From NCBI GenBank assembly GCA_965227635.1, contig OZ245763.1, positions 1,854,896 through 1,918,895 on the forward strand: DNA of 64,000 bases, in the 5' to 3' direction. The stretch comes from an uncultured Pseudohongiella sp. GTDB lineage: Bacteria > Pseudomonadota > Gammaproteobacteria > Pseudomonadales > Pseudohongiellaceae. Below, piece after piece: positions 1-64,000 of this stretch (positions are counted from its first letter, which is position 1; each line of letters opens with the position of its first letter). The translations under genes and the position numbers were made by a program. The notes under the pieces were generated by a model. It saw nothing but the letters and a program-made list of their open reading frames with translations. It was not told the DNA's origin and ran no database searches.

Positions 1-659
1 TTTACCTCTTTGACAAACGCATCATGTGGCACATCAAGGTAGGTAATATCGCGGCCAAGTGCCGCCGAAAGGTCTGCGGCGATATCTGCGAAACCCATAA
101 GACGCGGGCCAGTCACTTCATATACCTGACCATTGTGCCCATCCTGGGAGAGAGCCACGGTGGCTACTTCCGAGATGTCATCGACATCCACGAATGGTTC
201 GAGGGTGTCACCTGCGGGAACTGTGATTTGTCCATCGAGCACCATGTCGATAAATGCACCTTCGGAAAAGTTCTGGAAGAACCAGCTTGATCGAACAACA
301 GTCCACTCCAGGCCACTGTTGATCACGATTTGCTCGCAAGCCTGGGCTTCTTCCTCGCCTCTGCCGGACAGCACAACCAGCCTTTTCACGCCCTTGGCCA
401 CGGCCAGGTTAACGAAGGCTTGAATGGTGTCGGTTGCGCCCGGCATAGCCAGATCAGGTGCATAACTGATATAGACCGCTTCAACGTCTTGCAGGCACTC
501 AGCCCAATTGGAGTCGTTGTTCCAGTCAAAGGACGGCGTGGAAGCGCGCGAACCGACTCGCGTTGGGATGCCCATGCTTCTGAGGTTTTTTACGATTCGA
601 CGACCGGTCTTGCCTGTGCCGCCAGTGACTAATGTGTATTTTTGATCAGCGTTGTTCAT
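1..659 (-). CDS. NmrA-like / atypical SDR NAD(P)-binding protein, C-terminus runs off the window start
   Basis: Absent from the ORF track because the window edge truncates it. The reverse strand from ATG at 659-657 reads MNNADQKYTLVTGGTGKTGRRIVKNL... (GxxGxxG Rossmann motif) and stays open to position 1. The + strand ORFs at 24-632 look like antisense shadows. Confidence 0.75.
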   Translation of the reverse strand, partial: MNNADQKYTLVTGGTGKTGRRIVKNLRSMGIPTRVGSRASTPSFDWNNDSNWAECLQDVEAVYISYAPDLAMPGATDTIQAFVNLAVAKGVKRLVVLSGRGEEEAQACEQIVINSGLEWTVVRSSWFFQNFSEGAFIDMVLDGQITVPAGDTLEPFVDVDDISEVATVALSQDGHNGQVYEVTGPRLMGFADIAADLSAALGRDITYLDVPHDAFVKEV

Positions 660-787
660 GCCTGTCTCCTGAATTGATTCTGTCGATTAATGAAGTCAGG
701 AGAGATGGTAGAGAGTTCTGTTGCATGACTATTGACAGCCAGTGCCATGTTTTTGGCCGAAGCTGCCAATTTTTTTGGCGGGGTCTA

Positions 788-1807
788 CTATGCCGGGCTC
801 GTGCGGGATTGGGCGGCGAGACGATAGGAACGTGGAGTCTGCCCAGCCCAGCGTTTGAACGCTCTGTTGAAGGAGCTCTGTTCCGAGAAGCCGGTGAGAA
901 AGGCGATGTTGCTAAGGGAATGTTGATTCTGCGTGAGCAACTGCTCCGCAAACTCCCGGCGTGCATCGTCTACCAGTCCTTGATAGGTGAGGCCTTGTTC
1001 GGAAAGCTTTCGTTGCAGGGTGCGACCGCTCATCGCCATCGCGCTGGCAATATCGCTGATGGCAGGGACTCCTTCACTGAGCGCCTTGGTGACCTGTTTC
1101 TTTACCTGTTTGGCCAGCGAATTTTCATCTTCAAATTGGCTAATTTCGGCTTCGAGCTGGGTCTCGAAATAGTGGGTGATTCCAGCATCACCCAGCTTGT
1201 TGGGTGCACGCATGGATTCTTCGGAGAGTAACAGGGCGTCGCGGTCAGCCTTGAAATGCACGGGGCATTCAAAGAAGTCTTCATGAGCTGCGATGTTTTC
1301 CGGCCCAGCGTGTTTAAAAAATATGCCATGCAGTTTTACTGGTTGTGTCGCTATCTCGCGACTAATCGTAAACATGCTGGCGATAGTAGCTTCATTGGAA
1401 AGCCGCAGGCCTAAATCGCGAGGCCCTTCGCGGTGAAGATGCACGAAGGCGCCATTATCCGCTGGTTCCACCGTATAGACCGACACACTGGTCATCACCC
1501 GCCAGTAGCGTTCTGCTCTGGTAAAGGAAGCCCGCAGATTGGATGCGGTTTTCCAGGCCAGGCCAAAGACTCCGTAGTCGTCACTCCGCATGGAATTGCC
1601 GGCGCGCAATGGCAGCGTGTGACCGGATTGTTCAGCTCTGGCGATACTCTCCAGAAACCCATAGTAATCACTGTCGCTGACCATGACTGATGGGTCGACT
1701 GGTGCTTCGGGATCGATTCCAATCGACGCCAGCAGTGCAGAGGTGTCGATGGCGCGCTCCGCGATGTCCGCAACTTTGTGCACGAAGAGTGAAGTGATCT
1801 GTCCCAT
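788..1807 (-). CDS. AraC-family transcriptional regulator
   Basis: 339-aa ORF. It has a C-terminal AraC-type dual HTH (LSNIAFLTGFSEQSSFNRAFKRWAGQTPRSYR) and an N-terminal effector-binding-type domain. Confidence 0.85.
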   Translation of the reverse strand: MGQITSLFVHKVADIAERAIDTSALLASIGIDPEAPVDPSVMVSDSDYYGFLESIARAEQSGHTLPLRAGNSMRSDDYGVFGLAWKTASNLRASFTRAERYWRVMTSVSVYTVEPADNGAFVHLHREGPRDLGLRLSNEATIASMFTISREIATQPVKLHGIFFKHAGPENIAAHEDFFECPVHFKADRDALLLSEESMRAPNKLGDAGITHYFETQLEAEISQFEDENSLAKQVKKQVTKALSEGVPAISDIASAMAMSGRTLQRKLSEQGLTYQGLVDDARREFAEQLLTQNQHSLSNIAFLTGFSEQSSFNRAFKRWAGQTPRSYRLAAQSRTSPA

Positions 1808-1941
1808 GGGTAAACAGGATTACACAGAGAGGTGCAAAATTCACTTCTGAGTTTACGAGTGCAAGAAAATTATCGAGGGCTTGAGGATGGCGTTAAGCGC
1901 CTTTCTAATAATCGCCCCTTTTCAGGGCATCGCGTTGAAAA

Positions 1942-2871
1942 CTATTGCCCGGTTTTGAGGAGTAAGCCCGACTGCAGCGCATTCTGCAAAAACTCCAGCA
2001 CAGCGACTTCCGGTGCAGTCGGTAGTGCGTAGGTCTGCTGCAGCAGGGAAATAATTTCCGGCACCGAATTATTGCCAGTACAAAGCTCCAGGATTACGAC
2101 CGCTGTCGGGTTTAGGCGCTGCTCTTCGGTAAGGCTGGGGCCGGTCACATAGAAGTAATCATCTTCTTCCTTCATCTCCAGGCCGGGTGACTTGCGTGGA
2201 AATTCGGGCAAGGGCTGGGCCGATCCGGCTGCACTACTTCTGAGGAACTCAAACTCATCATCCGGATGATAGCGTGGATACCACGCATAATTTTCATCGG
2301 GCTCCATCCAGTTTTCACCATAGAAGCAGGTGAGTACCTGGGAATAACCCTGTGGCACCCAGAATTCTTCCCCGTGAAACCCATGGCGAATCAGTGGCAA
2401 GACAGAGTCCGCCTGCAATTCACCCTTGATATCCGGGTAGTGGAAGTAGCGATTATCCCGCTGCCAGGTCGTCCATAGATCGAGGTTGAAAGCGGTGTGG
2501 CGTGCGGTTTCACCGGTATCCTCTCGAGAGAGTAACCTGACGTGAATCTGCCCCTTGGAATTCCGCGTTACGTTGAAATTATGTTCTTTCAGTACAGCAA
2601 CGATGTACTCGTGCTCTTCCAGGATTTCATAGTCCAGATATTTTTGCGACAGGTAGGCGATATCGACATCGGTGTCGAACGCGATGAAGTCATTCTGACG
2701 GATTGCCCCGAGCAGCGTGCCCCAGGTCAGGTAGAGTTGCAGGTCAAACTCTCGAGCAAACAGGTCCTCGAGGGTTTTCATGGACTGCACCAACAGGTCT
2801 AGCTGTGACTTGTCATAGTCAGTGAAGCTGGCGTGACCAGCAGTGAGATCCTTGTCTGCAGAGCTGGTCAT
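1942..2871 (-). CDS. LicD-family phosphotransferase fused to a C-terminal PqqD-like (RRE-type) domain
   Basis: LicD signature YLTWGTLLGAIRQNDFIAFDTDVDIAY (DxD) in the N-terminal two thirds. The last ~70 aa (RLNPTAVVILELCTGNNSVPEIISLLQQTYALP...VLEFLQNALQSGLL) match the PqqD peptide-chaperone pattern. Confidence 0.75.
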   Translation of the reverse strand: MTSSADKDLTAGHASFTDYDKSQLDLLVQSMKTLEDLFAREFDLQLYLTWGTLLGAIRQNDFIAFDTDVDIAYLSQKYLDYEILEEHEYIVAVLKEHNFNVTRNSKGQIHVRLLSREDTGETARHTAFNLDLWTTWQRDNRYFHYPDIKGELQADSVLPLIRHGFHGEEFWVPQGYSQVLTCFYGENWMEPDENYAWYPRYHPDDEFEFLRSSAAGSAQPLPEFPRKSPGLEMKEEDDYFYVTGPSLTEEQRLNPTAVVILELCTGNNSVPEIISLLQQTYALPTAPEVAVLEFLQNALQSGLLLKTGQ

Positions 2872-2922
2872 TTCGCGGAAGGATAGGCGGGTCTGATGGC
2901 AAGTCAGGGGTCGGGAAAAACG

Positions 2923-3240
2923 TCAGGACTGCTTGTTCTTCCTGCGTCTGGCCTCCAGGGCCATTGATGCCAGACCCAATCCAAGTAGTGTGACAACAGC
3001 CGGTTCGGGTACGGATGCTGCAGAGGATTGTTCGCTTGCGGACCCGCTTGAAGATTGGGAGCCTTGACTTTGAGATTGGGCGTGTACTTTGCGCGCCGTT
3101 ATCGTCTCTACTCCAAGCGCGAGAGGGACAGCAAACGCTGAGGCCTTGATAGTCCTGGCGACAAATTCTCTGCGTGAAGTATCAACTGAAGACTCAATAG
3201 TCTTGGCTTTGTCTGGTGTTACGTCGAGTTTCTTCTGCAT
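2923..3240 (-). CDS. Small Tat-signal / Ser-rich / PEP-CTERM protein
   Basis: SRREFV twin-arginine motif plus a hydrophobic stretch. Then a low-complexity linker SQSQGSQSSSGSASEQSSAAS, then VPEP + TM + RRRKNK (PEP-CTERM sorting signal). I prefer the start at 3240 (MQKKL); the track start 3288 is possible. Confidence 0.7.
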   Translation of the reverse strand: MQKKLDVTPDKAKTIESSVDTSRREFVARTIKASAFAVPLALGVETITARKVHAQSQSQGSQSSSGSASEQSSAASVPEPAVVTLLGLGLASMALEARRRKNKQS

Positions 3241-3463
3241 CGGACATCTCTCGTGATAGGCGGAAAGGTCAATCCAAATTTGCTGCAATATATGTACCGC
3301 TGCAATGGGGATGATAGTTTTTTCATTAATTTCAGCGGGTTAGCAGTTACAACGAGATTCTGATTTTCTGGCGTATGGCCAATCTGTAATTTTTTCTGAC
3401 AAATCGTCTGCTTACTCAGATAATCGTGTAAAGTTTTTCAACGCAACTCAAGGCGCTCAAATT

Positions 3464-3847
3464 ATGCCGCAGCAGAAAAGAATTATGGTAGATATGTCGG
3501 TCAGTCTGCTGCATCACGGCCATGTCAGGATCCTCAAAGCTGCCAGCGAATTGGGTAAAGTCATTGTTGCGCTGACCACTGACGAAGAGCTGAAGAAAAA
3601 GAAAGGCTATGTTCCCGAGCTGGACTACGCTGCCCGAAAAGAAATTCTGGAAGCCATTCGCTATGTCGACGAAGTCGTGCCTTCGAATTGGCTAATCGAT
3701 GACGACTTTCTTGCGCGTCATGGCATCGATCTGCTGGTACACGGGAGTGACAACAGCAACCCTGTGGCCAAGGACAAGTTGGTCATCTTGCCGCGAACGG
3801 AAGGTATTAGTAGCGAGGATATTCGCCGGGCAATTCGCAATAGCTAG
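3464..3847 (+). CDS. Cytidylyltransferase, TagD-like (glycerol-3-phosphate or phospho-alcohol cytidylyltransferase)
   Basis: 127 aa. It carries the HxGH motif (LLHHGHVRIL), RYVDEVVP and LPRTEGISSEDI blocks typical of the TagD/CCT cytidylyltransferase family. Confidence 0.8.
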   Translation: MPQQKRIMVDMSVSLLHHGHVRILKAASELGKVIVALTTDEELKKKKGYVPELDYAARKEILEAIRYVDEVVPSNWLIDDDFLARHGIDLLVHGSDNSNPVAKDKLVILPRTEGISSEDIRRAIRNS

Positions 3848-5151
3848 ATGGCTTGAGCGACAGGTGAATCAGCGCCCGTCTGCTCCACGTCGAGCTGCCT
3901 GTGGAAGTAGGCCATGGCGACGAGCGTGAGTGCCAGCCCGAGACTGCCGATCACATAGCTTCCATGCAGGGTAAAGCTTACCCAGGATAACTCCGGTTGA
4001 AATGCAGACTTGTAGAGCAAGATCGAAACGGTGCCCAGGTATCCAAACGAGTCTGCCAGATAGATTAGAAAGCCAGCGTTGCCAAGGCTCCGGGTTGCTG
4101 CAATCAGGCGCTCGAACAGAATGCAGTTAAATGGCACATAGCTCATGTACAGGCCAACGGTAATTGCGACAAACCAGAACACGCCCTCGATATAACCCCG
4201 GTCAAAAAGCCAGGTGCCCAGCAAAACCGTAATGAATCCAACGCCAATGATCAGGTGATTCACCATCAAGGCAGTCGCGTTGTTTCGAATTTTCATCAGG
4301 CTGCCGAGCAGGAGGAGTATCAGCAAGGTAACCGGAATACTGGTGAGTAGAAAAATTTCCGGCGTGTCTCCATAGCCGAGCGCAGTCCAGATTTCAGCGG
4401 CGAAATTGTCCGAGAAATCTCGCAGTGCGGTGAGCAACATATAGCTGATAATAAGGACGGATAGTCCGACGCTATAGTCCCTGAAAAATTGCCAGCGTGC
4501 GGTCCCGTCTAGCGGAATGCGGGCCTGTCGTAGGGCGATGTCTTCCGTAGAAGGAGCAGGTAGCGTTCCCAGCAGGTAGATGCCGGCAAGAAACGGCGGC
4601 AGGAATAGCCCGCCAGTGACGAAAGGCATCCACATTTCGCCAACACCAGTATTGATCAACAGCCAACTTCCTACTGTTTTCACAAGACCTGAGCCAAGCA
4701 CGAAGGTTACGCACAGGATCGCGCCCGCTGCCTCGGTGATTTTCCTGCCTTCCAAAAAACTGAACACTAGCCCCCAAACCATTCCCAGCGGTAAGCCATT
4801 GGCGAATAGCGCCATAAACTTTAATTGTGCAGGTAACAGTGGCAGGCAGCCCAGTGCAAACCAGGCGAGCAGAATCAGGCCTATCAGAGTCAGTTTGCGC
4901 TTCTCAGGCTGCATTTCTGACACAACTTTAATGCCAATGAATTTAGACAGCGCGTAACCGGCAACCTGGGCTATAAGCAGCGTGGTTTTGAAATCCAGTC
5001 CTGAAACGGGACTCATGACCCCTTCGAATGTGGCAACAGTGAAGGGTCTGCGAAATGCATACATGCTGACATAAGTGATGAATGCAGACAGTCCTGCCAG
5101 CAGGATCAGGCGCATTGTGTCAGACGAAGCAGTAGCAGTGGGCCTATTCAT
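3844..5151 (-). CDS. Polytopic membrane protein, MFS-like (DUF5690-like)
   Basis: 435 aa with about 12 hydrophobic segments and a YAFRRPF motif near the N-terminus. The family assignment is from memory only. Confidence 0.6.
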   Translation of the reverse strand: MNRPTATASSDTMRLILLAGLSAFITYVSMYAFRRPFTVATFEGVMSPVSGLDFKTTLLIAQVAGYALSKFIGIKVVSEMQPEKRKLTLIGLILLAWFALGCLPLLPAQLKFMALFANGLPLGMVWGLVFSFLEGRKITEAAGAILCVTFVLGSGLVKTVGSWLLINTGVGEMWMPFVTGGLFLPPFLAGIYLLGTLPAPSTEDIALRQARIPLDGTARWQFFRDYSVGLSVLIISYMLLTALRDFSDNFAAEIWTALGYGDTPEIFLLTSIPVTLLILLLLGSLMKIRNNATALMVNHLIIGVGFITVLLGTWLFDRGYIEGVFWFVAITVGLYMSYVPFNCILFERLIAATRSLGNAGFLIYLADSFGYLGTVSILLYKSAFQPELSWVSFTLHGSYVIGSLGLALTLVAMAYFHRQLDVEQTGADSPVAQAI

Positions 5152-5533
5152 GAAAGTTATGAGGGGGCGCTATTAAAAATGACGTAACAACTATTGAGGG
5201 CTGCTGGGTTTTCTGACTTTTAAAAAGCCACTGGGCAATGGCGGCCCTAAACGTTTTTATTTTTCCGTGGCGGAGCGTTACCAGCAATAGCCGCGTGAAT
5301 TCGCAGGTTGAACCATAGCATAACGAAAGCTGTCGTGCCCTGAGTGACAAGCCTCTCAATCGTGATATGGGTATAGGTTGAGAGTCTGAAGCAAAAATGA
5401 AGGCGGCACCACGAAGAGGGTTAAACTTAGCGCGGCAGCGTGTCAGGAGCGTTTCCAGTACGGACTTTTAGTCAATCAGTCCGCTACTCGACCAGCCACA
5501 TATCTTCGATGTGGAGTGAAATTTTGCGAGGGC

Positions 5534-6295
5534 TTAACTGTTTTTGCGCCGCGAATTCGTGAGGCCCAGTCCGATCAAACCAATTGCCAGCAGGATCAGA
5601 ATCGTGGGCTCTGGAACACTGGTGCTTACTGCGATCGTAAAAGTGTCAAGCTCATAATCCAAGACGGAGTTAAGCCCAGCGCCTCGAGATCTGATGGCGA
5701 AATGGCCTACGCCAAAATCGTTCGCAGAATCACCGGCAGTCCAGCTAAAAACCTGGTCCAAATCCAGTGAAGCGATAATATTGTCCAGATAAGAATAGAG
5801 ATGGAGCTGACTGTAGGCTTCGTCGCCTCCACCGAGGTCTATTTTGTCTTCAATGAAGTAGCTATCGAGCCCGCCTAGCCCATCTCCGGCGCCGTACTCA
5901 TTCTGGATGAGTATTTCATCCGGTGTTGCGCTGGCTACCGGGAAAATATCATCAGGCGTCAGGCTGAGAGTCACTCCACCCTTGCTCACCACCGTCGTTG
6001 AAGAAACCCATTTAATTCCTGGCAGGTGTCGCAGGCTGGCGGGGTGAGAATCGAGATCTGCGCCGCTGTCGTCCGTGTCGAATGTGAATTCGGTGACAAT
6101 CGATGCGCCTGTCATGGTATTGGCGCCAGTGCCCAATCCGAAATAGTTGGTGCTGTCATCACTTGAATAAACAGTACCGGTAGCCGAGATCGTAATTGGC
6201 GTGGCATTTGCCACGGCGGGGAACAGGATCAAGCAGGCTGCGGAAAAAACGGCAGCTTTACAACGTGTAAGCCATGGATTGGAACTTTTGTTCAA
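5534..6295 (-). CDS. PEP-CTERM sorting-domain secreted protein
   Basis: N-terminal signal peptide. The C-terminus is VPEPTILILLAIGLIGLGLTNSRRKNS. Confidence 0.8.
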   Translation of the reverse strand: MNKSSNPWLTRCKAAVFSAACLILFPAVANATPITISATGTVYSSDDSTNYFGLGTGANTMTGASIVTEFTFDTDDSGADLDSHPASLRHLPGIKWVSSTTVVSKGGVTLSLTPDDIFPVASATPDEILIQNEYGAGDGLGGLDSYFIEDKIDLGGGDEAYSQLHLYSYLDNIIASLDLDQVFSWTAGDSANDFGVGHFAIRSRGAGLNSVLDYELDTFTIAVSTSVPEPTILILLAIGLIGLGLTNSRRKNS

Positions 6296-6343
6296 GGAGT
6301 TGTCTCCAGCACTAACAAGGGGCTTATTCCCCCTATAAATTAC

Positions 6344-6358
6344 GCAATTTTCACGCCA
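6344..6358 (-). promoter_or_regulatory. Candidate sigma-54 (-24/-12) promoter for the PEP-CTERM gene 5534-6295
   Basis: The reverse strand reads TGGCGTG-AAAA-TTGCG. The GG and GC spacing matches TGGCACG-N4-TTGCW. The -12 element lies about 50 nt upstream of the ATG. Confidence 0.45.
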
Positions 6359-6612
6359 ATAGTTATTTTTCTATAAATCAATGACTTAGCCTATGGGGTC
6401 TGGACGAATTGTAAAGAAGGCTGACAAATTCGCAGATTGGATGACTAAAGTATTTACACTGTTAATACCTGGAAGCCTGTTTCGGGTCTGGATTGAATCA
6501 CCGGGGACGTGGAATCCGTTTGAATCCGGCTGCATCGGACAGACAGGTGCGCTACCGGAAGTTTGGCTCACCCGCTGTCATTGCCAGAGTCGAGAAACTT
6601 TCGGTTAGCCAC

Positions 6613-6640
6613 AAAAAAGCCCCGCATTGCGGGGCTTTTT
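6613..6640. terminator. Bidirectional rho-independent terminator
   Basis: AAAAAA-GCCCCGC-ATT-GCGGGGC-TTTTT. This is a 7-bp GC stem flanked by A and T runs, just downstream of the stop of 6663-7319. Confidence 0.8.
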
Positions 6641-6662
6641 AGAAGAACAGATTGAGGTGATA

Positions 6663-7319
6663 TCAGGCGATTCGCTTGCGTCTGCTGCGCAGGGCCAGAC
6701 CAGTCAGTCCGAATCCAAGAAGCATCAGAATTGATGGTTCCGGCACGGATACATTCACTTCCTGTGCTTCGAAAGCGAACAGGCGAGCCTCAAGTTCGTT
6801 GAAGATAAATCCCTGGCCAAAGCCTCCCGCTGCAATAACGGTCTGAGTGGAGTTCAGTACTGGTGCACCCCATGTCAGGCTGGAAAAGGCTGCCTGTACT
6901 TCTGACAGAAGCGGGCTGTAGCTGGCATTTTCTACCGGATTGTTGCTGAAGTAAGTTGAGGGGTACCCCGACAGGAAACCTGAGAGATCTGAACTCATGA
7001 GCACTGAAACTGAAGAGTCAGTCATGTTCACGCCATTGACGATTCCGCTGATGTTCTCTTCGTCACCACCGCCGCCCATACCAAGGACATAAAAAGTGTT
7101 GTCACCTGCGGCAAGATTGAATGAAAGCTGGGATACAGCATCGACCTGGTCATACCAATTCGCAGTGTTTTGGTAGAGGAGGTTGTTGATGCTGGTGGAA
7201 GTTCCACTAAAAATCGCGAAATCGTTGTCCGCCACCATTTCGATGCTGAAGGGCGAAGCAGAAACTGATCCGGCTGTAAAAACACTGAACAGTAACGCTG
7301 TGAGAGAGATCTTTTTCAT
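6663..7319 (-). CDS. PEP-CTERM sorting-domain secreted protein
   Basis: Signal peptide MKKISLTALLFSVFTAGSVSA. C-terminal VPEPSILMLLGFGLTGLALRSRRKRIA. Confidence 0.85.
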   Translation of the reverse strand: MKKISLTALLFSVFTAGSVSASPFSIEMVADNDFAIFSGTSTSINNLLYQNTANWYDQVDAVSQLSFNLAAGDNTFYVLGMGGGGDEENISGIVNGVNMTDSSVSVLMSSDLSGFLSGYPSTYFSNNPVENASYSPLLSEVQAAFSSLTWGAPVLNSTQTVIAAGGFGQGFIFNELEARLFAFEAQEVNVSVPEPSILMLLGFGLTGLALRSRRKRIA

Positions 7320-7999
7320 GTTTGCTCCTGAAAAACCCCGGTTAACTACTTGATTTTGGGATCAATTCGGGCCGATAAACGAAACCCGACGACGATGACG
7401 AATGAGCAATCTGTGTGCCAATAATTTCAGTTAATGTAACACGTTGATATTGTTGAAAATATTGAATTTGGCGAGACCCACAGAGATGCCGGAGTTGTAA
7501 ATTTTTTTGACACTCGGCAGGAAAAATCGACTAATTCCTCAAACCCGTTGCACATTTTCATGGCGAGACAACAAGAAAGCTTTATCGAAGATGGACAGCT
7601 AACACGGAGAGACACGCGCGTGCGGGAAGCGGATTCTGCAGGTGAAAACCTCGCCCCAAACCAGCATTTGGTGGCTTGGCAGGATCTGCCATTTGCCGTC
7701 TGCATAATTCTTAGGTGCAGAAACCTCCTGTAAACCACACCGTATTGTAAGCTTTCTTGACGCCTATTCAGGGCAATCTGTCCATTTGGTTAACAAAATG
7801 GCCCTTTCAGGAAATCTGCGGCCCCGTAAATCATTGAAAATACGGCATTTCTAATTTCGGTGTAATTCTTGCGTCCAAATCGAGAACCGATGTGTTCATC
7901 GGTCCCGCAATGGCAGGGCGTTGCCAGGCGGTAATAAAAGTAAAACAAATGAATAGAAGTCCGTATCGCAGAGCGCCGCTCTGATGGAGAACAAACTCA

Positions 8000-8908
8000 A
8001 TGTCTGCCTTCTTGAAATCAATTCGTCTGGGTGTAGCCGCTCTTATACTCAGTGTGTATGCAGTTAGTGCCAATGCCGGGTCGATTCTTTTCGCCCATGT
8101 GGCCGATTACAGCCCTTATGTAAATGATGGCAACGCCATCGCGGGTTACCTGAGTAACGCCGGTCACACTGTGACCACCCGTTATCTCAATCAGGCAGTC
8201 TGGAATGACTACGACAGCTTTGATCAGGTATTCGTTTACGACTTGTCTCACCTAGCCGACCTAAGCAGCAATCAAGTCGCTAACTACAACAACATAGGCA
8301 ACTGGTACAACGGGCTCGATAACAAGAACCTGATTCTCGATGGTCGAATTATTTCTTCTGCTCCCAGCTGGACACCCAGTTCAATGCCCAGCGAAGAAGC
8401 GTGGATACAAAACTATGCGACTCAGTTGCAGTTGCGTGGCGGCGGCCTGGTACTGGGCACAGACCACAACGCTTATCACAGCGGCATCAACACGATTAAT
8501 AATGTTATCAACGTGAATCCTTTTTATGGATACATTAATCAGTATCCCTATCAGGCATTCGTTGACCCCAACTCGCCTCTGGCCATCCCGGGTCTTGCTA
8601 CCTGCCTCACTGATCCATCACAGATCTGCATTAACGACAACTCGTCTACCGGCATCGTGGCGACCAACCTGCAACCAAACGGGCAGCTTCTCACGCCAGT
8701 TGCCTATCACGGAACGGGCACCAGCCAGGCCTGGGATCAGGCTGCAGTCTCAACGACTATGGGCAGCATCACTTTCGGCACCTGTGGCGGAGCCGGTCAG
8801 CCTGCATGCTCAGTTCCTGAGCCATCTTCGCCTATTTTGTTCGGTCTTGGTTTGTTGATGCTTGGCTTGCAGAAGCGACGGGGTTGGAAATCTAGAGCGA
8901 CAAATTGA
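8000..8908 (+). CDS. PEP-CTERM sorting-domain secreted protein
   Basis: Signal peptide. C-terminal VPEPSSPILFGLGLLMLGLQKRRGW. Confidence 0.8.
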   Translation: MSAFLKSIRLGVAALILSVYAVSANAGSILFAHVADYSPYVNDGNAIAGYLSNAGHTVTTRYLNQAVWNDYDSFDQVFVYDLSHLADLSSNQVANYNNIGNWYNGLDNKNLILDGRIISSAPSWTPSSMPSEEAWIQNYATQLQLRGGGLVLGTDHNAYHSGINTINNVINVNPFYGYINQYPYQAFVDPNSPLAIPGLATCLTDPSQICINDNSSTGIVATNLQPNGQLLTPVAYHGTGTSQAWDQAAVSTTMGSITFGTCGGAGQPACSVPEPSSPILFGLGLLMLGLQKRRGWKSRATN

Positions 8909-9601
8909 TGCAAGAGCATAATCGATTTCTAAAATAGGAAGGTGGGGTGAGGGAATGATCCAGTAGGGGATTCTGCGATTTTGGCAGTGGCCCTTTTGTA
9001 CTATTCCGTTGCCTTGCCTGGCATTCGTAATATGTTGGATACGCTTGCCTATCGCTTTTGCTATTGATGGTGGTGCTACTTAACCAGTCTAGCAGAGTGC
9101 CGTATTCCTCCCGAAAAAGTTGTAGTCCTCTGGATTGGTTCGATGTTTCTCTGCTATGCCATCTTCTATCGGTAGTGGCGATTCGGGCTCACTGGTAAGC
9201 GCAAGTTTTCGAGCCCGCTACGCGTAAAGTTCTGAGAAGGTCAAATATTCGGGATCTGCTGCCCAGGGTAGCGCTAGCTGGAGATGCATCGAGGAATGAC
9301 GGGCATGAGCCACAGGCCACAAAACTGCTCGTTGAAGCGCTAACCAGCAGGTGGGTGGTAGTCAACGGCAACTCTCAGTAATTTCCTATTTTTATCAATG
9401 CGCCGCAGTCTGTAGGCATGGGGTGCCAGGCTGTGTGTGTTTATTCGCCCGACTGTTGGCGGTGTTGAAAGATTTTTGCGGAAACTCCAGTCTAATCTAG
9501 TACAATTCACGTAAGATGTATTTGAGACCTGCGCTAGTTAACTCGAGGTCGGGTGAAATGAATTAAATACCCGGCTTGATGCAAAACTAAACTGAATACT
9601 C

Positions 9602-10033
9602 ATGAAAAAAGCCATAATCAGCTTGCTTGTATTGCTCCTCGTAGCGCCGCTTAATGCGAGTGCTGCAAGTTGGATGGCTATGAGTATGGGTAATTCAGAC
9701 CAGCATATGCAGCATGCATCGCACGGTGACCGCGATCACACTCATCACGTTGATCACAGGGTAGATCAGCTTCTCGGTTCTCTCGATGTTCACAGTTCTC
9801 ACACTCACGACTCGCTCGACTCTCACAGTGATCCGCAATCTGCGCAACATCATGAGCACGATGCTGCCGATTGTGAAGAACACTGCGCGTCTTGTACCAA
9901 CCACTGCTCCAGTTTAGGCATTGTCACGACTACTCAGGATCGTATCGACACTGAGGGAAGTGTTACTGGCATGCTGATTGGTACACCTTCCAACCATTTT
10001 GAACTCCTGTTCAGGCCTCCGATAAACGCCTGA
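9602..10033 (+). CDS. Small secreted His/Cys-rich protein preceding copA (CopL/CzcI-like by position)
   Basis: Signal peptide, His-rich middle region, DCEEHCASCTNHC cluster and a C-terminal FRPPINA. It is a paralogue of 60385-60780. Confidence 0.7.
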   Translation: MKKAIISLLVLLLVAPLNASAASWMAMSMGNSDQHMQHASHGDRDHTHHVDHRVDQLLGSLDVHSSHTHDSLDSHSDPQSAQHHEHDAADCEEHCASCTNHCSSLGIVTTTQDRIDTEGSVTGMLIGTPSNHFELLFRPPINA

Positions 10034-10201
10034 GGGTCAGGGTCAATCGAGTTTTAGATCAATCCAGTGAGACTGTTTCTGTGTCAAATATTGACCAGAC
10101 GCGTTTTTCACTTATCGTACTGCCCCTGATCCTGATACCGGTTAATCATTTTGAATCCGGCGCTGTTTTGCGCCGATCATAAACCTGTTTGGGAGTAAGC
10201 A

Positions 10202-11962
10202 ATGCAGTTCAAAAATTGGCGTGAGCAATGGCTAAATAGGCCATCGCAAGCTGTAGTAAAGTCGAGGCGCCGTTTCGTTCAGGGTCTGAGTGCGGGGGGA
10301 GCCCTGAGTACCATGTCGCTTGGGGGTGGTGCGTTTGGTCAGCCGAATGTGACGCGCGTTGCCAATGCGCCGGTGTTGAGCGGAACGACTTTTGACCTCA
10401 CCATAGATCAGTTGCCTGTCAATTTTACTGGTGCGCCGAGAATGGCAGCAGCCATCAATGGTTCGATCCCGGGGCCAACCTTGCGTTGGAAAGAGGGCGA
10501 AACGGTAACCATCAATGTGACCAATCGCCTCGCGGAAACAACCTCCTTGCACTGGCATGGCATGATCCTGCCTTATGGCATGGATGGTGTACCGGGGCTT
10601 AGTTTCCCAGGTATCAGGCCCGGGGAAACTTTTCAGTACCGCTTCAAAGTGCAACAGAGCGGTACCTACTGGTATCACTCCCACTCCGGTTTTCAGGAAA
10701 TGAAAGGCATGTACGGCGCGATCGTTATTGATCCCGCCGCCGAGGACCGCATTCAGTCAGATCGTGATCATGTCATCCTGCTATCGGAGTGGACTGATGA
10801 GGACCCGCATCATGTCTTCCAGAAACTCAAGACCATGGGCCACCTGTACAACTTCAACCAGCCTACATTGCCAGGCTTTTTGGATGATGTTGCAAGAGAC
10901 GGGTTGCAAGCTGCGATGAGCCGGCGTGACATGTTCAATGTCATGCGCATGAAGCCCACGGACCTTGCTGATCTTTCTGCAGAAACGTTGACCTACCTGA
11001 TGAACGGCATTACGCCTAGTGGCAATGATACCAAGTTGTTTAATGTGGGTGAGCGAGTGCGACTGCGATTCATCAATGGTGCAGGCAATACCTTCTTCGA
11101 TCTGCGCATTCCTGACCTGCCTATGACGGTAGTGCAAGTGGACGGTATCAATTTAGAGCCTGTCACCGTAGACGAGTTTCGTATGGGGCCCGGAGAAACG
11201 GTGGATGTCCTGGTGCGGCCCACCGAGGATGCCTATTCAATCTTTGCAGAAACCATGGAACGTACGGGCTTTGCGCTCGGCACCCTTGCAACACGCCCCG
11301 GACTGAAGGCTACTGTGCCGTCAAGGCGCCAGGCGCAGTGGCTGTCCATGACGGACATGATGGGGGCAATGCCCCATGACGATCCCGCTATGGGTGGTAT
11401 GAATCATGGCGATGATCATATGGCGATGGGAGACAGCATGGTGGCAGTGCGTCATGCCAGCTCTGAATTTGGTCCCAGCACGGATATGCGTGTGGATTCA
11501 CCCAGAATCAACCTCGATGACCCTGGCGTTGGCTTGCGAGAAACCTCGCGCCGCGTACTGACGCTTGCAGACCTGCATTCGCTGGATGGCGAATTTGACA
11601 GCCGTGACCCAGAAAGAGAGATCGAGTTGCACCTCACCGGCAATATGGAGCGCTATAGCTGGTCCATAGACGGGCTGGAATATGGCAAATCCACCCCGGT
11701 GCATTTTCGCCAATATGAGAAGGTGCGCGTGCATCTGCACAACGACACCATGATGACCCATCCGATGCATCTACACGGTATGTGGAGTGATCTCGAAGAT
11801 GCCTACGGAAATTTCCTGGCGCGCCGTCACACGATTCCTGTGCAGCCAGCGCAGCGAGTCAGTTTTAGCGCGACCGCTGACGCCGTGGGAAGGTGGGCCT
11901 GGCATTGCCATCTGTTGTTTCATATGGACGCGGGCATGTTCAGGGAGGTGATTGTCACATGA
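10202..11962 (+). CDS. copA: Multicopper oxidase CopA (copper resistance protein A)
   Basis: Tat signal SRRRFVQGL. Copper-site blocks HWHGM, YWYHSHS, HPMHLHG and WAWHCHLLFHMDAGM. Met/His-rich insert. Confidence 0.9.
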   Translation: MQFKNWREQWLNRPSQAVVKSRRRFVQGLSAGGALSTMSLGGGAFGQPNVTRVANAPVLSGTTFDLTIDQLPVNFTGAPRMAAAINGSIPGPTLRWKEGETVTINVTNRLAETTSLHWHGMILPYGMDGVPGLSFPGIRPGETFQYRFKVQQSGTYWYHSHSGFQEMKGMYGAIVIDPAAEDRIQSDRDHVILLSEWTDEDPHHVFQKLKTMGHLYNFNQPTLPGFLDDVARDGLQAAMSRRDMFNVMRMKPTDLADLSAETLTYLMNGITPSGNDTKLFNVGERVRLRFINGAGNTFFDLRIPDLPMTVVQVDGINLEPVTVDEFRMGPGETVDVLVRPTEDAYSIFAETMERTGFALGTLATRPGLKATVPSRRQAQWLSMTDMMGAMPHDDPAMGGMNHGDDHMAMGDSMVAVRHASSEFGPSTDMRVDSPRINLDDPGVGLRETSRRVLTLADLHSLDGEFDSRDPEREIELHLTGNMERYSWSIDGLEYGKSTPVHFRQYEKVRVHLHNDTMMTHPMHLHGMWSDLEDAYGNFLARRHTIPVQPAQRVSFSATADAVGRWAWHCHLLFHMDAGMFREVIVT

Positions 11963-12924
11963 TGATCAGCAGAGATTCTTGTAGAACGAAAGTTCTACTA
12001 TTCGCAGGCATTTTTTTCGCGGTGGTGTTGAATCAGGCAATTGCGCAGGATCATACGGGGCATACCGGTGCTGTACAGCAAGAAGCTGTCGAGCACGGCG
12101 CACACCATGACATACAAGTCCCAGCCGTACATGCCCATGGCAGCGACCAAACTATGCAGATGCAATCAATGGATGGGCGCATGAGCGAAAATCAGGGAGT
12201 GGGCAGTTTGCGTGATCCTCATGCCTACTCGGGCGGGTACATCCGTGGGGAGGGGCCGTATTCGCTACCAGTTTCGGAGCAACGTCAGTTGGCTGACGAG
12301 ACTGTTTTTGCTGGTCTATGGATAGACCGTCTGGAGACTCGTCAGGGCAGGGCGGAGGACTTCCAGGAATTCCAGGGTGAGGCCTGGATGGGAAATAGCT
12401 ATCGTCGGCTGTTGCTTCGAACGGAACTGGAAGGGAGAACGCAAACTATCGAGGAATCCAAGACCGAGTTGCTGTACCAGCGTGCATTGACTCCGTTTTG
12501 GGATCTTGAGATTGGCGCCCGTTGCGACCACGGTGACCTTGAGCACCGTGAATGGTTCGCACTCGGGGTTTCCGGCATGGCACCCTACTGGGTCGAGATT
12601 AGTGCTACTGCCTTTGCCAGCCCGGAGGGACACTCGGCCGCTACGATTGAAGCAGAATATGATCTGTATTTGACCCAGCGCTTTATCCTGCAGCCCAGAG
12701 CCGAGTTGGACTTCTACGGCGACTCCGACCTCGAGGCAGGGCACGGCAAAGGGCTTTCCAAGAGCTTGCTGGGTTTACGCCTGCGCTATGACTTCGATCG
12801 GCAGTTCTCACCCTACGTGGGCTACGAGCGAGTGCATCGTCATGGTGAAACGACCCGTGCGTTTGAGCCTTTCGGGCAGCATCGTGAGGGCCAGTGGATT
12901 GCGGGGTTTCGTTTCTGGTTCTAG
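11959..12924 (+). CDS. copB: Copper resistance protein B (outer membrane)
   Basis: The ATG overlaps the copA stop (ATGA). Signal peptide MMISRDSCRTKVLLFAGIFFAVVLNQAIA. Ends in ...GFRFWF. The track start 11893 lies inside copA and is unlikely. Confidence 0.85.
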   Translation: MMISRDSCRTKVLLFAGIFFAVVLNQAIAQDHTGHTGAVQQEAVEHGAHHDIQVPAVHAHGSDQTMQMQSMDGRMSENQGVGSLRDPHAYSGGYIRGEGPYSLPVSEQRQLADETVFAGLWIDRLETRQGRAEDFQEFQGEAWMGNSYRRLLLRTELEGRTQTIEESKTELLYQRALTPFWDLEIGARCDHGDLEHREWFALGVSGMAPYWVEISATAFASPEGHSAATIEAEYDLYLTQRFILQPRAELDFYGDSDLEAGHGKGLSKSLLGLRLRYDFDRQFSPYVGYERVHRHGETTRAFEPFGQHREGQWIAGFRFWF

Positions 12925-12931
12925 GTAAAAA

Positions 12932-13034
12932 GGGGACACTCATAAAATAATAAAATAGCGAAGTTTGGCTGGATAATAGTCTTCACTCTCTTCGGTTGTT
13001 TCGGGCGTTATTTTATTATTTTATGAGTGTCCCC
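12932..13034. repeat. GGGGACACT inverted-repeat element, subtype A (full copy)
   Basis: Left arm GGGGACACTCATAAAATAATAAAAT. Right arm ATTTTATTATTTTATGAGTGTCCCC. About 50 nt of unique core. Confidence 0.85.
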
Positions 13035-13280
13035 TCTTTCCCGAACTCAAGAAGGGCGTAGAATTCAGCCTGTTTTTACGCTTTGGACTAAATCTGGCAA
13101 TGGATGCTGGGAAGCATTTGAGCTACCTGTGCGTACGAGTTAGTTCTGGTAAGTTATTAGGAGATTTCTGGAGTTCCATTTGTTGGGAAAAGCAGTTTTG
13201 CCCGATATTGGTCCGGGGATATACTGATTGTTTACACGAGATTTTCTACGAAAAATGAGGGCTTGGATCGGGGACTAACC

Positions 13281-14117
13281 ATGGTAAAAATTTTCCTGCT
13301 TTCTGTTCTATTCGCAATTTCACTGGCCCAATCAGCATGGGCTCAATCAGATATTGTCCACTACATTCGTTACTCGTATGCAGGCAAGACGTCCGTGGGC
13401 ATATTGGAAGACGATATGATCCATGAGTTGTGGGGAGACAGCTTCTTTGATAGTCCACCACGCACCGGCAATACTGTTCCCCTTGACCAGGTTAGGGTGG
13501 AGATCCCGGTTGAGTCCAGACAAATTTTCGCTCTTGGTTTGAATTATCAAGATCACTTGGGAGATCGGGAAATTCCTGAAGTACCATCGCTGTTTCTAAA
13601 GCTGCCATCGACACTCGCGGCTCATGAAGAACCGATCATCTATCGGGAAGGCTTCACTGACTTGCACTACGAGGCTGAGCTTGTCCTTGTGATTGGCAAG
13701 GAGGGGTCGGCCATACCAATAGAAGAAGCCGGAGACTATATTTTTGGGGTAACTGCTGGCAATGATATTAGTGAAAGAGTGTGGCAGGCCAACCATCGAC
13801 ATCTTGTGCGCGCTAAAGGATCAGACCAGTTCGGACCGGTGGGACCAGTAATTGCTACCGGGCTTGACTACAATAATCTTGGTATCGAATCCAGGCTCAA
13901 TGGAGAGCTCAGACAGTCATCGAATACAAGTTATCTCATGCGCGGTGCCCATGAACTTGTGAGTCATATCAGCCAATATATCACGCTATTACCTGGTGAT
14001 ATGATCTTTACTGGCACACCCGGCCAGACTGCTTCAATGCAAGTCGGAGATGTGGTTGAGATAACACTGGAAGGTGTAGGCACACTACGCAATCGAATAG
14101 TGTTGCCAAATCCATAG
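13281..14117 (+). CDS. Fumarylacetoacetate hydrolase (FAH) family protein with apparent signal peptide
   Basis: FAH-family blocks (YEAELVLVIGKEG, GVTAGNDISER, GDMIFTGTPG). I prefer the start at MVKIFLLSVLFAISLAQSAWA. Confidence 0.75.
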   Translation: MVKIFLLSVLFAISLAQSAWAQSDIVHYIRYSYAGKTSVGILEDDMIHELWGDSFFDSPPRTGNTVPLDQVRVEIPVESRQIFALGLNYQDHLGDREIPEVPSLFLKLPSTLAAHEEPIIYREGFTDLHYEAELVLVIGKEGSAIPIEEAGDYIFGVTAGNDISERVWQANHRHLVRAKGSDQFGPVGPVIATGLDYNNLGIESRLNGELRQSSNTSYLMRGAHELVSHISQYITLLPGDMIFTGTPGQTASMQVGDVVEITLEGVGTLRNRIVLPNP

Positions 14118-14139
14118 TCAGACTGGCAGTAAAGCCACA

Positions 14140-14235
14140 GGACACTAACAATTCAAGTGAACGTCACTCATCAAGGTGTTTTGTTTTCCCTTCGGGGTAA
14201 AGGGGGCAGGAAACTATCATGCAATTTCTGTCCCC
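14140..14235. repeat. Degenerate copy of the GGGGACACT element
   Basis: Left end GGACACTAACAATTCAAG. Right end TTTCTGTCCCCAATT. It matches the family termini only loosely. Confidence 0.35.
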
Positions 14236-14443
14236 AATTGATCTGAACCTGAGTTCGGTTTCGTTGGGAAGGAATGGGCTGCGATTGCGGACGCAGGACA
14301 GGTAAGTAGTGTCCAGGGGGTACTATATAGTTTGAGAAATTGGTAGATCGGGGTGGTCTGATGGCTAGTCCGATGAAACCGTGGGTATCCCGAAACTCTC
14401 ACCAACTTTTCAATCGCATGCCAGCGTATTCCTCTTCATGTGA

Positions 14444-16267
14444 GTGCAGTCACATCTGGGTCTCTGGAAAATCAGTCTAACAATAGAGACTTGTTACAAT
14501 GGTGAGGCTTTGAGAAAAATTCCCACAAACTGGTCCGCCGAGTTGCCAATTTTAAGATTTCTATTCATAAGCGCATTCCTGCCAATACTGTCTAGCTTTT
14601 CTAGTTTTCCGATTGGCGCTGCAGAGCTGTCCGAAGTTTATAAATCCAATGGACATTCCGCATCCAGGCCGGGATTTACCGTGCTGAATAGCACTGGCAC
14701 TTTGTACTTCACTTTGGGCAGCGGTTCAATTATGCGTCTATCGCCGAATGGAGAGGTCGCCGAATTTCTCCCTCCGATTGTGACGAATGATTCGATGCAA
14801 CTTGTTATTGCGTTTCTGGTTGTTGATAGTTCAGACAATTTGTATGTTGGTGGTGAACTGGATAGCAATACCTCTTCGCTGGAAAAGCATTTCGGGTTCT
14901 TTCAAGTTACGCCTTCAGCGGAAGTAAGAGAGTTAGCCCGGATCGACGAGATTAGTGGCATTAATTTGCGAGGAGTCACTTCAGGCGCTGTGGATCAATA
15001 TGGCAACTTATTTGTAAGTGGCTATGTTAGTGACACCATTATACGAATAGGTACCGACGGTCCAGTAGTCGAATATCTGAGTGGGCCTACTTTATCAGGT
15101 AATATTCACTTCGATAGTCCTCGCAGCCTGTTGATGGACGCTGAAGACAATTTATATATCGCAGCAACCGGGAGTGACAATTTAATCCGCGTATCCTCGA
15201 TGGGTGAAATAACTGCGCTGGCTATAGGGGAAATAGCTTTTGATGGCCGAAGTTTCTCATCGCCCTACAGTGTTTCGATTAATCAATTCGGAGAGCTTCT
15301 TGTTTCATCTGTGCGCCCGGATGGAGGCGCCTACCTGATCTCTGCTAACGACCAAATAACAAGGGTTCTCTCGGAATCGGGTGATGGGACTGGTTTTGTA
15401 CACACGTTTGGAAGAGGCCTCCTGCATGGTCCTGCGGAATTTATCGGTGAAGCGTTCATCAGTGCGGGGAGGACTGCTGTTGACTCAGAGGGAAATTTTT
15501 ATGTTGTGGGACAGGAGTCAGACAACATCTTCAGAATTGGCAGGGATGGAAGCCTAACTACGATTATTGGAACAACGAAGAATACAACCAATCTGATAGA
15601 CGGGCCGCGAGGCCTGGTAATTGATCAGGATAATAACCTATACGTAACCTCTGCTTTCTCTGCAAATATAGTCAAGATTGAGGACAGTCTTTCTATCGAA
15701 TACAGTCCATCCGATTGCACTAAGGCGTCAGCTTTGGAGTCAGTCACCGATACATTCAATTGCATCCCTTCAGACGCCGATTTGCCGGTGTTTCGTTTTT
15801 ATAACTCACGAGACAACGCCTTTTTCTATACGTCGACCTGGGACGAGGCTGCCATTGTTATTGCGAATAGTTCATCGAAGATGGTTGAAGAAAACCGCTG
15901 GCCTTATACGTACCAGGGATCCACATTCAGCGCAGCTTATCGATATTCAGGGACTGTGCCTTTATACCGTTTTTACAATTACAGCACTGGACACCATTTC
16001 TTTACAGCCAGCGAAGAAGAAAAAAGTTATGTGCTTCAGCAAATATCTGAAAGCGATTGGCCATTCAATTACGAAGGCGTAGCATTTCAGGTTTATCTCA
16101 AAGACCCAACACCAGATTTCCAGGGGAGTGAGGTTCCGGTGTTCAGATTCTATAGTGGATCATTGAACCGTCATTTTTACACAGCCAATCCCATTGAAGC
16201 AGAAGTGCTGAATTCTTCTACGGAGTGGGGATATGAGGGCATTGGGTTTTATGGGGAATCACACTAA
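14444..16267 (+). CDS. Secreted beta-propeller (NHL-like) repeat protein with C-terminal RFYN...HFYT repeats (DUF5648-like)
   Basis: Repeated DNLYV/GNLFV-type propeller blades. Three C-terminal repeats: PVFRFYNSRDNAFFYTS, PLYRFYNYSTGHHFFTAS and PVFRFYSGSLNRHFYTAN. The GTG start is uncertain. Confidence 0.65.
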   Translation: MQSHLGLWKISLTIETCYNGEALRKIPTNWSAELPILRFLFISAFLPILSSFSSFPIGAAELSEVYKSNGHSASRPGFTVLNSTGTLYFTLGSGSIMRLSPNGEVAEFLPPIVTNDSMQLVIAFLVVDSSDNLYVGGELDSNTSSLEKHFGFFQVTPSAEVRELARIDEISGINLRGVTSGAVDQYGNLFVSGYVSDTIIRIGTDGPVVEYLSGPTLSGNIHFDSPRSLLMDAEDNLYIAATGSDNLIRVSSMGEITALAIGEIAFDGRSFSSPYSVSINQFGELLVSSVRPDGGAYLISANDQITRVLSESGDGTGFVHTFGRGLLHGPAEFIGEAFISAGRTAVDSEGNFYVVGQESDNIFRIGRDGSLTTIIGTTKNTTNLIDGPRGLVIDQDNNLYVTSAFSANIVKIEDSLSIEYSPSDCTKASALESVTDTFNCIPSDADLPVFRFYNSRDNAFFYTSTWDEAAIVIANSSSKMVEENRWPYTYQGSTFSAAYRYSGTVPLYRFYNYSTGHHFFTASEEEKSYVLQQISESDWPFNYEGVAFQVYLKDPTPDFQGSEVPVFRFYSGSLNRHFYTANPIEAEVLNSSTEWGYEGIGFYGESH

Positions 16268-16273
16268 TGATAA

Positions 16274-16349
16274 GGGGACACTGATAACTTTATAACTTAG
16301 CGAGGTTTTCTATTCAGAACTCATGAAGTTACCAAGTTATCAGCGTCCC
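16274..16349. repeat. GGGGACACT inverted-repeat element, subtype B
   Basis: GGGGACACTGATAACTT...AAGTTATCAGCGTCCC. The core contains TTAGCGAGG. Confidence 0.85.
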
Positions 16350-16379
16350 TGTCGTGCACTAGTGTTCCCTCATTCTTCC

Positions 16380-17444
16380 TTATCGTTGCCTGGTTGCGGT
16401 AGCGCAGGAAGAAAACAGTTCAGTTCTTACTTCAACACCTTTCTCTGCCAGTCGAGCCTGGTCTGTGCACGACACGTTGGTATGTCTTAGTTCCACGATG
16501 TCGCCAGCACCAATACCCGGGTTTTCCATCAGCGCCTGAATATTGGTTAGTTCAGGATTGAAACGCAGGTCCAATTGCATGAGGTTTGGTAGTCCACTTA
16601 GCGGGCTTATGTCAGTTACATCGTTGCCGGTAAGTTCGAGATACTGCAGCTTATAAAGTCCGCGCAGAGGGCTTATGTCGGTAAATGAATTGCCAGCCAG
16701 ACGCAATTCTTCCAGTTGAGTGAGGTCACTTAAAGGTGACAGGTCGCTTATGTCTTGCGTATGGATATTCAGGTCTACTAAATTAGTCAGATTTGCCAGT
16801 GGGCTAATGTCGGTAATGGCATTGGTAAAGAGAATTCCGGTTGCACCCATATGCGTTCTTGGAACCTGCCCTCCAATGAAATCACCATGGCGGTGCATGC
16901 GCAGCACTCGTAATTCAGTCAATTCACTTAACGCGCTGATATCTGTGAGGGGATTCTCGGCAATACGCAATCGAACCAGATTGGTCAGACCAGCGAGTGG
17001 GCTGATGTCTGATATCCAATTGGTATGAAGGTTGAGGTTTATAAGACTGGTAAGCCCGGCCAGCGGGCTGATATCGGACAAGCCCCGGTTCCTTAGCGCG
17101 AGGTCAGTCAGGCCTGTGAGGTTCTGTATTCCGGACAGGTCATGGAATATGTGGTCAGTATCCTGCCATTCTGGCGAGCCGGACACTGACCGCCTTGAAC
17201 CCGGACCGGAAGCTTCCAATGCGGTGAGTCCAGCGGCTAATTCACAGGTGAGGGCATCTTGCTCGCCAATGGACAGGGCCTCCCGTACCCGGCTTTCCAG
17301 CACGGCATCGGCAAAACTTACAATGTCCGAGGCGGCGTGATTTTGGCAGTGTTCGCCAGGCAGTAAAACTTGCTGGCCCCAGGCTCCCGAGCAAAAAGCG
17401 AGCGCAACCGCGCTTAGCAAAATTCTTCTTATTATCGGTTTCAT
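16380..17444 (-). CDS. Secreted leucine-rich-repeat (LRR) protein
   Basis: Signal peptide MKPIIRRILLSAVALAFCSGAWG. About ten ~22-aa repeats of the form LTxLxxLxLxxNxIxDISPLxxL. Confidence 0.85.
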   Translation of the reverse strand: MKPIIRRILLSAVALAFCSGAWGQQVLLPGEHCQNHAASDIVSFADAVLESRVREALSIGEQDALTCELAAGLTALEASGPGSRRSVSGSPEWQDTDHIFHDLSGIQNLTGLTDLALRNRGLSDISPLAGLTSLINLNLHTNWISDISPLAGLTNLVRLRIAENPLTDISALSELTELRVLRMHRHGDFIGGQVPRTHMGATGILFTNAITDISPLANLTNLVDLNIHTQDISDLSPLSDLTQLEELRLAGNSFTDISPLRGLYKLQYLELTGNDVTDISPLSGLPNLMQLDLRFNPELTNIQALMENPGIGAGDIVELRHTNVSCTDQARLAEKGVEVRTELFSSCATATRQR

Positions 17445-17526
17445 TGTGGCTGTCCTGTGTTTGGGCGCAGGTTATTGGACTAGCACTCTAGCGAGTTTCG
17501 GGGCTGGCGTCATCTCTGAGGAGCTT

Positions 17527-17603
17527 GGGGACACTGATAACTTATTGACTTAAGGAATTCAGAATAGGATGCCTCGCTAAGTGTTTAAGTTATCAGTGTC
17601 CCC
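17527..17603. repeat. GGGGACACT inverted-repeat element, subtype B (core inverted relative to 16274-16349)
   Basis: GGGGACACTGATAACTTATTGAC...CCTCGCTAAGTGTTTAAGTTATCAGTGTCCCC. Its reverse complement aligns with the 16274 copy. Confidence 0.85.
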
Positions 17604-17615
17604 AATTGTTCGCAG

Positions 17616-18854
17616 TCACCATTTATCTTGCGAGAACAATGCCAGCAACTCAGTCTGCAATGATGAGAAGTCAGTAAACTCTGGCAAGGTCGTGTTCATC
17701 GTCATGGCAATGACCAGTGACTGCTCAGGATAGACGGCCAACCACGCCATCGAACCCTTGGACACGCCGCCGTGATGGGCGTAGCCATCGACCTCTCGCC
17801 AGCGCCAGGTCAGCGCATAGGATTGTTCATTAACCTCACCGTTATTCAGCTTTTGTGGCGTCCAGAAAGTCTCGCGTGTGGCTTGGTCGATGAATTCGTT
17901 GTCCAACCAGGCACTGCCCAGCATGGCTAAATCTGCCGGCCTCGACATGAATCCGCCGCCGGCCAGCTTGTTGCTCAGATCAACGCGGCGCCACGGCTGA
18001 ACAAGCTTGCCGTCCTGTTGATAGAACGTGGCACGTTGCGGATTCTCTTCATCAGGCATGGGAGAGGACAAGCCCAGTGGTGCGGTGACTTGCTGTCGTA
18101 GCAACTCAGCAAAGGGCGCCTCAGCCACACTCTGCAACACAGCGGCGATGATCAGGGTATCGAATGAGGAATACTCAAATTCACTGCCCGGTTGATAGCG
18201 CAGTGGATTACCGTCAAACAGCTCGAGACTTTCCAAGACGTTGTCATGGTGTCTGCGCAATGCGCCTGTTTGATAGAGTCCTGCCCAGTCCCTGTTGGTG
18301 CTGTACTCGGGAATCCCGGCCATGTGGGAAGCCAATTGCCGCAAGGTCAATTGTGACCAGTCGGGGTTGGGCAGAGCGAGTTCATAGTGGCCAATGGGTG
18401 TGTCCAGATCGACAGCGTTGTTCGCGACCATGCGCGCCAGCAGTGTGCCGGTCACTGGTTTCGATGTGGAGCCAATGCGATACAAGGTTTGTGGTGTGGC
18501 GAGTCTCTCCGACGCCAGATCAGACCAGCCGGTTGCGGCACTCCAGACCAGTTCACCCTCTATGGCCACCGCAGCGGATAGTGAGGGCGCATGAATGGCT
18601 GCCTGACGTGCCTTCAGCAGAGAACATGCCTGCTCGAATAGTTGCACCCGGATCGGCTCGGCAGCTCCAGTCTGACAGCTGTTTGCCAGAGGTACTTCCT
18701 GCCACGCCCAGGGTTTGCGCATCCAGGGGGTGTCCTCCCCGATAAAGCCATATACCGGCCACACCAGGTAGGTGAGAATGACCATTATCAGCAGACCCAA
18801 CCCACCAGCAATTTTTCGAACAGACATAATGCACTCTCTCTTATTCATCTCCAT
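17616..18854 (-). CDS. Serine hydrolase, class C beta-lactamase / PBP-like family
   Basis: SxxK motif (IGSTSKPVTG) after an N-terminal membrane anchor. An alternative start is at 18827 (MSVRKIAGG). Confidence 0.8.
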   Translation of the reverse strand: MEMNKRECIMSVRKIAGGLGLLIMVILTYLVWPVYGFIGEDTPWMRKPWAWQEVPLANSCQTGAAEPIRVQLFEQACSLLKARQAAIHAPSLSAAVAIEGELVWSAATGWSDLASERLATPQTLYRIGSTSKPVTGTLLARMVANNAVDLDTPIGHYELALPNPDWSQLTLRQLASHMAGIPEYSTNRDWAGLYQTGALRRHHDNVLESLELFDGNPLRYQPGSEFEYSSFDTLIIAAVLQSVAEAPFAELLRQQVTAPLGLSSPMPDEENPQRATFYQQDGKLVQPWRRVDLSNKLAGGGFMSRPADLAMLGSAWLDNEFIDQATRETFWTPQKLNNGEVNEQSYALTWRWREVDGYAHHGGVSKGSMAWLAVYPEQSLVIAMTMNTTLPEFTDFSSLQTELLALFSQDKW

Positions 18855-18903
18855 GGGGAGTCTGCTGGAGAGCGTGCCGGGAGGTCTTGCCGATTTTGAA
18901 AAA

Positions 18904-20109
18904 CTAGCGCCGATTCTGGATGGCGCGCCGGAATTCGCTCGGAGTTTGGTCCGTGGCGGCTTTGAAAGCGCGGTTAAACGGGCCTATGGAGTCGTAGCCT
19001 AGATCCAGCGCAATGCTCAATATTGGTTTGTCATCACAGGCTGTATCCGATAGGCGGTCTCGGGCATCCTTCACGCGCAGATCATTCAGCAAGCTGTTGA
19101 AATTTCGATAGCCGCGGGTCTGATTGATTAGCCGCCGCAGTCGATGTTCCGGGCAATTCAAATGCCTGGCCAGTTTTGAAATGGTCAGCCCGTTTTCGTG
19201 ATAACCGGACTGGGCAATAAAGGCATCGAGAGCTTGCGAAAGGCGCTGTTCTGCTGGCTGCAGATTCAATTGAGCATCGCCCGGATTTACCGGGTTGTCG
19301 CCAGAAGCGGGTCTGGCTTTGGTCTGTAAGTTGGTAGCCTCGCTTTCTTGAGTGAGCTTGCCGGGGTCGTAGCGCAAGCGGTACAGGCGAGACACGGAAA
19401 TGGTTACTACGAAAAGCAGGAACGTTGCATTGGCCAGACCGAAAACAGCTGTATTGCGATAACGCTCGTCAGCAAATTCAAAAATCAACAAGAGCGTGCT
19501 GTAGAGTGTAATGCCCAACACGACCATGATTCTGGCTCTGCGTCGTGTATCCAGCAAATCGTCAGCAAAACCTCGGTAGGCGATAAAAGCAGCATGGAGG
19601 ATCAATCCCAGGCTCACCGCATGTATGAGATCGTGCAGGAAGCTGTCGCCAGCCTGGATACCCAGCGCATAAACGTAGATCAGCGCCAGAATGCCGAGTA
19701 GTCCCTTAAGCGGTGTTGGCCACTTGTTCGGGTTAAAGTCGTCTTCAAAAAGGTGGCAGATCAGTAGCCAGAAAACAAAGGCAAAGGCATCGGTGAGCAG
19801 CAAGAGCACATTGCGGAACAAGCCATACTGATCATCAGGTATTGGCGCCGTCAACAGCACAAGGCCAGCGATGCTTAGTCCACAGGCCAACAATAGGTGT
19901 CGAAGTCTGGATGCCGGTTCACGTAACAGTAACCCGCCGATCAACAATAGTTGGCCGATCACCATCATGCGGATTAGTAGATCGAGCTGGCTCAGTAATG
20001 TTGAAGGGATCATTGCCGGGACGAATGGTTGCAAACGAGGAATAGAGGGCACCAACAAAAACGATAAAACAGCGATGCCTGGCTGAATCATGGTCTTCAG
20101 CCTCCGCAT
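18904..20109 (-). CDS. AraC-family regulator with N-terminal multi-pass membrane domain
   Basis: The N-terminal ~240 aa is hydrophobic with several TM segments. The C-terminus is an AraC HTH (LSIALDLGYDSIGPFNRAFKAATDQTPSEFRR). Confidence 0.8.
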   Translation of the reverse strand: MRRLKTMIQPGIAVLSFLLVPSIPRLQPFVPAMIPSTLLSQLDLLIRMMVIGQLLLIGGLLLREPASRLRHLLLACGLSIAGLVLLTAPIPDDQYGLFRNVLLLLTDAFAFVFWLLICHLFEDDFNPNKWPTPLKGLLGILALIYVYALGIQAGDSFLHDLIHAVSLGLILHAAFIAYRGFADDLLDTRRRARIMVVLGITLYSTLLLIFEFADERYRNTAVFGLANATFLLFVVTISVSRLYRLRYDPGKLTQESEATNLQTKARPASGDNPVNPGDAQLNLQPAEQRLSQALDAFIAQSGYHENGLTISKLARHLNCPEHRLRRLINQTRGYRNFNSLLNDLRVKDARDRLSDTACDDKPILSIALDLGYDSIGPFNRAFKAATDQTPSEFRRAIQNRR

Positions 20110-20121
20110 TCGTTACGGTCG

Positions 20122-20147
20122 TTATTTTACTATTTTATGAGTGTCCC
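20122..20147. repeat. Solo arm of the GGGGACACT element (subtype A)
   Basis: TTATTTTACTATTTTATGAGTGTCCC. No partner arm is nearby. Confidence 0.6.
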
Positions 20148-20191
20148 TTCATTCCCTCAATTTGACCGACACTCCACAATGGGGAAAGGAG

Positions 20192-20247
20192 AAAAAAGGG
20201 GTCAGAGTAAAAATACAGTACTGTATTTTTACTCTGACCCCTTTTTT
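20192..20247. terminator. Perfect 56-bp palindrome, probable bidirectional terminator
   Basis: AAAAAAGGGGTCAGAGTAAAAATACAGT|ACTGTATTTTTACTCTGACCCCTTTTTT. It lies 20 nt downstream of the stop of the pilin-like gene. Confidence 0.7.
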
Positions 20248-20267
20248 TCCTTTTTTATCGAGCGTCT

Positions 20268-20822
20268 TTATTCTTCTTCCAATTCTTCGCCTTCGCCTTC
20301 TCCCTCATCTTCGCCGTCTTTCGCGGCGCTGCAGGTCTCCGGCAAGTAGCGCCTGCCCAGGGCGTCTACTGTGACCACGTCCGCCACGCAGTCCCATTTG
20401 ATGGTGTCGTCGTCCTGGGCTCGTGCGATGAGCAGGAAGCCAGATTCTATGTCTTTAAATCGTGTCCCAAATTCTGTCATGTCTACCCGGGCCCTGAGCG
20501 TTCCGGTGCGTAATTTGTCTTCGGCAGGGACTCCCAACTCGCCTGCCCGGTAATCCATTCCGGTGAGGATGCCTTCCGGAATGAGGCTCAGGTTGATGTC
20601 CGCTTCTGTCTGCGGCATCTCGCCGTAAGTTTCGAAGTACTCTTCAATAATCGCTTGCTGCTCCAGTCCCAGATCAACGGCAGCGGCCACCGCGTCGTCG
20701 ATCCTGGCGTTGTGGTAAAAGCCAAAGGCAACGCCTAAAAGCACTGCTACTACCATGGGATAGACAACCATCTCGGAGGTTGTGAGCCCACTTTGCCGGT
20801 TTACTGTTTGCGGTTTTTTCAT
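20268..20822 (-). CDS. Type IV pilin-like protein with acidic C-terminal tail
   Basis: I prefer the start MKKPQTVNRQSG|LTTSEMVV (G at -1, E at +5). Hydrophobic alpha-1 helix, then WDC...LPETC disulfide-loop pattern, then KDGEDEGEGEGEELEEE. The 5' extension in the track (to 21011) is unlikely. Confidence 0.6.
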   Translation of the reverse strand: MKKPQTVNRQSGLTTSEMVVYPMVVAVLLGVAFGFYHNARIDDAVAAAVDLGLEQQAIIEEYFETYGEMPQTEADINLSLIPEGILTGMDYRAGELGVPAEDKLRTGTLRARVDMTEFGTRFKDIESGFLLIARAQDDDTIKWDCVADVVTVDALGRRYLPETCSAAKDGEDEGEGEGEELEEE

Positions 20823-21132
20823 CGAGCTGAATTCCAATTTTGCAGATGTTGAATTCCTGCAATATTGCAGGCGCACATCACCATGCAACTTTCGCACCCG
20901 AGCGCGAGGCCTTGCTTTGAAATGACTTCTGATTTCAATTTCTGCCAGTGAGCAGTTCCTGCTTAAACACCGATAAGGCTGGCGCCAGGCGCCACTGGTT
21001 AAGCTAGGCACAGTATTTGCTGCATAAATCTACATCTGGCTGTATCTGGCTTTTTTAGGCGATTTATCGCGTTAAAGCGCTCAGATTCGGTGCACTCTGC
21101 TGTTTTTAGTCTCAAAAAGGGGCGAGACTAGT

Positions 21133-21912
21133 ATGGAAACCTGGAACAATCTGGTCGACAAATTTGATCTCCTGCTAACGAAGTTCAAGTTCGCAAGTAC
21201 TGTGAAAATCGGGGGAAGAGAAATTTCTCCGGTGGTTATGGGCTTTGCGTTGATCGCTATCTGCATACCCATCTGGGGCTACCTGGAATTCGAAGGCGAT
21301 AACAAACTCATCGGTGCGCTGGTCGTTATCCTGATGGCCTGGGGCGTTGCCCAGTTGAGTGCGCTAGGTCTGGGTGACGGTTTCGGCGTGAAACCAGGCG
21401 ATTCCTCAACCGACAAATCCGTTGCATCTGGCGCCCTTTCCGGATCCTCCGAGTATTCCAACTCAATCGAGCATGCAGAGGATGCAAATGAAACTCAACT
21501 CGATCAGCAACAGCGGCTGGCCATATACGCATTCGCGGGTGTTGTGGCTGCATTAGTTGTCATCTACCTGGTAAGAAATTTTGGCCGTTATGAAAATCTG
21601 AATCACGAATTTCGCTTTAGGGAACTGGTCCAGTTAGTGGAGCCTGTTCAGGACACCATAGAGACTGCCCTGCTATCCGGCAGCGCCGCCGACATGGATT
21701 TTCTCGATAGCGGCGAAGCAGGCTTGCCCGATGAGGTGCTTGTTTCTGAAGACGCCCACGGCATTTCCGTCATCGACGGCATGATCATTGCGACATGGAT
21801 GACGGATGAGTCCGAACTGGATGGGGTGACCTATATCCTTACTCCAAAAATCGAGGGCGGAGAAGTTGAGTGGGCAACCACCGGGACTTGTGGCAGTAAA
21901 AACGCCTGCTAA
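21133..21912 (+). CDS. Membrane protein with C-terminal pilin-like domain
   Basis: Two N-terminal TM segments, a third TM (LAIYAFAGVVAALVVIYLV), then a pilin-like globular part ending ...EWATTGTCGSKNAC. Confidence 0.5.
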   Translation: METWNNLVDKFDLLLTKFKFASTVKIGGREISPVVMGFALIAICIPIWGYLEFEGDNKLIGALVVILMAWGVAQLSALGLGDGFGVKPGDSSTDKSVASGALSGSSEYSNSIEHAEDANETQLDQQQRLAIYAFAGVVAALVVIYLVRNFGRYENLNHEFRFRELVQLVEPVQDTIETALLSGSAADMDFLDSGEAGLPDEVLVSEDAHGISVIDGMIIATWMTDESELDGVTYILTPKIEGGEVEWATTGTCGSKNAC

Positions 21913-21984
21913 CCATCCAGCAATGCGATTAACAACGAATTTTTTACCTGAACAATCAGCCAAAAAAACTCAGGAGCAGCAGTA

Positions 21985-23022
21985 ATGACTGATCAATCGA
22001 TAAACCCTCTTGATTTGGTTAACCCGCTTGACCCGGTGGAACCCACATCACCCGAGGTGGGCCCCTCTGGCAAGCCATTAGTGCGCACCGAAGAAGGGAT
22101 CATCACCGAAGGCAGTAAAGTCGAATGGAACACGAAGAACATCCTCTTGGCTCTGCCGCAACCGCTTCTGGTGATGGGCTCAATGCTTCTGGCCGCCGCC
22201 ATTCTGGTAAACGAATGGGGAGGGGAGTACTACCGGGTGTGGACACTGGTTGTTGCAGTCTCTTCTACGCCTATACTGCTGATTGCTGAACGGTTTTGGG
22301 CAAAGAAGAAGTCCTGGCTGCTCAAGCCCGACGAATTGGCGGAAGACGTGTTCTGGATGGCCTCAGGCGGCCTGCTTTGGGGGCCAATCATTTCCGACCT
22401 GTATCGGACGCCGGTATCTGAAGGATTCCGGGCTATACGTGATATGTCTCCGCTGCAGATCCAATTTGAACCGACTACAGTGATGGGGCTGATTGGTGCT
22501 GCGCTGTTTATCCGACTATGTTCCAGCTTCCCCTATTACTGGCTGCATCGCATCCAGCATGAGTCACTGTTCTGGTGGCGTATGCACGCGACGCATCATC
22601 ACCTGACCAAATTGAGCGCCATGCGCGGCAACCGTACCCATCCGTTCGAATACCTGGCGCTCGGTCTCGGCACACCAATGGCGCTGGCCCTGATGGGTGC
22701 CAGCGATGAAGTGTTCATCGTGTCAGCAGCCTTCGGTATGTGGAATGGCAAATTTAACCACGCCAACCTGCCTATGGTCTCAATGCCCGTGTGGGACTGG
22801 TTCTTCGCTACCGCACAGCAGCACCATTGCCACCATGCAATAGAGCGCCGTCAGGCGGATTCCAACTACGGTTGTGACATCATTTTCTGGGACCGCGTCT
22901 TCGGTACTTACTGTGGCGATGCTGAAGTAGGAGCCGCTGGTGCGGGCAAGGGTGTTAGGCTATCCATCAAAGACCAACTCATGCTGGCGTTCTATTCCGA
23001 CGAGCGTCTCAAGAGTTTGTAG
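21985..23022 (+). CDS. Fatty-acid hydroxylase / sterol desaturase family membrane protein
   Basis: Histidine boxes HRIQHE, HATHHH and HHCHHA, with several TM segments. Confidence 0.8.
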   Translation: MTDQSINPLDLVNPLDPVEPTSPEVGPSGKPLVRTEEGIITEGSKVEWNTKNILLALPQPLLVMGSMLLAAAILVNEWGGEYYRVWTLVVAVSSTPILLIAERFWAKKKSWLLKPDELAEDVFWMASGGLLWGPIISDLYRTPVSEGFRAIRDMSPLQIQFEPTTVMGLIGAALFIRLCSSFPYYWLHRIQHESLFWWRMHATHHHLTKLSAMRGNRTHPFEYLALGLGTPMALALMGASDEVFIVSAAFGMWNGKFNHANLPMVSMPVWDWFFATAQQHHCHHAIERRQADSNYGCDIIFWDRVFGTYCGDAEVGAAGAGKGVRLSIKDQLMLAFYSDERLKSL

Positions 23023-23090
23023 GCGATTGATTAGTGCCGATCCCAGGGGATCCATTCAGCGGATCGACCTGGGATGGCTACCCCGGAATA

Positions 23091-23193
23091 GGGGACACTC
23101 ATAAAATAATAAAATAAAGAAGCTTAGTCGATTGATCGTCTGCATTTTCAGCATGGATTGCAGGCGTCATTTAACTATTTGATTAGTGTCCCC
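23091..23193. repeat. GGGGACACT inverted-repeat element (hybrid arms)
   Basis: The left arm GGGGACACTCATAAAATAATAAAATAAAG is subtype A. The right arm TTAACTATTTGATTAGTGTCCCC resembles the 33294 arm. It overlaps the last codons of the GST gene. Confidence 0.75.
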
Positions 23194-23825
23194 TCTTTTT
23201 TCATTTCTCCAGTCTGTTTTGCCATCACCCGAATAAAAAGTGGCAATTCCAGCAAAGACGTCAACCAGCGATTCAGATTCGGATATGGGCCCTGCGCAAA
23301 CCAGTCTTGATCGACCATCGAAAATTGCCGAACGAATGGAAAGATAGCTATGTCGGCAAATGTTATTTCTTGCCTTATCAGATAAGGTTGTTGTTTCAAC
23401 ACTGACTCAAGCTGTTCCAGATAGCCAGCACACTGACTACGGTAATATTCCTGGCTGTGTTCAGGGTGGCGGTCGGCGTATTTATAGCGATCCAGCCAGG
23501 TTTTAAATTCACCGTCGTTTTCACGAATCAGTTTTTGGCTGGTATTGAGCTCTTCTTGTGACAGCGAGACATACCAGTTGTCCGGATCATTCTGCTTTAG
23601 CGCCCACTGCATTATCTCCAGGCTTTCGTCTATCACCCTGTCGCCATCGACCAGCACAGGCACAGTGCCCTTGCTAGAGTACTCCAGCAAGGTCTGGGGT
23701 TTGTCCTTGAGTGAAACTTCTTCAAGCCGAATCGGGATATCAGCCGAATAGATAGCCATGCGAGCACGAATGGCATACGGGCAGCGGCGGAAAGAATACA
23801 GTAAGGGTAGGGAATCGAGGTTCAT
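23175..23825 (-). CDS. Glutathione S-transferase family protein
   Basis: Thioredoxin-like N-domain LYSFRRCPYAIRARMAI, followed by a GST C-terminal domain. I prefer the ATG at 23825, because the track GTG start at 23849 lies inside a repeat arm. Confidence 0.8.
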   Translation of the reverse strand: MNLDSLPLLYSFRRCPYAIRARMAIYSADIPIRLEEVSLKDKPQTLLEYSSKGTVPVLVDGDRVIDESLEIMQWALKQNDPDNWYVSLSQEELNTSQKLIRENDGEFKTWLDRYKYADRHPEHSQEYYRSQCAGYLEQLESVLKQQPYLIRQEITFADIAIFPFVRQFSMVDQDWFAQGPYPNLNRWLTSLLELPLFIRVMAKQTGEMKKEGTLIK

Positions 23826-23841
23826 AAGATCAGGGAAATTA

Positions 23842-23991
23842 GGGGACACTCATAAAATAATAAATTAAGGGCATTTAGTCGATGCGGAACGCTACTTGCC
23901 AACTTGCCCGGTCACTGAGTGGTAAATAGGTGGTTTTTATTTCGTGAGGGCTACCTGGCGTAGATTAATTTATTATTTTATGAGTGTCCCC
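23842..23991. repeat. GGGGACACT inverted-repeat element, subtype A (full copy, 150 bp)
   Basis: GGGGACACTCATAAAATAATAAATT ... AATTTATTATTTTATGAGTGTCCCC. Confidence 0.85.
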
Positions 23992-23995
23992 AACT

Positions 23996-24079
23996 CTATT
24001 TATTTCTTCCTGATGCTATGACAACTACTAGAACTGCTATACCTACGGCAACTATGCCACCGATTATCGCTGTGCTCAT
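23996..24079 (-). CDS. 27-aa hydrophobic small protein (single TM)
   Basis: MSTAIIGGIVAVGIAVLVVVIASGRNK, preceded by AAAGGAG with a 6-nt spacer. It falls below the 60-aa cutoff of the ORF track. Confidence 0.5.
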   Translation of the reverse strand: MSTAIIGGIVAVGIAVLVVVIASGRNK

Positions 24080-24162
24080 TTAACACTCCTTTTTGCGGCT
24101 TCTCGAAAAGCCAGAAAACTACCGTTCAATTCAAATTACTCTGACCCCTTTGATTACAAAGA

Positions 24163-24720
24163 TCAATCGTCCATTCGGAAGAACCACACATCCCTGGGTC
24201 CGTTGGCGGGCAAAGGAGGAAGCGTTCCGCCGAGGTTGCCACGCGCCCGGTCTTCCATCTTTGTCCGCAGCGCCAGGTTCACCTGTGGATCTTCGACTTT
24301 CACGAAGTTGGCCGGGTAGATCTTGCCGTCGACTCGTACCCTTGCCCGGCCATCTGCAACCGCATCCGTATGCCAGCGCTTGAAGGTATAGATCAGGTGG
24401 AGCATGCGTTTTGTGTTTCCAGGCTCGAGGCGATTCCAGATGAAACCCAGATCACAGGTCATATACGCCTTGCCCTCATGCATGAGGAAACCGGCAACCC
24501 GTGAGGTGCCGAAGCCGGTCAGTTCAAACTCCACTCGCTTGGCGTCTGTGCTGGTCCAGTCGAAGGGCTGGTCCATAATCTGACCCGTCCTGAACGGACC
24601 ACCTTGCATCGGCTCGACGGGGCCGTCCGAGAAACGCTGAATAGAGACCACTGCAGTGATAGCGGCGAGGATAAGGGCTGCGATTGCGATCGCGATGTAT
24701 TTGGAAATAGTGCGCACCAT
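24163..24720 (-). CDS. Hypothetical membrane-anchored protein
   Basis: 185-aa ORF with an N-terminal TM (YIAIAIAALILAAITAVVSI). I recognised no motif. Confidence 0.6.
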   Translation of the reverse strand: MVRTISKYIAIAIAALILAAITAVVSIQRFSDGPVEPMQGGPFRTGQIMDQPFDWTSTDAKRVEFELTGFGTSRVAGFLMHEGKAYMTCDLGFIWNRLEPGNTKRMLHLIYTFKRWHTDAVADGRARVRVDGKIYPANFVKVEDPQVNLALRTKMEDRARGNLGGTLPPLPANGPRDVWFFRMDD

Positions 24721-24776
24721 GTTGATTCTCTGGTTTAGATTTTCAAATTGGAGTTATCGGATCAGGGTTGTCTGCC

Positions 24777-25610
24777 TCAGACCCGAGGCAACCACATATT
24801 GGTCGTTGCGGAGTAAATCCCGATCGCCATGAAGGTAGTAAGACCGATAAGGACAATCGAAAAAAGCCACTGCTCTTTTGCTGAGGCCTTTCCCTGGACC
24901 CTGAAGTACCACTCAAGCATCGCGAGCGGCAGCAGGTACTGTGCAAAGTAGATGGTGATCACTGTCGGACCCGTGAACGTTTCGAAGTCGATGCCCACGC
25001 CGCCGGTCAGCATGACCCAGCCCATCAGGCCAATGCGGTAGAACCATACGGCGCTGGCCGCCATGAAGAGTCGCATGGCCCAGCGACGGTGAACGGCGAT
25101 GCGACCGCCGATCGCGTGGTAAACCGCGAGTGCGCTAAACGCAATGATTAGCAAGCCATCGCCCGAGATCGCGATGTGACCAGGCAGACCGCCAACGGTG
25201 CCTCGGGTCCAGACCATAAACAGGCCGCCAGTCGCACTAATCAGACAAGCAAAGACGTAGCAGCGCCCTAAAATCCGATGGAAACCGGGATAGTTTTTCC
25301 GGAGCGAAGGCAGCAGTTGCAATGGCCCGCCACCAATCACCACGGCGGCAATCAGGACGTGGCTGATCGCCGCGAGATTCCCCACCAGGTCCCCCTCTTT
25401 GAATCCATTGGGCAGGTGCATTCCTGCCAGGGCTTCCGTGCCATGCTGGGCAATGGGCGGATAAAAAACAGCGAGGATATAGGCAACAAAGATGAAGTGC
25501 CCGATAGCCGCGAGGATGTACCACGCAGTGACCGAGAATCGGACTCCCTGCGTTGCGGTCGGTATGCTCGGTGAGTCAGCGAGTGTTGATAAGGTGGTGG
25601 AGTGGTTCAT
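24777..25610 (-). CDS. Multi-pass membrane protein (DUF2306-like)
   Basis: About 6 TM segments. I prefer the start at MNHSTTLS (25610) over the track start 25736. The family call is from memory. Confidence 0.55.
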   Translation of the reverse strand: MNHSTTLSTLADSPSIPTATQGVRFSVTAWYILAAIGHFIFVAYILAVFYPPIAQHGTEALAGMHLPNGFKEGDLVGNLAAISHVLIAAVVIGGGPLQLLPSLRKNYPGFHRILGRCYVFACLISATGGLFMVWTRGTVGGLPGHIAISGDGLLIIAFSALAVYHAIGGRIAVHRRWAMRLFMAASAVWFYRIGLMGWVMLTGGVGIDFETFTGPTVITIYFAQYLLPLAMLEWYFRVQGKASAKEQWLFSIVLIGLTTFMAIGIYSATTNMWLPRV

Positions 25611-25768
25611 GTCAGTGCATCCATCTGCTTTAAGGTTTGCACAGTATGAATCGCGGCGGCAGGCAGTACATCGGCTCAGAGGCGGGGGCGCGCCTCCCCC
25701 AAAAGGGGGAGAGAGTCGATATTCGAGCTGAGCCACTGGTATGATGACGACGTGCGTGGGCGTGCTCT

Positions 25769-27043
25769 ATGGTGCGCCCTTTGAGACAAACAAGAGGCCA
25801 ATCGATGGCATCACTACCAATTCAGGGCAATGAAAACGATATCCACCGCACTCAATCGCGGATGTATGCCCTTGGTTTCTCCCGAGGCTGGTCGCCTTTA
25901 TTCGATCTATTGATCGCGATTTCCGCATTTCTCCTGACAATGCTTCTGTGGATCGTCAATAGTGATTCCATCCCGGAGCTAAGCGATTCACTGCAGACTC
26001 TACTGTTGACCATGGCAATAATCTCTGCCGTCAGCCTCCTTTGGCGTCAGCGTTTTCCTGTGCTGGTCCATCTTGTTGTTACCGCCTGCTTTGCCGTGAC
26101 TTCTTTTGGGCCGCTGGGTTACGGCGTGGTGGCGGCCGACTTCTCGTTGTACAGCCTGGGTCGCTACGCCCGCGATGAACGCGCCAGCCTGTTGGCGATG
26201 CTGCTCTTCCTCTTCGTGTTGAGCGTGGATGAGTTCTGGATGGGTGGTAATGTTGGCTTCAGTGCTTTTTTACAGCTCTTTCTGGGGGTCGCCATTTGGT
26301 ACACTGGTCAGAGACTGAAGTTGCGCAGTGAGCATCTGCGTTTGGTCGAGGAGCGCGCGCGAGATCTCGAAGAACGCAAGCATCTTGAAGCAGAACAGGC
26401 AGTCGCAGAAGAGCGCAGCCGCATCGCGCGGGAACTGCATGACATCGTCGCTCACCAGCTTAGCCTGATGACTGTACAGGCAGGGGCAGCCAAAACTGTC
26501 GCCAGGACGGATATCGAATCGGCCCTGAATGCGATGGAAGCCGTCGAACAAGCCGGGCGTCAGGCCTTGACCGAAATGCGTCACCTGTTGAATGTGCTTC
26601 GCACCACTGACGCCGGCGGTGAACTAGCGCCACAACCCGGCTGTGCTGATCTGGAAAAGCTGGCAGCGGAAGTTAGTGCAGCGGGTGTCGAGGTAGACCT
26701 CGATACACTCGATGCACTTGATACAGGGGGAGAACTTGAGAATCTGGCGCCACGGGTTGACCTCGCAGTCTATCGAATCGTTCAGGAAGCGCTGACCAAT
26801 GTCATGAAGCACGCTGGAGACAATGTAAAAGTGTCAGTTCGTGTGGCCGCAGGTGAAGAGGGTGTTGAGTTGTCAGTCTGTGACAACGGACGCGGCTCGG
26901 GCGACACCCCCGGACGTGGCTACGGAATAGAGGGTATGCGTGAGAGAGTGGCTTTGCTCGGCGGATGGCTAACAGCGGAAACGCCGTCATCAGGCGGTTT
27001 TGAAGTGCGTGCATTCCTGCCCTACGGAGAGTCGAGCGGATGA
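25769..27043 (+). CDS. Sensor histidine kinase, HisKA_3 (NarX/LiaS-like) type
   Basis: N-terminal TM segments. H-box RIARELHDIVAHQLS, N-box QEALTNVMKHA and DNGRG. The stop overlaps the start of the downstream regulator. Confidence 0.85.
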   Translation: MVRPLRQTRGQSMASLPIQGNENDIHRTQSRMYALGFSRGWSPLFDLLIAISAFLLTMLLWIVNSDSIPELSDSLQTLLLTMAIISAVSLLWRQRFPVLVHLVVTACFAVTSFGPLGYGVVAADFSLYSLGRYARDERASLLAMLLFLFVLSVDEFWMGGNVGFSAFLQLFLGVAIWYTGQRLKLRSEHLRLVEERARDLEERKHLEAEQAVAEERSRIARELHDIVAHQLSLMTVQAGAAKTVARTDIESALNAMEAVEQAGRQALTEMRHLLNVLRTTDAGGELAPQPGCADLEKLAAEVSAAGVEVDLDTLDALDTGGELENLAPRVDLAVYRIVQEALTNVMKHAGDNVKVSVRVAAGEEGVELSVCDNGRGSGDTPGRGYGIEGMRERVALLGGWLTAETPSSGGFEVRAFLPYGESSG

Positions 27044-27717
27044 CGCTGAGAGTAATCGTCGTTGACGATCAGGCACTAGTGCGACGCGGCTTTTCAATGG
27101 TTCTCGAACAGCAGAGCGATATCGAGGTCGTTGCTGAGGCGGGCACTGGTCTCGAGGCAATCGATGCCGTTCGCAAGCACAAACCGGATATCGTCCTGAT
27201 GGACATTCGCATGCCGGAACTCGATGGGCTCGAAGCAACAGAGCGCATCGTCGCAGAGAACGGAGAACAGACTCGCATCATCGTGCTCACCACGTTCGAT
27301 CCCGACGAGTACATCTATCGCGCACTGCGCGCTGGCGCCAGCGGATTCCTGTTAAAGGACATACCTCCTGAAGATCTGGTGGCCGCCGTTAGAGCAGTCG
27401 CTGAAGGAGGCGCGCTGCTCGCACCTGATATCACACGCAGGCTGATCACGAAGTTTGCGACCCAGAGCGACGCAAACCCGGAACTCGGCGAACGTATTGA
27501 GCGCCTGACAGAACGCGAGCGCGACGTGTTGGGCTGTATTGGCATTGGGTACAACAATCAGGAAGTCGCAACAGAGCTTGGTATTGGCGCGGCGACGGTG
27601 AAGACGCACGTATCGAGTGTGTTGTCTAAGCTGGGGTTGCGTGATCGGGCGCAGGCTGTGATTTTTGCTTATGAGAGTGGGTTGGTTAAAGTGGGTAGCT
27701 CCAGCGTTGGTTACTAG
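27040..27717 (+). CDS. Response regulator, NarL/LuxR family
   Basis: Receiver domain (VVDDQ, VLMDIRMPELDG) plus a LuxR HTH (LTERERDVLGCIGIGYNNQEVATELGIGAATVKTHVSSVLSKLG). ATGA coupling to the kinase gene. Confidence 0.9.
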   Translation: MTLRVIVVDDQALVRRGFSMVLEQQSDIEVVAEAGTGLEAIDAVRKHKPDIVLMDIRMPELDGLEATERIVAENGEQTRIIVLTTFDPDEYIYRALRAGASGFLLKDIPPEDLVAAVRAVAEGGALLAPDITRRLITKFATQSDANPELGERIERLTERERDVLGCIGIGYNNQEVATELGIGAATVKTHVSSVLSKLGLRDRAQAVIFAYESGLVKVGSSSVGY

Positions 27718-27758
27718 TCTTAGGAAGATTCAGACGAGGGATAGTTCATTTCAACCAA

Positions 27759-27834
27759 GGGGCTCTGATAACTTGGTGACTTATTAAGTCTAGAACGAAA
27801 TGCATCTCTAAGTTTCTAAGCTGTCAGTGTCCCC
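27759..27834. repeat. GGGGACACT inverted-repeat element, subtype B
   Basis: GGGGCTCTGATAACTTGGTGAC...TAAGCTGTCAGTGTCCCC. It sits where composition turns AT-rich. Confidence 0.8.
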
Positions 27835-28123
27835 AATTATCCTGACGCAATTTCCTGCAGCGTCATCTTTTATTTTGAATGTTCTTGTTGCCCGTTCCAA
27901 AACTGTCGGAGAGCCCAGGTCTCGGTCAGATCGTCTAATCCCTGGGATTACCTGTGGTTAAGCCACAGGTTCGCGCTAGAAATTCTGCGTTGCATCTAGT
28001 TCATATTAACCATTCCTTCAAAAAGTTCAATTCTTAGGCTTGAAAAGCATAAAAATGCCCTCATGTACCGGGAGGACTTGAAGATAATATGAAGTTTTCT
28101 AATCCCTGACGCCTTACGTTTAA

Positions 28124-28455
28124 ATATATGCAAGACTAATTTGTTCTAATTCTGGCATTGCGTCGTTCGCTGATGAAAAGATCAACTTCAAACGCGATTA
28201 TGCTGCAGGTTACAGGCAGCAAATAAACAATCTTCAAGCGAAACTTTATAGATATACCAGTGACGATCCCGCGTTTGATGTTCCCAAGATGTTTAACTCG
28301 GGAAGCTTGGTAAAAGGCGTTACGCTTAAAACTTTCAAAGATATGGGTGTCGCTGTATACGTTAAGCAAAGAACACCACAAAGAGGGTTCACTATGAACG
28401 TGACCCAGTTACCCGAAGTGCTTTCCGTATTTTATACGATTAGTTTGCGAAGCTA
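28124..28455 (+). pseudogene. Start-less open frame directly upstream of the helicase gene (possible degraded or non-canonically initiated gene)
   Basis: A 110-codon open frame with protein-like composition (...FADEKINFKRDYAAGYRQQINNLQAKLYRYTSDDPAFDVPKMFNSGSLVKGVTLKTFKDMGVAVYVKQ...). There is no ATG/GTG/TTG before codon 56. It ends 13 nt before 28469. Confidence 0.3.
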
Positions 28456-28468
28456 ATCGGAAAACTAA

Positions 28469-31400
28469 ATGGACCTTTTTCGAAGGCTAATGATGCGCAT
28501 AACAATACCAAAGCATGAATACAGTAGGTCGTATGTTGGCGGGAACAAGTTATCTAGGCTAGCTAACCCTGAGCTAGAATTGGACGTAGAGATAAATGAA
28601 AGCCAGCGGAATGGTATATACGAAATACGAACAAGTTTGCCTCCCCCTTTAAATACAATATATCTCTTGAAGCCTAACTCGCGATCTGATGTGCCAGACA
28701 ATGCTTGCAGTTTAAAGTTTGTCATACCTTGCCCCATCAATGAAATCACGCCAGACACAAAACTGAAATGGCATACATATTCGGTTGAAAAGGCGCTACT
28801 TGATCCTAGAGAAATCACTGAATCATGGAAAGACAAGTTTAGATTTGTAGAAGAAAATCTTGAGGAACGAAAGGTAGGGCTAAGGCTGCCACAGATCGGC
28901 GCTCTGCATGCAATTTCTGCATATTTTTCATTAACAAGAAACACTGAGCCAGCGACAATTGTGCTTCCAACAGGAACGGGAAAGACTGAAACAATGCTTT
29001 CAACCGCGGTTTCTGGGCAATGTCAGAAAATACTGGTGCTTGTACCGTCAGATGCGCTAAGAGCTCAAATATCTGAAAAATTCTTGAACCTGGGGTATTT
29101 AAGAGAGTTAGGGGTTATTAGTTTTGATACAGTGAATCCTCACGTTGCGGTTCTTAAGAAAGGTCTTAAGTCTGATGAAGAAGCGTCGGATATAGTCGAG
29201 GGGTCAAATATAATAGTAGCTACAGCTTCCATACTCGCTGCTAGTCAACAGTCCTCTGTCAAACTGATTTGCGAAGCTGCATCACACCTCTTTGTAGATG
29301 AAGCGCATCACATTTCCGCTAATACTTGGTCGTCAATTCGTGAGCTGTTTGAAGGGAAGAAAATATTACAATTTACAGCTACACCATTTCGGAATGACAC
29401 CAAATCACTTGGCGGGAAAATTATCTACAACTACTCAATGGGAGAGGCTCAGGAGGCTGGGTACTTCAAACATATTAATTTGCTTCCAGTAGAAGAATAC
29501 TACGAAAATGAGAAAAACAGAACCATAGCAACTAAGGCAATTGCACAATTAAGAGAAGACCTAAACAATGGATTGGATCATATTGTCCTTGCGCGAGTGA
29601 CTTCAAGAACAAGTGCAAATAACGTAGTAGAGATATATGAACAAATCGCGCCTGAGCATAATCCAATATGCGTGCATTCTGGCAAATTAAAGTCAGAAAA
29701 CTCCGAGAATTTAGAAAGGCTACTATCAAGAGAATCACGAGTTATTGTTTGTGTGGATATGCTTGGTGAAGGTTATGACTTACCGAATCTAAAAATTGCA
29801 GCGATACATGACCATCACAAAAGCCTAGCTGTAACTTTACAATTTATAGGGAGGTTTACCCGCACAGCTGAAAACATTGGGAACGCATCTGTAGTTGTAA
29901 ACATAGCTGAACCTGAGGTGGAGAAAGATTTAGAAAAGCTTTATTCGCAAGGAGCAGACTGGGATGTGGTATTAAGGCGTCTTGCAGAAGACCGCATATC
30001 TCGAGAAGTAAAATTGCAGGAGGTGGTAGACAATCTAAAAGGTAAAGGCAATTTGCATACAGAATTGTCGCTTTGGAATTTAAAGCCGGGGTACTCGGCA
30101 ATGCTATTTCGAGCAACTTGCGAGGAATGGAATCCAGAGAATTTCAAAAATTCACTACCGCGTTGTGAGGAGTATTGGTACTCAATTGCAGATGACGAGA
30201 AGATTTTAGTCATTCTCACTTTACAGAATCTGAAGGTTAAGTGGGGCGACTACGAAGAGCTGAGTGACATAGTATACAAGCTGCTAATTGCCCATTGGGA
30301 TAGTGATAGAAATTCTCTCTACATTTACTCGAACGACTATAAAGCCTTTAGAACTGAACGTTTGGCGCTTGATCTCTGTGGTGAAGAGTGCGAGCTGATG
30401 AGCGGTAACCAAATCTTCAATGTCTTCAACGGCATGGAGTTCCCACTTATCAGAAACCTAGGAGCTTCAAAAGAAGGCGCAATTAGTTTTACTCAGTATT
30501 TTGGTCCAAATGTTACCGATGGTTTGTCGCAGATTGAAGCCTCGCAATCAAAGTTGAGCAATTGTGCAGGTATGGGGTATATCGAAGGGGACCGAGTAAT
30601 CTGGGGGTGCTCAGAAAAGAAAGGGAAAGTTTGGTCCGTCCAAAGTGGTGCCATATCAGATTGGATTGCTTGGGCAAATTCAGCGTGGGACAAAGTCATC
30701 GGTGGCGGGATAGATGAAGAAAATATCACTCGAAACTTTCTCAGGCCGACAAAAATTAATTCAGCCTACGGTGAACATCCAATTACGGTATTGTGGGGGG
30801 AGCATACTGCTTCAGCTCCCGAAGACAGCATTGTTATCCATTTTGGTGATGTTACCGTTCCAATGTATCTAGTTGATCTAGAATTGGTCGAACAACTAGA
30901 GTCTGGAGCATATAGAATTCGGTTCTTTACCGATGACATTGAAGCCACCTATGAATTTCTAATTTCAGATCAAGTGGCTCAAGGGTTCAGGTACACACTC
31001 ATTCAAGGGCCTGAAATATCCATACAGAAAGGGCGAGGAGACCTAAAACCGCTACCTGAATATATGGTCACTGATCCGCTGATTATCAATTATATAGATG
31101 GTTCATTTTCATACAATTGTTACTTGATTAGGGTAACTCAGGAAGTCGGGCGATATGATGCTAACAACATCGAAGTTATTGATTGGGATGGCATCGATAT
31201 TCGCAAAGAATCGATGGGGAAAAATATTGCCCAAGATAGTATTCAGTATAAGTCTTTTGATGAGCTACAGAGTGATTTTGATGTTGTTATAAATGACGAC
31301 AATGCTGGTGAAGCAGCAGATTTAGTTTGTGTTAAGGATTTAGGCGAAGAAATAAATTTGGCGCTTGTTCATTGTAAGTACTCCTCCCGAAATGAAGCGG

Positions 31401-31738
31401 GGGCTAGAGTCAAAGACCTGTATGAGGTGTGTGGACAATGCCAGAAAAGCGTGCGTTGGAAACATGTCGGTCTGCCGAGGTTATTTCAGCATATAAAACG
31501 TAGGGAGGCCACTTGGAGAAGTGAAGGTTACACTCGGTTTCTGAAAGGTCAGACTTCTGACCTTCTTGCATTGGCAAACAAGTCTAGAACAACGCCTTTA
31601 AATCTGCAGATCATCATTGTTCAGCCTGGATTGAGCTTGAACGTCTGTAGCCAAGATATGTTGAGATTATTGGGTAGTACATCACTGTATGTGGAGAAGA
31701 CAGCTAAAGCGAATTTTAGAGTCATTGGAAGCGATTAG
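28469..31738 (+). CDS. SF2 DEAH-box helicase with C-terminal Mrr-like restriction-endonuclease-type motif
   Basis: Motif I PTGTGKTE (aa 167-174), motif II DEAH (277-280), motif III TATP (303-306), motif VI QFIGRFTR (458-465). The C-terminal block GEAADLVCV-x12-LALVHCKYS (aa 947-972) follows the D...(Q/H)xK pattern. Confidence 0.85.
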   Translation: MDLFRRLMMRITIPKHEYSRSYVGGNKLSRLANPELELDVEINESQRNGIYEIRTSLPPPLNTIYLLKPNSRSDVPDNACSLKFVIPCPINEITPDTKLKWHTYSVEKALLDPREITESWKDKFRFVEENLEERKVGLRLPQIGALHAISAYFSLTRNTEPATIVLPTGTGKTETMLSTAVSGQCQKILVLVPSDALRAQISEKFLNLGYLRELGVISFDTVNPHVAVLKKGLKSDEEASDIVEGSNIIVATASILAASQQSSVKLICEAASHLFVDEAHHISANTWSSIRELFEGKKILQFTATPFRNDTKSLGGKIIYNYSMGEAQEAGYFKHINLLPVEEYYENEKNRTIATKAIAQLREDLNNGLDHIVLARVTSRTSANNVVEIYEQIAPEHNPICVHSGKLKSENSENLERLLSRESRVIVCVDMLGEGYDLPNLKIAAIHDHHKSLAVTLQFIGRFTRTAENIGNASVVVNIAEPEVEKDLEKLYSQGADWDVVLRRLAEDRISREVKLQEVVDNLKGKGNLHTELSLWNLKPGYSAMLFRATCEEWNPENFKNSLPRCEEYWYSIADDEKILVILTLQNLKVKWGDYEELSDIVYKLLIAHWDSDRNSLYIYSNDYKAFRTERLALDLCGEECELMSGNQIFNVFNGMEFPLIRNLGASKEGAISFTQYFGPNVTDGLSQIEASQSKLSNCAGMGYIEGDRVIWGCSEKKGKVWSVQSGAISDWIAWANSAWDKVIGGGIDEENITRNFLRPTKINSAYGEHPITVLWGEHTASAPEDSIVIHFGDVTVPMYLVDLELVEQLESGAYRIRFFTDDIEATYEFLISDQVAQGFRYTLIQGPEISIQKGRGDLKPLPEYMVTDPLIINYIDGSFSYNCYLIRVTQEVGRYDANNIEVIDWDGIDIRKESMGKNIAQDSIQYKSFDELQSDFDVVINDDNAGEAADLVCVKDLGEEINLALVHCKYSSRNEAGARVKDLYEVCGQCQKSVRWKHVGLPRLFQHIKRREATWRSEGYTRFLKGQTSDLLALANKSRTTPLNLQIIIVQPGLSLNVCSQDMLRLLGSTSLYVEKTAKANFRVIGSD

Positions 31739-31780
31739 CAGCTCTAATACATTTCTTGTGTTTGCGCTAAATTGAACACC

Positions 31781-33256
31781 ATGGAATCAGACATCCAGGA
31801 ACTAGCCTTACAAATTGACTCAGCGCTTGAGTCTGGCGCCACTGGTGAGCTGGATCGCCTAATTTGTGCGTGCGAAAATCAGCTTGAAAATGCAGAGGGA
31901 CTGACTAGGGTAATTCTTTGGTTCTATATTGCGAATTGCTATTCGGGTATCAATACTTCCCAAGATAACGTCGATTCTGTTTGGAGTTGGGAAAAGAACG
32001 AATTAATCTTTCAAGTTTTATCTCTTCGCAAAGCAGCTTCAGAGCCATCATTCGAATCATCGGATGTCATGATTCGTTGCAAGATATTAACCAATCTTGG
32101 AAATGTACTTAATCAAATAGGTAGGCCCATCGAAGCAATTAGGCTTTGGGATCAAGCATTGAGATACTATCCGATTTTTGCAATGGCTATTGGAAATAAA
32201 GGGAGAGGAGTCACAGAGTATGCCAACTATCTCTACGATCAAGGACATGCCGCGGTACTCGTTGCCGAAGCCAACAAGACGCTTAAGCAACTAACTAATA
32301 AAAGGTTGCTGTGGGACAGTGGGGAAGATACTAGCGCCAGAGCATATTTCATATCTGTTTTTGAGAACAACAACCGTAGCCTCGAAGAGGTGGGTTACGA
32401 TTATGAATTTGATTTAGACCGTTGGGCGCTAGGCAAAACAAAGGGGGAGCGAAAATACAGACAATGGTGCCTTGATCAGAATTTATTTCTTAATCCATTG
32501 AATGACATTATTACTAAAAGTGTGGCGGCGACTGATTCGCTGCACCTTCCAAGTCATACTTATGGGCTTGAAGAGCACCCTAGGTTTCCTGAGTACTATA
32601 ATCATTTAAAACAAGAATTTGTAACTGCAAGGTACTTGTACTATGAGGCAGGACAAGAGAAAAATCATTTTTCAAACCACGAAGTTTTTCTAGTGGATAG
32701 TTATAATGCCACTAGATTCGGATACCGCACCGAACAACTGAAGATGTCGTTCCGAATGGCTTACTCAATCTTTGACAAGGTCGCCCTATTTCTTAACGAC
32801 TATTTTTCCGTTGGTCTTAAAGCTAGTAGTGTTAATTTTAGAAACATATGGGGAAACAGGAGCAAAGATCAGTTTGTTCTGCACCCTTGCTTTGCTAGCA
32901 GTGTGAATTGGCCGCTAAGAGGATTGTATTTCCTCTCAAAAGAATTGTTTGACCCGAATTTCAATGATGTGGCTTCTCCAGATGCTAAAGAGCTGGCGAT
33001 CATAAGAAATCGAATTGAGCATAGGTTTCTATGCATTCAGCATTACTATTCCCAACATGATAGTGATATGGATTTTCAATACTATATTTCAATCGATGAT
33101 TTTGAAATTAAAACACTTCGAATCCTAAGGTTAGCTCGTGAAGCCTTAATTTATCTTTCACTTGCAATGCATCGTGAAGAAAAAATACGCGAATTTGAAA
33201 ACCCGGATTCGGTCAAACTACCTATCTACTCATTTCCCGTAGAAGAAAGGAACTAA
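31781..33256 (+). CDS. TPR-like plus C-terminal HEPN-domain protein (LA2681-like HEPN)
   Basis: TPR-like segment ILTNLGNVLNQIGRPIEAIRLWDQALRYYPIFAMAIGNKG. Rx4H HEPN motif RNRIEH at nt 33005-33022. The track start at 31772 is TTG, and I prefer the ATG at 31781. Confidence 0.75.
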   Translation: MESDIQELALQIDSALESGATGELDRLICACENQLENAEGLTRVILWFYIANCYSGINTSQDNVDSVWSWEKNELIFQVLSLRKAASEPSFESSDVMIRCKILTNLGNVLNQIGRPIEAIRLWDQALRYYPIFAMAIGNKGRGVTEYANYLYDQGHAAVLVAEANKTLKQLTNKRLLWDSGEDTSARAYFISVFENNNRSLEEVGYDYEFDLDRWALGKTKGERKYRQWCLDQNLFLNPLNDIITKSVAATDSLHLPSHTYGLEEHPRFPEYYNHLKQEFVTARYLYYEAGQEKNHFSNHEVFLVDSYNATRFGYRTEQLKMSFRMAYSIFDKVALFLNDYFSVGLKASSVNFRNIWGNRSKDQFVLHPCFASSVNWPLRGLYFLSKELFDPNFNDVASPDAKELAIIRNRIEHRFLCIQHYYSQHDSDMDFQYYISIDDFEIKTLRILRLAREALIYLSLAMHREEKIREFENPDSVKLPIYSFPVEERN

Positions 33257-33293
33257 CAGCAAAGCCTTCCCCTTCTTATCTAAAATGCCCAAA

Positions 33294-33322
33294 GGGGACA
33301 CTAATAGTTTAATAGCTTAAGG
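33294..33322. repeat. Solo arm of the GGGGACACT element
   Basis: GGGGACACTAATAGTTTAATAGCTTAAGG, 38 nt after the HEPN gene stop. No clean partner arm. Confidence 0.6.
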
Positions 33323-33376
33323 AATGTTGAAGTGTATTCATTGGTTGCTGATCTGAAGGGTAGTTATCACTTAGAG

Positions 33377-33476
33377 GGATTCTAGCAACAGATACTCTCA
33401 GGAAATCGAGCCGTCTACGCATCGGGTTCAGCGCTAATAAGTCTCAGGAAGTTGGTGCCCAGATTCGGAAGAATCC
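33377..33476. repeat. ~100-bp direct repeat, copy 1 (diverged)
   Basis: GGATTCTAGCAACAGATACTCTCAGGAAATCGAGCCGTCTACGC...GTTGGTGCCCAG aligns with 33626-33725 along its whole length with scattered mismatches. Confidence 0.75.
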
Positions 33477-33601
33477 ATACACCCTTAAGGCTGTTTCTCC
33501 CCTGCAGGCTTCGCGCTGGCGCGCTCGTAGCAAACTGCTTGCGCAGTTTGTCGAACCACATCGCTGGTTCTCATCCAACCCCCGAACCCCGCGCATAATA
33601 T

Positions 33602-33625
33602 AGCCTCGCAAAGCGAGGCTTTATT
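33602..33625 (+). terminator. Rho-independent terminator-like hairpin
   Basis: AGCCTCGC-AAA-GCGAGGCT followed by TTATT. Confidence 0.55.
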
Positions 33626-33725
33626 GGAATCTAGCAACAGATACTCTGAGCCAATCGAGCCGCCTACGCGTCAGGTTCAGTGCTATTAAGTCTGTGGGGA
33701 GTTGGTGCCAGGGGCGGAATCGAAT
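33626..33725. repeat. ~100-bp direct repeat, copy 2, ending in a tRNA 3'-end-like sequence on the minus strand
   Basis: The reverse complement of 33702-33725 is GATTCGATTCCGCCCCTGGCACCA (T-loop, acceptor and CCA-like). No 5' tRNA half follows. Confidence 0.7.
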
Positions 33726-33778
33726 CTATCGGGGAATCGCAGAAAATGTCAGGTTTTGTTAGGTTTTTGCAATCCATG

Positions 33779-33814
33779 TACCAACAAAAATACCAACAAA
33801 AATACCAACTAAAA
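33779..33814. repeat. Three tandem 12-mers TACCAAC(A/T)AAAA
   Basis: TACCAACAAAAA TACCAACAAAAA TACCAACTAAAA. The palindrome CTGTAGTGCTACAG (33815-33828) follows immediately. Confidence 0.8.
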
Positions 33815-34346
33815 CTGTAGTGCTACAGATGATTGGCAAAATATCATCGTATCAGTTTGCTTATATTTTCTTGCTTATCATCAGACGATTAGCGCAACCC
33901 TCCGCTCTCAAATACCTAAAGAGCGATGTATCTATAGTCTCATCTCGTCTCCGGAACACAGGAGGATGAATAGTGAATTTTCAATAAATGGTAAGGATTG
34001 GTAGGGTATCTGCCCATTTATGTAGCCACCCTTAGGATCGTAATTGTAGGCAACAGATCTGGCGGAATTGTAATTTCATTTCTACCTGGACGCCGAATTG
34101 CGAAGGAATATAACATCCCAGGTTGTCCCAAAAGAGACATTAGGGTTTTCTTGAGCAACTATTCGGAGGTAAGTTCCAGTGAATTCGGCGTAATCTCATC
34201 GACTAAGCAACGCACCAAGCCAGGTGGGCGCATGGAGGTTGATGGAATTATTGCGATGGTTGATTTGACGGGATTTCAGGTGGGCATATGTGCAAGAAAC
34301 TGACTATTGGGTTGCAAAATTATTTTACAGCCATGGTGATTAATAG

Positions 34347-34685
34347 ATGATGGATCAAGTTGTCCCAATTCTTCATGTAAAAGAAGCTAAAAAAACGGCG
34401 GAGTGGTACACACGCCTTGGGTTTGAAGTCGAAGGAGAGCATCGCTTTGCGCCAAATCTACCTCTGTACATGTTCTTACGAAGACAAGACAGTGCTTTGC
34501 ATTTGTCTGAACATGGCGGAGATGCCAGGCCAGACACTCTATTATATTTCTATGTCAGAAACATAGAAGATGTGGCGAATGAGTTTGGGGTAAAAATTAT
34601 TGAACAGCCTTGGGCGAAAGAGATTCACCTCACAGACCCAGATGGTAATCGATGGCGAATTGGAGAAAGGCGAGAATCAGTTTGA
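34347..34685 (+). CDS. Glyoxalase/bleomycin-resistance (VOC) family protein
   Basis: 112 aa. VPILHVKEAKKTAEWYTRLGFEVEGEH...HLTDPDGNRWRIGE is typical of the bleomycin-resistance-like VOC fold. Confidence 0.75.
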   Translation: MMDQVVPILHVKEAKKTAEWYTRLGFEVEGEHRFAPNLPLYMFLRRQDSALHLSEHGGDARPDTLLYFYVRNIEDVANEFGVKIIEQPWAKEIHLTDPDGNRWRIGERRESV

Positions 34686-34699
34686 TAACTGAACTTGGC

Positions 34700-35659
34700 T
34701 CATAGGTTATTCTCGCTGTCCATTAGAACGAATCTGCTTATTTCATTCAATGCTTCCGATCTAAAGATGCTATTGCCTTGTGAAGGAGGATCTTCAAGCG
34801 CATGCCCTGAGTCTTCATAGACAATCACGCGTATATTAGGATTTTCTAGTGCCTCCAATCGTCTTTCACTTTCTCTGGACGGCACATTAGTATCATCCTC
34901 ACCATAAAGAACGAGTGATCTTGCCTTTATTTGCGACCAATAAAAATTTGGATCAAAGTCACTCACCTTGCTCCAGAACTCTGGCTCACGCATGTATCGG
35001 ATTTGCGCAGTAGAGAGCAATGCGACTACGTATGAAATACCTGGAGGAATTCCCATCTGCTGCAAATTATAGTTCTCTTCAAACTGCAGTTGCTCTTTAG
35101 GTAGCACTGCTGATCCTACGACATTGACAATAAAATCCAGATTTCCATCCATTGTTGCTACTAGTGATGAGTATTTACCTCCCTCGCTCATGCCCACTAT
35201 ACCGATTTGACTTAAAGGCAATTCTGATTCACTTCTCAGGAAGTTGAGCGCGGCTAAGGTATCGGTAGCTAGATCTTCATAGTCTGCGCTTCGCCAATCA
35301 CCACCGGACTTTTCTGAACCGCGCTTGTCTGGCAGCAATACTGCAATCCCGCTGTCCTGCAAATGCTTGGTTAGTGTCAAATACCAGCCATTGGCCCGCA
35401 TACTGGGACCAGAGCCGTGAATAACAACGACACCAGGAAAAGGGCCTTCGCCCTCGGGAAGAAACAACATGCCCGCCAGATCGATAGACTGGGCATCGTT
35501 GTGGAAAAATACCTCTTCGTAATTGGTATCGTTAAGCCTGACGCCAGTAAATTGTCTCGCATTCATGGAATTGAACACGACTATTCCAATCTGGACGACA
35601 AAGGCCAGAGCTATCACTCCCAAGACGATCTGCTTTAATTTTGGCTTAATTAGGGTCAC
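34700..35659 (-). CDS. Alpha/beta hydrolase with N-terminal membrane anchor
   Basis: HGSGP oxyanion region, nucleophile elbow GMSEGG, C-terminal His (SGHALED). GTG start. Confidence 0.75.
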   Translation of the reverse strand: MTLIKPKLKQIVLGVIALAFVVQIGIVVFNSMNARQFTGVRLNDTNYEEVFFHNDAQSIDLAGMLFLPEGEGPFPGVVVIHGSGPSMRANGWYLTLTKHLQDSGIAVLLPDKRGSEKSGGDWRSADYEDLATDTLAALNFLRSESELPLSQIGIVGMSEGGKYSSLVATMDGNLDFIVNVVGSAVLPKEQLQFEENYNLQQMGIPPGISYVVALLSTAQIRYMREPEFWSKVSDFDPNFYWSQIKARSLVLYGEDDTNVPSRESERRLEALENPNIRVIVYEDSGHALEDPPSQGNSIFRSEALNEISRFVLMDSENNL

Positions 35660-35687
35660 CGCGAGACTCTATGATGATGACCACTCA

Positions 35688-35718
35688 AGTCTATAAGATG
35701 GAGTTACTACAGGATCAA
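35688..35718 (-). promoter_or_regulatory. MerR-type promoter (19-bp spacer) facing the hydrolase gene
   Basis: The reverse strand reads TTGATC-CTGTAGTAACTCCATCTTA-TAGACT. It has the same -35 and CTGTAGT half-site as the merT promoter. Confidence 0.5.
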
Positions 35719-35769
35719 CCCGTTTAAGCAATTCTATGTCTGCATTCAGCACATTAAGGAAGATAGGGC

Positions 35770-35800
35770 TTGTACCTGTAGTAGGTTCAGGTCCTATACT
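35770..35800 (+). promoter_or_regulatory. MerR-type promoter (19-bp spacer) for the HMA-thioredoxin gene
   Basis: TTGTAC-CTGTAGTAGGTTCAGGTCC-TATACT, with an imperfect dyad ACCTG...CAGGT. It lies 39 nt upstream of the ATG at 35839. Confidence 0.55.
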
Positions 35801-35838
35801 TTGTTCTCTAAATTGACCTTAATATGGATTGAGCACTA

Positions 35839-36543
35839 ATGAAAATGCGCTCCCAAACCTTTGCCAATGCACTTATTCTGACTATGGCAGGATTGATTTT
35901 GTCATTTTCAGTAAAAGCTGCAGCTGTGGATGCCGAGATGTCACAGGTAACCCTGTTCGTCGAGGGAATGATGAAAAGCCGCGGCGGCGTCACTTGAATG
36001 AGCTGACCCGATAGCGTGGTAGCAGCTCTGTCAGAGTTGCCCGGAATCCAAGAACAAAATATTACTGTAATTCTCGACCGAGATGCGTTTACTGTCGGAT
36101 ATGATAGTGAGCTGGTTTCGTTAGACCATATGTATGAGGCAATTCTAGAGTTGGGCTATAGCCCTGGGATAGAGGAACTTGGTATCGGCGAGACTGATTC
36201 AGATTCAAGCGGTAGTATTCCAGAACCTATTGCGTCCGCGCTTACTGAAGCCATTAATGGTGACAAGTTAATCTTCATCGACTTTTTTGCTGAGTGGTGT
36301 ATTGCCTGTAAAGTGCTGGAGGAGAACGCTCTTAATAACTCAGCAGTCCAACAGGTATTAGAATCGTATGTTGTATTGAAAGTCGATACAGACGCATATG
36401 CAGATGCGGCCAGGTTTTATAATGTGGTAGGAATGCCGACGCTTCTGGTGGTGGATTCAGCTGGAGAAGAAATTTACAGATCAGTAGGTCTTATCGAGCC
36501 TGAAGAACTTAGCGCGAAGTTAAGTCAGCTAGCCATCAAATAG
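35839..36543 (+). CDS. Periplasmic HMA-like domain / thioredoxin-like fusion with two in-frame TGA codons (putative UxxU selenoprotein, or a pseudogene)
   Basis: One frame reads signal peptide MKMRSQTFANALILTMAGLILSFSVKAAA, then VTLFVEGMMKSRGGVT-TGA-MS-TGA-PDSVVAALSELPGI...AILELGYSP (HMA fold), a linker, and a thioredoxin fold with WCIACK. The TGAs are at 35995-35997 and 36004-36006. The track only lists the part from GTG 36016. Confidence 0.6.
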
Positions 36544-36927
36544 GCTATCAATGATGGGACATTGTGCGACATTGCCTTGGCTACACTGATCTGCCATTTC
36601 GACTAGCACTTGTTCCATTCGCTTTAAGTCGCCAATCTTATCCCGTACTTCTTTAGCATGAACTAAAGTCAGTTCATGTACTTGCTTGCACGTGTAGTTT
36701 CCAGTATCCACCAGACTCATAAGGCTGATAATTTCTTTCAGCGTAAAACCAAGGCTTCTGCATTTGTGAATAAAGTGCAGGCGTTTGACGTCTTCATCGT
36801 CATAGATCCTCCTGCCATTAGAAGCTCGAACAGCTTTTGGCAATATGGCTTCGCGCTCATAGTAGCGGATCGTCTCGATATTCACGCCGGTTCGATCCGA
36901 TAGCTCCCCAATTGCGTACGGTTTCAT
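36529..36927 (-). CDS. merR: MerR-family metal-responsive regulator, Hg(II)-MerR-like
   Basis: HTH YAIGELSDRTGVNIETIRYYEREAILP. It has the Cys pattern of MerR (TCKQVHEL...; CSQGNVAQCPII). It is divergent from merT. Confidence 0.8.
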   Translation of the reverse strand: MKPYAIGELSDRTGVNIETIRYYEREAILPKAVRASNGRRIYDDEDVKRLHFIHKCRSLGFTLKEIISLMSLVDTGNYTCKQVHELTLVHAKEVRDKIGDLKRMEQVLVEMADQCSQGNVAQCPIIDSLFDG

Positions 36928-36951
36928 ACTTTCTCCTGCTTAACTATTCGC

Positions 36952-36982
36952 TTGATCCTGTAGTGACTACAGGATATAGAAT
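36952..36982 (+). promoter_or_regulatory. merT promoter/operator, MerR-type
   Basis: TTGATC-CTGTAGTGACTACAGGATA-TAGAAT with a 19-bp spacer. It contains the perfect dyad CCTGTAGT-G-ACTACAGG (36957-36973). Confidence 0.8.
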
Positions 36983-37030
36983 GGCCCTCAGCGTGTGAAA
37001 TTGCAAGGTATATCCGTGTTCGTAACTGGC

Positions 37031-37402
37031 GTGAAAAGTAGCAATAACGTGCGAGATCGAAGTGACGGCAAATGGCTAGCCACAGCAAGTATCGTTGGCG
37101 CTATCGTTGCTTCTTCTTGCTGTATTGCGCCCTTGCTGTTTGTAAGTGTTGGAATTAGCGGCGCATGGATTGGCAATCTGACAGCTTTGGAGCCGTACAA
37201 AATCTATTTTTTGGGGACCACAACGCTCTTTCTCGGCGCGGGGATTTGGCACCTGTATTTTAAACGACAGCAAGAGTGCATTGGCGATAGTTATTGTTCC
37301 AGGCCAATGTCTGGACTTATTACTAAAGCAGCGCTTTGGATTGCCATCATGCTTGTCATCGCATCGGCTACAGTCGATTTTTGGGCACCACTATTTTACT
37401 AA
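37031..37402 (+). CDS. merT: Mercuric transport protein MerT
   Basis: SSCCIAPLLFVSVGISGAWIGNLTALEPYK matches the MerT TM1 CC motif and loop. There is a second Cys pair, CIGDSYC. The start is uncertain (GTG 37031 or GTG 36995). Confidence 0.85.
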   Translation: MKSSNNVRDRSDGKWLATASIVGAIVASSCCIAPLLFVSVGISGAWIGNLTALEPYKIYFLGTTTLFLGAGIWHLYFKRQQECIGDSYCSRPMSGLITKAALWIAIMLVIASATVDFWAPLFY

Positions 37403-37430
37403 CGACGTTTTGACTTGGAGATTCGCAGGT

Positions 37431-37790
37431 ATGAAAAAATCAAACTTATTTTTCGGCATGATGGCATTGTTAGCTATTGCTACTTATTCCGGGATAGGCC
37501 TCGTTTCGACAATTCAGGCCGAAAACGCGGTGCAATCTAAATTATCGATCTCAGAGCAATCCGTTTCGTTTTCTATTGAACGAATGACTTGCGCGGCATG
37601 CCCCGTCACCGTTAGTAAAGCAATGAAGGGTGTTGAAGGCGTGAGAGATGTTTCAGTTGATTACGAGACCAAAACTGCAACGGTAGCTTTTAACCCCGAA
37701 CTTACGAACATTGAAATCATTGGAGCCGCTTCAACCAATGCTGGGTACCCGGCTGAATTGATAAGTAAAGTGCCAGAAGAGAGTTTATAG
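37431..37790 (+). CDS. merP: Periplasmic mercury-binding protein MerP
   Basis: Signal peptide plus an HMA domain with MTCAACPVTVSKAMKGVEGV. GGAG Shine-Dalgarno 11 nt upstream. Confidence 0.85.
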   Translation: MKKSNLFFGMMALLAIATYSGIGLVSTIQAENAVQSKLSISEQSVSFSIERMTCAACPVTVSKAMKGVEGVRDVSVDYETKTATVAFNPELTNIEIIGAASTNAGYPAELISKVPEESL

Positions 37791-37804
37791 ATAGAGAGAC
37801 ATTG

Positions 37805-38044
37805 ATGTTATTGGAACACACTATGAGCAATACTTTAGCTGACATAACTCTTGATTCAGTCTTAACATGTCCGCACTGTGGTCATGCTCAGGAGGAAGTT
37901 ATGCCTACTGAAGCCTGCCTATTTTTCTATGAGTGCAAGCAATGCAAAAATTTGCTCAAACCCAAAGTAGGCGATTGCTGTGTTTTCTGTTCCTTCGGAT
38001 CAGTGGCATGCCCGCCGATCCAGGTTGGAAGTTGTTGTAGTTAA
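37805..38044 (+). CDS. Small Cys-rich GDCCVxC-motif protein
   Basis: CPHCGH, CKQCKN and GDCCVFCSFGSVACPP. I recall an NCBI family named 'GDCCVxC domain-containing (seleno)protein'. This copy is all-Cys. Confidence 0.7.
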   Translation: MLLEHTMSNTLADITLDSVLTCPHCGHAQEEVMPTEACLFFYECKQCKNLLKPKVGDCCVFCSFGSVACPPIQVGSCCS

Positions 38045-38066
38045 ATAGAAAACAGGAGACATTATT

Positions 38067-38612
38067 ATGTCTTTAGAATTGGTTGATGTAGGCAGTCTTA
38101 CGCGACCTGGTCCAATCGGTAGATTTGTAAGACTAGTTTTGGGGACACTTTGCTTGTACGGATTGTGGCAGCTTCTAGAAGTTGCTCCCAATGTTATCGA
38201 GCGTCCAGTTGATTTATTGCCAAACTTGAGCTTGATGATTCTTGTTGTCTTCTGTGTCTTTAACTATGTAGTCAATATTGGATTCAGCAAGGATTGGAAC
38301 AACTATCCTCTTATATTTTCTCTGTCGTTATTTCTATTAGTAGCACTGGTTGGTTTTTTGGCTAATGGCGACCCTGGCTCGACCTTTCTTGGGGTTCTAA
38401 TAGTTTTGTGGATGAGTTATTTCTATGCTCACTTGGGAGTTTCTTTTTTGCTGGCGTCTATACTCGCTACTCCGGGATGCGAAATGCGAGCAATACCAGA
38501 ATTGTTTGGTCGAATGATTAATAAAGCAACGAAAGAACACCACTGCCCCTCAAGTATCATCTCCGGAATTGATCGTTGGGAATATAAGCGGCAACGTAAG
38601 CTTCATAGTTAA
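38067..38612 (+). CDS. Membrane protein with conserved C-terminal Cys pair (unknown function)
   Basis: 181 aa, about 4 TM segments, with ATPGCEMRA and HHCPSS motifs near the C-terminus. Confidence 0.6.
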   Translation: MSLELVDVGSLTRPGPIGRFVRLVLGTLCLYGLWQLLEVAPNVIERPVDLLPNLSLMILVVFCVFNYVVNIGFSKDWNNYPLIFSLSLFLLVALVGFLANGDPGSTFLGVLIVLWMSYFYAHLGVSFLLASILATPGCEMRAIPELFGRMINKATKEHHCPSSIISGIDRWEYKRQRKLHS

Positions 38613-38844
38613 GATTCTGATAGATCCGCAAATTTCTTTAGGACTCTGTATGGCTTGAGGTTAATCGCATAGAAAGAGACCGTTTAGCCCTTTTGTTTCG
38701 ATCTGATTTTTCCCGTTAATGTCGAAACTGTTGCCCGCAGTTTGATCTACTTTTACGAGCAATTTTTGATAATAATCAATAAGGTTGACGATTTGGCGAA
38801 TGAGGGGGCTACAAATATGCGGGAAACTGGAGTATATTCCTGAT

Positions 38845-39249
38845 ATGAATAGCCGACTTAGCACAGCGCAAAGCCTGCCAGCCTTTCTGGCTGTGCTGTT
38901 GCTCGTGCTTGCCAATTCATCGCATATCCACCTTCGCTATTGTCTTGATGGAGCTGAAGCCCCTATATCAATTCATTTTGAGGGCGAAGAAACGCATGTC
39001 TCCGATGTGGCTACTATCGATAGCCTTGGTTCAGAAGACCTGGCTGATGTTGAAAGTGAGCTCTCGCTCGATAGTTTGCTAGCCAAATTCTCCAAAACGC
39101 CAACGGACTCCTTGGCCATTTTCTCGTTTAACTTTCCTGCAATTTCAGAGGCAGCCAAAACTCCTTTTCAACTTATCGGGCGTGAAATACTCCCTGATAA
39201 GCCTGATACTCTTCTTCCTCCTTCCCGCGCACCTCCCGCAATAGCCTAA
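38845..39249 (+). CDS. Small secreted protein preceding czcC (CzcI-like by position)
   Basis: Signal peptide-like LPAFLAVLLLVLANSSH and a C-terminal ...PPSRAPPAIA. The start at 38845 has GGAG upstream. Confidence 0.5.
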   Translation: MNSRLSTAQSLPAFLAVLLLVLANSSHIHLRYCLDGAEAPISIHFEGEETHVSDVATIDSLGSEDLADVESELSLDSLLAKFSKTPTDSLAIFSFNFPAISEAAKTPFQLIGREILPDKPDTLLPPSRAPPAIA

Positions 39250-39324
39250 GTTGTACCTCAACAATTCGACTCGGACAAACTGTCTGAGGCGTTGCTTGGC
39301 CTCACAATTTGCGGGAGAAAGACT

Positions 39325-40578
39325 GTGAACCTTAAATGTTTAGCGATTGTGGCTTGCGTCATGATCGCGAGCGCCACGTGTAATGCGCAGGAGATGCCAA
39401 CTGGCACGATCTCCTTGCGGGATGCGCTCGAAGCCACTCTGAATTCCAATCCAAGCCTCAGGAGTTTTCCTCTGCGCAATGAGGCGCTGCTGGGCAACAG
39501 AGAGATTGCCGACTTAAAACCGCCCTTCACAATAGGTGCCAATCTCGAGGATGCCCTGGGCACCGGTGACATAAGAGACTTCACCGGGGCAGAGGCAACT
39601 TTACGACTGTCCAATATTGTTGAGATGGGTGGGAAGCGGGCGGCTCGGGTAGGGGTTGTTAACCGAAGAATCGACACACTTGCTGCAGAGCAACGGGTTG
39701 CAGAGCTTGATTTGCTGATAGAAGTTGTACGGCGGTTTATTGACGTGGCAACAGCACAGGAACAAGTTGATCTACAAGCGCAATCTACTGCAATTGCCCA
39801 GCAGACAGTGCGCGCGATTCAGCCACTGGTCACAGCCGGTCAGGCACCGCAACTGGAATTGGGTCGCGCAAACGCAGCTTTGTTGCGAGCACAATTAGCG
39901 GAGCAGGCGGCGGCTGCCAGACTTGAGAGCGCCAGGATACGTTTGGCAAATATGTGGGCCAGCAATACACCGCAATTTGACGCCGTATTGGCAGACTTTC
40001 GGACCGTTGGACAAGCGGAATCGATTGAAACAGTCTTGGCAGGCCTTGCGGAAAATCCAGATATCGAATTCTATGCAGCAGAATCTCGTCTGTTGGAAGC
40101 ACAACTGCGCTTGGCGCAATCACGGCAGCAGGGCGATATATCCTGGTCAGCAGGAATTCGGCACTTAAGAGAGTTTGATGATACTGGCGTAGTACTGGGT
40201 GTCACTGTTCCTCTGTTCAACAAAGAACGTGCTTCCGGTGCAATCCGTACCGCACGTGCGAATCTTCAGGAAGTCGAGACTCGACGCCTCACAGCGCTCA
40301 ATGCGATTGAAGGGGAGATTAGATCTCTGCATCAGTCGTTGCAACAAGCAATTTTGGAAGTAAATACCTTACAGCAACAAGTAATTCCCGTTCTGCAAGA
40401 TGTGCAGCGGCAAACGCAGGCAGCCTATGCGGCTGGCAATTACAGTTATGTGGAATTTATAAGTGCCCAGCAAGAGTTTTTAGATGCTCAGCTATCACTG
40501 ATCTCCAGCGCCGGCAATGCTCACAAAATACGAGCTGAAATTGAGCGCTTGAGTGGAATTCCACTGTCTGGACAATAA
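39325..40578 (+). CDS. czcC: Outer-membrane efflux protein, CzcC/TolC family
   Basis: TolC-family repeats. I prefer the GTG start at 39325, after GGGAGAAAG. It directly precedes the MFP and RND genes. Confidence 0.8.
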   Translation: MNLKCLAIVACVMIASATCNAQEMPTGTISLRDALEATLNSNPSLRSFPLRNEALLGNREIADLKPPFTIGANLEDALGTGDIRDFTGAEATLRLSNIVEMGGKRAARVGVVNRRIDTLAAEQRVAELDLLIEVVRRFIDVATAQEQVDLQAQSTAIAQQTVRAIQPLVTAGQAPQLELGRANAALLRAQLAEQAAAARLESARIRLANMWASNTPQFDAVLADFRTVGQAESIETVLAGLAENPDIEFYAAESRLLEAQLRLAQSRQQGDISWSAGIRHLREFDDTGVVLGVTVPLFNKERASGAIRTARANLQEVETRRLTALNAIEGEIRSLHQSLQQAILEVNTLQQQVIPVLQDVQRQTQAAYAAGNYSYVEFISAQQEFLDAQLSLISSAGNAHKIRAEIERLSGIPLSGQ

Positions 40579-40591
40579 CGAGGACAAATTA

Positions 40592-44697
<4,106 letters not shown>

Positions 44698-44706
44698 ACA
44701 GTCAAC

Positions 44707-45585
44707 ATGCATGATCACACGCACCATAGCGATCAGAGCAGCCAACGGATTGGCTGGGCATTCGTGTTAAATGTTGGTTTCACTATCATAGAATTTGTGG
44801 GCGGCCTGCTTACCAACAGCACAGCCATTATGGCTGACGCCGTCCATGATCTTGGTGACAGTCTTTCAATCGGAACAGCATGGGTTCTGAGCCTGTTATC
44901 CAAAAAGAAAGCGAGCAGTTCATTTACTTACGGCTATAAGCGACTCTCTTTGATTGGTGCATTGATCAACGGAATTGTGCTTATAGCGGGTTCTGTATGG
45001 GTGCTGCTACAGGCGCTTCCCCGCCTGTTCGATCCAGTGATGCCAGAAGCAGAAGGCATGCTAGCGCTGGCAATTCTGGGTGTTGTGGTAAACGGATTTG
45101 CTGCTTATAAACTAAGTGCAGGAACGACGCTCAATGAAAAAGTACTCAATTGGCATTTACTTGAAGATGTATTGGGTTGGGCAGCAGTTCTAATTGTCTC
45201 AATCGTACTATTGATTGTGGAATTGCCAATCCTGGACCCGTTACTCGCTGTGGGATTTACACTGTTCATTCTGTTTAACGTAGCCAGAAATACTTGGCAC
45301 GCTGTCAAACTTTTTGTTCAGGCAGTACCTGAGCATGGACTAATCGAGAAAGTAAGGAAGGAGCTGCTAACTATTTCTCAAGTGGATTCAATTCATCATG
45401 AGCATGCGTGGTCGCTCGACGGTGAGTCAACAGTCTATACGGCTCATTTGGAAATGAGTTCTCCGATGTCATCAGAAGAACAGCTCTGGATTAAGAATCA
45501 GGTTGCAAAGAAACTCCAGGAATTTGAGTTTTCACATACAACAATTGAACTGGAATTTCCGCAAGAGGATTGTAGAGATGATTAG
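44707..45585 (+). CDS. czcD: Cation diffusion facilitator (CzcD/ZitB-like)
   Basis: His-rich N-terminus. CDF signature LLTNSTAIMADAVHDLGD. Six TM segments plus a C-terminal cytoplasmic domain. Confidence 0.85.
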   Translation: MHDHTHHSDQSSQRIGWAFVLNVGFTIIEFVGGLLTNSTAIMADAVHDLGDSLSIGTAWVLSLLSKKKASSSFTYGYKRLSLIGALINGIVLIAGSVWVLLQALPRLFDPVMPEAEGMLALAILGVVVNGFAAYKLSAGTTLNEKVLNWHLLEDVLGWAAVLIVSIVLLIVELPILDPLLAVGFTLFILFNVARNTWHAVKLFVQAVPEHGLIEKVRKELLTISQVDSIHHEHAWSLDGESTVYTAHLEMSSPMSSEEQLWIKNQVAKKLQEFEFSHTTIELEFPQEDCRDD

Positions 45586-45631
45586 TAGTGCTAGCTATTA
45601 TCTATGTGTTAAGTGAGCGGTGTAATTACAA

Positions 45632-46492
45632 ATGAGTATGTCAGATTCAATGGAAACCCAAGGCCAATCTAGTGAAAATATCTACGTAAGTAGATTTCGC
45701 GTGCCCAAGATGGATTGCCCATCGGAGGAGAACTTGATTCGCATGCAACTCGAACCTATCGAATCAGGTTTGAAACTGGAATTCGATATACCCAATAGAA
45801 TTGTGCGGGTTACTCACAAAAGCAATTCTGAAAAAATCGATGAAGCGATGCTTGGTTGTGGCTTCGGCTCAATAATGGAAGAGACCAGGCCGGCTGAGGA
45901 ACAAGAAAAGACTGCATATTTCAGCTCCAGTCAATCTGAAAATGATCAGGAAGCAAACACACTAAAATTATTGTTGGCAATCAACGCTTTCATGTTTGTT
46001 TTTGAACTCACGGTTGGGTGGATCGGACAATCCACCGGACTAATCGCCGATTCAATGGATATGTTTGCGGATGCGGCAGTTTATGGCTTGGCTCTATTTG
46101 CTGTCGGAAAAAGTGCCGGAAATAAACTGAATGCTGCACATCTGGCTGGTTGGCTGCAGATGATTCTTGCATTTGGTGCATTAAGCGAAGTGCTTAGGCG
46201 ATTCATATTCGGCAGCGAGCCGGTTTCTGTTCTGATGATGGGAATAGGTTGCATAGCGTTAGTTGCAAACGTTTCCTGCTTGTTTTTGATCTCCAAGAAA
46301 AAAGACCGTGGCGCGCATATGCGAGCGAGCTATATCTTCTCAGCCAATGATGTCATTGCCAATTTGGGTGTGATTGTCGCTGGGATTCTGGTGGCCTGGA
46401 CCGGTTCCAGATATCCGGATTTGGCTATAGGTCTTATTATTGGAATCGTTGTTCTAACCGGGGCAGTCCGAATACTCAGAATTCGTAACTAG
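45632..46492 (+). CDS. Cation diffusion facilitator-like transporter with N-terminal HMA-like domain
   Basis: N-terminal FRVPKMDCPSEENLIRMQL (MDCPxEE-type HMA), then a TM domain with LIADSMDMFADAAVYG. Confidence 0.75.
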   Translation: MSMSDSMETQGQSSENIYVSRFRVPKMDCPSEENLIRMQLEPIESGLKLEFDIPNRIVRVTHKSNSEKIDEAMLGCGFGSIMEETRPAEEQEKTAYFSSSQSENDQEANTLKLLLAINAFMFVFELTVGWIGQSTGLIADSMDMFADAAVYGLALFAVGKSAGNKLNAAHLAGWLQMILAFGALSEVLRRFIFGSEPVSVLMMGIGCIALVANVSCLFLISKKKDRGAHMRASYIFSANDVIANLGVIVAGILVAWTGSRYPDLAIGLIIGIVVLTGAVRILRIRN

Positions 46493-46608
46493 ATATATTA
46501 CCAATGCCCGAACGGCGGTTGCGTGCTTTCGTTCGATCCGGGCATCGATGGCGTGCCAATTGACACGAAACTTGGGAAGAAGCAAAACAATCATTGCGCC
46601 GGGAAATT

Positions 46609-47739
46609 TCATGTTTCGGGGACCTCATCTACTACGGGTCGCAGTTCCAGATTGCCCTCGGTACCCAGATTAACCAGTTCCACACCGTAATAATCCGCCT
46701 GATTAAAAGCAACCAGATGGTCAACCTCCAGACGGTATCCGATTTTTTCTCCCTTCTTGTGGTCATGATGACTGGGCACGAGACTGAAAAATTTCTCACC
46801 ACTGGGTGTCGCCAACGTATAGAGGAATTGCGCACCCCTAAAGGCTCGCTCAATCACTATAGCCTGGCTGTCGGCCGCGTCATCATGAATTACGTCATCC
46901 GGTCTTAAAAGCACTGAGACGGAAGTGCCGGGTTGCAATTCTTTCTCCGACGCAGTATGAATGAGCCCCAACGCCGTCTCGACGCCGCCATTTGCCGAAA
47001 CAGTGCCTTCCACCAGTACGCCCTCGCCGACGAAAGCCGCCACCGCCGGAGAACTGGGACGGTGGTAGAGATTGAAGGCTGAACCCCATTGCAGCAGTTT
47101 ACCTTGCTGCATGACGCCGATTTCGTCGGCCATAGCAAAGGCTTCGAGCTGATTGTGACTGACCAGAATTGCAGTGATATTGGCCTGCTTGAGGACTTCA
47201 CGAATTTCACCGGCAATCTGCTCTCGTAGTTCAATATCGAGACTGGCGAATGGCTCATCCAGTAACAATATCCCCGGCCGTGGTGCCATGGCGCGGGCAA
47301 TGGCGACGCGTTGCTGCTGTCCTCCGGACAGATGGTGTGGGTATGCATCCAGAAAACTGCTGACCTTGAGAAGAGTTGCCAGCTCTTCAATGCGTAGCGC
47401 AACATCCTTTTCTTTAGCTTGCTGGAGGCCAAAAGCGATGTTATCCCGTACCGTCAAGTGGGGAAACAATGCATAATCCTGAAACACCATACCAATGGCG
47501 CGCTTCTCGGTGGGAATCATGCGATTTTTACTGCTCAATACCTCGCTGCCCAGTGAAATTGAACCTTCACGCACCGGCTCAAATCCGGTAATGGCCCTCA
47601 GAAGTGTGGTTTTGCCACAGCCGCTGGGTCCAAGCAGACAGCCTATCTGCCCCTGGGTCAGGGACAGAGAAATACCCTGAATAATCGGCTGGCCGCCCAG
47701 TGCCACGTGGACATTGTCAAGCTTGAGCGTCTGCTGCAT
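46609..47739 (-). CDS. fbpC: Fe(3+)-type ABC transporter ATP-binding protein
   Basis: Walker A GPSGCGKTT, signature LSGGQQQR, Walker B LLLDEP, and a C-terminal TOBE-like domain. Confidence 0.85.
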   Translation of the reverse strand: MQQTLKLDNVHVALGGQPIIQGISLSLTQGQIGCLLGPSGCGKTTLLRAITGFEPVREGSISLGSEVLSSKNRMIPTEKRAIGMVFQDYALFPHLTVRDNIAFGLQQAKEKDVALRIEELATLLKVSSFLDAYPHHLSGGQQQRVAIARAMAPRPGILLLDEPFASLDIELREQIAGEIREVLKQANITAILVSHNQLEAFAMADEIGVMQQGKLLQWGSAFNLYHRPSSPAVAAFVGEGVLVEGTVSANGGVETALGLIHTASEKELQPGTSVSVLLRPDDVIHDDAADSQAIVIERAFRGAQFLYTLATPSGEKFFSLVPSHHDHKKGEKIGYRLEVDHLVAFNQADYYGVELVNLGTEGNLELRPVVDEVPET

Positions 47740-49399
47740 AACCTACTCGGGCTCTTGAAAGTTGTCGGCTCAAGAGAATAACAGGAATGATGCTGACCAG
47801 AACAATGGTCAGCGCCGGACCGGCCGCATCGGCGAGTCGTTCTTCATTGGCCAGCTCATAGGTTCTTATGGCCAGCGTATTGAAATTGAACGGTCTCAAG
47901 ATCAGGGTTGCCGGTAATTCCTTGACCACATCCACAAAAACCAGTAACAGGGCAGCGACCATGGAGCCGCGCATCATCGGCATGTGCACGCGCCGCAGGG
48001 TTGCGGCATTACTCTGCCCCATACTCAATGCCGCTTCATCCATTGATGGTTTGATTTTTCCCAGGGCAGCATCGACCGAGTTCAGGGCGATGGGTAAAAA
48101 TCGCACCATGTAGGCAAAAATCAGTATGAATATCGTTCCGCTGAGCAACAGGCCGGTATTGATTCCCAGCCATGACTCCATGAATGCACTGATATGCCTG
48201 TCAAGCCAGGAAAATGGCACGAGCACGCCGATGGCAATGACAGTGCCGGGCAACGCGTACCCCAGAGACAACACCCGGAAAGATAGCGTAGAAAGAATGT
48301 GAGGAAACAAACGTTTACCGTAGCTGATAAAGAGTGCGATCAACAAGGCGACACAGGCGCTGATGACAGCCAGGCTCAAGGTATTCCAGGCAAGCTCAAA
48401 AAAACGCAGGGTAAAAATACGTTCCGCGGTAGTCAGGGCCCAGGCTGCAAGCTGTACCACCGGAATGACAAAGCCGGCCAATACTGGGCCGATACAGACC
48501 AGGTAGGTCCCCAGCAGATGCCTGCCGCGCAGCCGGGTACGCGACAAGGCCTGGTAGCGGGTGCTGGTGTTGTAATAGCGTGACTGCCGCCTGGACCAAC
48601 CCTCGATCAACACCAGTACCAGCACAAACAGCATGAGCAGAGCAGCCAGTTGCGTGGCTGCGACACTGCTGCCAAGACCATACCAGGTGCGGTAGATACC
48701 GGTAGTAAACGCGGCAATGCCAAAGTACTGTACGGTGCCGAAATCAGCCAGGGTTTCCATGAGTGCGATACTCAGGCCCACCACTATTGCCGGCCTTGCC
48801 AGTGGCAGGGCTACGCGCCGGAACGCTGTTCGCGGATTGCAACCCAGTGTGCGGGATACTTCCAGCACGCAGACCGATTGCTCGATAAAAGCAGCCCTGG
48901 ATAACAGATAAACATAGGGATACAGCACCAGGGACAGCATGATGATGGCGCCACCGAGGGAACGGATCGGCGGAAACCAGTAGTCGCCGTACTCCCAGCC
49001 CATAGCTTCCCTTAACGCACTTTGCACGGGACCCGCCACATCCAGCATGCCCGTATAGGTGTAGGCGATGATGTAAGCCGGCACGGCCATGGGCAGTAAT
49101 AGCGCCCATTCCAGAATACGGCTGCCGGGAAAACGGTACATGGTGACCAGCCAGGCCGGAATTACTCCCAGAGGCAGTACCAGCAAAGTGACACCAAGCA
49201 ACAGGAACATAGAATTGCGGATGTATTCAGTGAGCACCGTCTCGCGCAGGTGCTGCCATACATCGTCACTGGGGAGAAACAGCGACACTGCCACCACCAA
49301 CAGCGGTATGGCAATCACCAGAGACAGCCCCAAAGACGCAATCGGCCATGCACCCGGGCTAGCAGGTCGTGGCCATAATACAGCGATACTGTTGCTCAC
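47717..49399 (-). CDS. fbpB: Fe(3+)-type ABC transporter permease (fused double permease)
   Basis: 560 aa with two tandem permease halves, located between the binding-protein and ATPase genes. Confidence 0.85.
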   Translation of the reverse strand: MSNSIAVLWPRPASPGAWPIASLGLSLVIAIPLLVVAVSLFLPSDDVWQHLRETVLTEYIRNSMFLLLGVTLLVLPLGVIPAWLVTMYRFPGSRILEWALLLPMAVPAYIIAYTYTGMLDVAGPVQSALREAMGWEYGDYWFPPIRSLGGAIIMLSLVLYPYVYLLSRAAFIEQSVCVLEVSRTLGCNPRTAFRRVALPLARPAIVVGLSIALMETLADFGTVQYFGIAAFTTGIYRTWYGLGSSVAATQLAALLMLFVLVLVLIEGWSRRQSRYYNTSTRYQALSRTRLRGRHLLGTYLVCIGPVLAGFVIPVVQLAAWALTTAERIFTLRFFELAWNTLSLAVISACVALLIALFISYGKRLFPHILSTLSFRVLSLGYALPGTVIAIGVLVPFSWLDRHISAFMESWLGINTGLLLSGTIFILIFAYMVRFLPIALNSVDAALGKIKPSMDEAALSMGQSNAATLRRVHMPMMRGSMVAALLLVFVDVVKELPATLILRPFNFNTLAIRTYELANEERLADAAGPALTIVLVSIIPVILLSRQLSRARVGYAADAQA

Positions 49400-49419
49400 T
49401 TATAGTCTATAGGCAGTAA

Positions 49420-50427
49420 TTAACGCCAGCCGGCACGATCCATCAGCCTTACAGCTTCGGCGTTGTGCTCGCCCAGTTTTTCGAGACCCAGATTGTCCGC
49501 CTTGAAATCCCCGAAGCGCTTAAGCACGTCGCTTGTATCCACATCCTGGCGCACCGGGTATTCGCCGTTACGCTCTGCATACCATTGCTGGGCAAAGTCG
49601 CCGGTCAGAAATTCCAGTAGGCGCACCGCGGAATCACGATTTGGAGCATTAACCAGAACACCGGCACCACTGACATTCATATGCGCGCCACGACCGTCCT
49701 GATTTGGCCAAAGCACACCAATCTGCTTGGCTACCTCGACATCGGCCTCGATACCCGATGTAATCATGCCGGCCAGATAATAGGTGTTAGCAACTGCTAG
49801 TTGGCATTGTCCGGCAGCCACCGCACGGATCTGGTCCCGATCACCACCCTGGGGTGGCCTGGCAAAATTGGCGACCAGTCCCTCCGCCCATTCCTGAGTT
49901 GCTTCCATGCCATGATAAGCAATCATGGAGGCAACCAGTGACTGGTTGTAAATGTTACTGGATGAACGGATGCAAATCTCATTGCGCCAGCGGGGATCGG
50001 CCAGATCTTCATAACTGCTGATGTCATCCGGTGACACGCTGTCGCGGTCATACATGATCACACGTGAACGTAGAGACAGCCCGAACCAGAGGTCATTGGG
50101 ATCACGATAAAATGCCGGCACGCGGGACTCCAGCACGTCGGACTCAATCGGTTGCAGCAATCCGGCTTCCTTGGCGCGATGCAAACGGCCTGCATCCACC
50201 GTGAGCAATACATCGGCAGGAGAATTATTTCCTTCCAGTTCGATACGACGGATTAATGCATCCGCGCTCTCGGTAATGAGATTTACCTCGATCCCCGTTT
50301 CTTCGGTGAACCTGTCAAGCGCTGGCTTGATCAGGTCTTCACCCCGGGCCGAATAAATGTTGACCTCTGCTGCCTGCAGAGTTTGCGCAATCAGCAGAGT
50401 CGCTATGCAACCTAGTATCTGTTTCAT
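49420..50427 (-). CDS. fbpA: Fe(3+) ABC transporter periplasmic binding protein
   Basis: Signal peptide. EVNIYSARGEDLIKPALDRFTEETGIEVN is typical of FbpA/AfuA-type proteins. Confidence 0.85.
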   Translation of the reverse strand: MKQILGCIATLLIAQTLQAAEVNIYSARGEDLIKPALDRFTEETGIEVNLITESADALIRRIELEGNNSPADVLLTVDAGRLHRAKEAGLLQPIESDVLESRVPAFYRDPNDLWFGLSLRSRVIMYDRDSVSPDDISSYEDLADPRWRNEICIRSSSNIYNQSLVASMIAYHGMEATQEWAEGLVANFARPPQGGDRDQIRAVAAGQCQLAVANTYYLAGMITSGIEADVEVAKQIGVLWPNQDGRGAHMNVSGAGVLVNAPNRDSAVRLLEFLTGDFAQQWYAERNGEYPVRQDVDTSDVLKRFGDFKADNLGLEKLGEHNAEAVRLMDRAGWR

Positions 50428-50454
50428 TTATTGCCTCCTCAAAATTTAGTGGCT

Positions 50455-52683
50455 TTAGAAGTCAAAACGCAGGCCAGCGGTTACTGTCTGGCCCTTGTTC
50501 GGGCGCGCACCATATGGCTGGCGGCCCAGAATATTCTCTTCTCCGGTCAGGTTTTCCAGTCTGCCGAATACAGTCAGTTGCGGATTGAACTGGTAGTTCA
50601 CAGACGCATCCACTGTAAAGGTGTCGTCGGTTTCTTCGAAAGGACCACAGGATGCCCGCACACAAACTTCATCGACATAATTGCCGCTGATATAACTGGC
50701 CCAGGCCCCTGTCACCAAGCCCAGCGCCAGGCGAAACTGGTTATCCGGTAAATAAGGAAGCGGGTCTCCCGCGCTGACATCACCGAAGAACGCGGTATCC
50801 GCAATATTGGTGTCGAATTCCCCATTGATATGCGTATAGCTGAAATTCAGCGGCACGCTCATGGCAGCATTGTTTGCCAGTTCGGTATTAAACTGAAATT
50901 CCAGCCCCTGAACCGTCGCCGCGTCGCCGTTAAAGGCATCGCCGATCACACAATCACTGCCGGACGAATTGGTGCAGACACCAAGGATGTTGTCATAGTC
51001 ACTGACAAACCCAATTAACTCGGCATTCAGTCTGTCCGTGGCGTAACGGAATCCGGCTTCGTAATTAATGGCTTCCTCTTCGCGCGTCCCAGGAGAATTG
51101 CTCGGCGCCGTAAATCCTTTGTGTACACCAGCAACCAACGACAGCGCCGGGTTGATCTGATACAGCACACCAATCCCCGGCAGCCAGACCTCGACATCGT
51201 TACTGCGGGAATCCCGGAATGTCCTTTCGGCGCCGTCGCGATAGCGAGTTCGTTGTTGGTCTATGTCTTCATAACGGAGGCCGGGAGTCAACGTCCAGTT
51301 GCCAAAACGTATTTCATCGTAAACATGCAGGGACACGGCTTGAGCTTCCTGAACCCGATTGCCCGCATTACCGAGCATGCCGAAATCGTTCAATACGAGA
51401 TCCCCATTGACCTGGCGATAATTACTGTTGCGCTGCAATCGGTCTTCTTCGTCCTCATGAATCCGCAACCCTGCTTTTAATGAGTGGGACATGGCGCCAA
51501 TCTGCCCACTTGCGTTAAGACTGAATTGCACACCTCGAGAATAGTATTCACGATCGTTGGCACGCAGTTGTATGCTGCCCACCGGCGTGTCGGCACTGCC
51601 ATCGAGAATCGCCTGCAGTTCGCTCGGCGAAAATCCGTCCAGGCTGTTGCCGCGATTGATTGCCTGCACAACATTGAGCCAACCGGTGCGCTCAAAGGAT
51701 TCCGCATCGTCGCTGCCGTCGAAATCAATGCCTTCGGTCTTGAACCAGTTACGGGCATGCTCATTATTGTAAGCAGTGGCAGTCAGGTAGAGATTCTCGT
51801 TGACATCAAACTGATAACGAAGAATGGCCTGCTCGTGCTCGGTTTCAATATTATCGAGTTCAGACAGCCCGTAGCGGCGATAGGGAGAACTGGCAAAATC
51901 GGCATCGGTGAGACCCAGATAGCTCTGGTTGGAGTTCTGCTTTGCATACTGCAGCTTCAGTTCCAGCTGATGAGGTGAGCCCTGGGGGGCATAGCCCAGC
52001 TTCAAGGTGTAATCCTCTACATCCAGCCCGGTGTCGTTGTCACTGCGATCAATAGACTGATAACCATCGGACTGCCACTGGTGGGTTTCCACCATGAAAC
52101 CGAAGCCGGATTCATCGCGGGCGCCATAATAGGCATGGACACGGTTAGTGGCATCTTCTCCCATTTCAGTGACCACCCGGCCGTTCGCGTCTTGGGGAAT
52201 TGGTGTGGACACCATATTCAATGCTCCGCCTATGGTGTAAGGACCCTGGGTAATAGCAGAAGGTCCTTTTAGTATCTCAAATGCTGCCATGCGACCGGCG
52301 GTAGGGAAGTAATAGGCTGAGGGAGCTGAATAAGGTGCCGGCGCGATCAACACATTGTCTTCCAGCAGAGTGATGCGACCGCTGCGCTCCGTAGCTACGC
52401 CACGAATACTGATATTGGGCCGCAGACCGTAGCCATCCTCCACTTGGATCGAGACCCCGGGCACCTCTCGAATAATGCGTTGGATGTCGGCATAGCTGAA
52501 TCGGCGCAGCTCCTCAGCACCGATAAAATGGCCGGCGCCGGTCAGGCGCCTTGCCTGAACCCGGCTACCAATGATGGTGACTTCCTGTATATCTTGCTCC
52601 TGCGCCTGCAAATCAATACTGAAACTCATTGCCGTGGTGAGTACCGCCAGGGTGAACTGCCGGGAAAGCCTACTGCTCAGCAT
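50455..52683 (-). CDS. TonB-dependent outer-membrane receptor
   Basis: Signal peptide, plug domain (VTIIGSR...ISIRG), 22-strand barrel length, and a terminal ...LRFDF. Confidence 0.9.
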   Translation of the reverse strand: MLSSRLSRQFTLAVLTTAMSFSIDLQAQEQDIQEVTIIGSRVQARRLTGAGHFIGAEELRRFSYADIQRIIREVPGVSIQVEDGYGLRPNISIRGVATERSGRITLLEDNVLIAPAPYSAPSAYYFPTAGRMAAFEILKGPSAITQGPYTIGGALNMVSTPIPQDANGRVVTEMGEDATNRVHAYYGARDESGFGFMVETHQWQSDGYQSIDRSDNDTGLDVEDYTLKLGYAPQGSPHQLELKLQYAKQNSNQSYLGLTDADFASSPYRRYGLSELDNIETEHEQAILRYQFDVNENLYLTATAYNNEHARNWFKTEGIDFDGSDDAESFERTGWLNVVQAINRGNSLDGFSPSELQAILDGSADTPVGSIQLRANDREYYSRGVQFSLNASGQIGAMSHSLKAGLRIHEDEEDRLQRNSNYRQVNGDLVLNDFGMLGNAGNRVQEAQAVSLHVYDEIRFGNWTLTPGLRYEDIDQQRTRYRDGAERTFRDSRSNDVEVWLPGIGVLYQINPALSLVAGVHKGFTAPSNSPGTREEEAINYEAGFRYATDRLNAELIGFVSDYDNILGVCTNSSGSDCVIGDAFNGDAATVQGLEFQFNTELANNAAMSVPLNFSYTHINGEFDTNIADTAFFGDVSAGDPLPYLPDNQFRLALGLVTGAWASYISGNYVDEVCVRASCGPFEETDDTFTVDASVNYQFNPQLTVFGRLENLTGEENILGRQPYGARPNKGQTVTAGLRFDF

Positions 52684-52753
52684 GTCTTTATTCCTAATGT
52701 TTATTGCTACTTTTGAAAGTTGCAGGAAATACTAAACAGGAGTTAATCTAAAT

Positions 52754-52772
52754 GCAAACAATTCTCATTACT
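52754..52772 (-). promoter_or_regulatory. Candidate Fur box upstream of the TonB-dependent receptor
   Basis: The reverse strand AGTAATGAGAATTGTTTGC matches 12 of 19 positions of GATAATGATAATCATTATC by my hand alignment. Confidence 0.35.
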
Positions 52773-53084
52773 AATAATAATCTCTTTTCAGTCCAGGCCC
52801 ACGTCCGCAGGCTAGGAAGCGCGCTAGCTGTGCGCCCGAGGGATGTCAAAGTCGCATTAATTCTGGACTTGGTTTGGGGGTTCTCTTACTAAAAGGAAAA
52901 ATCTCTATAGTCGTGACTTAATTCAATGGAGGAAAGCAAATATCCAAGCTGCCATTTATCAAGAAGGGAGAAAGTGAAAGCAATAATTCAACATTAGAGT
53001 AGCTCAAAGGTTTGCATTACGACAATCGGCCTGGCAAATGGTGTATATTTTGTACTGACAGTTTGTAACTGATATCTTATTCAT

Positions 53085-53474
53085 ATGCCAAGATGTTCAC
53101 AAAAGATTAACAGAGCAATCCTGATAATGATCAGCTTGTTGTTCGTGTCCGGGCAACTTTCAGCCTACCCGCTATTTTGCACTATGCCAGGGATGGAAAT
53201 GCATGGCATGGACAGTCTGACCATTGCAAACGGAACTGATTTAATGAGCTCGCAAAACATGGGTGAATTCCCTGGTGAGCCTGCATCAAATAATCTCGAT
53301 GCTATGAGTAATTGTGAACAGGTTTGTGGCTACTGTCTCAGCTACAGCCAACCAGGCGCAAAGATCTCAAATTTGACTCCCAAATCAGGCGCTTCCCGGC
53401 AAGCGGATTTTTATTCCCGCTTCTCCCCAACCGAACCTCTCAACAGTCTATTCCGTCCCCCCATTTCTGTCTAA
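53085..53474 (+). CDS. Small secreted Cys-containing protein preceding cusC (CzcI/CopL-like by position)
   Basis: Signal peptide, NCEQVCGYCLSY cluster and a C-terminal FRPPISV. It shares the C-terminal motif with 9602-10033 and 60385-60780. Confidence 0.6.
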   Translation: MPRCSQKINRAILIMISLLFVSGQLSAYPLFCTMPGMEMHGMDSLTIANGTDLMSSQNMGEFPGEPASNNLDAMSNCEQVCGYCLSYSQPGAKISNLTPKSGASRQADFYSRFSPTEPLNSLFRPPISV

Positions 53475-53601
53475 GACAGGATAGGTCCGCCTGCTACATA
53501 CGCAGGCAGCTTCTTCAAACTTATCTAATAGCACTAGATTCGCGTGTCAATTCGACTTCGCGGCCTTTGTGCTGTGTTTGAGTAATTGTTGGGAAATTGA
53601 A

Positions 53602-54906
53602 ATGGGAACTTGGAAAGATTCTACGAAAATGGCGACTGCTCTGCTGTGGTGGTCTTTGAGCATATGGATGATGCCTGTGCATGGGCAATTCATTCCAGAT
53701 GATGAACTACTGTTAGCAGACTTGACGCGAGCGGTCATCCGACAAAACGCTGGCTTAACTTCTCGTGAACTGCGAGTTCGAGCGAGCCGCGCACTGACTG
53801 AGAGCGCGGGAGCGCTTGATGATCCCAGGGTGAGTTATTCTGTAGCGCCATCTTCTATTGGCACGGATATACCCAGTGACTTTGGCAATGCATTGAGAGT
53901 GCGGCAAACGTTTCAGGTCTCTCAATTATTTCCATGGCCAGGAAAGCGGCGACTTCGCACTGAGCTAGCCGAAGCGCGGGCAGAGATCGAAGAAGCGAAC
54001 TACGAGCAGTTACTGGTTTCACTGGTTCAGCAAGTCAGGAGTTTGTGGTCAGAACTATGGTTCGCCGATCAGGCGTTAACGGTTAATGCTGAACATTTGG
54101 CTTTGTTGAATGACCTTGAAACTGTGGCATCGACGCAGTATGCAAACGGACTGGGGTTGCAACAGGACGTGTTGCAAATTCAGACCAGCCGGGTGGCATT
54201 GCAACACAGGGAACTGGTACTGAATCAGGAAATTCGACGCTTGCAGGCCCGGATCAATGACCTCCTCAACCAGTCCGCCGACACCTCCCTCGGGCTGCCA
54301 GGGCAACTACTGCCCATTCCGACATTGCCTGGTCGCAACAATCTTCTGGAGTGGGTGCTGGAATCCGAGCCTGAGTTAATAGCTTTGCAGGCAAGATCAA
54401 GATTGGCGCTGAGAAATAAAGAGCTGGTGGAGTTGGAAGACTTTCCAGATCTTCAGGTCAACGCTGGCTACAACGAACTCTGGAACGATATTGATCAACG
54501 CACGCAGATTGGGATCAGTCTCAATATTCCATTGGACTTCGGTAAACGCTCAGCTCGAAAAGCGGCGGCGGGTTTTAACTACGCCAGTTCGCGAGCCGAC
54601 GTTGCTCGCTTGCGCAGCACTTTGGCAGCAGACCTGGAACAATTGCTTTCTACAGAGCAAGAGCTTGCTCATAGCATTGAGTTGTTCGAGACCGAGTTAA
54701 TTCCCAAGGCCGAACAAACTCTTGACGCAGCCAGCGCCAACTTTCGGGGCGGTGGCGGCAACTTTCAAACCTTGAACCAAGCGCAGCAACAATTGCTGAA
54801 TCTGCGACTTCAGATATCAGAAATGCAGGCTGACCGGCTGATCAGTATCAGCCAAATTGACAAATTAAGTGGGGGCCGACTGTGGCCCGTGGAGACTGAA
54901 CAATGA
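53602..54906 (+). CDS. cusC: Outer-membrane efflux protein, CusC/TolC family
   Basis: TolC-family repeats. The start is uncertain (53569, 53602 or 53629). The stop overlaps the next gene. Confidence 0.8.
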   Translation: MGTWKDSTKMATALLWWSLSIWMMPVHGQFIPDDELLLADLTRAVIRQNAGLTSRELRVRASRALTESAGALDDPRVSYSVAPSSIGTDIPSDFGNALRVRQTFQVSQLFPWPGKRRLRTELAEARAEIEEANYEQLLVSLVQQVRSLWSELWFADQALTVNAEHLALLNDLETVASTQYANGLGLQQDVLQIQTSRVALQHRELVLNQEIRRLQARINDLLNQSADTSLGLPGQLLPIPTLPGRNNLLEWVLESEPELIALQARSRLALRNKELVELEDFPDLQVNAGYNELWNDIDQRTQIGISLNIPLDFGKRSARKAAAGFNYASSRADVARLRSTLAADLEQLLSTEQELAHSIELFETELIPKAEQTLDAASANFRGGGGNFQTLNQAQQQLLNLRLQISEMQADRLISISQIDKLSGGRLWPVETEQ

Positions 54907-56687
54907 AAGCCATAATGAGTTTATTAATTGTAGCAATAGTTGCCGGAGTCATCGGTTTTCTTTCCGCCAACTTTATTTCCATGGAGCGGGGAGGCATGCA
55001 GGAATCGATGGTCTCCTCCTCAGAAAGGCAGCCACTTTACTGGGTGGCGCCGATGGACTCGAACTTCAGGCGCGATGCACCAGGACTGTCACCGATGGGA
55101 ATGGACCTGATTCCAGTCTATGAAGAGCCCGATGGGGAAACCAATGCCGTCAGGGTCGCCGCGACGATTCAGCAAAACCTGGGGTTGAGAACCGCCAAGG
55201 CGAAGCGTAGCGATTTCGCGCGAGATGTAAAGGCAGTCGGATACACGCGTTGGAACGAGGCGACCATTGAAATGCTACATCCGCGCGCAGAGGGCTGGTT
55301 GGAAGTCTTCAACCTGGCCAGTGTTGGTGACCAGGTTAAAGCTGGCCAGGTGATCTATGAATTGTATGCGCCTAACCTGGTCAGCGCTCAACAGGAATTT
55401 ATCACTGCGCGTCAGGCGGGTAACCAGACATTGGCTGCTCTGGCCCAGGAACGTTTACTAGCGCTGGGATTTACCCCGCGCCAGGTCGATGAACTCGCCA
55501 ACAATGGTAATACGAGCAGTCGGCTGGTTTATCGCGCCGTCGATAACGCGCTGGTGCTGTCACTGGGTACCAGGAGCGGCAACTACGTGCAACCTGCGAC
55601 CACTATCGCCACCCTGGCATCGCTGGATTCAATTTGGGTCGATGTGGATATATTTGAAACAGATGCTGCGAATCTGGAAGTGGGTCTCGAAGCCGCTATT
55701 GAATTTCCAGCCTTTCCCGGTGAAACCTGGATGGGTGAAGTGAGTTACATCTATCCGGAACTGGACCGAGGCAGCAGAACTCTGCGAGTTCGACTGGTCA
55801 TTGAAAATGAAGATCATCGGCTTAAGCCCAATATGTTCGCCAATGTCGCCATTGCCGTTGATCCTCGTCGCGACGTGCTCGCCGTTCCACGGGAAGCGGT
55901 CCTACGCTCAGGATCAGGCTCGCGGCTTATTGTCCTTCGCGACGATGGCCAATTTGAACCTCGCGCCGTTCGTACTGGATTCAGCAGTGGTGAACAGATA
56001 GAGATTCTGCAAGGACTCGCCGTCGGTGAGACCGTTGTTACTTCCGGGCAATTCCTGCTCGATGCCGAAGCCAATGGTGAGCAAGCGTTGGCGCGGCTCG
56101 ACGCGGCGAGCGAATCCACTTCTGAAAATATGGACATGGATATGGACAGAACTGCCAGTTCGTCAGTAGATCAAGAGGCCGTTTATTCTACAACCGGTCG
56201 TATCGTCAGCATGATGAACGATGGCATGGTGACATTGGCTCATCAGCCGGTCGCAGAACTGAACTGGCCGGCAATGACGATGAGTTTCACATCTGTTCCG
56301 GAAGTTAATCTCAATGAATTTTCAGTCGATGAAACGGTGCGCTTCGAGTTTCGTCAGCTTGAAGACGGTGGTTATCAAATCCTGCTTATGGACAACGCGG
56401 GTGCGCCAACGAGTATAGACAGGAATGTCAGTGCATCAGGCGATCAGTTAACTGTTTATTCCACAAGCGGTCGCATTGTTAGCATGATGAACGATGGCAT
56501 GGTGACATTGGCTCATCAGCCGGTCGCAGAACTGAACTGGCCAGCTATGACGATGAGTTTCACCACTGTCCCGGATGTTAATCTTAATGAGTTTGCAGTC
56601 GATGACACGGTGCGCTTTGAATTTCATCCGTTAGAAGATGGCAGCTATGAAATCTTGATGATGGAAGAGACGGAGGCAAATCAATGA
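54903..56687 (+). CDS. cusB: RND membrane fusion protein CusB fused to two tandem CusF-like domains
   Basis: MFP core, then two ~91-aa repeats each containing GMVTLAHQPVAELNWPAMTMSF (CusF-type metal site context). ATGA overlaps on both sides. Confidence 0.85.
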   Translation: MKAIMSLLIVAIVAGVIGFLSANFISMERGGMQESMVSSSERQPLYWVAPMDSNFRRDAPGLSPMGMDLIPVYEEPDGETNAVRVAATIQQNLGLRTAKAKRSDFARDVKAVGYTRWNEATIEMLHPRAEGWLEVFNLASVGDQVKAGQVIYELYAPNLVSAQQEFITARQAGNQTLAALAQERLLALGFTPRQVDELANNGNTSSRLVYRAVDNALVLSLGTRSGNYVQPATTIATLASLDSIWVDVDIFETDAANLEVGLEAAIEFPAFPGETWMGEVSYIYPELDRGSRTLRVRLVIENEDHRLKPNMFANVAIAVDPRRDVLAVPREAVLRSGSGSRLIVLRDDGQFEPRAVRTGFSSGEQIEILQGLAVGETVVTSGQFLLDAEANGEQALARLDAASESTSENMDMDMDRTASSSVDQEAVYSTTGRIVSMMNDGMVTLAHQPVAELNWPAMTMSFTSVPEVNLNEFSVDETVRFEFRQLEDGGYQILLMDNAGAPTSIDRNVSASGDQLTVYSTSGRIVSMMNDGMVTLAHQPVAELNWPAMTMSFTTVPDVNLNEFAVDDTVRFEFHPLEDGSYEILMMEETEANQ

Positions 56688-59600
56688 TTGCCGCCATCAT
56701 CCGTTCGTCCATTGCCAATCGCGGGCTCTTGTTATTGGCTGCCCTTCTGTTGATGGCCGCTGGTCTGCTCAATCTGCGTACCATGCCGGTGGATGCCATT
56801 CCCGATCTGTCCGATGTGCAGGTCATTATTCGTACACCCTTTGCCGGTCAGGCGCCCCAGGTGGTGGAAGATCAAGTGACCTACCCATTGACCACCGCCA
56901 TGTTGTCAGTACCCGGTGCGGTCAATGTCCGTGGTTATTCATTCTTCGGCGACTCTTACGTGTATGTAATTTTCGAGGACGGCACCGATCAGTATTGGGC
57001 ACGGAGCCGGGTGCTGGAGTATCTCAGCCAGGTTAGCGCCGCATTACCCAATGAGGTGACTCCTGCACTTGGGCCCGATGCCACGGGGGTAGGCTGGGTG
57101 TACGAATATGCCCTGATAGACCGAACCGGAAATCACGATCTCAGCCAGCTGCGATCAATACAGGACTGGTTCCTGAAATATGAGCTGCAGACGGTTGCAG
57201 GGGTTTCTGAAGTGGCAACCATTGGCGGCATGGTCAGGCAGTACCAGGTGGTAGTCGATCCTAACCGACTCAGTGCCTTGGGAATAAATCTGACTCAGAT
57301 CAGGCAGGCGATACAGAACGGCAATAGGGAGGTTGGCGGTTCAGTAATCGAAATGGCTGAAACCGAATTCATGGTTCGGGCCACGGGGTATGTGCAGAGC
57401 GTGGAGGAATTGCGCAACATCCCGCTGAAGGCAGATGAACGGGGCGTACCGGTCTTGTTGGGCGATGTCGCTGAAGTCCAACTGGGTCCGCAACTGCGGC
57501 GGGGCGTTGCTGATCTCGATGGTGAAGGTGAAGTGGTGGGTAGCGTTATTGTCATGCGCAGTGGAGAGAATGCCCAGGCGACAATTGCTGCTGTGAAATC
57601 CAAACTGCAGGACCTGGCTGGAAGTTTGCCCGAGGGCGTGGAAATCGTGCCCACTTATGATCGTTCAGAATTGATCGGTGCGGCGGTAGACAATCTCTAC
57701 ACAAAACTCATGGAAGAGTTTCTTGTAGTCGGCCTGATCTGTTTGCTGTTTCTATTTCATCTACGTTCATCGCTAGTGGCGATCGCCATATTGCCACTGG
57801 GCATCATGGCCGCACTATTGATCATGCGTGCCCAGGGCATCAATGCGAACATCATGTCCCTCGGCGGCATTGCGATTGCTATCGGGGCGATGGTGGATGG
57901 CGCCATCGTGATGATAGAAAACGTCCATAAGCATATGGAACGCCGTCCCGGGCTGGTGGGTAAAGAGCGCTGGGATTTGATTGCGGAAGCGACAACCCAG
58001 GTTGGTGGCCCGCTGTTTTTCTCTCTGCTCATAATCACGCTCAGTTTTTTACCCATATTCACACTCGAAGCACAGGAAGGGCGGTTGTTTGCGCCGTTGG
58101 CTTTTACCAAAACCTGGGCCATGGCAGCAGCGGCTTTATTCTCTATCACCTTTATTCCAGTCTTTATGGGCTATCTGATTAGAGGAAAGATTCACTCCGA
58201 ACATCGAAATCCATTGAATAGACTACTCACCGCTTGCTATCGACCAGTAGTGGGATTCATTACAAAACACCCTTGGCCTGTCATCGTGTTGGCTGTATTG
58301 CTAACGGCATCTGCAGTCTGGCCTGTATCAAGGATGGGTTCGGAATTCATGCCGCCGCTGGATGAAGGCGACTGGATGTATATGCCTACGGCGCGGCCTG
58401 GCCTACCGATTGGCGAAGCAACGCAATTACTGCAACAAACAAGTCGGATGATCAAGTCAGTGCCTGAAGTGGCGCAGGTATTCGGAAAAATCGGGCGCGC
58501 TGAAACCGCCACCGATCCGGCCCCGCTCACCATGATCGAATCGGTAATTCGTTTTAAACCGGAATCAGAGTGGCGCGCGGGTATGACTATTGCCGACATA
58601 CGGGCTGAAATACGCGACCGGGTACAGGTGCCAGGCATCGCCAATGTTTGGGTCATGCCCATCAAGACACGCATTGACATGTTGGCGACCGGTATCAAGA
58701 CTCCTGTTGGAATAAAAATAAGCGGGCCCGAGCTTGGTGTGATTCAAACCCTTGGCAGAGAAATTGAAAACCTGCTCGGGGATTTCCCAGGTTCTGCCAG
58801 TGTCTATTCGGAACGAGTCGTTGGCGGCAGTTACGTAGTAGTGGACATCGACCGGACAGCGGCTGCACGACTGGGACTTAATATCACCGATGTGCAAGCT
58901 GTAGTGACTTCAGCGATTGGCGGCATGAATGTATCGGAAACCATCGAAGGCCTGGAAAGGTATCCGATCAATGTGCGCTACCCGCGGCAAGTACGAGACT
59001 CACTGGAAAATATACGACGCCTTCCCATTATCACACCGAAAGGAGAACGGATCGCATTGAGTGACGTCGCCAAAGTGGAGATCGAAGATGGTCCACCGAT
59101 GATCAAGAGCGAAAATGCCCGACCCAACGGCTGGGTGTACATTGACATCGCCGACATCGATGTGGGCAGTTATGTGAGTAACGCGAGAGAACATTTGGAA
59201 GCCAACCTTACTCTGCCGCCTGGATATACCCTCGCCTGGTCCGGCCAATTTGAATACATGGAGCGCGCGATAGAACGCCTCAAACTGGTGGTGCCTTTGA
59301 CCCTCGTTATTATCACATTGCTACTTTATTTGGCATTTAACAGGGTCAGTGATGTGTTGATAATTCTGACATCCCTGCCTTTTGCAGTGGCAGGTAGTGC
59401 CTGGTTTGTGTGGTACCTGGGATTCGATTTATCGGTGGCAGTCGCGGTTGGAATAATTGCCCTGGCAGGGGTAGCTGTAGAGATAGGAGTGATCATGCTG
59501 ATCTACCTTAATCAATACCGGCAAGACTATCTGGATCAGCTCGGCCCCGATGAAAAACCTTCGCTCGTCGGTTTGCAGGAAGCAATCCAGCAAGGAGCGC

Positions 59601-59827
59601 TGCAGCGGTTGCGGCCCATTGTTATGACCGTGGCTGCAATTACAGCAGGATTGTTGCCCATTATGTTCGGGCATGGAGTTGGGTCGGAAGTCATGCAGCG
59701 GATTGCGGCGCCGATGATTGGGGGGATGATTAGTACGTTGTTGTTAACGTTGTGTGTAGTACCGGCGCTGTATTTGGTTTGGCAAAATATCGAATATGGT
59801 AGGCGTTCTGAAGAAGCAGCGGATTAG
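56684..59827 (+). CDS. cusA: Heavy-metal RND efflux pump CusA (monovalent Cu/Ag type)
   Basis: 1047 aa. The TM4 signature SLGGIAIAIGAMVDGAIVMIEN (AIG-DGA-IEN) is typical of CusA-type pumps. Confidence 0.9.
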   Translation: MIAAIIRSSIANRGLLLLAALLLMAAGLLNLRTMPVDAIPDLSDVQVIIRTPFAGQAPQVVEDQVTYPLTTAMLSVPGAVNVRGYSFFGDSYVYVIFEDGTDQYWARSRVLEYLSQVSAALPNEVTPALGPDATGVGWVYEYALIDRTGNHDLSQLRSIQDWFLKYELQTVAGVSEVATIGGMVRQYQVVVDPNRLSALGINLTQIRQAIQNGNREVGGSVIEMAETEFMVRATGYVQSVEELRNIPLKADERGVPVLLGDVAEVQLGPQLRRGVADLDGEGEVVGSVIVMRSGENAQATIAAVKSKLQDLAGSLPEGVEIVPTYDRSELIGAAVDNLYTKLMEEFLVVGLICLLFLFHLRSSLVAIAILPLGIMAALLIMRAQGINANIMSLGGIAIAIGAMVDGAIVMIENVHKHMERRPGLVGKERWDLIAEATTQVGGPLFFSLLIITLSFLPIFTLEAQEGRLFAPLAFTKTWAMAAAALFSITFIPVFMGYLIRGKIHSEHRNPLNRLLTACYRPVVGFITKHPWPVIVLAVLLTASAVWPVSRMGSEFMPPLDEGDWMYMPTARPGLPIGEATQLLQQTSRMIKSVPEVAQVFGKIGRAETATDPAPLTMIESVIRFKPESEWRAGMTIADIRAEIRDRVQVPGIANVWVMPIKTRIDMLATGIKTPVGIKISGPELGVIQTLGREIENLLGDFPGSASVYSERVVGGSYVVVDIDRTAAARLGLNITDVQAVVTSAIGGMNVSETIEGLERYPINVRYPRQVRDSLENIRRLPIITPKGERIALSDVAKVEIEDGPPMIKSENARPNGWVYIDIADIDVGSYVSNAREHLEANLTLPPGYTLAWSGQFEYMERAIERLKLVVPLTLVIITLLLYLAFNRVSDVLIILTSLPFAVAGSAWFVWYLGFDLSVAVAVGIIALAGVAVEIGVIMLIYLNQYRQDYLDQLGPDEKPSLVGLQEAIQQGALQRLRPIVMTVAAITAGLLPIMFGHGVGSEVMQRIAAPMIGGMISTLLLTLCVVPALYLVWQNIEYGRRSEEAAD

Positions 59828-60301
59828 AATATCGTCGTTGGAAAAAGTAAAAAATATAGTTAGTACGAGATGTGTATATGACTTAGATGTTTAAAAACTA
59901 GTTTCGGTGACCGAACGCCATAACTAGATGTGACTAGTAGGTGTGACTAGGGTTAAGGTGTACGGTAAAGAGTACGAATTCCAAGAATTCTTCAAACCAG
60001 AGGGCTTCCGGGAATTTACTTACAGTTCGAGGATGGGTTTGTAATTTCAGATTTCTGATTACTTTTTTAATAGGAAAGTATCGGTTCTATACAGTCTCAC
60101 GAGCACAAATGATCCACTTTCAATCTTGGAGATACTAGCATGGACAAGGTGTGTGCTTAATTGATTGGCTAGTTAATACTTGGTAATTTTCAATTGTTGA
60201 TTCGACGCTCCAATTTGTTTCTTCATAACTTGCACATTTGGACTCTAAGAAACGAAACGTGGGAGTAAGGTTCAGGTTGTTATATAGGAGCATCAAATCA
60301 T

Positions 60302-60332
60302 TTGACTTTAGAGTGGCTCTAAGTGTTTTACT
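60302..60332 (+). promoter_or_regulatory. MerR-family (ZntR/CueR-like) promoter with 19-bp spacer
   Basis: TTGACT-TTAGAGTGGCTCTAAGTGT-TTTACT with the dyad TTAGAG-N3-CTCTAA. Its layout parallels E. coli PzntA (TTGACTCTGGAGTCGACTCCAGAGTGTATCCT, quoted from memory). Confidence 0.4.
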
Positions 60333-60384
60333 TCTGGATTCGTGCTATTTTAGTGATTAGAATTTTTATATCCCCACTAAATGT

Positions 60385-60780
60385 ATGGATTTTCCATTGC
60401 TGAAACGCCCATTGATTATGTCACTAGTTGTTCTGCTTGCGCTGCCTTTGAATACAGGCGCGGCAACCTGGATGGCAATGTCGATGGCGGAATCTGGTGA
60501 AGTTACAGAGGTTCTCGATTCCTCAAATAGCTTGCATCATGACCATCAACAGCATATGAACATGGGTAGCAAGCAATCCCTGGATTCGGAATCCAATCAC
60601 GAGCACGACTCTGAAGATTGTGATGAACATTGCATGTCCTGTAGTAGTCACTGCTACAGCTCAAGCATCACGTCAGCTGTAGTTGATTTTCAAAATCAGC
60701 GTAGCCTCCATGCTAGTACAACACCTGGCGTGACTCTTAATCGCGAATACCTCCTCTACCGGCCACCAATCCACGCCTAG
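60385..60780 (+). CDS. Small secreted His/Cys-rich protein preceding copA (paralogue of 9602-10033)
   Basis: AATWMAMSMAESG, DCDEHCMSCSSHC and a C-terminal YRPPIHA. Confidence 0.7.
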   Translation: MDFPLLKRPLIMSLVVLLALPLNTGAATWMAMSMAESGEVTEVLDSSNSLHHDHQQHMNMGSKQSLDSESNHEHDSEDCDEHCMSCSSHCYSSSITSAVVDFQNQRSLHASTTPGVTLNREYLLYRPPIHA

Positions 60781-60943
60781 TGGGTCTGTAGGCCAGTATC
60801 TCTGTTTCATTCTTACTAGGTTGAAGTTCATTCCTTTCGGAAGGCACTAACCGAAGTCTTGCATTACCTCAGACCCTAATCTGAAAACTCACGCTGTTTG
60901 TTGTGGGTGCGTTTTCGCACTCGAGTAATTTTAGGAGTTTGCA

Positions 60944-62710
60944 ATGCAGTACAAAAATCAATCCAGGTTCGGCCCGGCTTTAGCATCACCACTAAAGTCG
61001 CGGCGCCGCTTTGTTCAAGGATTAGTAGGAGGGGGAATAGTTGGCGTAGGCTTTGCCTCCAGCAGTTGGGCGCAAGAAGCGCGGTTCGCCTATGGTGCAG
61101 GCAGAGCACCAGTACTAAGTGGAAAGACATTTAATCTGGTCATTGAAGAGCAACCTGCAAATTTCACCGGGTCGCCGCGAATTGCCACCATGATTAATGG
61201 TTCAATTCCAGCACCAACCCTACGATGGAAAGAGGGTGACACGGTTACCATCAATGTCACTAACCGGCTTTCCCAGCCCACTTCTATTCATTGGCACGGC
61301 ATTATTCTGCCTTTCGAGATGGACGGTGTGCCTGGTATCAGCTATCCGGGAATTGCTCCGGGTCAGACCTTTCAATATCGCTTCAAGCTGCAACAGAGTG
61401 GAACCTATTGGTATCACTCCCACTCTGCTTTTCAGGAAATGACCGGCATGTATGGCGCAATTGTTATTGAGCCGGCAGAGGGCGAAAGGATTCAGGCTGA
61501 TAGAGAACATCTGATTATGTTGTCAGAGTGGACTGATGAAGACCCCATGTATGTTTTTCAGAAACTGAAGACCATGGGGCATTTATACAATTTCAACCAG
61601 CCTACCCTGCCAGTTTTAATGGAAGACATTGCGGGTAATGGTCTGGATGCTGCCGTTACGCGACGTGACATGTTCAATGTCATGCGCATGAAACCAACAG
61701 ATCTCGCCGATCTCTCCGCGAATACGTTGACTTACCTGATGAATGGTACGACACCAGCAGGCAATAACACTTCGCTTTTTGAAAGAGGACAGCGAGTTCG
61801 CCTGCGCATAGTGAACGCGGCTGGAAATACTTTCTTCGATCTGCGAATACCGGATCTACCAATGACAGTAGTTCAGGTGGATGGCATTGATGTTGAGCCT
61901 GTCACTGTGGATGAGATTCGGATGGGGGCAGGCGAGACTTATGATGTTCTGGTGACGCCTGAGGACGACGCTCACACAATATTCGCCGAGACGATGGACC
62001 GTACCGGTTATGCTCGCGGCACTCTCGCCACACGCCAGGGTTTGTCTGCTCCAATTCCGCCACGGCGGCAAGCGCAGTGGTTATCTATGCAGGACATGAT
62101 GGGCGATATGTCTCACTCGGATCAAACCATGGGCTCGATGGATCACGGTGGCGATCATGCAGGAATGGATATGTCGAATTCGATGCAAGTGCAGGCGCGT
62201 CATGCAAGCACAGAATTTGGACCTAGCACTGACATGCGCGTGGACTTTCCGCGAACCAATTTGGACGATCCGGGAGTAGGGTTGCGTGAAACGGATCGCC
62301 GAGTTTTGACCCTTTCTGATCTGCGGACACTCGGTGGTGCTATCGACCAACGGGATCCCGAGCGCGAAATTGAATTGCATTTAACAGGCAATATGGAGCG
62401 TTACAGTTGGTCCATCGACGGGCTTGAGTATGGCAAATCGACGCCTATTCATTTCCGATATGGTGAGCGACTACGAGTCCACTTACATAACGACACGATG
62501 ATGACTCACCCCATGCACCTGCATGGTATGTGGAGCGATCTGGAAGATGCCAGCGGTAATTTTCTCGCCCGGCGCCACACTTTACCTGTGCAGCCGGCAC
62601 AGCGCGTGAGTTTCAGTGTGACCGCAGACGCATTAGGGCGTTGGGCATGGCACTGCCACCTGTTATTGCATATGGACGCAGGCATGTTTCGCGAAGTGGT
62701 GGTTGTATGA
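60944..62710 (+). CDS. copA: Multicopper oxidase CopA, second copy
   Basis: Tat signal SRRRFVQGL. It is collinear with 10202-11962 and shares long identical blocks, e.g. QQSGTYWYHSHS, VFQKLKTMGHLYNFNQPTLP and RRDMFNVMRMKPTDLADLSA. Confidence 0.9.
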   Translation: MQYKNQSRFGPALASPLKSRRRFVQGLVGGGIVGVGFASSSWAQEARFAYGAGRAPVLSGKTFNLVIEEQPANFTGSPRIATMINGSIPAPTLRWKEGDTVTINVTNRLSQPTSIHWHGIILPFEMDGVPGISYPGIAPGQTFQYRFKLQQSGTYWYHSHSAFQEMTGMYGAIVIEPAEGERIQADREHLIMLSEWTDEDPMYVFQKLKTMGHLYNFNQPTLPVLMEDIAGNGLDAAVTRRDMFNVMRMKPTDLADLSANTLTYLMNGTTPAGNNTSLFERGQRVRLRIVNAAGNTFFDLRIPDLPMTVVQVDGIDVEPVTVDEIRMGAGETYDVLVTPEDDAHTIFAETMDRTGYARGTLATRQGLSAPIPPRRQAQWLSMQDMMGDMSHSDQTMGSMDHGGDHAGMDMSNSMQVQARHASTEFGPSTDMRVDFPRTNLDDPGVGLRETDRRVLTLSDLRTLGGAIDQRDPEREIELHLTGNMERYSWSIDGLEYGKSTPIHFRYGERLRVHLHNDTMMTHPMHLHGMWSDLEDASGNFLARRHTLPVQPAQRVSFSVTADALGRWAWHCHLLLHMDAGMFREVVVV

Positions 62711-63861
62711 AGCAGGCACTATTTCTGCAATTTTTCATCTTCTCATTGTTAATGCAGGCATCCCTTGCTGTAGCACAAGTTGAGAATTCCCAATTACATC
62801 AGGAACACGCGGAACACGCAGAGCATGTAGAACACGCAGAGCATGCAGAACACGCAGAGCATGCAGAACACGCAGAGCATGAAGAACATGCAGAGCATGA
62901 AGAACAAGCAGAACATGCAAGTACAGAAATGGCGAATGAACATGACGAAGAAGCAGCGCATAGTGACGAAGTCTCCGATCATTCTCAGCACCGGTCTGGA
63001 GAGCTGGGAGCCGCGATCTCGACAAACCACGAGCATCATGGATCTCAGCCTGAAACGGGTGAAGATGAGCACCAGCACATGCCGGAAGCCATGGACCATG
63101 ACGCAATGTCTGAATCCATAATGCAGAGTGAAGGAGCAAGTTCTCTGCGTGATCCTCACGCCTATTCAAATGGATTTGAGCTTACTTCGGGGCCGTACTT
63201 GCTTGAATCAGGGAGCAAGATAGGTCTCGCTGATGAAACTTATTTCACAGGGTTATGGGTAGACAGGTTTGAATATGTCGAGTCTCACGATCTTGACGCA
63301 ACTGAATTTGAAGGACATGCCTGGATTGGCGATAGCTACAATCGATTTCTGTTGCGCAGCGAAATCGAGATCGTCAACGACTCGATAGAAACGGCTGAAC
63401 TAGACCTTCTGCATACGAGGGCAGTATCGCCATTCTGGAATGTGCAGTTCGGGCTGCGGCGCGAATTTGGAGAAGAGGATGAGAGAAACTGGGCGTCCGT
63501 TGGGCTCAGTGGCCTGGCACCCTATTGGTTCGAGGTGGATGCGAGTTTGTTTTTGGGTGAGAACGGCAATTCTCTTTTGGATATCGAGGCTGAGTATGAC
63601 TTGCTATTGACTCAACGATTAGTCATGCAGCCTCGAATTGATATTCACTCCTATGGGAAAACTGACAAGGAGATGGGTCGTGGATCTGGTCTTTCAACGC
63701 TGAAAACCGGTTTCCGTTTGCGTTATGAATTTGATCGGCAATTGGCGCCCTATTTAGGGTACGAGCGAGTGATCAAATACGGAGAAACGGCAGACTTACT
63801 GCCTGTTGGTGAAGACAGAACGGACAATCACTGGATCGTTGGTTTCAAATTTTGGTTCTAA
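62707..63861 (+). CDS. copB: Copper resistance protein B, second copy, with (EHA)n His-rich repeat
   Basis: ATGA overlap with copA. Signal peptide MKQALFLQFFIFSLLMQASLAVA. His-rich HAEHAEHVEHAEHAEHAEHAEHAEHEEHAEHEEQAEH. Ends ...GFKFWF. Confidence 0.85.
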   Translation: MKQALFLQFFIFSLLMQASLAVAQVENSQLHQEHAEHAEHVEHAEHAEHAEHAEHAEHEEHAEHEEQAEHASTEMANEHDEEAAHSDEVSDHSQHRSGELGAAISTNHEHHGSQPETGEDEHQHMPEAMDHDAMSESIMQSEGASSLRDPHAYSNGFELTSGPYLLESGSKIGLADETYFTGLWVDRFEYVESHDLDATEFEGHAWIGDSYNRFLLRSEIEIVNDSIETAELDLLHTRAVSPFWNVQFGLRREFGEEDERNWASVGLSGLAPYWFEVDASLFLGENGNSLLDIEAEYDLLLTQRLVMQPRIDIHSYGKTDKEMGRGSGLSTLKTGFRLRYEFDRQLAPYLGYERVIKYGETADLLPVGEDRTDNHWIVGFKFWF

Positions 63862-63927
63862 CACAAAGCACTGAAAAAACGAGCAATGCTGCAGAATTCT
63901 AATTAGTGCATCACTTTGGAGATGAAT

Positions 63928-64000
63928 ATGAAACACATTACATTTTTTACTTTAGTTGCCACGCTATCGTTTGTCGCAGGTCAAGTGGCCGCTCAGACAG
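63928..64000 (+). CDS. 5' end of a secreted protein (truncated by window end)
   Basis: ATG at 63928, then MKHITFFTLVATLSFVAGQVAAQT (signal peptide). Its identity cannot be determined. Confidence 0.4.
   Translation, partial: MKHITFFTLVATLSFVAGQVAAQT

What the first reader, a model, noticed from the sequence alone, without database searches (positions are those of the whole stretch)
1942..3847. LicD phosphotransferase fused to a PqqD/RRE-like domain, next to a Ser-rich Tat/PEP-CTERM mini-protein and a TagD-like cytidylyltransferase
The fusion: the LicD-family enzyme (1942-2871) ends in a ~70-aa PqqD-like segment. In RiPP pathways that fold is the peptide-recognition element.

The neighbours:
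- Directly upstream on the same strand (2923-3240) is a ~105-aa protein. It is little more than a Tat signal, a Ser/Gln-rich linker (SQSQGSQSSSGSASEQSSAAS) and a PEP-CTERM anchor.
- Divergently transcribed is a TagD-like cytidylyltransferase, which would make a CDP-activated alcohol. LicD-family enzymes use that donor type.
- An MFS-like membrane protein follows.

Hypothesis: this is a dedicated system that decorates the Ser-rich linker of a PEP-CTERM substrate with phospho-alcohol groups (glycerol-phosphate, phosphocholine or similar). Substrate recognition would go through the RRE-like domain. I do not know of a described LicD-RRE fusion.
Basis: inference. Interest (0 to 1): 0.65.

Follow-up and report, generated by a model that had tools for sequence, protein, structure and literature searches.

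The report
Peptide-guided phosphonate tagging of surface mini-protein
A rare, strictly conserved gene pair in uncultured marine Gammaproteobacteria joins a LicD-type head-group transferase carrying a peptide-recognition domain to a tiny serine-rich, surface-sorted protein; neighbouring genes suggest it attaches 2-aminoethylphosphonate to that protein, which would be the first defined route to a bacterial phosphonate-tagged protein.

Summary
ORF 1942-2871(-) is a LicD catalytic domain fused to a PqqD/RRE domain: both score above Pfam cut-offs, and the AlphaFold model matches FKRP, PqqD and leader-bound TbiB1. The 105-aa gene upstream (2923-3240) belongs to a discrete family: a twin-arginine leader with an invariant FxxP, a hypervariable Ser/Gly/Ala/Gln core, and a PEP-CTERM tail. 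It precedes the fusion in all 12 lineages found (fusion identity 47-98%). That two-gene pair is the only invariant unit.

The cytidylyltransferase is adjacent in 6 of 11 lineages where the flanks can be read. DUF5690 (a true MFS fold) is adjacent in one.

The donor needs revising. The window's cytidylyltransferase fails the TagD cut-off. It is 53-61% identical to domains fused to PhnW/AepZ 2-aminoethylphosphonate (AEP) aminotransferases. In one lineage the cassette sits beside PEP mutase, phosphonopyruvate decarboxylase and that fusion.

Best reading: the RRE docks on the leader, and the LicD domain moves AEP from CMP-AEP onto core Ser/Thr before export and exosortase sorting.

All chemistry is inferred. 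No phosphonate synthesis gene lies in the window. No paper found describes this fusion. This is a new variant of known kinds; interest is about 0.7.

The parts
1942..2871 (-). LicD-RRE fusion enzyme (309 aa). No signal peptide or transmembrane segment is apparent in its sequence, so it is presumed cytoplasmic.
   Evidence: PF04991 and PF05402 both score above their gathering cut-offs. About 35 homologous clusters share the same architecture. AF2 model pLDDT 86.4.
2236..2826 (-). LicD / nucleotidyltransferase-fold catalytic domain (about aa 16-212), with invariant D66-x-D68-x-D70, H110, D131 and H144-Y-P-D147.
   Evidence: Invariant columns in the 29-sequence alignment A2. The profile aligns DtDVD to the FKRP DYDVD segment. 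Best fold matches are FKRP with Mg, CMP or CDP-ribitol bound.
1957..2199 (-). C-terminal PqqD-type RiPP recognition element (about aa 225-305): three strands followed by three helices.
   Evidence: PF05402 31.9 bits. DSSP gives E232-236, E239-243, E251-253, H255-263, H270-280, H288-301. Foldseek matches PqqD 5SXY (target TM 0.68) and TbiB1 bound to its leader peptide 5V1V (target TM 0.74).
2923..3240 (-). Small precursor or acceptor protein (105 aa), 51 nt upstream of the fusion gene and in the same frame.
   Evidence: Discrete family of 21 clusters at >=86 bits, then a gap to generic PEP-CTERM hits at <=41 bits. Directly upstream of the fusion in all loci.
3079..3240 (-). Leader, Tat-like signal (aa 1-54): S-R-R-E-F-V, invariant F-A-V-P, a basic residue in the c-region, and V-H-A before the predicted signal-peptidase site.
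   Evidence: Family consensus RReFV.r....saFAVP.Alg..ti..R.a.A, with exactly 32 residues from RR to the cleavage-site Ala in every member parsed (24 distinct signal sequences). 22 of 22 members have [RK]RxF...FxxP. Leader identity of 56-78% is within about 8 points of, and in most pairs above, the partner enzyme's 47-72%.
3013..3078 (-). Hypervariable Ser/Gln-rich core (aa 55-76, QSQSQGSQSSSGSASEQSSAAS), the proposed acceptor segment.
   Evidence: Pooled composition of the cores recovered across the family: S 29%, G 21%, A 16%, Q 11%, T 8%, with about 0% K/R; lengths 14-62 aa. The core is rewritten with indels between strains whose enzymes are 98% identical.
2923..3012 (-). PEP-CTERM sorting signal (VPEP, hydrophobic helix, RRRK) plus the stop codon.
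   Evidence: PF07589 22.9 bits against a cut-off of 20.7; TIGR02595 17.8 bits against a cut-off of 16.
3241..3463 (.). Divergent intergenic region between the small gene and the cytidylyltransferase. It contains one sigma-70-like site on the + strand (3396-3424).
   Evidence: This is a consensus match only, and the number of sites found is no higher than in shuffled sequence.
3464..3847 (+). Cytidylyltransferase (127 aa) of an AEP-associated subfamily; proposed CMP-AEP synthase.
   Evidence: PF01467 E 2.7e-14; TagD model 75 bits against a cut-off of 165. It is 59-61% identical to the cytidylyltransferase domains fused to PhnW/AepZ aminotransferases, and only 28-30% identical to a Ppm-fused and a phage-associated cytidylyltransferase. 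14 of 23 multidomain close relatives carry a PhnW/AepZ domain.
3844..5151 (-). DUF5690 MFS-fold membrane protein (435 aa), convergent with the cytidylyltransferase and overlapping it by 4 nt. Possibly an importer of the head-group precursor; it is an accessory found only in this lineage.
   Evidence: PF18943 E 7e-150. AF2 pLDDT 89.9 with an MFS fold. Its only PDB sequence matches are SLC37A4 glucose-6-phosphate exchangers, E 0.007-0.02. Beside the cassette it is found only in the window and L020.
788..1807 (-). AraC-family regulator downstream of the fusion gene on the same strand; possibly a local regulator, seen only in this lineage.
   Evidence: Arabinose_bd plus HTH_18. Present only in the 97-98% relatives L020 and L024.
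5534..8908 (.). Three further PEP-CTERM surface proteins (5534-6295 -, 6663-7319 -, 8000-8908 +) with Sec-type signals. They show that the organism uses exosortase sorting.
   Evidence: PF07589 above cut-off for all three. Other PEP-CTERM proteins also flank the cassette in L021 and L011.

Best explanation
A two-gene cassette makes a post-translationally decorated surface peptide.

The small gene encodes three parts:
- a leader that doubles as a twin-arginine-type export signal;
- a short, fast-evolving Ser/Thr/Gly/Gln core;
- a PEP-CTERM sorting tail.

Proposed steps (all inferred):
1. In the cytoplasm, the RRE domain of the LicD-RRE enzyme docks on the conserved leader, probably on the invariant FxxP segment.
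2. The LicD domain then moves a phosphoryl-type head group from a cytidine-nucleotide donor onto hydroxyls of the core, probably several times, releasing CMP.
3. In the window's clade the donor is made by the divergently transcribed cytidylyltransferase. It is most likely CMP-2-aminoethylphosphonate, so the product would be an O-phosphonylated (AEP-decorated) peptide.
4. The decorated precursor is exported after translation, probably by Tat. Signal peptidase then cuts after the conserved AxA-type site, and exosortase processes the PEP-CTERM tail. This would leave a decorated peptide of about 25-60 aa at the cell surface.

Shown: the domain identities, the obligate gene pairing, the conserved-leader and variable-core pattern, and the link between this cytidylyltransferase subfamily and AEP-pathway genes.

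Inferred: binding of the RRE to the leader, Ser/Thr as the acceptor, the identity of the head group, the export route and the final location.

The source of AEP in the window's organism is unknown. It could be a pepM locus elsewhere in the genome, or uptake, possibly through DUF5690.
For: 1. Both domains are real: they score above Pfam cut-offs and are confirmed at fold level against FKRP, PqqD and leader-bound TbiB1. Catalytic-type residues are invariant across 29 homologues.
2. The pairing is strict. The small gene lies 28-78 nt upstream on the same strand in every locus. Searches started from the small protein lead back to the fusion. Other neighbours differ between lineages.
3. The small family has a RiPP-like anatomy. 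The leader is about as conserved as the enzyme, or more so. The spacing from RR to the cleavage site is a fixed 32 residues. An invariant FxxP sits inside the hydrophobic segment. The core is hypervariable, 37% Ser+Thr, and has almost no basic residues. Cha et al. 2026 describe a YxxP leader motif as often used for RRE engagement (PMC13622209).
4. The donor:
   - In the Thioalkalispiraceae lineage (L012/L019/L025) the cassette is divergent to three genes. These are a cytidylyltransferase-PEP mutase fusion (TIGR02320, 410 bits against a cut-off of 320, with the EDKxxxxxNS motif), a cytidylyltransferase-PhnW/AepZ-like fusion, and a gene whose best hit is phosphonopyruvate decarboxylase.
   - The window's cytidylyltransferase is 59-61% identical to PhnW-fused cytidylyltransferase domains.
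   - 14 of its 23 multidomain close relatives carry PhnW/AepZ, and 2 carry a CDP-alcohol phosphatidyltransferase.
5. The framework of a CMP-phosphonate donor plus a LicD-like transferase for cell-surface tailoring is published (Rice 2019, PMC6697681).
6. A cytoplasmic enzyme acting on an exported acceptor requires export after translation, which fits the SRRxFV motif, the weakly hydrophobic h-region and the basic c-region.
Against: - There is no biochemical evidence of any kind. Co-folding of the RRE with the leader could not be run.
- No PEP mutase, phosphonopyruvate decarboxylase or AEP aminotransferase lies in the 64-kb window, or in any other locus apart from one lineage.
- The cytidylyltransferase is absent from the visible flanks in 5 of 11 lineages. 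These include a 66% relative with 10 kb of upstream sequence in view.
- Most of the PhnW-like fusion partners are divergent: they fall below curated cut-offs and are 21-25% identical to a canonical PhnW domain.
- Phosphoethanolamine is nearly the same shape as AEP. The nearest solved relatives of the cytidylyltransferase are TagD and ethanolamine-phosphate cytidylyltransferase.
- Characterised LicD-family enzymes act on glycans or lipids, not on peptides (family knowledge).
- No Tat-signal profile model matched the small protein.
- No exosortase or Tat gene lies in the window.
- Support from the metatranscriptome is weak, and it does not cover the small gene.
Confidence: 0.5

Rival explanations
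1. Same architecture and logic (RRE-guided LicD transfer onto the Ser-rich core), but the head group is an ordinary phosphate ester, such as phosphoethanolamine, glycerol-phosphate or phosphocholine from a CDP-alcohol. This is what the first reader proposed.
For: The cytidylyltransferase's nearest solved relatives are TagD (72 bits) and ethanolamine-phosphate cytidylyltransferase (64 bits), ahead of the Fom1 phosphonate cytidylyltransferase (51 bits). No phosphonate synthesis genes lie in the window. DUF5690's structural neighbours include choline/ethanolamine transporters.
Against: The TagD equivalog cut-off is missed by a wide margin (75 bits against 165). The subfamily is 53-61% identical to domains fused to AEP aminotransferases. 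One lineage carries the full AEP pathway next to the cassette.
Confidence: 0.2
2. The small protein is not the substrate but a two-helix membrane adaptor. Its N-terminal tail recruits the enzyme to the inner membrane through the RRE, and there the LicD domain modifies a lipid-linked glycan or a lipid, as characterised LicD enzymes do.
For: Characterised LicD-family enzymes act on glycans or lipids (Rice 2019; the best NCBIfam hit of the catalytic domain is the Mf1 diacylglycerol cholinephosphotransferase). The small protein has two hydrophobic segments. No Tat profile model matched it.
Against: The conserved AxA-type cleavage site at a fixed distance from RR, together with a bona fide PEP-CTERM tail, argues for processing rather than a stable hairpin. 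A mere periplasmic loop would not be expected to stay Ser/Thr-rich and free of charge while its sequence and length change so fast. No glycosyltransferase or polyprenol-linked machinery is conserved beside the cassette.
Confidence: 0.15
3. The LicD (nucleotidyltransferase-fold) domain uses a donor that needs no dedicated cytidylyltransferase, for example direct nucleotidylylation of Ser/Thr from CTP or another NTP, or a common CDP-linked metabolite. The adjacent cytidylyltransferase in some lineages would then be incidental or would serve another pathway.
For: 5 of 11 lineages have no cytidylyltransferase in the visible flanks. The fold also resembles ANT(2'')-Ia and pol-beta-type nucleotidyltransferases. 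FzmU shows that a nucleotidyltransferase can perform unusual peptide-phosphonate ligation.
Against: The best matches by a wide margin are to FKRP, which uses a CDP-alcohol (E 1e-7 against about 6e-3). The cytidylyltransferase is adjacent in six independent lineages in three different arrangements: divergent, downstream with overlapping stop and start, and fused to pathway enzymes.
Confidence: 0.1
4. The pairing has no mechanistic meaning: the RRE domain is vestigial and the small ORF is an unrelated neighbouring PEP-CTERM gene.
For: PEP-CTERM genes are numerous in these genomes, with three more within 6 kb.
Against: The small protein is a discrete family with a 45-bit gap to generic PEP-CTERM proteins. 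Wherever its flank could be read, it lies next to the fusion. Adjacency, strand and short spacing persist down to 47% enzyme identity while all other neighbours change. RRE residues are invariant (R252, N254, L261, E262, C264, G266).
Confidence: 0.05

Closest known systems
Phosphonyl tailoring (Pnt) pathway: Ppm/Ppd/AEP transaminase, a phosphonate cytidylyltransferase and LicD-like phosphotransferases (Rice et al. 2019, PMC6697681)
   Same: A cytidylyl-activated phosphonate donor. PF01467 cytidylyltransferase domains fused to or next to Ppm. A LicD-family transferase that directs the phosphonate to the cell surface. The L012/L019 lineage has all of these parts.
   Different: The Pnt pathway is proposed to act on glycans or lipids. 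Here the LicD enzyme carries an RRE and is tied to a dedicated ribosomal mini-protein rather than to glycosyltransferases. The characterised AEP cytidylyltransferases (PntC) are PF12804 enzymes, not PF01467. Most cassette loci, including the window, lack Ppm nearby.
FzmT (discrete RRE) with FzmU (nucleotidyl transferase) in fosfazinomycin assembly (Cha et al. 2026 preprint, PMC13622209)
   Same: An RRE (PF05402) is paired with a nucleotidyltransferase-fold enzyme that ligates an activated phosphonate onto a ribosomally made peptide. It is the only published link between RiPP and phosphonate logic that I found.
   Different: Fzm builds an N-P bond to a C-terminal hydrazide. It uses a pyrophosphoryl-activated phosphonate rather than a CMP conjugate. 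Its RRE is a separate protein and was dispensable in vitro. The peptide is a disposable scaffold for a small antifungal compound in actinomycetes. Here the RRE is fused, the enzyme is LicD-type, the presumed linkage is O-P on Ser/Thr, and the peptide itself is exported and sorted to the surface.
FKRP / fukutin (LicD-family ribitol-5-phosphate transferases; PDB 6KAK, 6KAM)
   Same: The closest solved fold and sequence relative of the catalytic domain, with an aligned DxDxD metal-site segment. It transfers an alcohol-phosphate from a CDP donor and releases CMP.
   Different: FKRP acts on the O-mannosyl glycan of a glycoprotein, not on peptide hydroxyls. It has an N-terminal stem domain and no RRE. 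Identity is about 21%.
PqqD and lasso-peptide RREs (PqqD 5SXY; TbiB1 bound to the TbiA leader, 5V1V)
   Same: The C-terminal domain has the same winged-helix topology of three strands then three helices, with target TM scores of 0.68-0.74. The partner peptide has a conserved aromatic-x-x-Pro motif like the YxxP of lasso leaders.
   Different: Known RREs serve radical SAM, YcaO, lasso-protease, lanthipeptide and similar enzymes. I found no description of one fused to a LicD enzyme. Here the presumed recognition motif lies inside an export signal.
PEP-CTERM / exosortase substrates (for example PepA-type floc proteins)
   Same: A C-terminal PEP motif, a hydrophobic helix and a basic cluster, scoring above the model cut-offs. 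It lies in a genome region rich in PEP-CTERM proteins.
   Different: There is no folded passenger domain: the whole mature part is a low-complexity stretch of 14-62 aa. The signal is twin-arginine-like rather than Sec-like. There is a dedicated cytoplasmic modifying enzyme. No curated NCBIfam PEP-CTERM subfamily model reaches its cut-off.
TagD glycerol-3-phosphate cytidylyltransferase (1COZ)
   Same: The same small PF01467 fold, and the best solved sequence match to the window's cytidylyltransferase (72 bits).
   Different: The enzyme fails the TagD equivalog model (75 bits against a cut-off of 165). Its close relatives are fused to AEP aminotransferases rather than found in teichoic-acid loci.

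Membership tests
LicD family (PF04991; nucleotidyltransferase-fold phospho-alcohol transferases) | Profile match above the curated cut-off | tested here: met
   41.6 bits against a cut-off of 22.6, in two stretches. Most homologues are also precomputed as PF04991.
LicD family (PF04991; nucleotidyltransferase-fold phospho-alcohol transferases) | Conserved acidic DxD-type metal-binding motif and a catalytic fold like a solved member | tested here: met
   D66, D68 and D70 are invariant and align to the DYDVD segment of FKRP. FKRP entries are the top 13 fold matches, E 1e-7 to 2e-6.
LicD family (PF04991; nucleotidyltransferase-fold phospho-alcohol transferases) | Transfers a phospho-alcohol or phosphonate from a CDP/CMP donor | not testable with these tools
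   This needs an enzyme assay.
PqqD / RiPP recognition element (PF05402) | Profile match above the curated cut-off | tested here: met
   31.9 bits against a cut-off of 23.4, aa 252-304. The PqqD equivalog models (TIGR03859, NF002535) are below their cut-offs, so this is not PqqD itself.
PqqD / RiPP recognition element (PF05402) | Winged-helix topology of three strands followed by three helices, superposable on solved RREs | tested here: met
   DSSP elements at residues 232-301. 5SXY target TM 0.68; 5V1V and 5V1U target TM 0.73-0.74.
PqqD / RiPP recognition element (PF05402) | Binds the leader of a cognate precursor peptide | not testable with these tools
Only indirect support is available: obligate adjacency, a conserved leader and an invariant FxxP.
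RiPP biosynthetic system | A genetically encoded precursor next to the RRE-bearing enzyme, with a conserved leader and a variable core | tested here: met
RiPP biosynthetic system | The leader is removed to release a small mature natural product | tested here: inconclusive
   A conserved AxA-type signal-peptidase site is predicted. However, the product carries a PEP-CTERM sorting tail, so it is more likely a surface-attached peptide than a diffusible compound. No dedicated protease or exporter is conserved.
PEP-CTERM / exosortase substrate | C-terminal PEP-CTERM domain above the cut-off | tested here: met
   PF07589 22.9 bits against 20.7; TIGR02595 17.8 bits against 16.
PEP-CTERM / exosortase substrate | An exosortase is encoded in the same genome | tested here: inconclusive
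   No exosortase was found among the window ORFs scanned. The rest of the genome is not available. Three other PEP-CTERM proteins within 6 kb imply that the system is present.
Tat (twin-arginine) substrate | Consensus S/T-R-R-x-F-L-K-type motif, a weakly hydrophobic h-region and a basic c-region | tested here: met
   SRREFV in the window. RRxF[VIL] is present in all but two members, one with KR and one with a stop codon in place of the first Arg. h-region hydropathy is 1.93 against 2.04-2.57 in neighbouring Sec signals. A conserved Arg lies four residues before the cleavage-site Ala.
Tat (twin-arginine) substrate | Match to curated Tat-signal profile models | tested here: not met
   Neither the Pfam scan nor the NCBIfam scan at E <= 1 reported a Tat-signal model for the small protein. 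Short, weak matches can be lost to HMMER's filters.
Phosphonate (AEP) biosynthesis and Pnt tailoring locus | PEP mutase with the EDKxxxxxNS motif, phosphonopyruvate decarboxylase and AEP aminotransferase next to the transferase | tested here: not met
   None is found in the window. The feature is met only in the L012/L019/L025 lineage.
Phosphonate (AEP) biosynthesis and Pnt tailoring locus | A nucleotidyltransferase of a phosphonate-associated type beside a LicD-like transferase | tested here: met
   The window's cytidylyltransferase is 59-61% identical to PhnW-fused cytidylyltransferase domains. 14 of 23 multidomain relatives carry PhnW/AepZ.
TagD glycerol-3-phosphate cytidylyltransferase (TIGR01518 equivalog) | Score at or above the curated equivalog cut-off | tested here: not met
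   75.1 bits against a cut-off of 165.4.
Major facilitator superfamily (for the DUF5690 gene) | Fold with twelve transmembrane helices, superposable on solved MFS transporters | tested here: met
   AF2 pLDDT 89.9. More than 300 MFS matches at E <= 1e-3, with query TM scores of 0.6-0.69. Pfam places DUF5690 in the MFS clan.

The most novel reading that the evidence does not exclude
The cassette is the first genetically defined machinery for direct phosphonylation of a bacterial protein. An RRE-guided LicD enzyme would put several 2-aminoethylphosphonate groups on Ser/Thr of a ribosomal mini-protein. The RRE would bind a motif (FxxP) buried inside the twin-arginine signal. In that way it would also hold back Tat export until the decoration is finished, much as a Tat proofreading chaperone does. 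The product, a hydrolysis-resistant, zwitterionic and hypervariable phosphonopeptide, would then be fixed to the cell surface by exosortase. This would give a molecular basis for the observation that marine phosphonate is recovered in the protein fraction.
Probability: 0.25. Interest if true: 0.88.

Novelty: new variant of a known kind. Interest (0 to 1): 0.7.

Why it matters
Phosphonates make up a large share of marine dissolved organic phosphorus. Acker et al. 2022 (PMC8931226) recovered Prochlorococcus phosphonate in the insoluble protein fraction, but no acceptor protein or transferase has been identified.

If the best explanation holds, this cassette offers a compact, testable system of two to three genes, with a defined acceptor, a defined transferase and a probable donor enzyme. 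It would have four consequences:
- LicD-family chemistry would extend from glycans and lipids to peptides.
- A new enzyme class would join those that use RiPP recognition elements.
- It would be a second, mechanistically different link between RiPP and phosphonate logic, after the 2026 fosfazinomycin work.
- It would assign a function to a subset of PEP-CTERM proteins that have no passenger domain.

The hypervariable core between near-identical strains also suggests diversifying selection at the cell surface from phage, grazers or hosts, in bacteria found on algae, corals, molluscs and biofilms.

If the head group turns out to be an ordinary phosphate ester, an RRE-guided LicD enzyme acting on a peptide would still be new.

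Tried and rejected
- **Co-folding the RRE with the small protein.** The two genes are in frame, 51 nt apart. 
- **DUF5690 as a conserved part of the system: rejected.** It is adjacent only in the window and its 98% relative, while the family itself has more than 4,400 clusters. One context look-up failed. The two that worked showed an HD-domain neighbour and a phosphorus-scavenging-like neighbourhood, which is suggestive only. The fold search confirms an MFS fold but does not separate choline/ethanolamine from organophosphate transporters.
- **PhyH, FMO, GST and other neighbours in the clade without a cytidylyltransferase: rejected as partners.** They are shared only within one closely related lineage whose flanking proteins are 87-97% identical.
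- **Search for pepM, ppd and phnW in the window and all loci by tblastn.** Found only in L012/L019/L025.
- **ABC importer at 46609-50427.** Its best hits are AEP ABC-transporter models, but far below their cut-offs, and it lies beside a TonB-dependent receptor. It is not used as evidence.
- **Metatranscriptome X17.** It gives only low-depth contigs from a relative, none over the small gene, and DNA carry-over is possible. It is not used as proof of expression.
- **Promoter and terminator scan.** Counts are not above those in shuffled sequence.
- **Nearest RRE-less LicD relative (P0038).** It lies in a phage-like contig with its own cytidylyltransferase and a GT2. That cytidylyltransferase is only 24-30% identical to the cassette-associated and PhnW-fused ones compared, so it says nothing about the donor here.
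- **Tat-signal profile models.** No hit.
- **Literature.** No paper holds both LicD and PqqD. The single paper with LicD and 'RiPP recognition element' is an unrelated Lactococcus genome report. Papers with both PEP-CTERM and phosphonate mention them only incidentally.

Full report
**1. What is in the sequence**

- ORF 1942-2871(-) encodes 309 aa.
  - It matches LicD (PF04991, 41.6 bits, cut-off 22.6) and PqqD (PF05402, 31.9 bits, cut-off 23.4, aa 252-304).
  - An AlphaFold2 model built on 29 homologues is confident (pLDDT 86.4, pTM 0.81).
  - Its N-terminal domain best matches FKRP, the LicD-family transferase that uses CDP-ribitol (E 1e-7, about 175-180 aligned columns).
  - Its C-terminal domain has three strands then three helices. 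It matches PqqD (5SXY, target TM 0.68) and the lasso-peptide RRE TbiB1, solved with its leader peptide (5V1V, target TM 0.74).
  - A profile search of PDB sequences gives the same two answers.
  - D66-x-D68-x-D70, H110, D131 and H144-Y-P-D147 are invariant across the family. The DxDxD segment aligns to DYDVD in FKRP. The enzyme therefore looks active.
- ORF 2923-3240(-) encodes 105 aa with a PEP-CTERM tail above cut-off.
- ORF 3464-3847(+) is a 127-aa PF01467 cytidylyltransferase.
- ORF 3844-5151(-) is DUF5690 (E 7e-150). Pfam places this family in the MFS clan, and it models as an MFS fold.

**2. The conserved unit is a two-gene pair**

The fusion forms a small family: about 35 clusters among 5.8 billion, 45-98% identical, nearly all carrying both domains. 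It is rare:
- 9 loci in one-genome-per-species GTDB, all uncultured Gammaproteobacteria MAGs. Some are labelled SAR86 cluster, Azotimanducaceae or Thioalkalispiraceae, and the rest are unclassified.
- 6 loci in the JGI metagenome collection.

In every locus a gene of roughly 95-145 aa lies 28-78 nt upstream on the same strand.

Searching with a profile of the small proteins gives 21 clusters at 86 bits or more, and then nothing until generic PEP-CTERM proteins at 41 bits or less. Two members whose contig sizes matched no listed fusion hit were looked up, and a fusion gene followed each: a complete one in L019 and one cut off by the contig end in L018.

All other neighbours change between lineages. 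The PhyH, FMO and GST genes seen in some loci are shared only within one closely related group.

**3. Anatomy of the small protein**

Every member has three parts.

- **Leader.**
  - The consensus is RReFV.r....saFAVP.Alg..ti..R.a.A.
  - The distance from the twin arginines to the Ala of an AxA-type cleavage site is exactly 32 residues in every member parsed.
  - F-x-x-P is present in 22 of 22 members.
- **Core.**
  - It is 14-62 aa long. Pooled composition is S 29%, G 21%, A 16%, Q 11% and T 8%, with almost no Lys or Arg.
- **PEP-CTERM tail.**

The leader is 56-78% identical to the window's, against 47-72% for the partner enzymes in the same pairs. In contrast, the core has been rewritten with indels between two strains whose enzymes are 98% identical. 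A conserved leader with a variable core is the pattern of RiPP precursors. An aromatic-x-x-Pro leader motif is described as commonly used for RRE engagement (PMC13622209).

The leader also reads as a twin-arginine signal:
- the SRRxFV motif;
- an h-region less hydrophobic than the neighbours' Sec signals;
- a basic residue before the cleavage site.

No Tat profile model matched, however, so 'Tat-like' is a reading of motifs only.

A cytoplasmic enzyme with an exported acceptor makes export after translation the logical route.

**4. The donor**

The cytidylyltransferase is adjacent in 6 of 11 lineages where the flanks can be read, in three arrangements:
- divergent: window/L020, L021, L007-9 and L010;
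- directly downstream with overlapping stop and start: L011;
- fused to pathway enzymes: L012/L019/L025.

This rests.

In the last lineage the cassette faces three genes:
- a cytidylyltransferase-PEP mutase fusion (TIGR02320, 410 bits against a cut-off of 320) with the Ppm-specific EDKxxxxxNS motif;
- a cytidylyltransferase fused to a PhnW/AepZ-like aminotransferase;
- a gene whose best hit is phosphonopyruvate decarboxylase.

Together these are the canonical route to 2-aminoethylphosphonate.

The window's stand-alone enzyme is 59% identical to the domain fused to the PhnW-like protein. It is only 28% identical to the Ppm-fused domain.

An exhaustive phmmer search of 1.84 billion representatives shows that many of its closest relatives (46-63% identity) are proteins of 430-490 aa. 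Of 23 multidomain relatives:
- 14 match PhnW/AepZ models. The best is 61-62% identical in the cytidylyltransferase domain and scores 397 bits against a cut-off of 361.
- 2 carry a CDP-alcohol phosphatidyltransferase.

The enzyme fails the TagD equivalog cut-off (75 bits against 165), although TagD and ethanolamine-phosphate cytidylyltransferase are its nearest solved relatives.

Rice et al. 2019 established that nucleotidyl activation dominates phosphonate tailoring. They also reported that PF01467 domains are fused to 23.6% of Ppm enzymes, and that LicD-like transferases sit in AEP neighbourhoods.

I therefore take CMP-AEP as the most likely donor in the window's clade. Caveats:
- No phosphonate synthesis gene lies in the window.
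- Most PhnW-like fusion partners are divergent.
- Phosphoethanolamine is nearly the same shape as AEP.
- Five lineages show no local cytidylyltransferase.

**5. Accessory genes**

- DUF5690 is an MFS-fold protein. Its only sequence matches among solved structures are SLC37A4 glucose-6-phosphate/phosphate exchangers (E 0.007-0.02). It could import the head-group precursor. However, it accompanies the cassette only in this lineage, and its family is very large. Its role is speculative.
- The AraC regulator is likewise specific to this lineage.
- Other PEP-CTERM proteins recur near the cassette.
- Sequencing runs that hold the locus come from algae, coral, mollusc, biofilm, biofloc and seawater samples.

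**6. Mechanism and rivals**

Best explanation (confidence about 0.5):
1. The RRE docks on the leader.
2. The LicD domain moves AEP from CMP-AEP onto core Ser/Thr in the cytoplasm.
3. The decorated precursor is exported (Tat-like), cut by signal peptidase and processed by exosortase.
4. This leaves a short phosphonylated peptide at the surface.

Rivals:
- The same logic with a phosphate-ester head group (0.2).
- The small protein is a membrane adaptor for a LicD enzyme that acts on glycans or lipids (0.15).
- A donor that does not depend on the cytidylyltransferase, including direct nucleotidylylation (0.1).
- A meaningless association (0.05).

**7. Comparison with what is known, and novelty**

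Each part is known: LicD transferases, RREs, PEP-CTERM sorting and CMP-phosphonate donors. I found no description of a LicD-RRE fusion or of this small-protein family. No curated NCBIfam PEP-CTERM subfamily model reaches its cut-off for the small protein.

The nearest precedent in logic is the September 2026 preprint on fosfazinomycin. There an RRE and nucleotidyltransferase gene pair ligates an activated phosphonate to a ribosomal peptide. That work differs in the bond formed, the activation chemistry, the enzyme family and the biological role.

Acker et al. 2022 found phosphonate in the protein fraction of Prochlorococcus without identifying an acceptor or a transferase. This cassette is a concrete candidate for such a system in another marine lineage.

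I rate it a new variant of known kinds with interest 0.7.

Noticed in passing
L011:3609-4034 (Azotimanducaceae MAG JBLHWY010000232.1): The small-protein gene has an in-frame stop codon exactly where the first Arg of the twin-arginine pair should be (…DEG*REF…). The downstream fusion and cytidylyltransferase genes look intact. This could be a sequencing error, a recent pseudogene or recoding.
   Followed up: no
window 3013-3078, versus L020 and run X5 (insertions at 3041-3066): The Ser-rich core differs by clustered indels and substitutions (22 aa against 28 aa) between two strains whose enzyme, cytidylyltransferase, DUF5690 and AraC proteins are 95-98% identical. This suggests slippage or diversifying selection on the surface-exposed part.
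   Followed up: partly
window 46609-52683: An ABC importer (binding protein, fused two-domain permease and ATPase) has its best NCBIfam hits to the 2-aminoethylphosphonate ABC transporter models PhnS, PhnU2 and PhnT2. All are far below their cut-offs (81 against 310, 75 against 593, 295 against 458 bits). It lies next to a TonB-dependent receptor, so the substrate cannot be assigned; Fe3+ is equally plausible.
   Followed up: partly
window 28469-33256: A large ResIII/DEAD helicase-like protein (1089 aa) is followed by a LA2681-like HEPN protein (494 aa). This looks like an anti-phage defence pair.
   Followed up: no
window 10202-12924, 36016-46492, 53569-63861: The window is dense in metal-resistance genes: two multicopper-oxidase sets (CopA/CopB-like at 10202-12924; a second oxidase at 60944-62710 with an unannotated ORF after it), two RND efflux sets (one with a CusF-fused adaptor), two CDF transporters, a MerP/CopZ-like protein and a thioredoxin-like protein. 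This suggests a metal-resistance island.
   Followed up: no
L022:6234-8299 and L023:3564-11069: Elsewhere, DUF5690 genes sit next to an HD-domain protein (Thalassomonas). In a Fulvivirgaceae genome the neighbourhood holds a phosphodiesterase/sulfatase-type enzyme, an FAD oxidase, PHP, HAD and GDPD proteins and a PhoB-type regulator. This hints that DUF5690 transports an organophosphorus compound.
   Followed up: partly
L030:4051-5701 and L031:2777-4427: The nearest RRE-less relative of the catalytic domain (187 aa, 32% identity) lies in a phage-like contig (YopX, many small ORFs). It is followed by its own small cytidylyltransferase and a GT2 glycosyltransferase, which may be a phage-borne surface-glycan modification module.
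   Followed up: no
L011:1129-3469: Two ice-binding-like proteins, at least one with a PEP-CTERM tail, lie directly upstream of the cassette on the same strand in the Azotimanducaceae MAG. They may be co-transcribed with it.
   Followed up: no
window 3844-3847: The cytidylyltransferase (+) and DUF5690 (-) genes converge, and their 3' ends overlap by 4 nt.
   Followed up: no
L018:8457-8868: After the small gene in this MAG contig, the next ORF matches the fusion for only its first ~50 residues and then diverges up to the contig end. This may be an assembly chimera or a frameshift.
   Followed up: no

Follow-up and report, generated by a model that had tools for sequence, protein, structure and literature searches.

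Two adjacent genes were analysed in a window of 64,000 nucleotides, which is the whole stretch of DNA under study, from an uncultured Pseudohongiella sp. ORF calling in the window gave a helicase-nuclease gene followed on the same strand by a TPR-HEPN gene, the product of which is 491 aa counted from its ATG and 494 aa if translation begins at an in-frame TTG at 31772. The annotation of the source assembly includes both genes and gives the helicase as 1081 aa; the start at 28469 fits, as the family consensus begins M-x-L-F. The exact TPR-HEPN protein (P0121) was found in public data. The features of the locus are as follows.

27759..27834, no strand: complete copy of the GGGGACACT MITE/REP-like element; context only, outside the system
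28469..31738, + strand: helicase-nuclease gene of an uncharacterised family; 1089 aa ORF
28469..28873, + strand: helicase N-terminal domain, aa 1-135; a few residues conserved in the family consensus
28877..29938, + strand: SF2 helicase core, aa 137-490, ResIII/XPB/RadD-like (Pfam, PDB, PHROG)
29966..31165, + strand: central beta-rich region, aa 500-899, RdgC-like fold, putative DNA-binding (AF2 and Foldseek)
31166..31735, + strand: FokI-like PD-(D/E)xK nuclease domain, aa 900-1089 (AF2 and Foldseek)
31295..31378, + strand: predicted catalytic block D943, D944, E948, D951 ... H968-C-K970 (invariant residues)
31739..31780, + strand: intergenic gap between the helicase and TPR-HEPN genes; 42 nt, no terminator-like site
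31781..33256, + strand: TPR-HEPN gene, LA2681 family; 491 aa
32081..32173, + strand: best TPR-like repeat, aa 101-131, in the N-terminal half (Pfam TPR_1, OGT TPR)
32567..33178, + strand: HEPN_LA2681 domain, aa 263-466 (Pfam PF18733)
33005..33022, + strand: R-x4-H motif RNRIEH (R409, E413, H414); coordinates verified
33294..33322, no strand: half copy of the GGGGACACT MITE/REP-like element; context only

Both ORFs and all of the motifs quoted in the initial annotation were re-verified at their coordinates, with the exception of the length of one spacer, and the roughly 40 nt which it placed between the genes was measured as 42 nt. The AT-rich segment that it described was also found, as the pair has a GC content of 41.4% compared to 50-53% in the remaining window, and the low-GC tract runs on to about 38.9 kb at 44% GC. 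As it had stated, the pair lies between a two-component system upstream and a metal-resistance block downstream, which is of the mer/czc type; no methylase or ATPase genes adjoin the pair within the window. The pair had further been thought to be bracketed by GGGGACACT repeats. The window contains 12 copies of this sequence where 0.29 would be expected. It forms the end of a dispersed palindromic MITE/REP-like element, of which the copy at 33294 is a half, and it is not a bracket specific to the pair.

The helicase-nuclease family comprises more than 100 full-length homologues at 50-72% identity, and its C-terminal module was found in 1,330 clusters at 50% identity (E<=1e-3). Full-length members have a single architecture, namely an XPB/ResIII-type SF2 motor, an RdgC-like central region and a FokI-like PD-(D/E)xK domain, and the complete relatives listed are about 1,000-1,120 aa long with the module at the same C-terminal position. 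No Pfam match was obtained for aa 1-135 at E<=1. The SF2 core is complete, as had been proposed: the motifs PTGTGKTE (aa 167-174, including Walker A K172), DEAH (277-280), TATP (303-306) and QFIGRFTR (458-465, motif VI) are near-invariant across 120 sequences, and the Pfam matches to ResIII (E=4.5e-22), Helicase_C (E=5.8e-9) and DEAD are confined to aa 137-466. The best PDB sequence match is archaeal XPB (E=3e-6), and PHROG 16 'DNA helicase' was matched with E=1e-38.

Residues 500-1089 are covered by no Pfam, PADLOC, NCBIfam or PDB sequence model. When an AF2 model of this region (pLDDT 87.8) was searched with Foldseek, E. coli RdgC was matched in the PDB (2owl, probability 0.98) and the BFVD matches included phage proteins annotated as RdgC (probability 0.96-1.00, 280-340 aligned columns, the latter being the basis on which the match was assigned to aa 500-899, rather than an alignment). 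The TM-scores of the RdgC-like matches are low, at 0.2-0.4. At the sequence level there was no Pfam match to RdgC (PF04381), and hhalign returned a probability of 0.1 with a shallow RdgC profile (Neff 1.2). The signal from the two structure libraries suggests that the central region is similar to RdgC at the level of the fold only.

The AF2 model of aa 900-1089 (pLDDT 94.6, pTM 0.91) has the order helix, three strands, helices, strand. Its top PDB match is FokI (1fok_A, probability 0.99, TM 0.47, 178 of 190 columns), and the weaker matches to HincII, BsmI, Shedu, BstEII and CdiA-CT are all to PD-(D/E)xK nucleases. As modelled, the helicase C-terminus is a genuine restriction-endonuclease-fold domain of the PD-(D/E)xK superfamily. 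It had been annotated as an Mrr-like nuclease core, of which the restriction fold stands; the Mrr label is too specific, as Mrr_cat (PF04471) was matched by none of the 72 family members at E<=1, H and not Q occupies the relevant position, MspJI/Mrr-type entries are absent from the 50 listed structural matches, and FokI is the best of these. Residues D951, H968 and K970, together with D943, D944 and E948, do not vary among 72 sequences with identities as low as 23%, and neither do E914, Y985 and Q990 elsewhere in the domain. The D...HxK block that had been read from GEAADLVCV (aa 947-955) and LALVHCKYS (aa 964-972) is therefore conserved in homologues, but the spacer between the two motifs is 8 residues (KDLGEEIN) and not 12; D951 lies 17 residues from H968 and 19 from K970. 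In terms of the D ... (D/E)xK triad, D951 and K970 are present and the middle position is held by the invariant H968 in place of D/E, a replacement which may make the nuclease atypical or non-catalytic.

In the second protein, HEPN_LA2681 (PF18733) was matched with E=1.6e-65 (220.8 bits against a 27-bit cutoff) over profile positions 4-204 of 204. RNRIEH spans aa 409-414 when numbered from the ATG (412-417 when numbered from the TTG), and its R409, E413 and H414 are invariant in 47 HEPN homologues, which confirms the earlier suggestion of an LA2681-type HEPN with an Rx4-6H signature, and the conservation of that signature in homologues. The sole TPR match, to Pfam TPR_1 at aa 101-131 (E=7.5e-4), scores 19.7 bits and is under the 27.8-bit cutoff; the TPR-like region matches the TPRs of OGT with E=9e-8. 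Fusion to TPR repeats was described for LA2681 HEPNs in 2013 (Anantharaman 2013), and an LA2681 protein is listed as a predicted defence gene by DefensePredictor.

The initial annotation regarded the two genes as one module. Examination of the neighbourhoods showed that the HEPN gene is downstream of the helicase at 4 of 71 informative helicase loci, and that the helicase is upstream of the HEPN gene at none of 46 informative HEPN loci. In plasmid records the genes adjoin in 2 of the 52 with a near-full-length helicase match and in 2 of the 17 with a HEPN match. Across these sets, the two co-occur in about 5% of cases counted from the helicase and in 0-12% of those counted from the HEPN gene. 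Both proteins were found singly in many genomes, and the HEPN gene is carried without the helicase on Tistrella and Vibrio plasmids. As each gene is usually without the other, they look like two distinct defence genes that are at times carried together rather than like one fixed system. In the helicase tree the linked copies fall in two tip clades, each with HEPN-less sister sequences; in two of the juxtapositions the gene order is shared and the gap is short (24-91 nt), and a third, on a Roseovarius plasmid, has the gene order reversed and a gap of 231 nt. The juxtaposition has thus arisen at least three times and the gene order is not fixed. The linked HEPNs are no closer to one another than to unlinked HEPNs and form no subfamily; that of Agrobacterium is 81% identical to an unlinked HEPN of Tistrella. 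Reading the helicase-nuclease and LA2681 HEPN as a conserved two-gene system is only partly supported and was not retained, as the homologues are mostly apart and the linked copies lack matching clades.

The homology between the window and locus L027 is limited to the two genes, and the pair was retained as identity fell to 72% in the helicase and to 54% in the HEPN. This retention, together with the recurring adjacency of two fairly rare families, exceeds a naive chance model and could reflect functional synergy. It is unlikely, though a serious contender, that the genes are a true two-gene system in this lineage, in which the helicase-nuclease attacks invading DNA and the TPR-HEPN RNase is physically linked to this enzyme and serves either as a PrrC-like back-up that is released when a phage inhibits the helicase-nuclease or as an effector that the helicase switches on when it senses foreign DNA. 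Such a system would suit the 42-nt gap without a terminator, the movement of the pair as a unit between unrelated contexts, the three or more independent juxtapositions, and the habit of LA2681 HEPN genes to follow restriction, helicase or NTPase genes, some being embedded, as PrrC is, in type I R-M operons; it is at odds with the low co-occurrence from both sides, the reversed and more widely spaced Roseovarius pair, the lack of a co-evolving subfamily among linked HEPNs, and the many genomes with either protein alone.

The neighbours of the helicase vary and include TIR, which is upstream of it in two distant clades, Schlafen, OLD-type ATPases, HNH and type I R-M, as well as OLD/Gabija-like, MoxR and RT genes, two HEPN families and AAA_15/21 ATPases. 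Among 139 genes flanking the helicase, no single neighbour family is represented more than about 4 times. A same-strand ORF of at least 150 aa starts within 65 nt downstream at about 18 of 71 helicase loci, which hints that a second gene, of variable identity, may often act alongside the helicase, and many loci have no linked gene or housekeeping neighbours only. A type I operon precedes about 4 of 80 relatives, and those operons have their own HsdR. The helicase-nuclease could accordingly be imagined as a general chassis with interchangeable effectors (HEPN, TIR, Schlafen, HNH, OLD-type ATPase-nucleases), the LA2681-HEPN being one plug-in. This would account for the variable but tightly linked same-strand gene downstream at about a quarter of the loci and for the effector-type domains that recur beside the helicase (TIR, Schlafen, HNH, two HEPN families, AAA_15/21), but we consider it highly improbable, because several neighbours, such as the OLD-type ATPase-TOPRIM, MoxR ternary system and RT, are of families already known as defence components themselves, linked genes are lacking at many loci, the helicase has its own nuclease effector, and any defence island gives the same pattern.

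Genes preceding the HEPN gene encode HsdR/HsdS, MmeI, an Eco57I-like methylase, RecD2, UvrD, a KAP NTPase, a SAVED protein and an AAA/NACHT protein; type I R-M genes flank it at 8 of 80 loci, and at L120 it sits inside the operon. Small antitoxin-like genes are not consistently found beside it. Matches occur in 19 of 5,426 E. coli genomes, and 52 plasmid records carry a helicase match covering at least 80% of the query. Relatives of each gene are patchily distributed and often plasmid-borne with flanks enriched in defence genes, and through guilt by association both are probable anti-phage genes. Hardly any credence can be given to a non-immune role, whereby the helicase-nuclease would be an XPB-Bax1-like repair or recombination enzyme, possibly carried on a plasmid or island for its own maintenance, and the HEPN the toxin of a toxin-antitoxin-like addiction module. 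Among solved structures the closest relative of the helicase is indeed XPB, taken from complexes of XPB-Bax1 that act in repair; the RdgC-like region is reminiscent of a protein associated with recombination, and family members are frequent on plasmids; however, the distribution in E. coli is extremely patchy, copies occur within type I R-M operons and amid defence genes, the pair is low in GC, the 50 structural matches listed include no Bax1 chain and the region has no Pfam match, and the HEPN gene has no consistent antitoxin-like partner.

With moderate confidence, we favour the locus being a small horizontally acquired defence islet of two self-sufficient single-gene effectors, which were co-inherited or moved as one cassette in this lineage. 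From the observed domain identities, catalytic-residue conservation, distribution and neighbourhood statistics, we infer biochemical activities, a trigger and a defence phenotype as follows. Driven by ATP, the XPB/ResIII-type SF2 motor would move along foreign DNA or open it. The central RdgC-like region would grip this DNA, plausibly where there are ends, forks or intermediates of recombination, and the FokI-like domain would cut it via the invariant D...HxK site and the extra acidic residues. Cutting would probably need dimerisation, as FokI-type domains have a single active site. The HEPN dimer would be kept inactive by the TPR half, and upon infection the RNase would cleave tRNA or mRNA, leading to cell arrest. 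Both genes favour the same niche, lying within restriction-type operons and defence islands or at their 3' flank, and this shared niche would explain why the helicase and HEPN are occasionally adjacent.

It is also conceivable, if rather improbable, that the loose pairing is functional, and that LA2681 TPR-HEPNs are promiscuous guard RNases docking on diverse DNA-translocating restriction-type enzymes, with the helicase-nuclease as a new sensor. The TPR half would then dock on type I HsdR, MmeI, RecD2 or UvrD helicases and on the helicase-nuclease, and the HEPN would fire once a phage disables the host enzyme. If true, the PrrC-EcoprrI arrangement would here exist in a generalised form that is indifferent to the partner, and the helicase-nuclease would sense phage replication or recombination intermediates via its RdgC-like clamp. 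Returning to the favoured islet of two independent effectors, the helicase-nuclease family is the more interesting half of the locus.

The architecture had not been placed in a named system from the sequence, and when PADLOC was run on both proteins neither matched a system-specific model. The helicase-nuclease resembles Hna, a helicase-nuclease abortive-infection protein, in that one polypeptide begins with an SF2 helicase and ends with a PD-(D/E)xK nuclease, Hna being a patchily distributed single-effector defence (PMC13381803). Hna of Sinorhizobium meliloti is 845 aa, with a DinG/XPD-like SF2 motor, a reduced Arch domain and the nuclease directly after (PMC13381803), whereas the protein here, at 1089 aa, has an additional N-domain beside its ResIII/XPB-like motor, some 400 aa of RdgC-like central region and a nuclease of the HxK variant. 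Identity with Hna was rejected, as the motor matches ResIII, XPB and RadD but not DinG and about 400 aa separate motor and nuclease; no Hna chain was matched in PDB searches with the helicase, for which the PDB copy may lack Hna entries. HmaA, of the Hma system of Halomonas meridiana, is likewise a helicase that ends in a PD-(D/E)xK nuclease, at a length of about 1,100-1,200 aa. It has a Snf2 motor (PF00176) and a NOV_C/DUF3883 nuclease (PF13020), is encoded in a helicase-methylase-ATPase operon located in a defence-gene insertion hotspot, and can act alone against T4 (PMC11232893). Neither PF00176, PF13020 nor the PADLOC Hma models were matched here and no methylase or ATPase genes adjoin the pair, so that Hma was also discarded, as was an R subunit of a type I, type III or ISP enzyme, for which the weak core-helicase matches are far under the cutoffs (EcoAI, 24.7 bits against 550) and an adjoining methylase is lacking.

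The ATP-dependent type IV enzymes of the SauUSI type share with this protein a stand-alone helicase with a nuclease, an extra DNA-recognition domain and no cognate methylase, and there is weak similarity in the helicase core (7clg, E=1.2e-3; PADLOC mREase_IV, E=1.7e-6). In SauUSI the nuclease is a PLD domain at the N-terminus and an SRA-like reader domain lies at the C-terminus, whereas the nuclease here is C-terminal and FokI-like and the extra region RdgC-like. FokI itself, the best structural match of aa 900-1089 (probability 0.99), has the residues D450/D467/K469, which we take to have the same 17/19-residue spacing as D951/H968/K970. It differs in that sequence identity is about 10%, the second acidic residue is replaced here by H, and the fusion partner here is a helicase instead of a sequence-recognition domain.

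The HEPN gene is comparable to those of PrrC and RloC as a HEPN RNase gene riding on restriction operons, LA2681 genes being flanked by type I hsd at 8 of 80 loci. PrrC and RloC have an N-terminal ABC-type ATPase, whereas the N-terminal half here is TPR-like, the HEPN family is PF18733, and the partners extend far beyond type I R-M. A back-up role for restriction-operon HEPNs was proposed in the 2013 survey, which also described Hhe, a single polypeptide with HEPN, SF1 helicase and Vsr nuclease, and single polypeptides in which a DUF4145-HEPN is fused with an REase and an SF2 helicase (Anantharaman 2013). The same three activities (helicase, restriction-fold DNase and HEPN RNase) are represented in these fusions and at this locus, where they are divided between two separate, rarely linked genes of other families. 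The Hhe-like domain set noted initially is therefore an analogy of domain types and not a closer kinship, as the locus has two genes, an SF2 helicase in place of SF1 and a FokI-like nuclease in place of Vsr, with no PADLOC Hhe match for either protein. The pair is probably a mini defence island of two autonomous, putative defence genes that moved together in this lineage.

The reading of the gene pair as a new two-gene system does not stand. That reading is supported in part, for these are two probable defence genes, one with a real nuclease fold and one with a real HEPN domain. Both open reading frames were confirmed, and both genes are called in the source assembly, on a 4.3-Mb contig:

28469-31738 (+), helicase-nuclease gene, 1089 aa
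31781-33256 (+), HEPN-TPR partner gene (HEPN_LA2681 family), 491 aa from its ATG

The genes are separated by 42 nt without a terminator-like site, and an in-frame TTG at 31772 accounts for the numbering R412/H417 previously used for the HEPN protein. The motifs quoted for both proteins in the initial annotation were all found at their positions, the sole error being the spacer between GEAADLVCV and LALVHCKYS, which is 8 residues and not 12. A coding-like frame of ~106 codons (28136-28456, +), with no in-frame start before 28289, stops 12 nt before the helicase ATG and could be the remnant of a displaced gene; its identification as a nucleotidyltransferase N-terminus was dropped as it had no Pfam support. 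Within the helicase coding sequence, the Rfam GA-cis sRNA model matched at 31150-31230 (+) with 25.6 bits, below the gathering score of 34.7, and the match is most likely due to chance.

Pfam recognises only ResIII, DEAD and Helicase_C in the helicase (aa 137-466), and the closest solved relatives of this core are archaeal XPB and Rad25, and RadD, with SauUSI matching weakly. More than 100 full-length homologues of ~1090 aa were found at 50-72% identity in many phyla, and in every case they are annotated just as 'DEAD/DEAH box helicase'. When aa 500-1089 were searched with phmmer against 1.84 billion representative proteins, 1,330 clusters were retrieved at E<=1e-3 and 302 at E<=1e-30; the matches listed are mostly proteins of 1,000-1,120 aa whose C-terminus holds the module in the corresponding place. 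The family (about 1,300 clusters, defined at 50% identity) extends over Proteobacteria, Bacteroidota, Actinomycetota and Bacillota, and is also carried on plasmids. The C-terminal 590 residues had no match in Pfam, PADLOC, NCBIfam or the PDB sequences, and for aa 500-1089 neither a Pfam scan of 72 family members (E<=1) nor a profile search against the PDB sequences (E<=10) returned anything. A relative of the module (27% identity, 90% coverage), annotated 'uvrB_1', lies at about 165.8-167.4 kb of CAKLQH020000001.1 and CAKLQF020000001.1 (Acinetobacter phage MD-2021a), 330-380-kb records labelled as phage.

AF2 modelled aa 500-1089 with confidence (pLDDT 87.8, pTM 0.83), and likewise aa 900-1089 alone (pLDDT 94.6). 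Foldseek of the whole 590-residue model against the PDB gave mostly noise, and the nuclease domain had to be split off for its best match to emerge, which is the FokI cleavage domain (probability 0.99, TM 0.47, 178 of 190 columns). The weaker matches, HincII, BsmI, Shedu, BstEII and CdiA-CT, are every one PD-(D/E)xK nucleases. The proposed catalytic residues D951, H968 and K970 are invariant in 72 sequences, down to 23% identity, and so are E914, Q926, D943, D944, E948, Y985, Q990 and R1012. D951 is 17 residues from H968 and 19 from K970, a spacing identical to that of D450, D467 and K469 in FokI. As modelled, the C-terminus is predicted to be a nuclease at the fold level, with the invariant H occupying the (D/E) position; the restriction-nuclease fold first proposed was therefore upheld by the model and the FokI match, and its description as Mrr-like is better replaced by FokI-like. 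For the central region, RdgC (2owl) was the sole high-probability PDB match (0.98), and the best matches among viral models (0.96-1.00) include phage proteins annotated as RdgC. Profile comparison with RdgC was negative twice, the second time with an RdgC alignment that was shallow (every sequence >=85% identical), and the predicted RdgC-like DNA-binding fold is probable but not proven.

The assignment of the partner as a HEPN protein was confirmed by a Pfam HEPN_LA2681 (PF18733) match at E=1.6e-65 (aa 263-466), and within its RNRIEH motif R409, E413 and H414 are invariant among 47 homologues. The N-terminal half is TPR-like, with one sub-threshold Pfam TPR match and a match to the OGT TPR at E=9e-8. 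One LA2681 protein is listed by DefensePredictor, as a predicted novel defence gene. The protein may act as a dimeric RNase under the control of its TPR half, and the outcome would be growth arrest.

Conservation of the pair was assessed from the neighbourhoods of 80 helicase loci from reference genomes (26-75% identity), of which 71 extend 1 kb or more downstream, and of 80 metagenomic LA2681 loci, 46 with at least 1 kb upstream. An LA2681 HEPN gene lies directly downstream of the helicase in four of the 71 (L015, L016, L032 and L027), and no helicase was found on either side of the HEPN gene in the 80 metagenomic loci, so the co-occurrence expected of a conserved system is mostly absent. On plasmids, adjacent genes were seen in 2 of the 17 records that match the HEPN protein and in 2 of the 52 that match the helicase over nearly its full length. 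On the Agrobacterium tumefaciens plasmid the helicase precedes the HEPN gene by 91 nt, and on the Roseovarius plasmid the HEPN gene comes first, followed after 231 nt by a helicase 33% identical to that of the window; Tistrella and Vibrio plasmids carry the HEPN gene alone.

In the helicase tree the linked copies form two tip clades with sisters that lack the HEPN gene, and the linked HEPN proteins do not cluster. The HEPN protein of the window is 54% identical to that of L027 and 55% identical to an unlinked one, and the linked Agrobacterium protein is 81% identical to the unlinked one of Tistrella. As the window and L027 have only these two genes in common and their flanks are unrelated, the pair has stayed together, or travelled, as a cassette during the divergence of the helicase to 72% identity. 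Helicase-HEPN linkage is recurrent, with at least three origins, facultative and of low frequency.

Each gene has other neighbours. Those of the helicase are heterogeneous, the biggest cluster having three members and no family occurring more than four times among 139 flanking genes; they include OLD-type ATPase-TOPRIM, a MoxR ternary system, reverse transcriptase, HNH, ABC-3C-like, TIR and Schlafen genes and many unknowns. TIR-domain genes are found directly upstream in an alphaproteobacterial clade and in a very distant one from Bacteroidota (L023, 5593-6294; L071, 5664-6533), and a Schlafen/AlbA_2 gene (L065) or an HNH gene (L077) directly downstream. Some type I R-M operons end with the helicase, as on an E. 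coli chromosome (L162, Eco_24-2013, 1438-11027), on Vibrio coralliilyticus p337 (L163) and at L001, L003 and L006. These loci represent a gammaproteobacterial subclade with the order hsdR-hsdM-hsdS-helicase, and on p337 two genes, one DUF3696 and one hypothetical, have been inserted ahead of the helicase. Dependence of the helicase on such an operon was ruled out, as one lies upstream in just about 4 of 80 loci.

The HEPN gene lies directly behind HsdR/HsdS, MmeI, an Eco57I-type methylase, RecD2, UvrD, a KAP NTPase, a SAVED protein or an AAA/NACHT protein. Type I R-M genes flank it at 8 of 80 loci (about 10%), L121, L122, L126, L139, L140 and L144 among those adjoining such operons, and at L120 it is found between hsdS and hsdM:

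1784-4789, HsdR
4743-5951, HsdS
5962-7515, HEPN
8885-10492, HsdM

Genes placed beside or inside type I R-M operons bring to mind PrrC in EcoprrI, and a PrrC-like guard link of the HEPN-TPR protein to adjacent DNA-targeting enzymes is possible, if rather unlikely. Restriction operons and defence islands are the haunt of both genes, and this shared niche would explain their occasional adjacency without a functional link.

The AT-rich setting of the pair was borne out (41.4% GC against ~50-53% for the genome). Its supposed bracketing by GGGGACACT repeats was not, as this sequence occurs 12 times in the window (0.29 expected) and is the terminal inverted repeat of a 75-150-bp palindromic MITE/REP-like element dispersed over many intergenic sites, with two subfamilies (...CTCATAAAATAATAAA... 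and ...CTGATAACTT...). All copies inspected appeared intergenic, and the repeats were ruled out as island boundaries:

12932-13034, element copy
16274-~16350, element copy
17527-17603, element copy
23091-23193, element copy
23842-23991, element copy
27759-27834, element copy
33294, half copy
38141, half copy

The low-GC tract (~44%) continues past the pair to ~38.9 kb, so the acquired segment may be about 11 kb and mix defence with metal-resistance cargo:

33.3-38.9 kb, glyoxalase-family gene, alpha/beta hydrolase, thioredoxin, merR and merT/merP-like genes

A search of the window for tRNA genes came back empty, and neither integrases nor transposases are annotated closer than about 10 kb to the pair. 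The non-coding stretch directly 3' of the HEPN gene holds a 68-nt direct repeat (33377-33444 and 33626-33693; 87% identical, 249 nt apart), which occurs nowhere else in the window, shows no significant RNA fold and matches nothing in Rfam. The thioredoxin and merR genes lie between the arms of a 29-nt inverted repeat (35690-35718 / 36952-36980, 83% complementary).

One adjacent pair is insufficient ground for naming a system. HEPN RNases have been proposed as back-up effectors for DNA-targeting defences (Anantharaman 2013), and the LA2681 HEPN-TPR genes behind many unrelated restriction, helicase and NTPase genes offer a testable handle on that proposal; their promiscuous, R-M-riding behaviour is worth testing. 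The uncurated and widespread helicase-nuclease family is worth testing as well, being a concrete candidate for a new family of defence proteins. In its members an ATP-driven XPB-type motor would be joined to an RdgC-like region that holds the DNA and to a FokI-like nuclease with a single active site, which probably has to dimerise in order to cut. Most loci have no adjacent methylase, so the enzyme is not of the classical R-M kind. It may be modification-dependent and type IV-like, or it may sense DNA structure like Hna, DruE or Hachiman, and structure sensing is favoured because of the RdgC-like region.

Experimental work on either family was not found in the searchable literature, nor was the combination of XPB-type motor, RdgC-like region and FokI-like HxK nuclease in any paper searched; the searched text of the Druantia III DruE preprint, DefensePredictor and the 'embedded defences' preprint does not describe the helicase family. 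Both proteins were run through PADLOC (v2), which matched no system-specific or candidate model, and together with NCBIfam and PHROGs gave no system-level assignment; by NCBIfam the helicase is not an R subunit of type I or type III. The suggested likeness to Hhe was not sustained, by comparison with Anantharaman 2013 and with no PADLOC match. Hna is an 845-aa DinG-like protein (PMC13381803) and HmaA joins Snf2 to NOV_C within the Hma operon (PMC11232893), whereas the helicase of the window has 1089 aa and is of the ResIII/XPB type; both names were ruled out on helicase class, size and nuclease family. The window helicase would fit among the known single-polypeptide helicase-nuclease defence enzymes, and its neighbour belongs to a HEPN family already known from prediction. 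With Hna, HmaA, DdmD and DruE as examples, helicase-nucleases made of one protein are emerging as a major class of immunity in bacteria, one that detects the DNA structures of phages.

Follow-up and report, generated by a model that had tools for sequence, protein, structure and literature searches.

Three promoters with 19-bp spacers and a conserved operator point to a small MerR regulon that includes a selenoprotein gene and a hydrolase gene

GolS is an example of a MerR-family metal sensor with a multi-promoter regulon (golTS, golB and gesABC). CueR is likewise one sensor that acts at several promoters (copA and cueO; PMC1526738). Activators of the MerR family work at promoters whose spacer is 19-20 bp long and encloses a palindrome (PMC1526738; PMC8113463). 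The operator of the Tn501/Tn21 mer operons is TCCGTAC-N4-GTACGGA, which differs from the CTGTAG-N3-CTACAG operator described below, and in Firmicutes the operator is a 9-4-9 palindrome within a 20-bp spacer (PMC1526738). The CadR regulon of Pseudomonas aeruginosa consists of cadA and zrd, and the preferred site of this regulator has been measured to be AACCCTGTAGTTACTACAGGGTT (PMC12301328). Its second promoter is distant from the regulator gene and drives a small Cys-rich protein by a MerR-type mechanism (PMC12301328), which is one of the likenesses between that system and the present one. On the side of the target genes, the UxxU metal-binding protein (NF041115) has been listed as a predicted selenoprotein family (PMC13188914).

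The window considered here, that is, the whole 64-kb stretch of DNA that was analysed, contains on its reverse strand a merR gene for a 132-aa protein (36529-36927), divergent from merT, and three putative promoters of the MerR-dependent type, all of which had been proposed in a sequence-only reading of this DNA. Site 1 (PmerT; forward strand, 36952-36982) reads TTGATC-CTGTAGTGACTACAGGATA-TAGAAT, site 2, in front of an HMA-thioredoxin gene (forward strand, 35770-35800), reads TTGTAC-CTGTAGTAGGTTCAGGTCC-TATACT, and site 3, in front of an alpha/beta hydrolase gene (reverse strand, 35718-35688), reads TTGATC-CTGTAGTAACTCCATCTTA-TAGACT. By direct reading, the three sites (31 nt each) were found at the positions and with exactly the letters proposed, and all three have a 19-bp spacer and CTGTAGT immediately 3' of the -35 hexamer. 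The dyad of site 1 is perfect, as had been claimed, but larger than was then described, being a 10-1-10 palindrome, ATCCTGTAGT-G-ACTACAGGAT (36955-36975). Sites 2 and 3 each match the 6-3-6 operator core CTGTAG-N3-CTACAG at 10 of 12 positions, in the same register as site 1.

How far do these sites stand out from the rest of the window? CTGTAGT was found 11 times in the 64 kb, against an expectation of 3.85 +/- 1.91, and none of 100 shuffled sequences reached this count. The composite pattern TTGNNCCTGTAGT-N12-TANNNT has three exact matches, all inside 1.3 kb, and its expectation is 0.27 matches even when two mismatches are tolerated. A 35-nt weight matrix was built from 76 merR-proximal promoters, all from other genomes, whose own scores have a minimum of 8.6 and a median of 41.2 bits. 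Sites 1, 2 and 3 scored 37.6, 29.2 and 16.1 bits, respectively, the last being the weakest of the three and near the low end of the training range. Only these sites stood out in the window; the next independent match scored -1.0 bits, and a set of 60 simulated sequences of 64 kb reached no more than 8.4 bits. When more regulon members were sought upstream of czcC, the CDF genes and the cus/cop clusters and in the gap at 38613-38784, the matrix never exceeded -1 bit. Copies of CTGTAGT at 60639 and 60677 were rejected as promoters, as they lie within a Cys/His-rich ORF and do not resemble promoters. All orthologous sites retain the 19-bp spacer, as follows from their alignment by the fixed-length matrix.

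The product of merR has a MerR-family HTH and a dimerisation helix (Pfam MerR_1, MerR-DNA-bind and MerR), and a search of the window for MerR-family paralogues found no other gene. The NCBIfam model for MerR (TIGR02051) is the top family but was matched at 132.3 bits, below its cut-off of 150.85, and the CadR-PbrR model (TIGR02047) at 116.5 bits, below its cut-off of 151.45. The metal-ligand cysteines of Hg(II)-responsive MerR proteins are Cys79/82, Cys114/117 and Cys123/126. The best solved structure for the regulator, at 115.6 bits over residues 4-130, is 4UA1, labelled only 'Regulatory protein' in the search output, which we take to be the Hg(II)-bound MerR of Bacillus megaterium; the CadR structure scored 84 bits, and the Tn501 MerR structure (5CRL) only 77 bits. 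Cys80, Cys115 and Cys123 of the regulator align with the three cysteines of 4UA1, and none of them varies among 21 homologues, although they cannot tell MerR from CadR/PbrR because CadR and PbrR have the same cysteines. In the structure-match alignments, the spacing of 8 between Cys115 and Cys123 makes this loop one residue shorter than that of the Bacillus MerR and one residue longer than that of CadR. The locus shares with the mer operons of Tn501/Tn21 the divergent merR and merT, a 19-bp spacer with a centred dyad, the conserved cysteine triad of the regulator and, as a candidate here, a merR promoter overlapping the operator. By our own count the dyad is centred on spacer position 8 here and presumably on 8.5 in Tn501. 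Unlike those operons, the window has no merA, and there are two additional promoters on non-mer genes.

The shared CTGTAGT half-site had been taken to define the regulon. The half-site is indeed present in all three promoters, but it also occurs well outside this locus, as part of an operator common to a large MerR clade, CTGTAG-N3-CTACAG having been found upstream of merR, with at most two core mismatches, in 77 of 80 sampled relatives. Moreover, its core coincides with the measured P. aeruginosa CadR motif. Site 1 and the PaCadR site have an identical 8-1-8 core (CCTGTAGT-N-ACTACAGG), and their outer flanks are ATCC...GGAT and ACCC...GGGT, respectively, the outer three positions per side differing at one base; the targets of the two systems are also different. 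The motif alone therefore identifies neither the regulator nor the metal, and the sites could be shared with a CadR-like paralogue encoded elsewhere in the genome. Within genomes, the outer operator bases of the merT and HMA-thioredoxin sites were compared for co-variation, which was uninformative because the core is invariant.

To which metal would such a sensor respond? Hg(II) is the favoured inducer, and Cd or Zn is possible. The naming of a mer (mercury) regulon is itself interpretive, since a merA active-site motif or a pyridine-nucleotide disulfide oxidoreductase was absent from the 64-kb window. Other loci of this MerR subclade also lack merA, apart from two (L005 and L101) that each carry a separate second mer operon, and this weakens the mercury assignment. 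The same architecture might instead be induced by Cd(II), Zn(II) or Pb(II), with a CadR-like sensor driving efflux (czcCBA, CDF) and periplasmic metal handling, a reading that we regard as possible but doubtful. It draws on the operator core shared with PaCadR, the lack of a nearby merA, the sub-threshold match to the MerR model and the intermediate cysteine spacing. In addition, in locus L004 the regulator gene and unk154-czcCBA run directly away from each other on either side of the operator, and RND or CDF exporters neighbour the regulator in L003, L005, L091 and L105. However, the regulator is nearer to 4UA1 than to the CadR structure, and clade members at 47-58% identity have the same operator beside merT-merP-merA. 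There are 47 matches to the window MerR in loci that contain the merA active-site motif and no UxxU gene. The partner genes in the subclade are themselves of mer type, namely merT/merP in the window and merC in L101, and a protein 92% identical to the regulator carries the source name 'Hg(II)-responsive transcriptional regulator'. A further point against the Cd/Zn/Pb reading comes from the genes downstream of site 1, one of which, encoding a GDCCVxC protein, is also found in a merR/merT-merP-GDCCVxC operon of Pseudomonas leptonychotis with a classical TCCGTAC operator. Induction by Hg(II) remains the favoured reading.

The operator of site 1 is kept in all close relatives, with variation at the central base. 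A candidate divergent merR promoter (TTCACA-17-TATCCT; reverse strand, 36971-36999), which is a sequence match from a consensus scan, overlaps this operator and would give the classical autoregulatory layout. Downstream of site 1, on the forward strand, lie merT (37016-37402), a merP-like gene (37431-37790), the gene for the GDCCVxC protein (37823-38044) and a gene for a 181-aa membrane protein (38067-38612), all assigned with Pfam and NCBIfam. The true start of merT is probably the GTG at 37016, because L087, L090 and L091 have ATG at the equivalent position and there is a conserved AAGG upstream. The operon predicted for site 1 spans 37016-38612 and may extend into unk154 and czcCBA-CDF (38785-46492). 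The GDCCVxC protein was compared with the CadR-regulated Zrd of P. aeruginosa in a protein search, and no P. aeruginosa protein was found among the best 120 matches.

Site 2 (core CTGTAG-TAG-GTTCAG) precedes a gene (forward strand, 35839-36543) for a protein with an N-terminal signal peptide, an HMA domain and a C-terminal thioredoxin domain with WCIAC (Pfam HMA and Thioredoxin). The gene has two in-frame UGA codons (35995-35997 and 36004-36006), and both TGA codons and the reading frame on either side of them are conserved in all orthologues. Judged by sequence, it is a conserved Sec-x-x-Sec selenoprotein gene. A hairpin at 36024-36038 is a candidate SECIS element; it is invariant in the alignment fold, with no compensatory changes, and its single-sequence fold is no better than those of shuffled sequences (z = -1.18). 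The protein scored 30.2 bits against NF041115 (cut-off 95), although the Sec-x-x-Sec motif is present and the Pfam HMA domain was detected. In NF041115 and in this protein alike, Sec-x-x-Sec appears to take the place of the CxxC metal site of an HMA-type fold; what sets the protein apart from NF041115 is its signal peptide, the sequence MKSRGGVT ahead of the motif and the fusion to a thioredoxin domain. From these sequence features, it probably represents a fused family related to NF041115 yet separate from it. In a check for Cys forms of the protein, all six 'full-length' database entries inspected were found to have Trp at both positions, indicating that TGA was translated with genetic code 4. 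Public gene calls consist either of fragments of 52 and 175 aa or of sequences with Trp at the two Sec positions, and the family is therefore mostly invisible in annotations.

The comparative search for the motif upstream of orthologues, which had been suggested as a check, bears directly on site 2. The same promoter was found in twelve of twelve other sampled lineages in which the HMA-thioredoxin gene adjoins merR or lies within ~3 kb of it (L001-L006, L081, L087, L090, L091, L101 and L105; scores of 19.8-37.4 bits), including L005, where the two genes are ~2.7 kb apart. In the two lineages with the gene away from merR, the site is missing (L103; best score -25) or decayed (L107; 5.5 bits). 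Site 2 is 77% identical to its Pseudohongiella counterpart, and the flanks are 37-39% identical. This co-occurrence also bears on the idea that sites 2 and 3 are used by another MerR paralogue encoded in the genome that recognises the same dyad, the adjacent merR running merT only. The dyad is common to a very broad clade and to CadR, and genomes may have several MerR paralogues: L005 and L101 have two each, and in L091 a further one lies next to a P-type ATPase. Nevertheless, the HMA-thioredoxin promoter follows the adjacent merR, identity falls to 32-33% for such second paralogues as were seen, the P. leptonychotis MerR, which is of the classical type and 40% identical to that of the window, has a TCCGTAC-type operator, and the 64-kb window contains no second MerR gene. 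Use of the two sites by a different paralogue thus appears decidedly improbable. The proposal of a single MerR serving three promoters with 19-bp spacers, two of them on genes outside canonical mer operons, is supported by phylogenetic footprinting and by the correlation with the presence or absence of an adjacent merR.

Site 3 (core CTGTAG-TAA-CTCCAT) has a -10-proximal half-site that matches the operator at 4 of 6 positions. Its unit consists of a single gene (reverse strand, 34700-35659) for a 319-aa alpha/beta hydrolase (Pfam BAAT_C, Peptidase_S9 and Hydrolase_4) with an N-terminal membrane anchor; the start codon is taken to be right because L002 and L091 share the N-terminal sequence. 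The hydrolase orthologues of L091 and of Pseudohongiella L002 are preceded by the promoter too (16.3 and 16.8 bits, respectively), so that the comparative search upheld site 3 as well as site 2. The MerR of the relatives with this promoter is 95% identical to the regulator in one relative and 66% identical in Pseudohongiella. Site 3 is 81% identical to that of L002, with flanks of 39-43% identity and surrounding intergenic DNA that is unalignable. The divergent -35 hexamers of sites 2 and 3 are 50-51 bp apart across lineages, and site 3 is missing where the hydrolase is missing (L087, L088 and L090). The promoter is not a family-wide trait of the hydrolase: in a metagenome scan, homologues of 50-58% identity had no such site and lay downstream of an aldo/keto reductase gene near malic enzyme, a housekeeping context. 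The link between regulator and hydrolase is thus confined to this clade.

The weakness of site 3 leaves room for the view that it, or less likely site 2, is a disused copy or relic of the merT promoter, the hydrolase being expressed at a low constitutive level or in response to another signal. Sites 1 and 3 have 13 consecutive bases in common (TTGATCCTGTAGT), as after a duplication, and the degenerate half-site, the gap between 16 and 37.6 bits and the distant homologues without the promoter point the same way. Against this, Pseudohongiella keeps the -35 element, left half-site, 19-bp spacing and -10 element despite the divergence of the intergenic DNA, and its right half-site is better (CTTCAG; core 11/12). 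Furthermore, a consensus scan of the intergenic region (35660-35838) found nothing promoter-like with a spacer of 16-18 bp that could serve as an alternative. We consider a relic unlikely, and regulation of the hydrolase by the adjacent merR is the preferred reading.

A fourth palindrome, CTGTAGTGCTACAG (CTGTAG-TG-CTACAG; 33815-33828), had been placed at the edge of the block and described as having no recognisable -35 or -10 element. Its position was confirmed, and inspection of both strands found neither element beside it; as an operator, however, it is unsupported, and it was left outside the regulon. Both of its half-sites are perfect, zero copies are expected by chance, and it lies ~1.9 kb from site 3, all of which could suit a fourth working site for the regulator, such as a decoy or a place of repression. 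The half-sites have a spacing of 2, against 3 in every other perfect palindrome of 108 loci, and the palindrome is restricted to strains of the window type, the L081 version being broken (CTATAGTGCTACAG). It is situated ~110 bp inside the block edge, beside TACCAACAAAAA repeats. The edge is marked by a fragment resembling a tRNA 3' end (33703-33725), recognised by eye only, as ARAGORN gave zero tRNAs in the 64-kb window or in six related loci; an Rfam scan of the entire window gave nothing. Given this neighbourhood, the palindrome is equally likely to act in recombination or to be a relic, and a working fourth site seems highly unlikely.

Since the promoters and the motif are real and conserved in relatives, a mercury-type metal sensor of this marine gammaproteobacterium most likely co-activates a metal-transport operon, a periplasmic metal-binding selenoprotein and a hydrolase. 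On this comparative evidence, one merR-encoded sensor probably switches all three units through CTGTAG-N3-CTACAG in 19-bp spacers. A dimer of the MerR-family protein would bind the dyad inside the spacer of three sigma-70-type promoters and, by analogy with the established MerR mechanism, would hold each promoter in a poor conformation in its apo form. Binding of a thiophilic metal, with Hg(II) as the most likely one, would then distort the spacer, bring the -35 and -10 elements into alignment and let transcription begin. The first unit would comprise merT-merP-GDCCVxC and the membrane protein gene, possibly running on into czcCBA and CDF, with merR transcribed divergently from an overlapping promoter; the second would be the periplasmic HMA(Sec-x-x-Sec)-thioredoxin selenoprotein, and the third the membrane-anchored hydrolase. 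As the palindrome of site 1 is perfect and the -10-proximal half-site is weaker in the other two promoters, occupancy is predicted to decrease from site 1 to site 2 to site 3. As with CueR and GolS, one metal sensor would govern several promoters with 19-bp spacers and operators of unequal quality, combining periplasmic and efflux functions; the operators, metals and target genes differ from those of CueR and GolS.

The mechanism is thus a known one, a textbook switch; the target set is new, and two of the targets are new. A MerR-type sensor is tied, repeatedly and tightly, to a secreted protein with a two-selenocysteine site, and in this lineage to a hydrolase too, with no mercuric reductase nearby. 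The unequal operators of the three promoters offer a natural graded series for relating half-site degeneracy to the induction threshold in MerR-family regulation. The system also provides a testable handle on the role of the widespread merR-merT-merP modules that lack merA, and another on whether bacteria use selenocysteine specifically for thiophilic metals. Tentatively, the MerR subclade (at least 61% identity; marine Gammaproteobacteria and relatives) may have been rewired away from mercuric reductase, with the periplasmic diselenol HMA-thioredoxin as its conserved core target. If this is true, it would mean a metal-induced, selenium-based envelope system for the capture or hand-off of Hg(II) or Cd(II), a resistance route independent of reduction, and a link at the molecular level that ties the use of selenium by bacteria directly to the handling of mercury in the ocean.

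The regulator is a 132-aa protein encoded by merR on the minus strand (36529-36927). It carries the HTH and dimerisation domains of MerR, and its gene is the only one of the MerR family found in the 64-kb window. Three promoters, attributed to it in a sequence-only reading, were found on re-reading exactly as quoted there: site 1 before merT (36952-36982, plus strand; TTGATC-CTGTAGTGACTACAGGATA-TAGAAT), site 2 before the HMA-thioredoxin gene (35770-35800, plus strand; TTGTAC-CTGTAGTAGGTTCAGGTCC-TATACT) and site 3 before an alpha/beta hydrolase gene (35718-35688, minus strand; TTGATC-CTGTAGTAACTCCATCTTA-TAGACT). The claimed 19-bp spacer is present in 3/3. The dyad of site 1 is perfect, as described, but larger than claimed (10-1-10, ATCCTGTAGT-G-ACTACAGGAT, 36955-36975).

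The CTGTAGT motif is found at 11 places in the window (expected number 3.85), and the composite promoter pattern has three exact matches, all inside 1.3 kb, where 0.27 matches would be expected even with up to two mismatches permitted. A 35-nt weight matrix, trained on 76 distinct merR-upstream sites to which the window contributed none, scored sites 1, 2 and 3 at 37.6, 29.2 and 16.1 bits, respectively. The next-best window match scored -1.0 bits, with reverse readings of the same palindromes set aside, and the maximum across 60 simulated 64-kb sequences was 8.4 bits; therefore, the window contains exactly three sites. None lies upstream of its czc, CDF, cus or cop genes. Between the hydrolase and HMA-thioredoxin genes, a standard promoter scan detected no site with a spacer of 16-18 bp; on the minus strand it located TTCACA-17-TATCCT, which overlaps the site 1 operator, a layout that would be expected of a divergent, autoregulated merR promoter.

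The operator was then compared across relatives of the regulator (47-71% identity; 80 loci, one genome scanned per species). A CTGTAG-N3-CTACAG dyad with at most two core mismatches was observed just upstream of merR in 77/80 loci, nearly always framed by TTGnny...TAnnnT with a 19-bp spacer. Thus, the CTGTAGT shared by the three sites is present as reported, but is a family operator rather than a private mark of this locus. The measured preferred site of P. aeruginosa CadR, AACCCTGTAGTTACTACAGGGTT, has an 8-1-8 core identical to that of the family operator (PMC12301328), whereas the classical proteobacterial MerR operator TCCGTAC-N4-GTACGGA (PMC1526738) is unlike it.

Close and more distant relatives of the locus were fetched for comparison. 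The identical regulator protein occurs on many contigs, one of which (4.3 Mb) matches the window exactly over 30529-36600. Site 2 was found to recur upstream of orthologues of the HMA-thioredoxin gene in 12/12 other sampled lineages in which merR is adjacent or within about 3 kb (L081, L087, L090, L091, L001-L006, L101 and L105), scoring 19.8-37.4 bits with the consensus TTGnny-CTGTAGTAGGTwCAGr-N3-TAnnnT. Its right half-site is GTwCAG throughout, as against CTACAG, so the asymmetry is kept. In two further lineages, the gene is not near a merR: L103 has no site (best score -25 bits), and L107 has a decayed TTGCAC-TTGTAGTAGGGTTAAGTTC-TATACT (5.5 bits) that keeps the 19-bp spacer. The promoter therefore tracks the adjacent regulator. 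Of the available arguments that site 2 would be used by this regulator, this co-occurrence is the strongest.

The product of the site 2 gene (35839-36543, plus strand) combines HMA and thioredoxin domains with a signal peptide. In-frame TGA codons lie at 35995-35997 and 36004-36006, where GGVT-U-MS-U-PDS occupies the usual CxxC place of HMA domains, and both codons with their flanking frame are kept in all orthologues examined, to 39% identity. The protein is thus a predicted Sec-x-x-Sec selenoprotein. Public gene calls cut the gene into 52-aa and 175-aa pieces or render TGA as Trp. An invariant hairpin at 36024-36038, which lacks covariation support, is a candidate SECIS. Against the NCBIfam UxxU HMA family NF041115 (cut-off 95 bits), the protein reaches only 30 bits; the predicted selenoprotein families listed in PMC13188914 include both this family and that of the GDCCVxC proteins.

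Site 3 has a narrower distribution. The gene behind it encodes a membrane-anchored alpha/beta hydrolase and adjoins the HMA-thioredoxin gene in window-type strains, in L091 (MerR 95% identical to that of the window) and in the Pseudohongiella locus L002 (MerR 66%, hydrolase 70%). A search upstream of hydrolase orthologues recovered the facing promoter in L091 and L002 as well, with a 19-bp spacer and 15.4-16.8 bits across the three; the L002 version is TTGCTC-CTGTAGTACCTTCAGCTAT-TAGACT, with a core match of 11/12. Between the window and L002, identity is 81% at site 3 and 77% at site 2, whereas the two 5' leaders and the 51-bp interval separating the -35 hexamers reach only 37-43%. This intervening stretch (35719-35769) is unconserved in sequence (39% identity to Pseudohongiella), yet the divergent hexamers stand 50-51 bp apart in each of four lineages (window, L081, L091 and L002), which may reflect an architectural constraint on two back-to-back promoters. 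No site 3 was found at loci without the hydrolase. Hydrolase homologues at 50-58% identity, recovered in a metagenome scan, sit after an aldo/keto reductase and near malic enzyme, lack the site and have no metal genes around them; therefore, the hydrolase joined the regulon only in this clade.

Downstream of site 1, merT comes first, then a merP-like gene and the genes of a GDCCVxC protein and a 181-aa membrane protein; an unknown ORF, czcCBA-like genes and a pair of CDF genes follow. Translation of merT probably starts at GTG 37016 (128 aa) rather than at 36995. Relatives have ATG at this position, after a conserved AAATTGCAAGG leader and ribosome-binding site (window 36995-37018). The GDCCVxC and 181-aa protein genes (window 37823-38612) travel together in L001-L003 as the divergent partner of merR, and a 182-aa ORF behind the GDCCVxC gene of L109 is only a putative counterpart of the 181-aa protein gene. 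Elsewhere in the window are two multicopper-oxidase and CopB pairs (10202-12924 and 60944-63861), a cusCBA cluster (53569-59827) with CusF domains within its membrane-fusion protein, and a 131-aa Cys/His-rich ORF (60385-60780) with no family match and two chance CTGTAGT matches inside; MerR-type sites are absent from all of these.

What metal does the regulator sense? Among NCBIfam models it fits Hg-MerR TIGR02051 best, at 132.3 bits where the cut-off is 150.85, with CadR-PbrR next (116.5 bits). The closest solved structure is 4UA1 (115.6 bits), ahead of Pseudomonas putida CadR (84), PbrR (79) and Tn501 MerR (77 bits). Cys80, Cys115 and Cys123 line up with the cysteines of 4UA1 and are invariant among 21 homologues. 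Hg(II) is our best guess for the inducer. Cd(II)/Zn(II) is a possible alternative, because the operator is of CadR type and czc and CDF genes are neighbours. No merA was found in the 64-kb window, and its active-site motif was detected in 45/92 sequences scanned (the window and 91 of the fetched loci). Across L001-L108 the MerR clade splits cleanly: every homologue at least 61% identical is linked to a UxxU HMA-thioredoxin gene and none to a merA of its own, and most of those at 58% identity or below face merT-merP-merA divergently. L005 and L101 carry this merR type plus a separate merA-bearing mer operon under a 32%-identical paralogue. The divergent partner varies within the subclade: merT-merP in the window, merC in L101, GDCCVxC and the 181-aa protein in L001-L003, and unk154-czcCBA in L004. 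Pseudomonas leptonychotis also has a merA-less merR/merT-merP-GDCCVxC operon, but with the classical TCCGTAC operator.

A fourth palindrome, CTGTAG-TG-CTACAG (33815-33828), has, as had been described, neither a -35 nor a -10 element; this holds for both strands. It exceeds chance from base composition. Its half-site spacing is 2, as against 3 in every other perfect palindrome (108 loci), and it is restricted to window-type strains, with CTATAGTGCTACAG at its place in L081; on these grounds, it was left out of the regulon. It lies about 110 bp within the conserved-block edge, beside TACCAACAAAAA repeats. This repeat unit, just upstream of the palindrome (33782-33814), is present once more in the window than in the other aligned strains, through a 12-bp insertion. 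The edge starts at a fragment, TGGTGCCAGGGGCGGAATCGAA (33703-33725), read as tRNA 3'-end-like, and strains diverge to its left. There, a helicase (ResIII/DEAD) paired with HEPN_LA2681 (28469-33256) forms an insertion that varies between strains and ends at the tRNA-like fragment; it is missing in L083-L085, where left-side homology stops at about 27733. Two 68-nt direct repeats (33377-33444 and 33626-33693) precede the tRNA-like fragment. At the same edge, L105 has a longer, tRNA-Phe-like fragment beside a phage-type integrase. The edge of the metal block therefore has the look of a hotspot for island integration.

Overall, the proposed regulon of three units under one MerR is backed by statistics, footprinting by sequence comparison and co-occurrence, which support one regulator serving all three promoters. 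By analogy, the mechanism would be the spacer-distortion switch already established for MerR-type regulators. Regulons with several promoters are likewise known in the family, for CueR (PMC1526738) and for CadR, with cadA and zrd (PMC12301328). The novelty lies in which genes are targeted and in the conservation of this set: throughout a merA-less MerR subclade, the regulator is partnered by a putative periplasmic diselenol HMA-thioredoxin protein, to which this lineage has added an envelope hydrolase.
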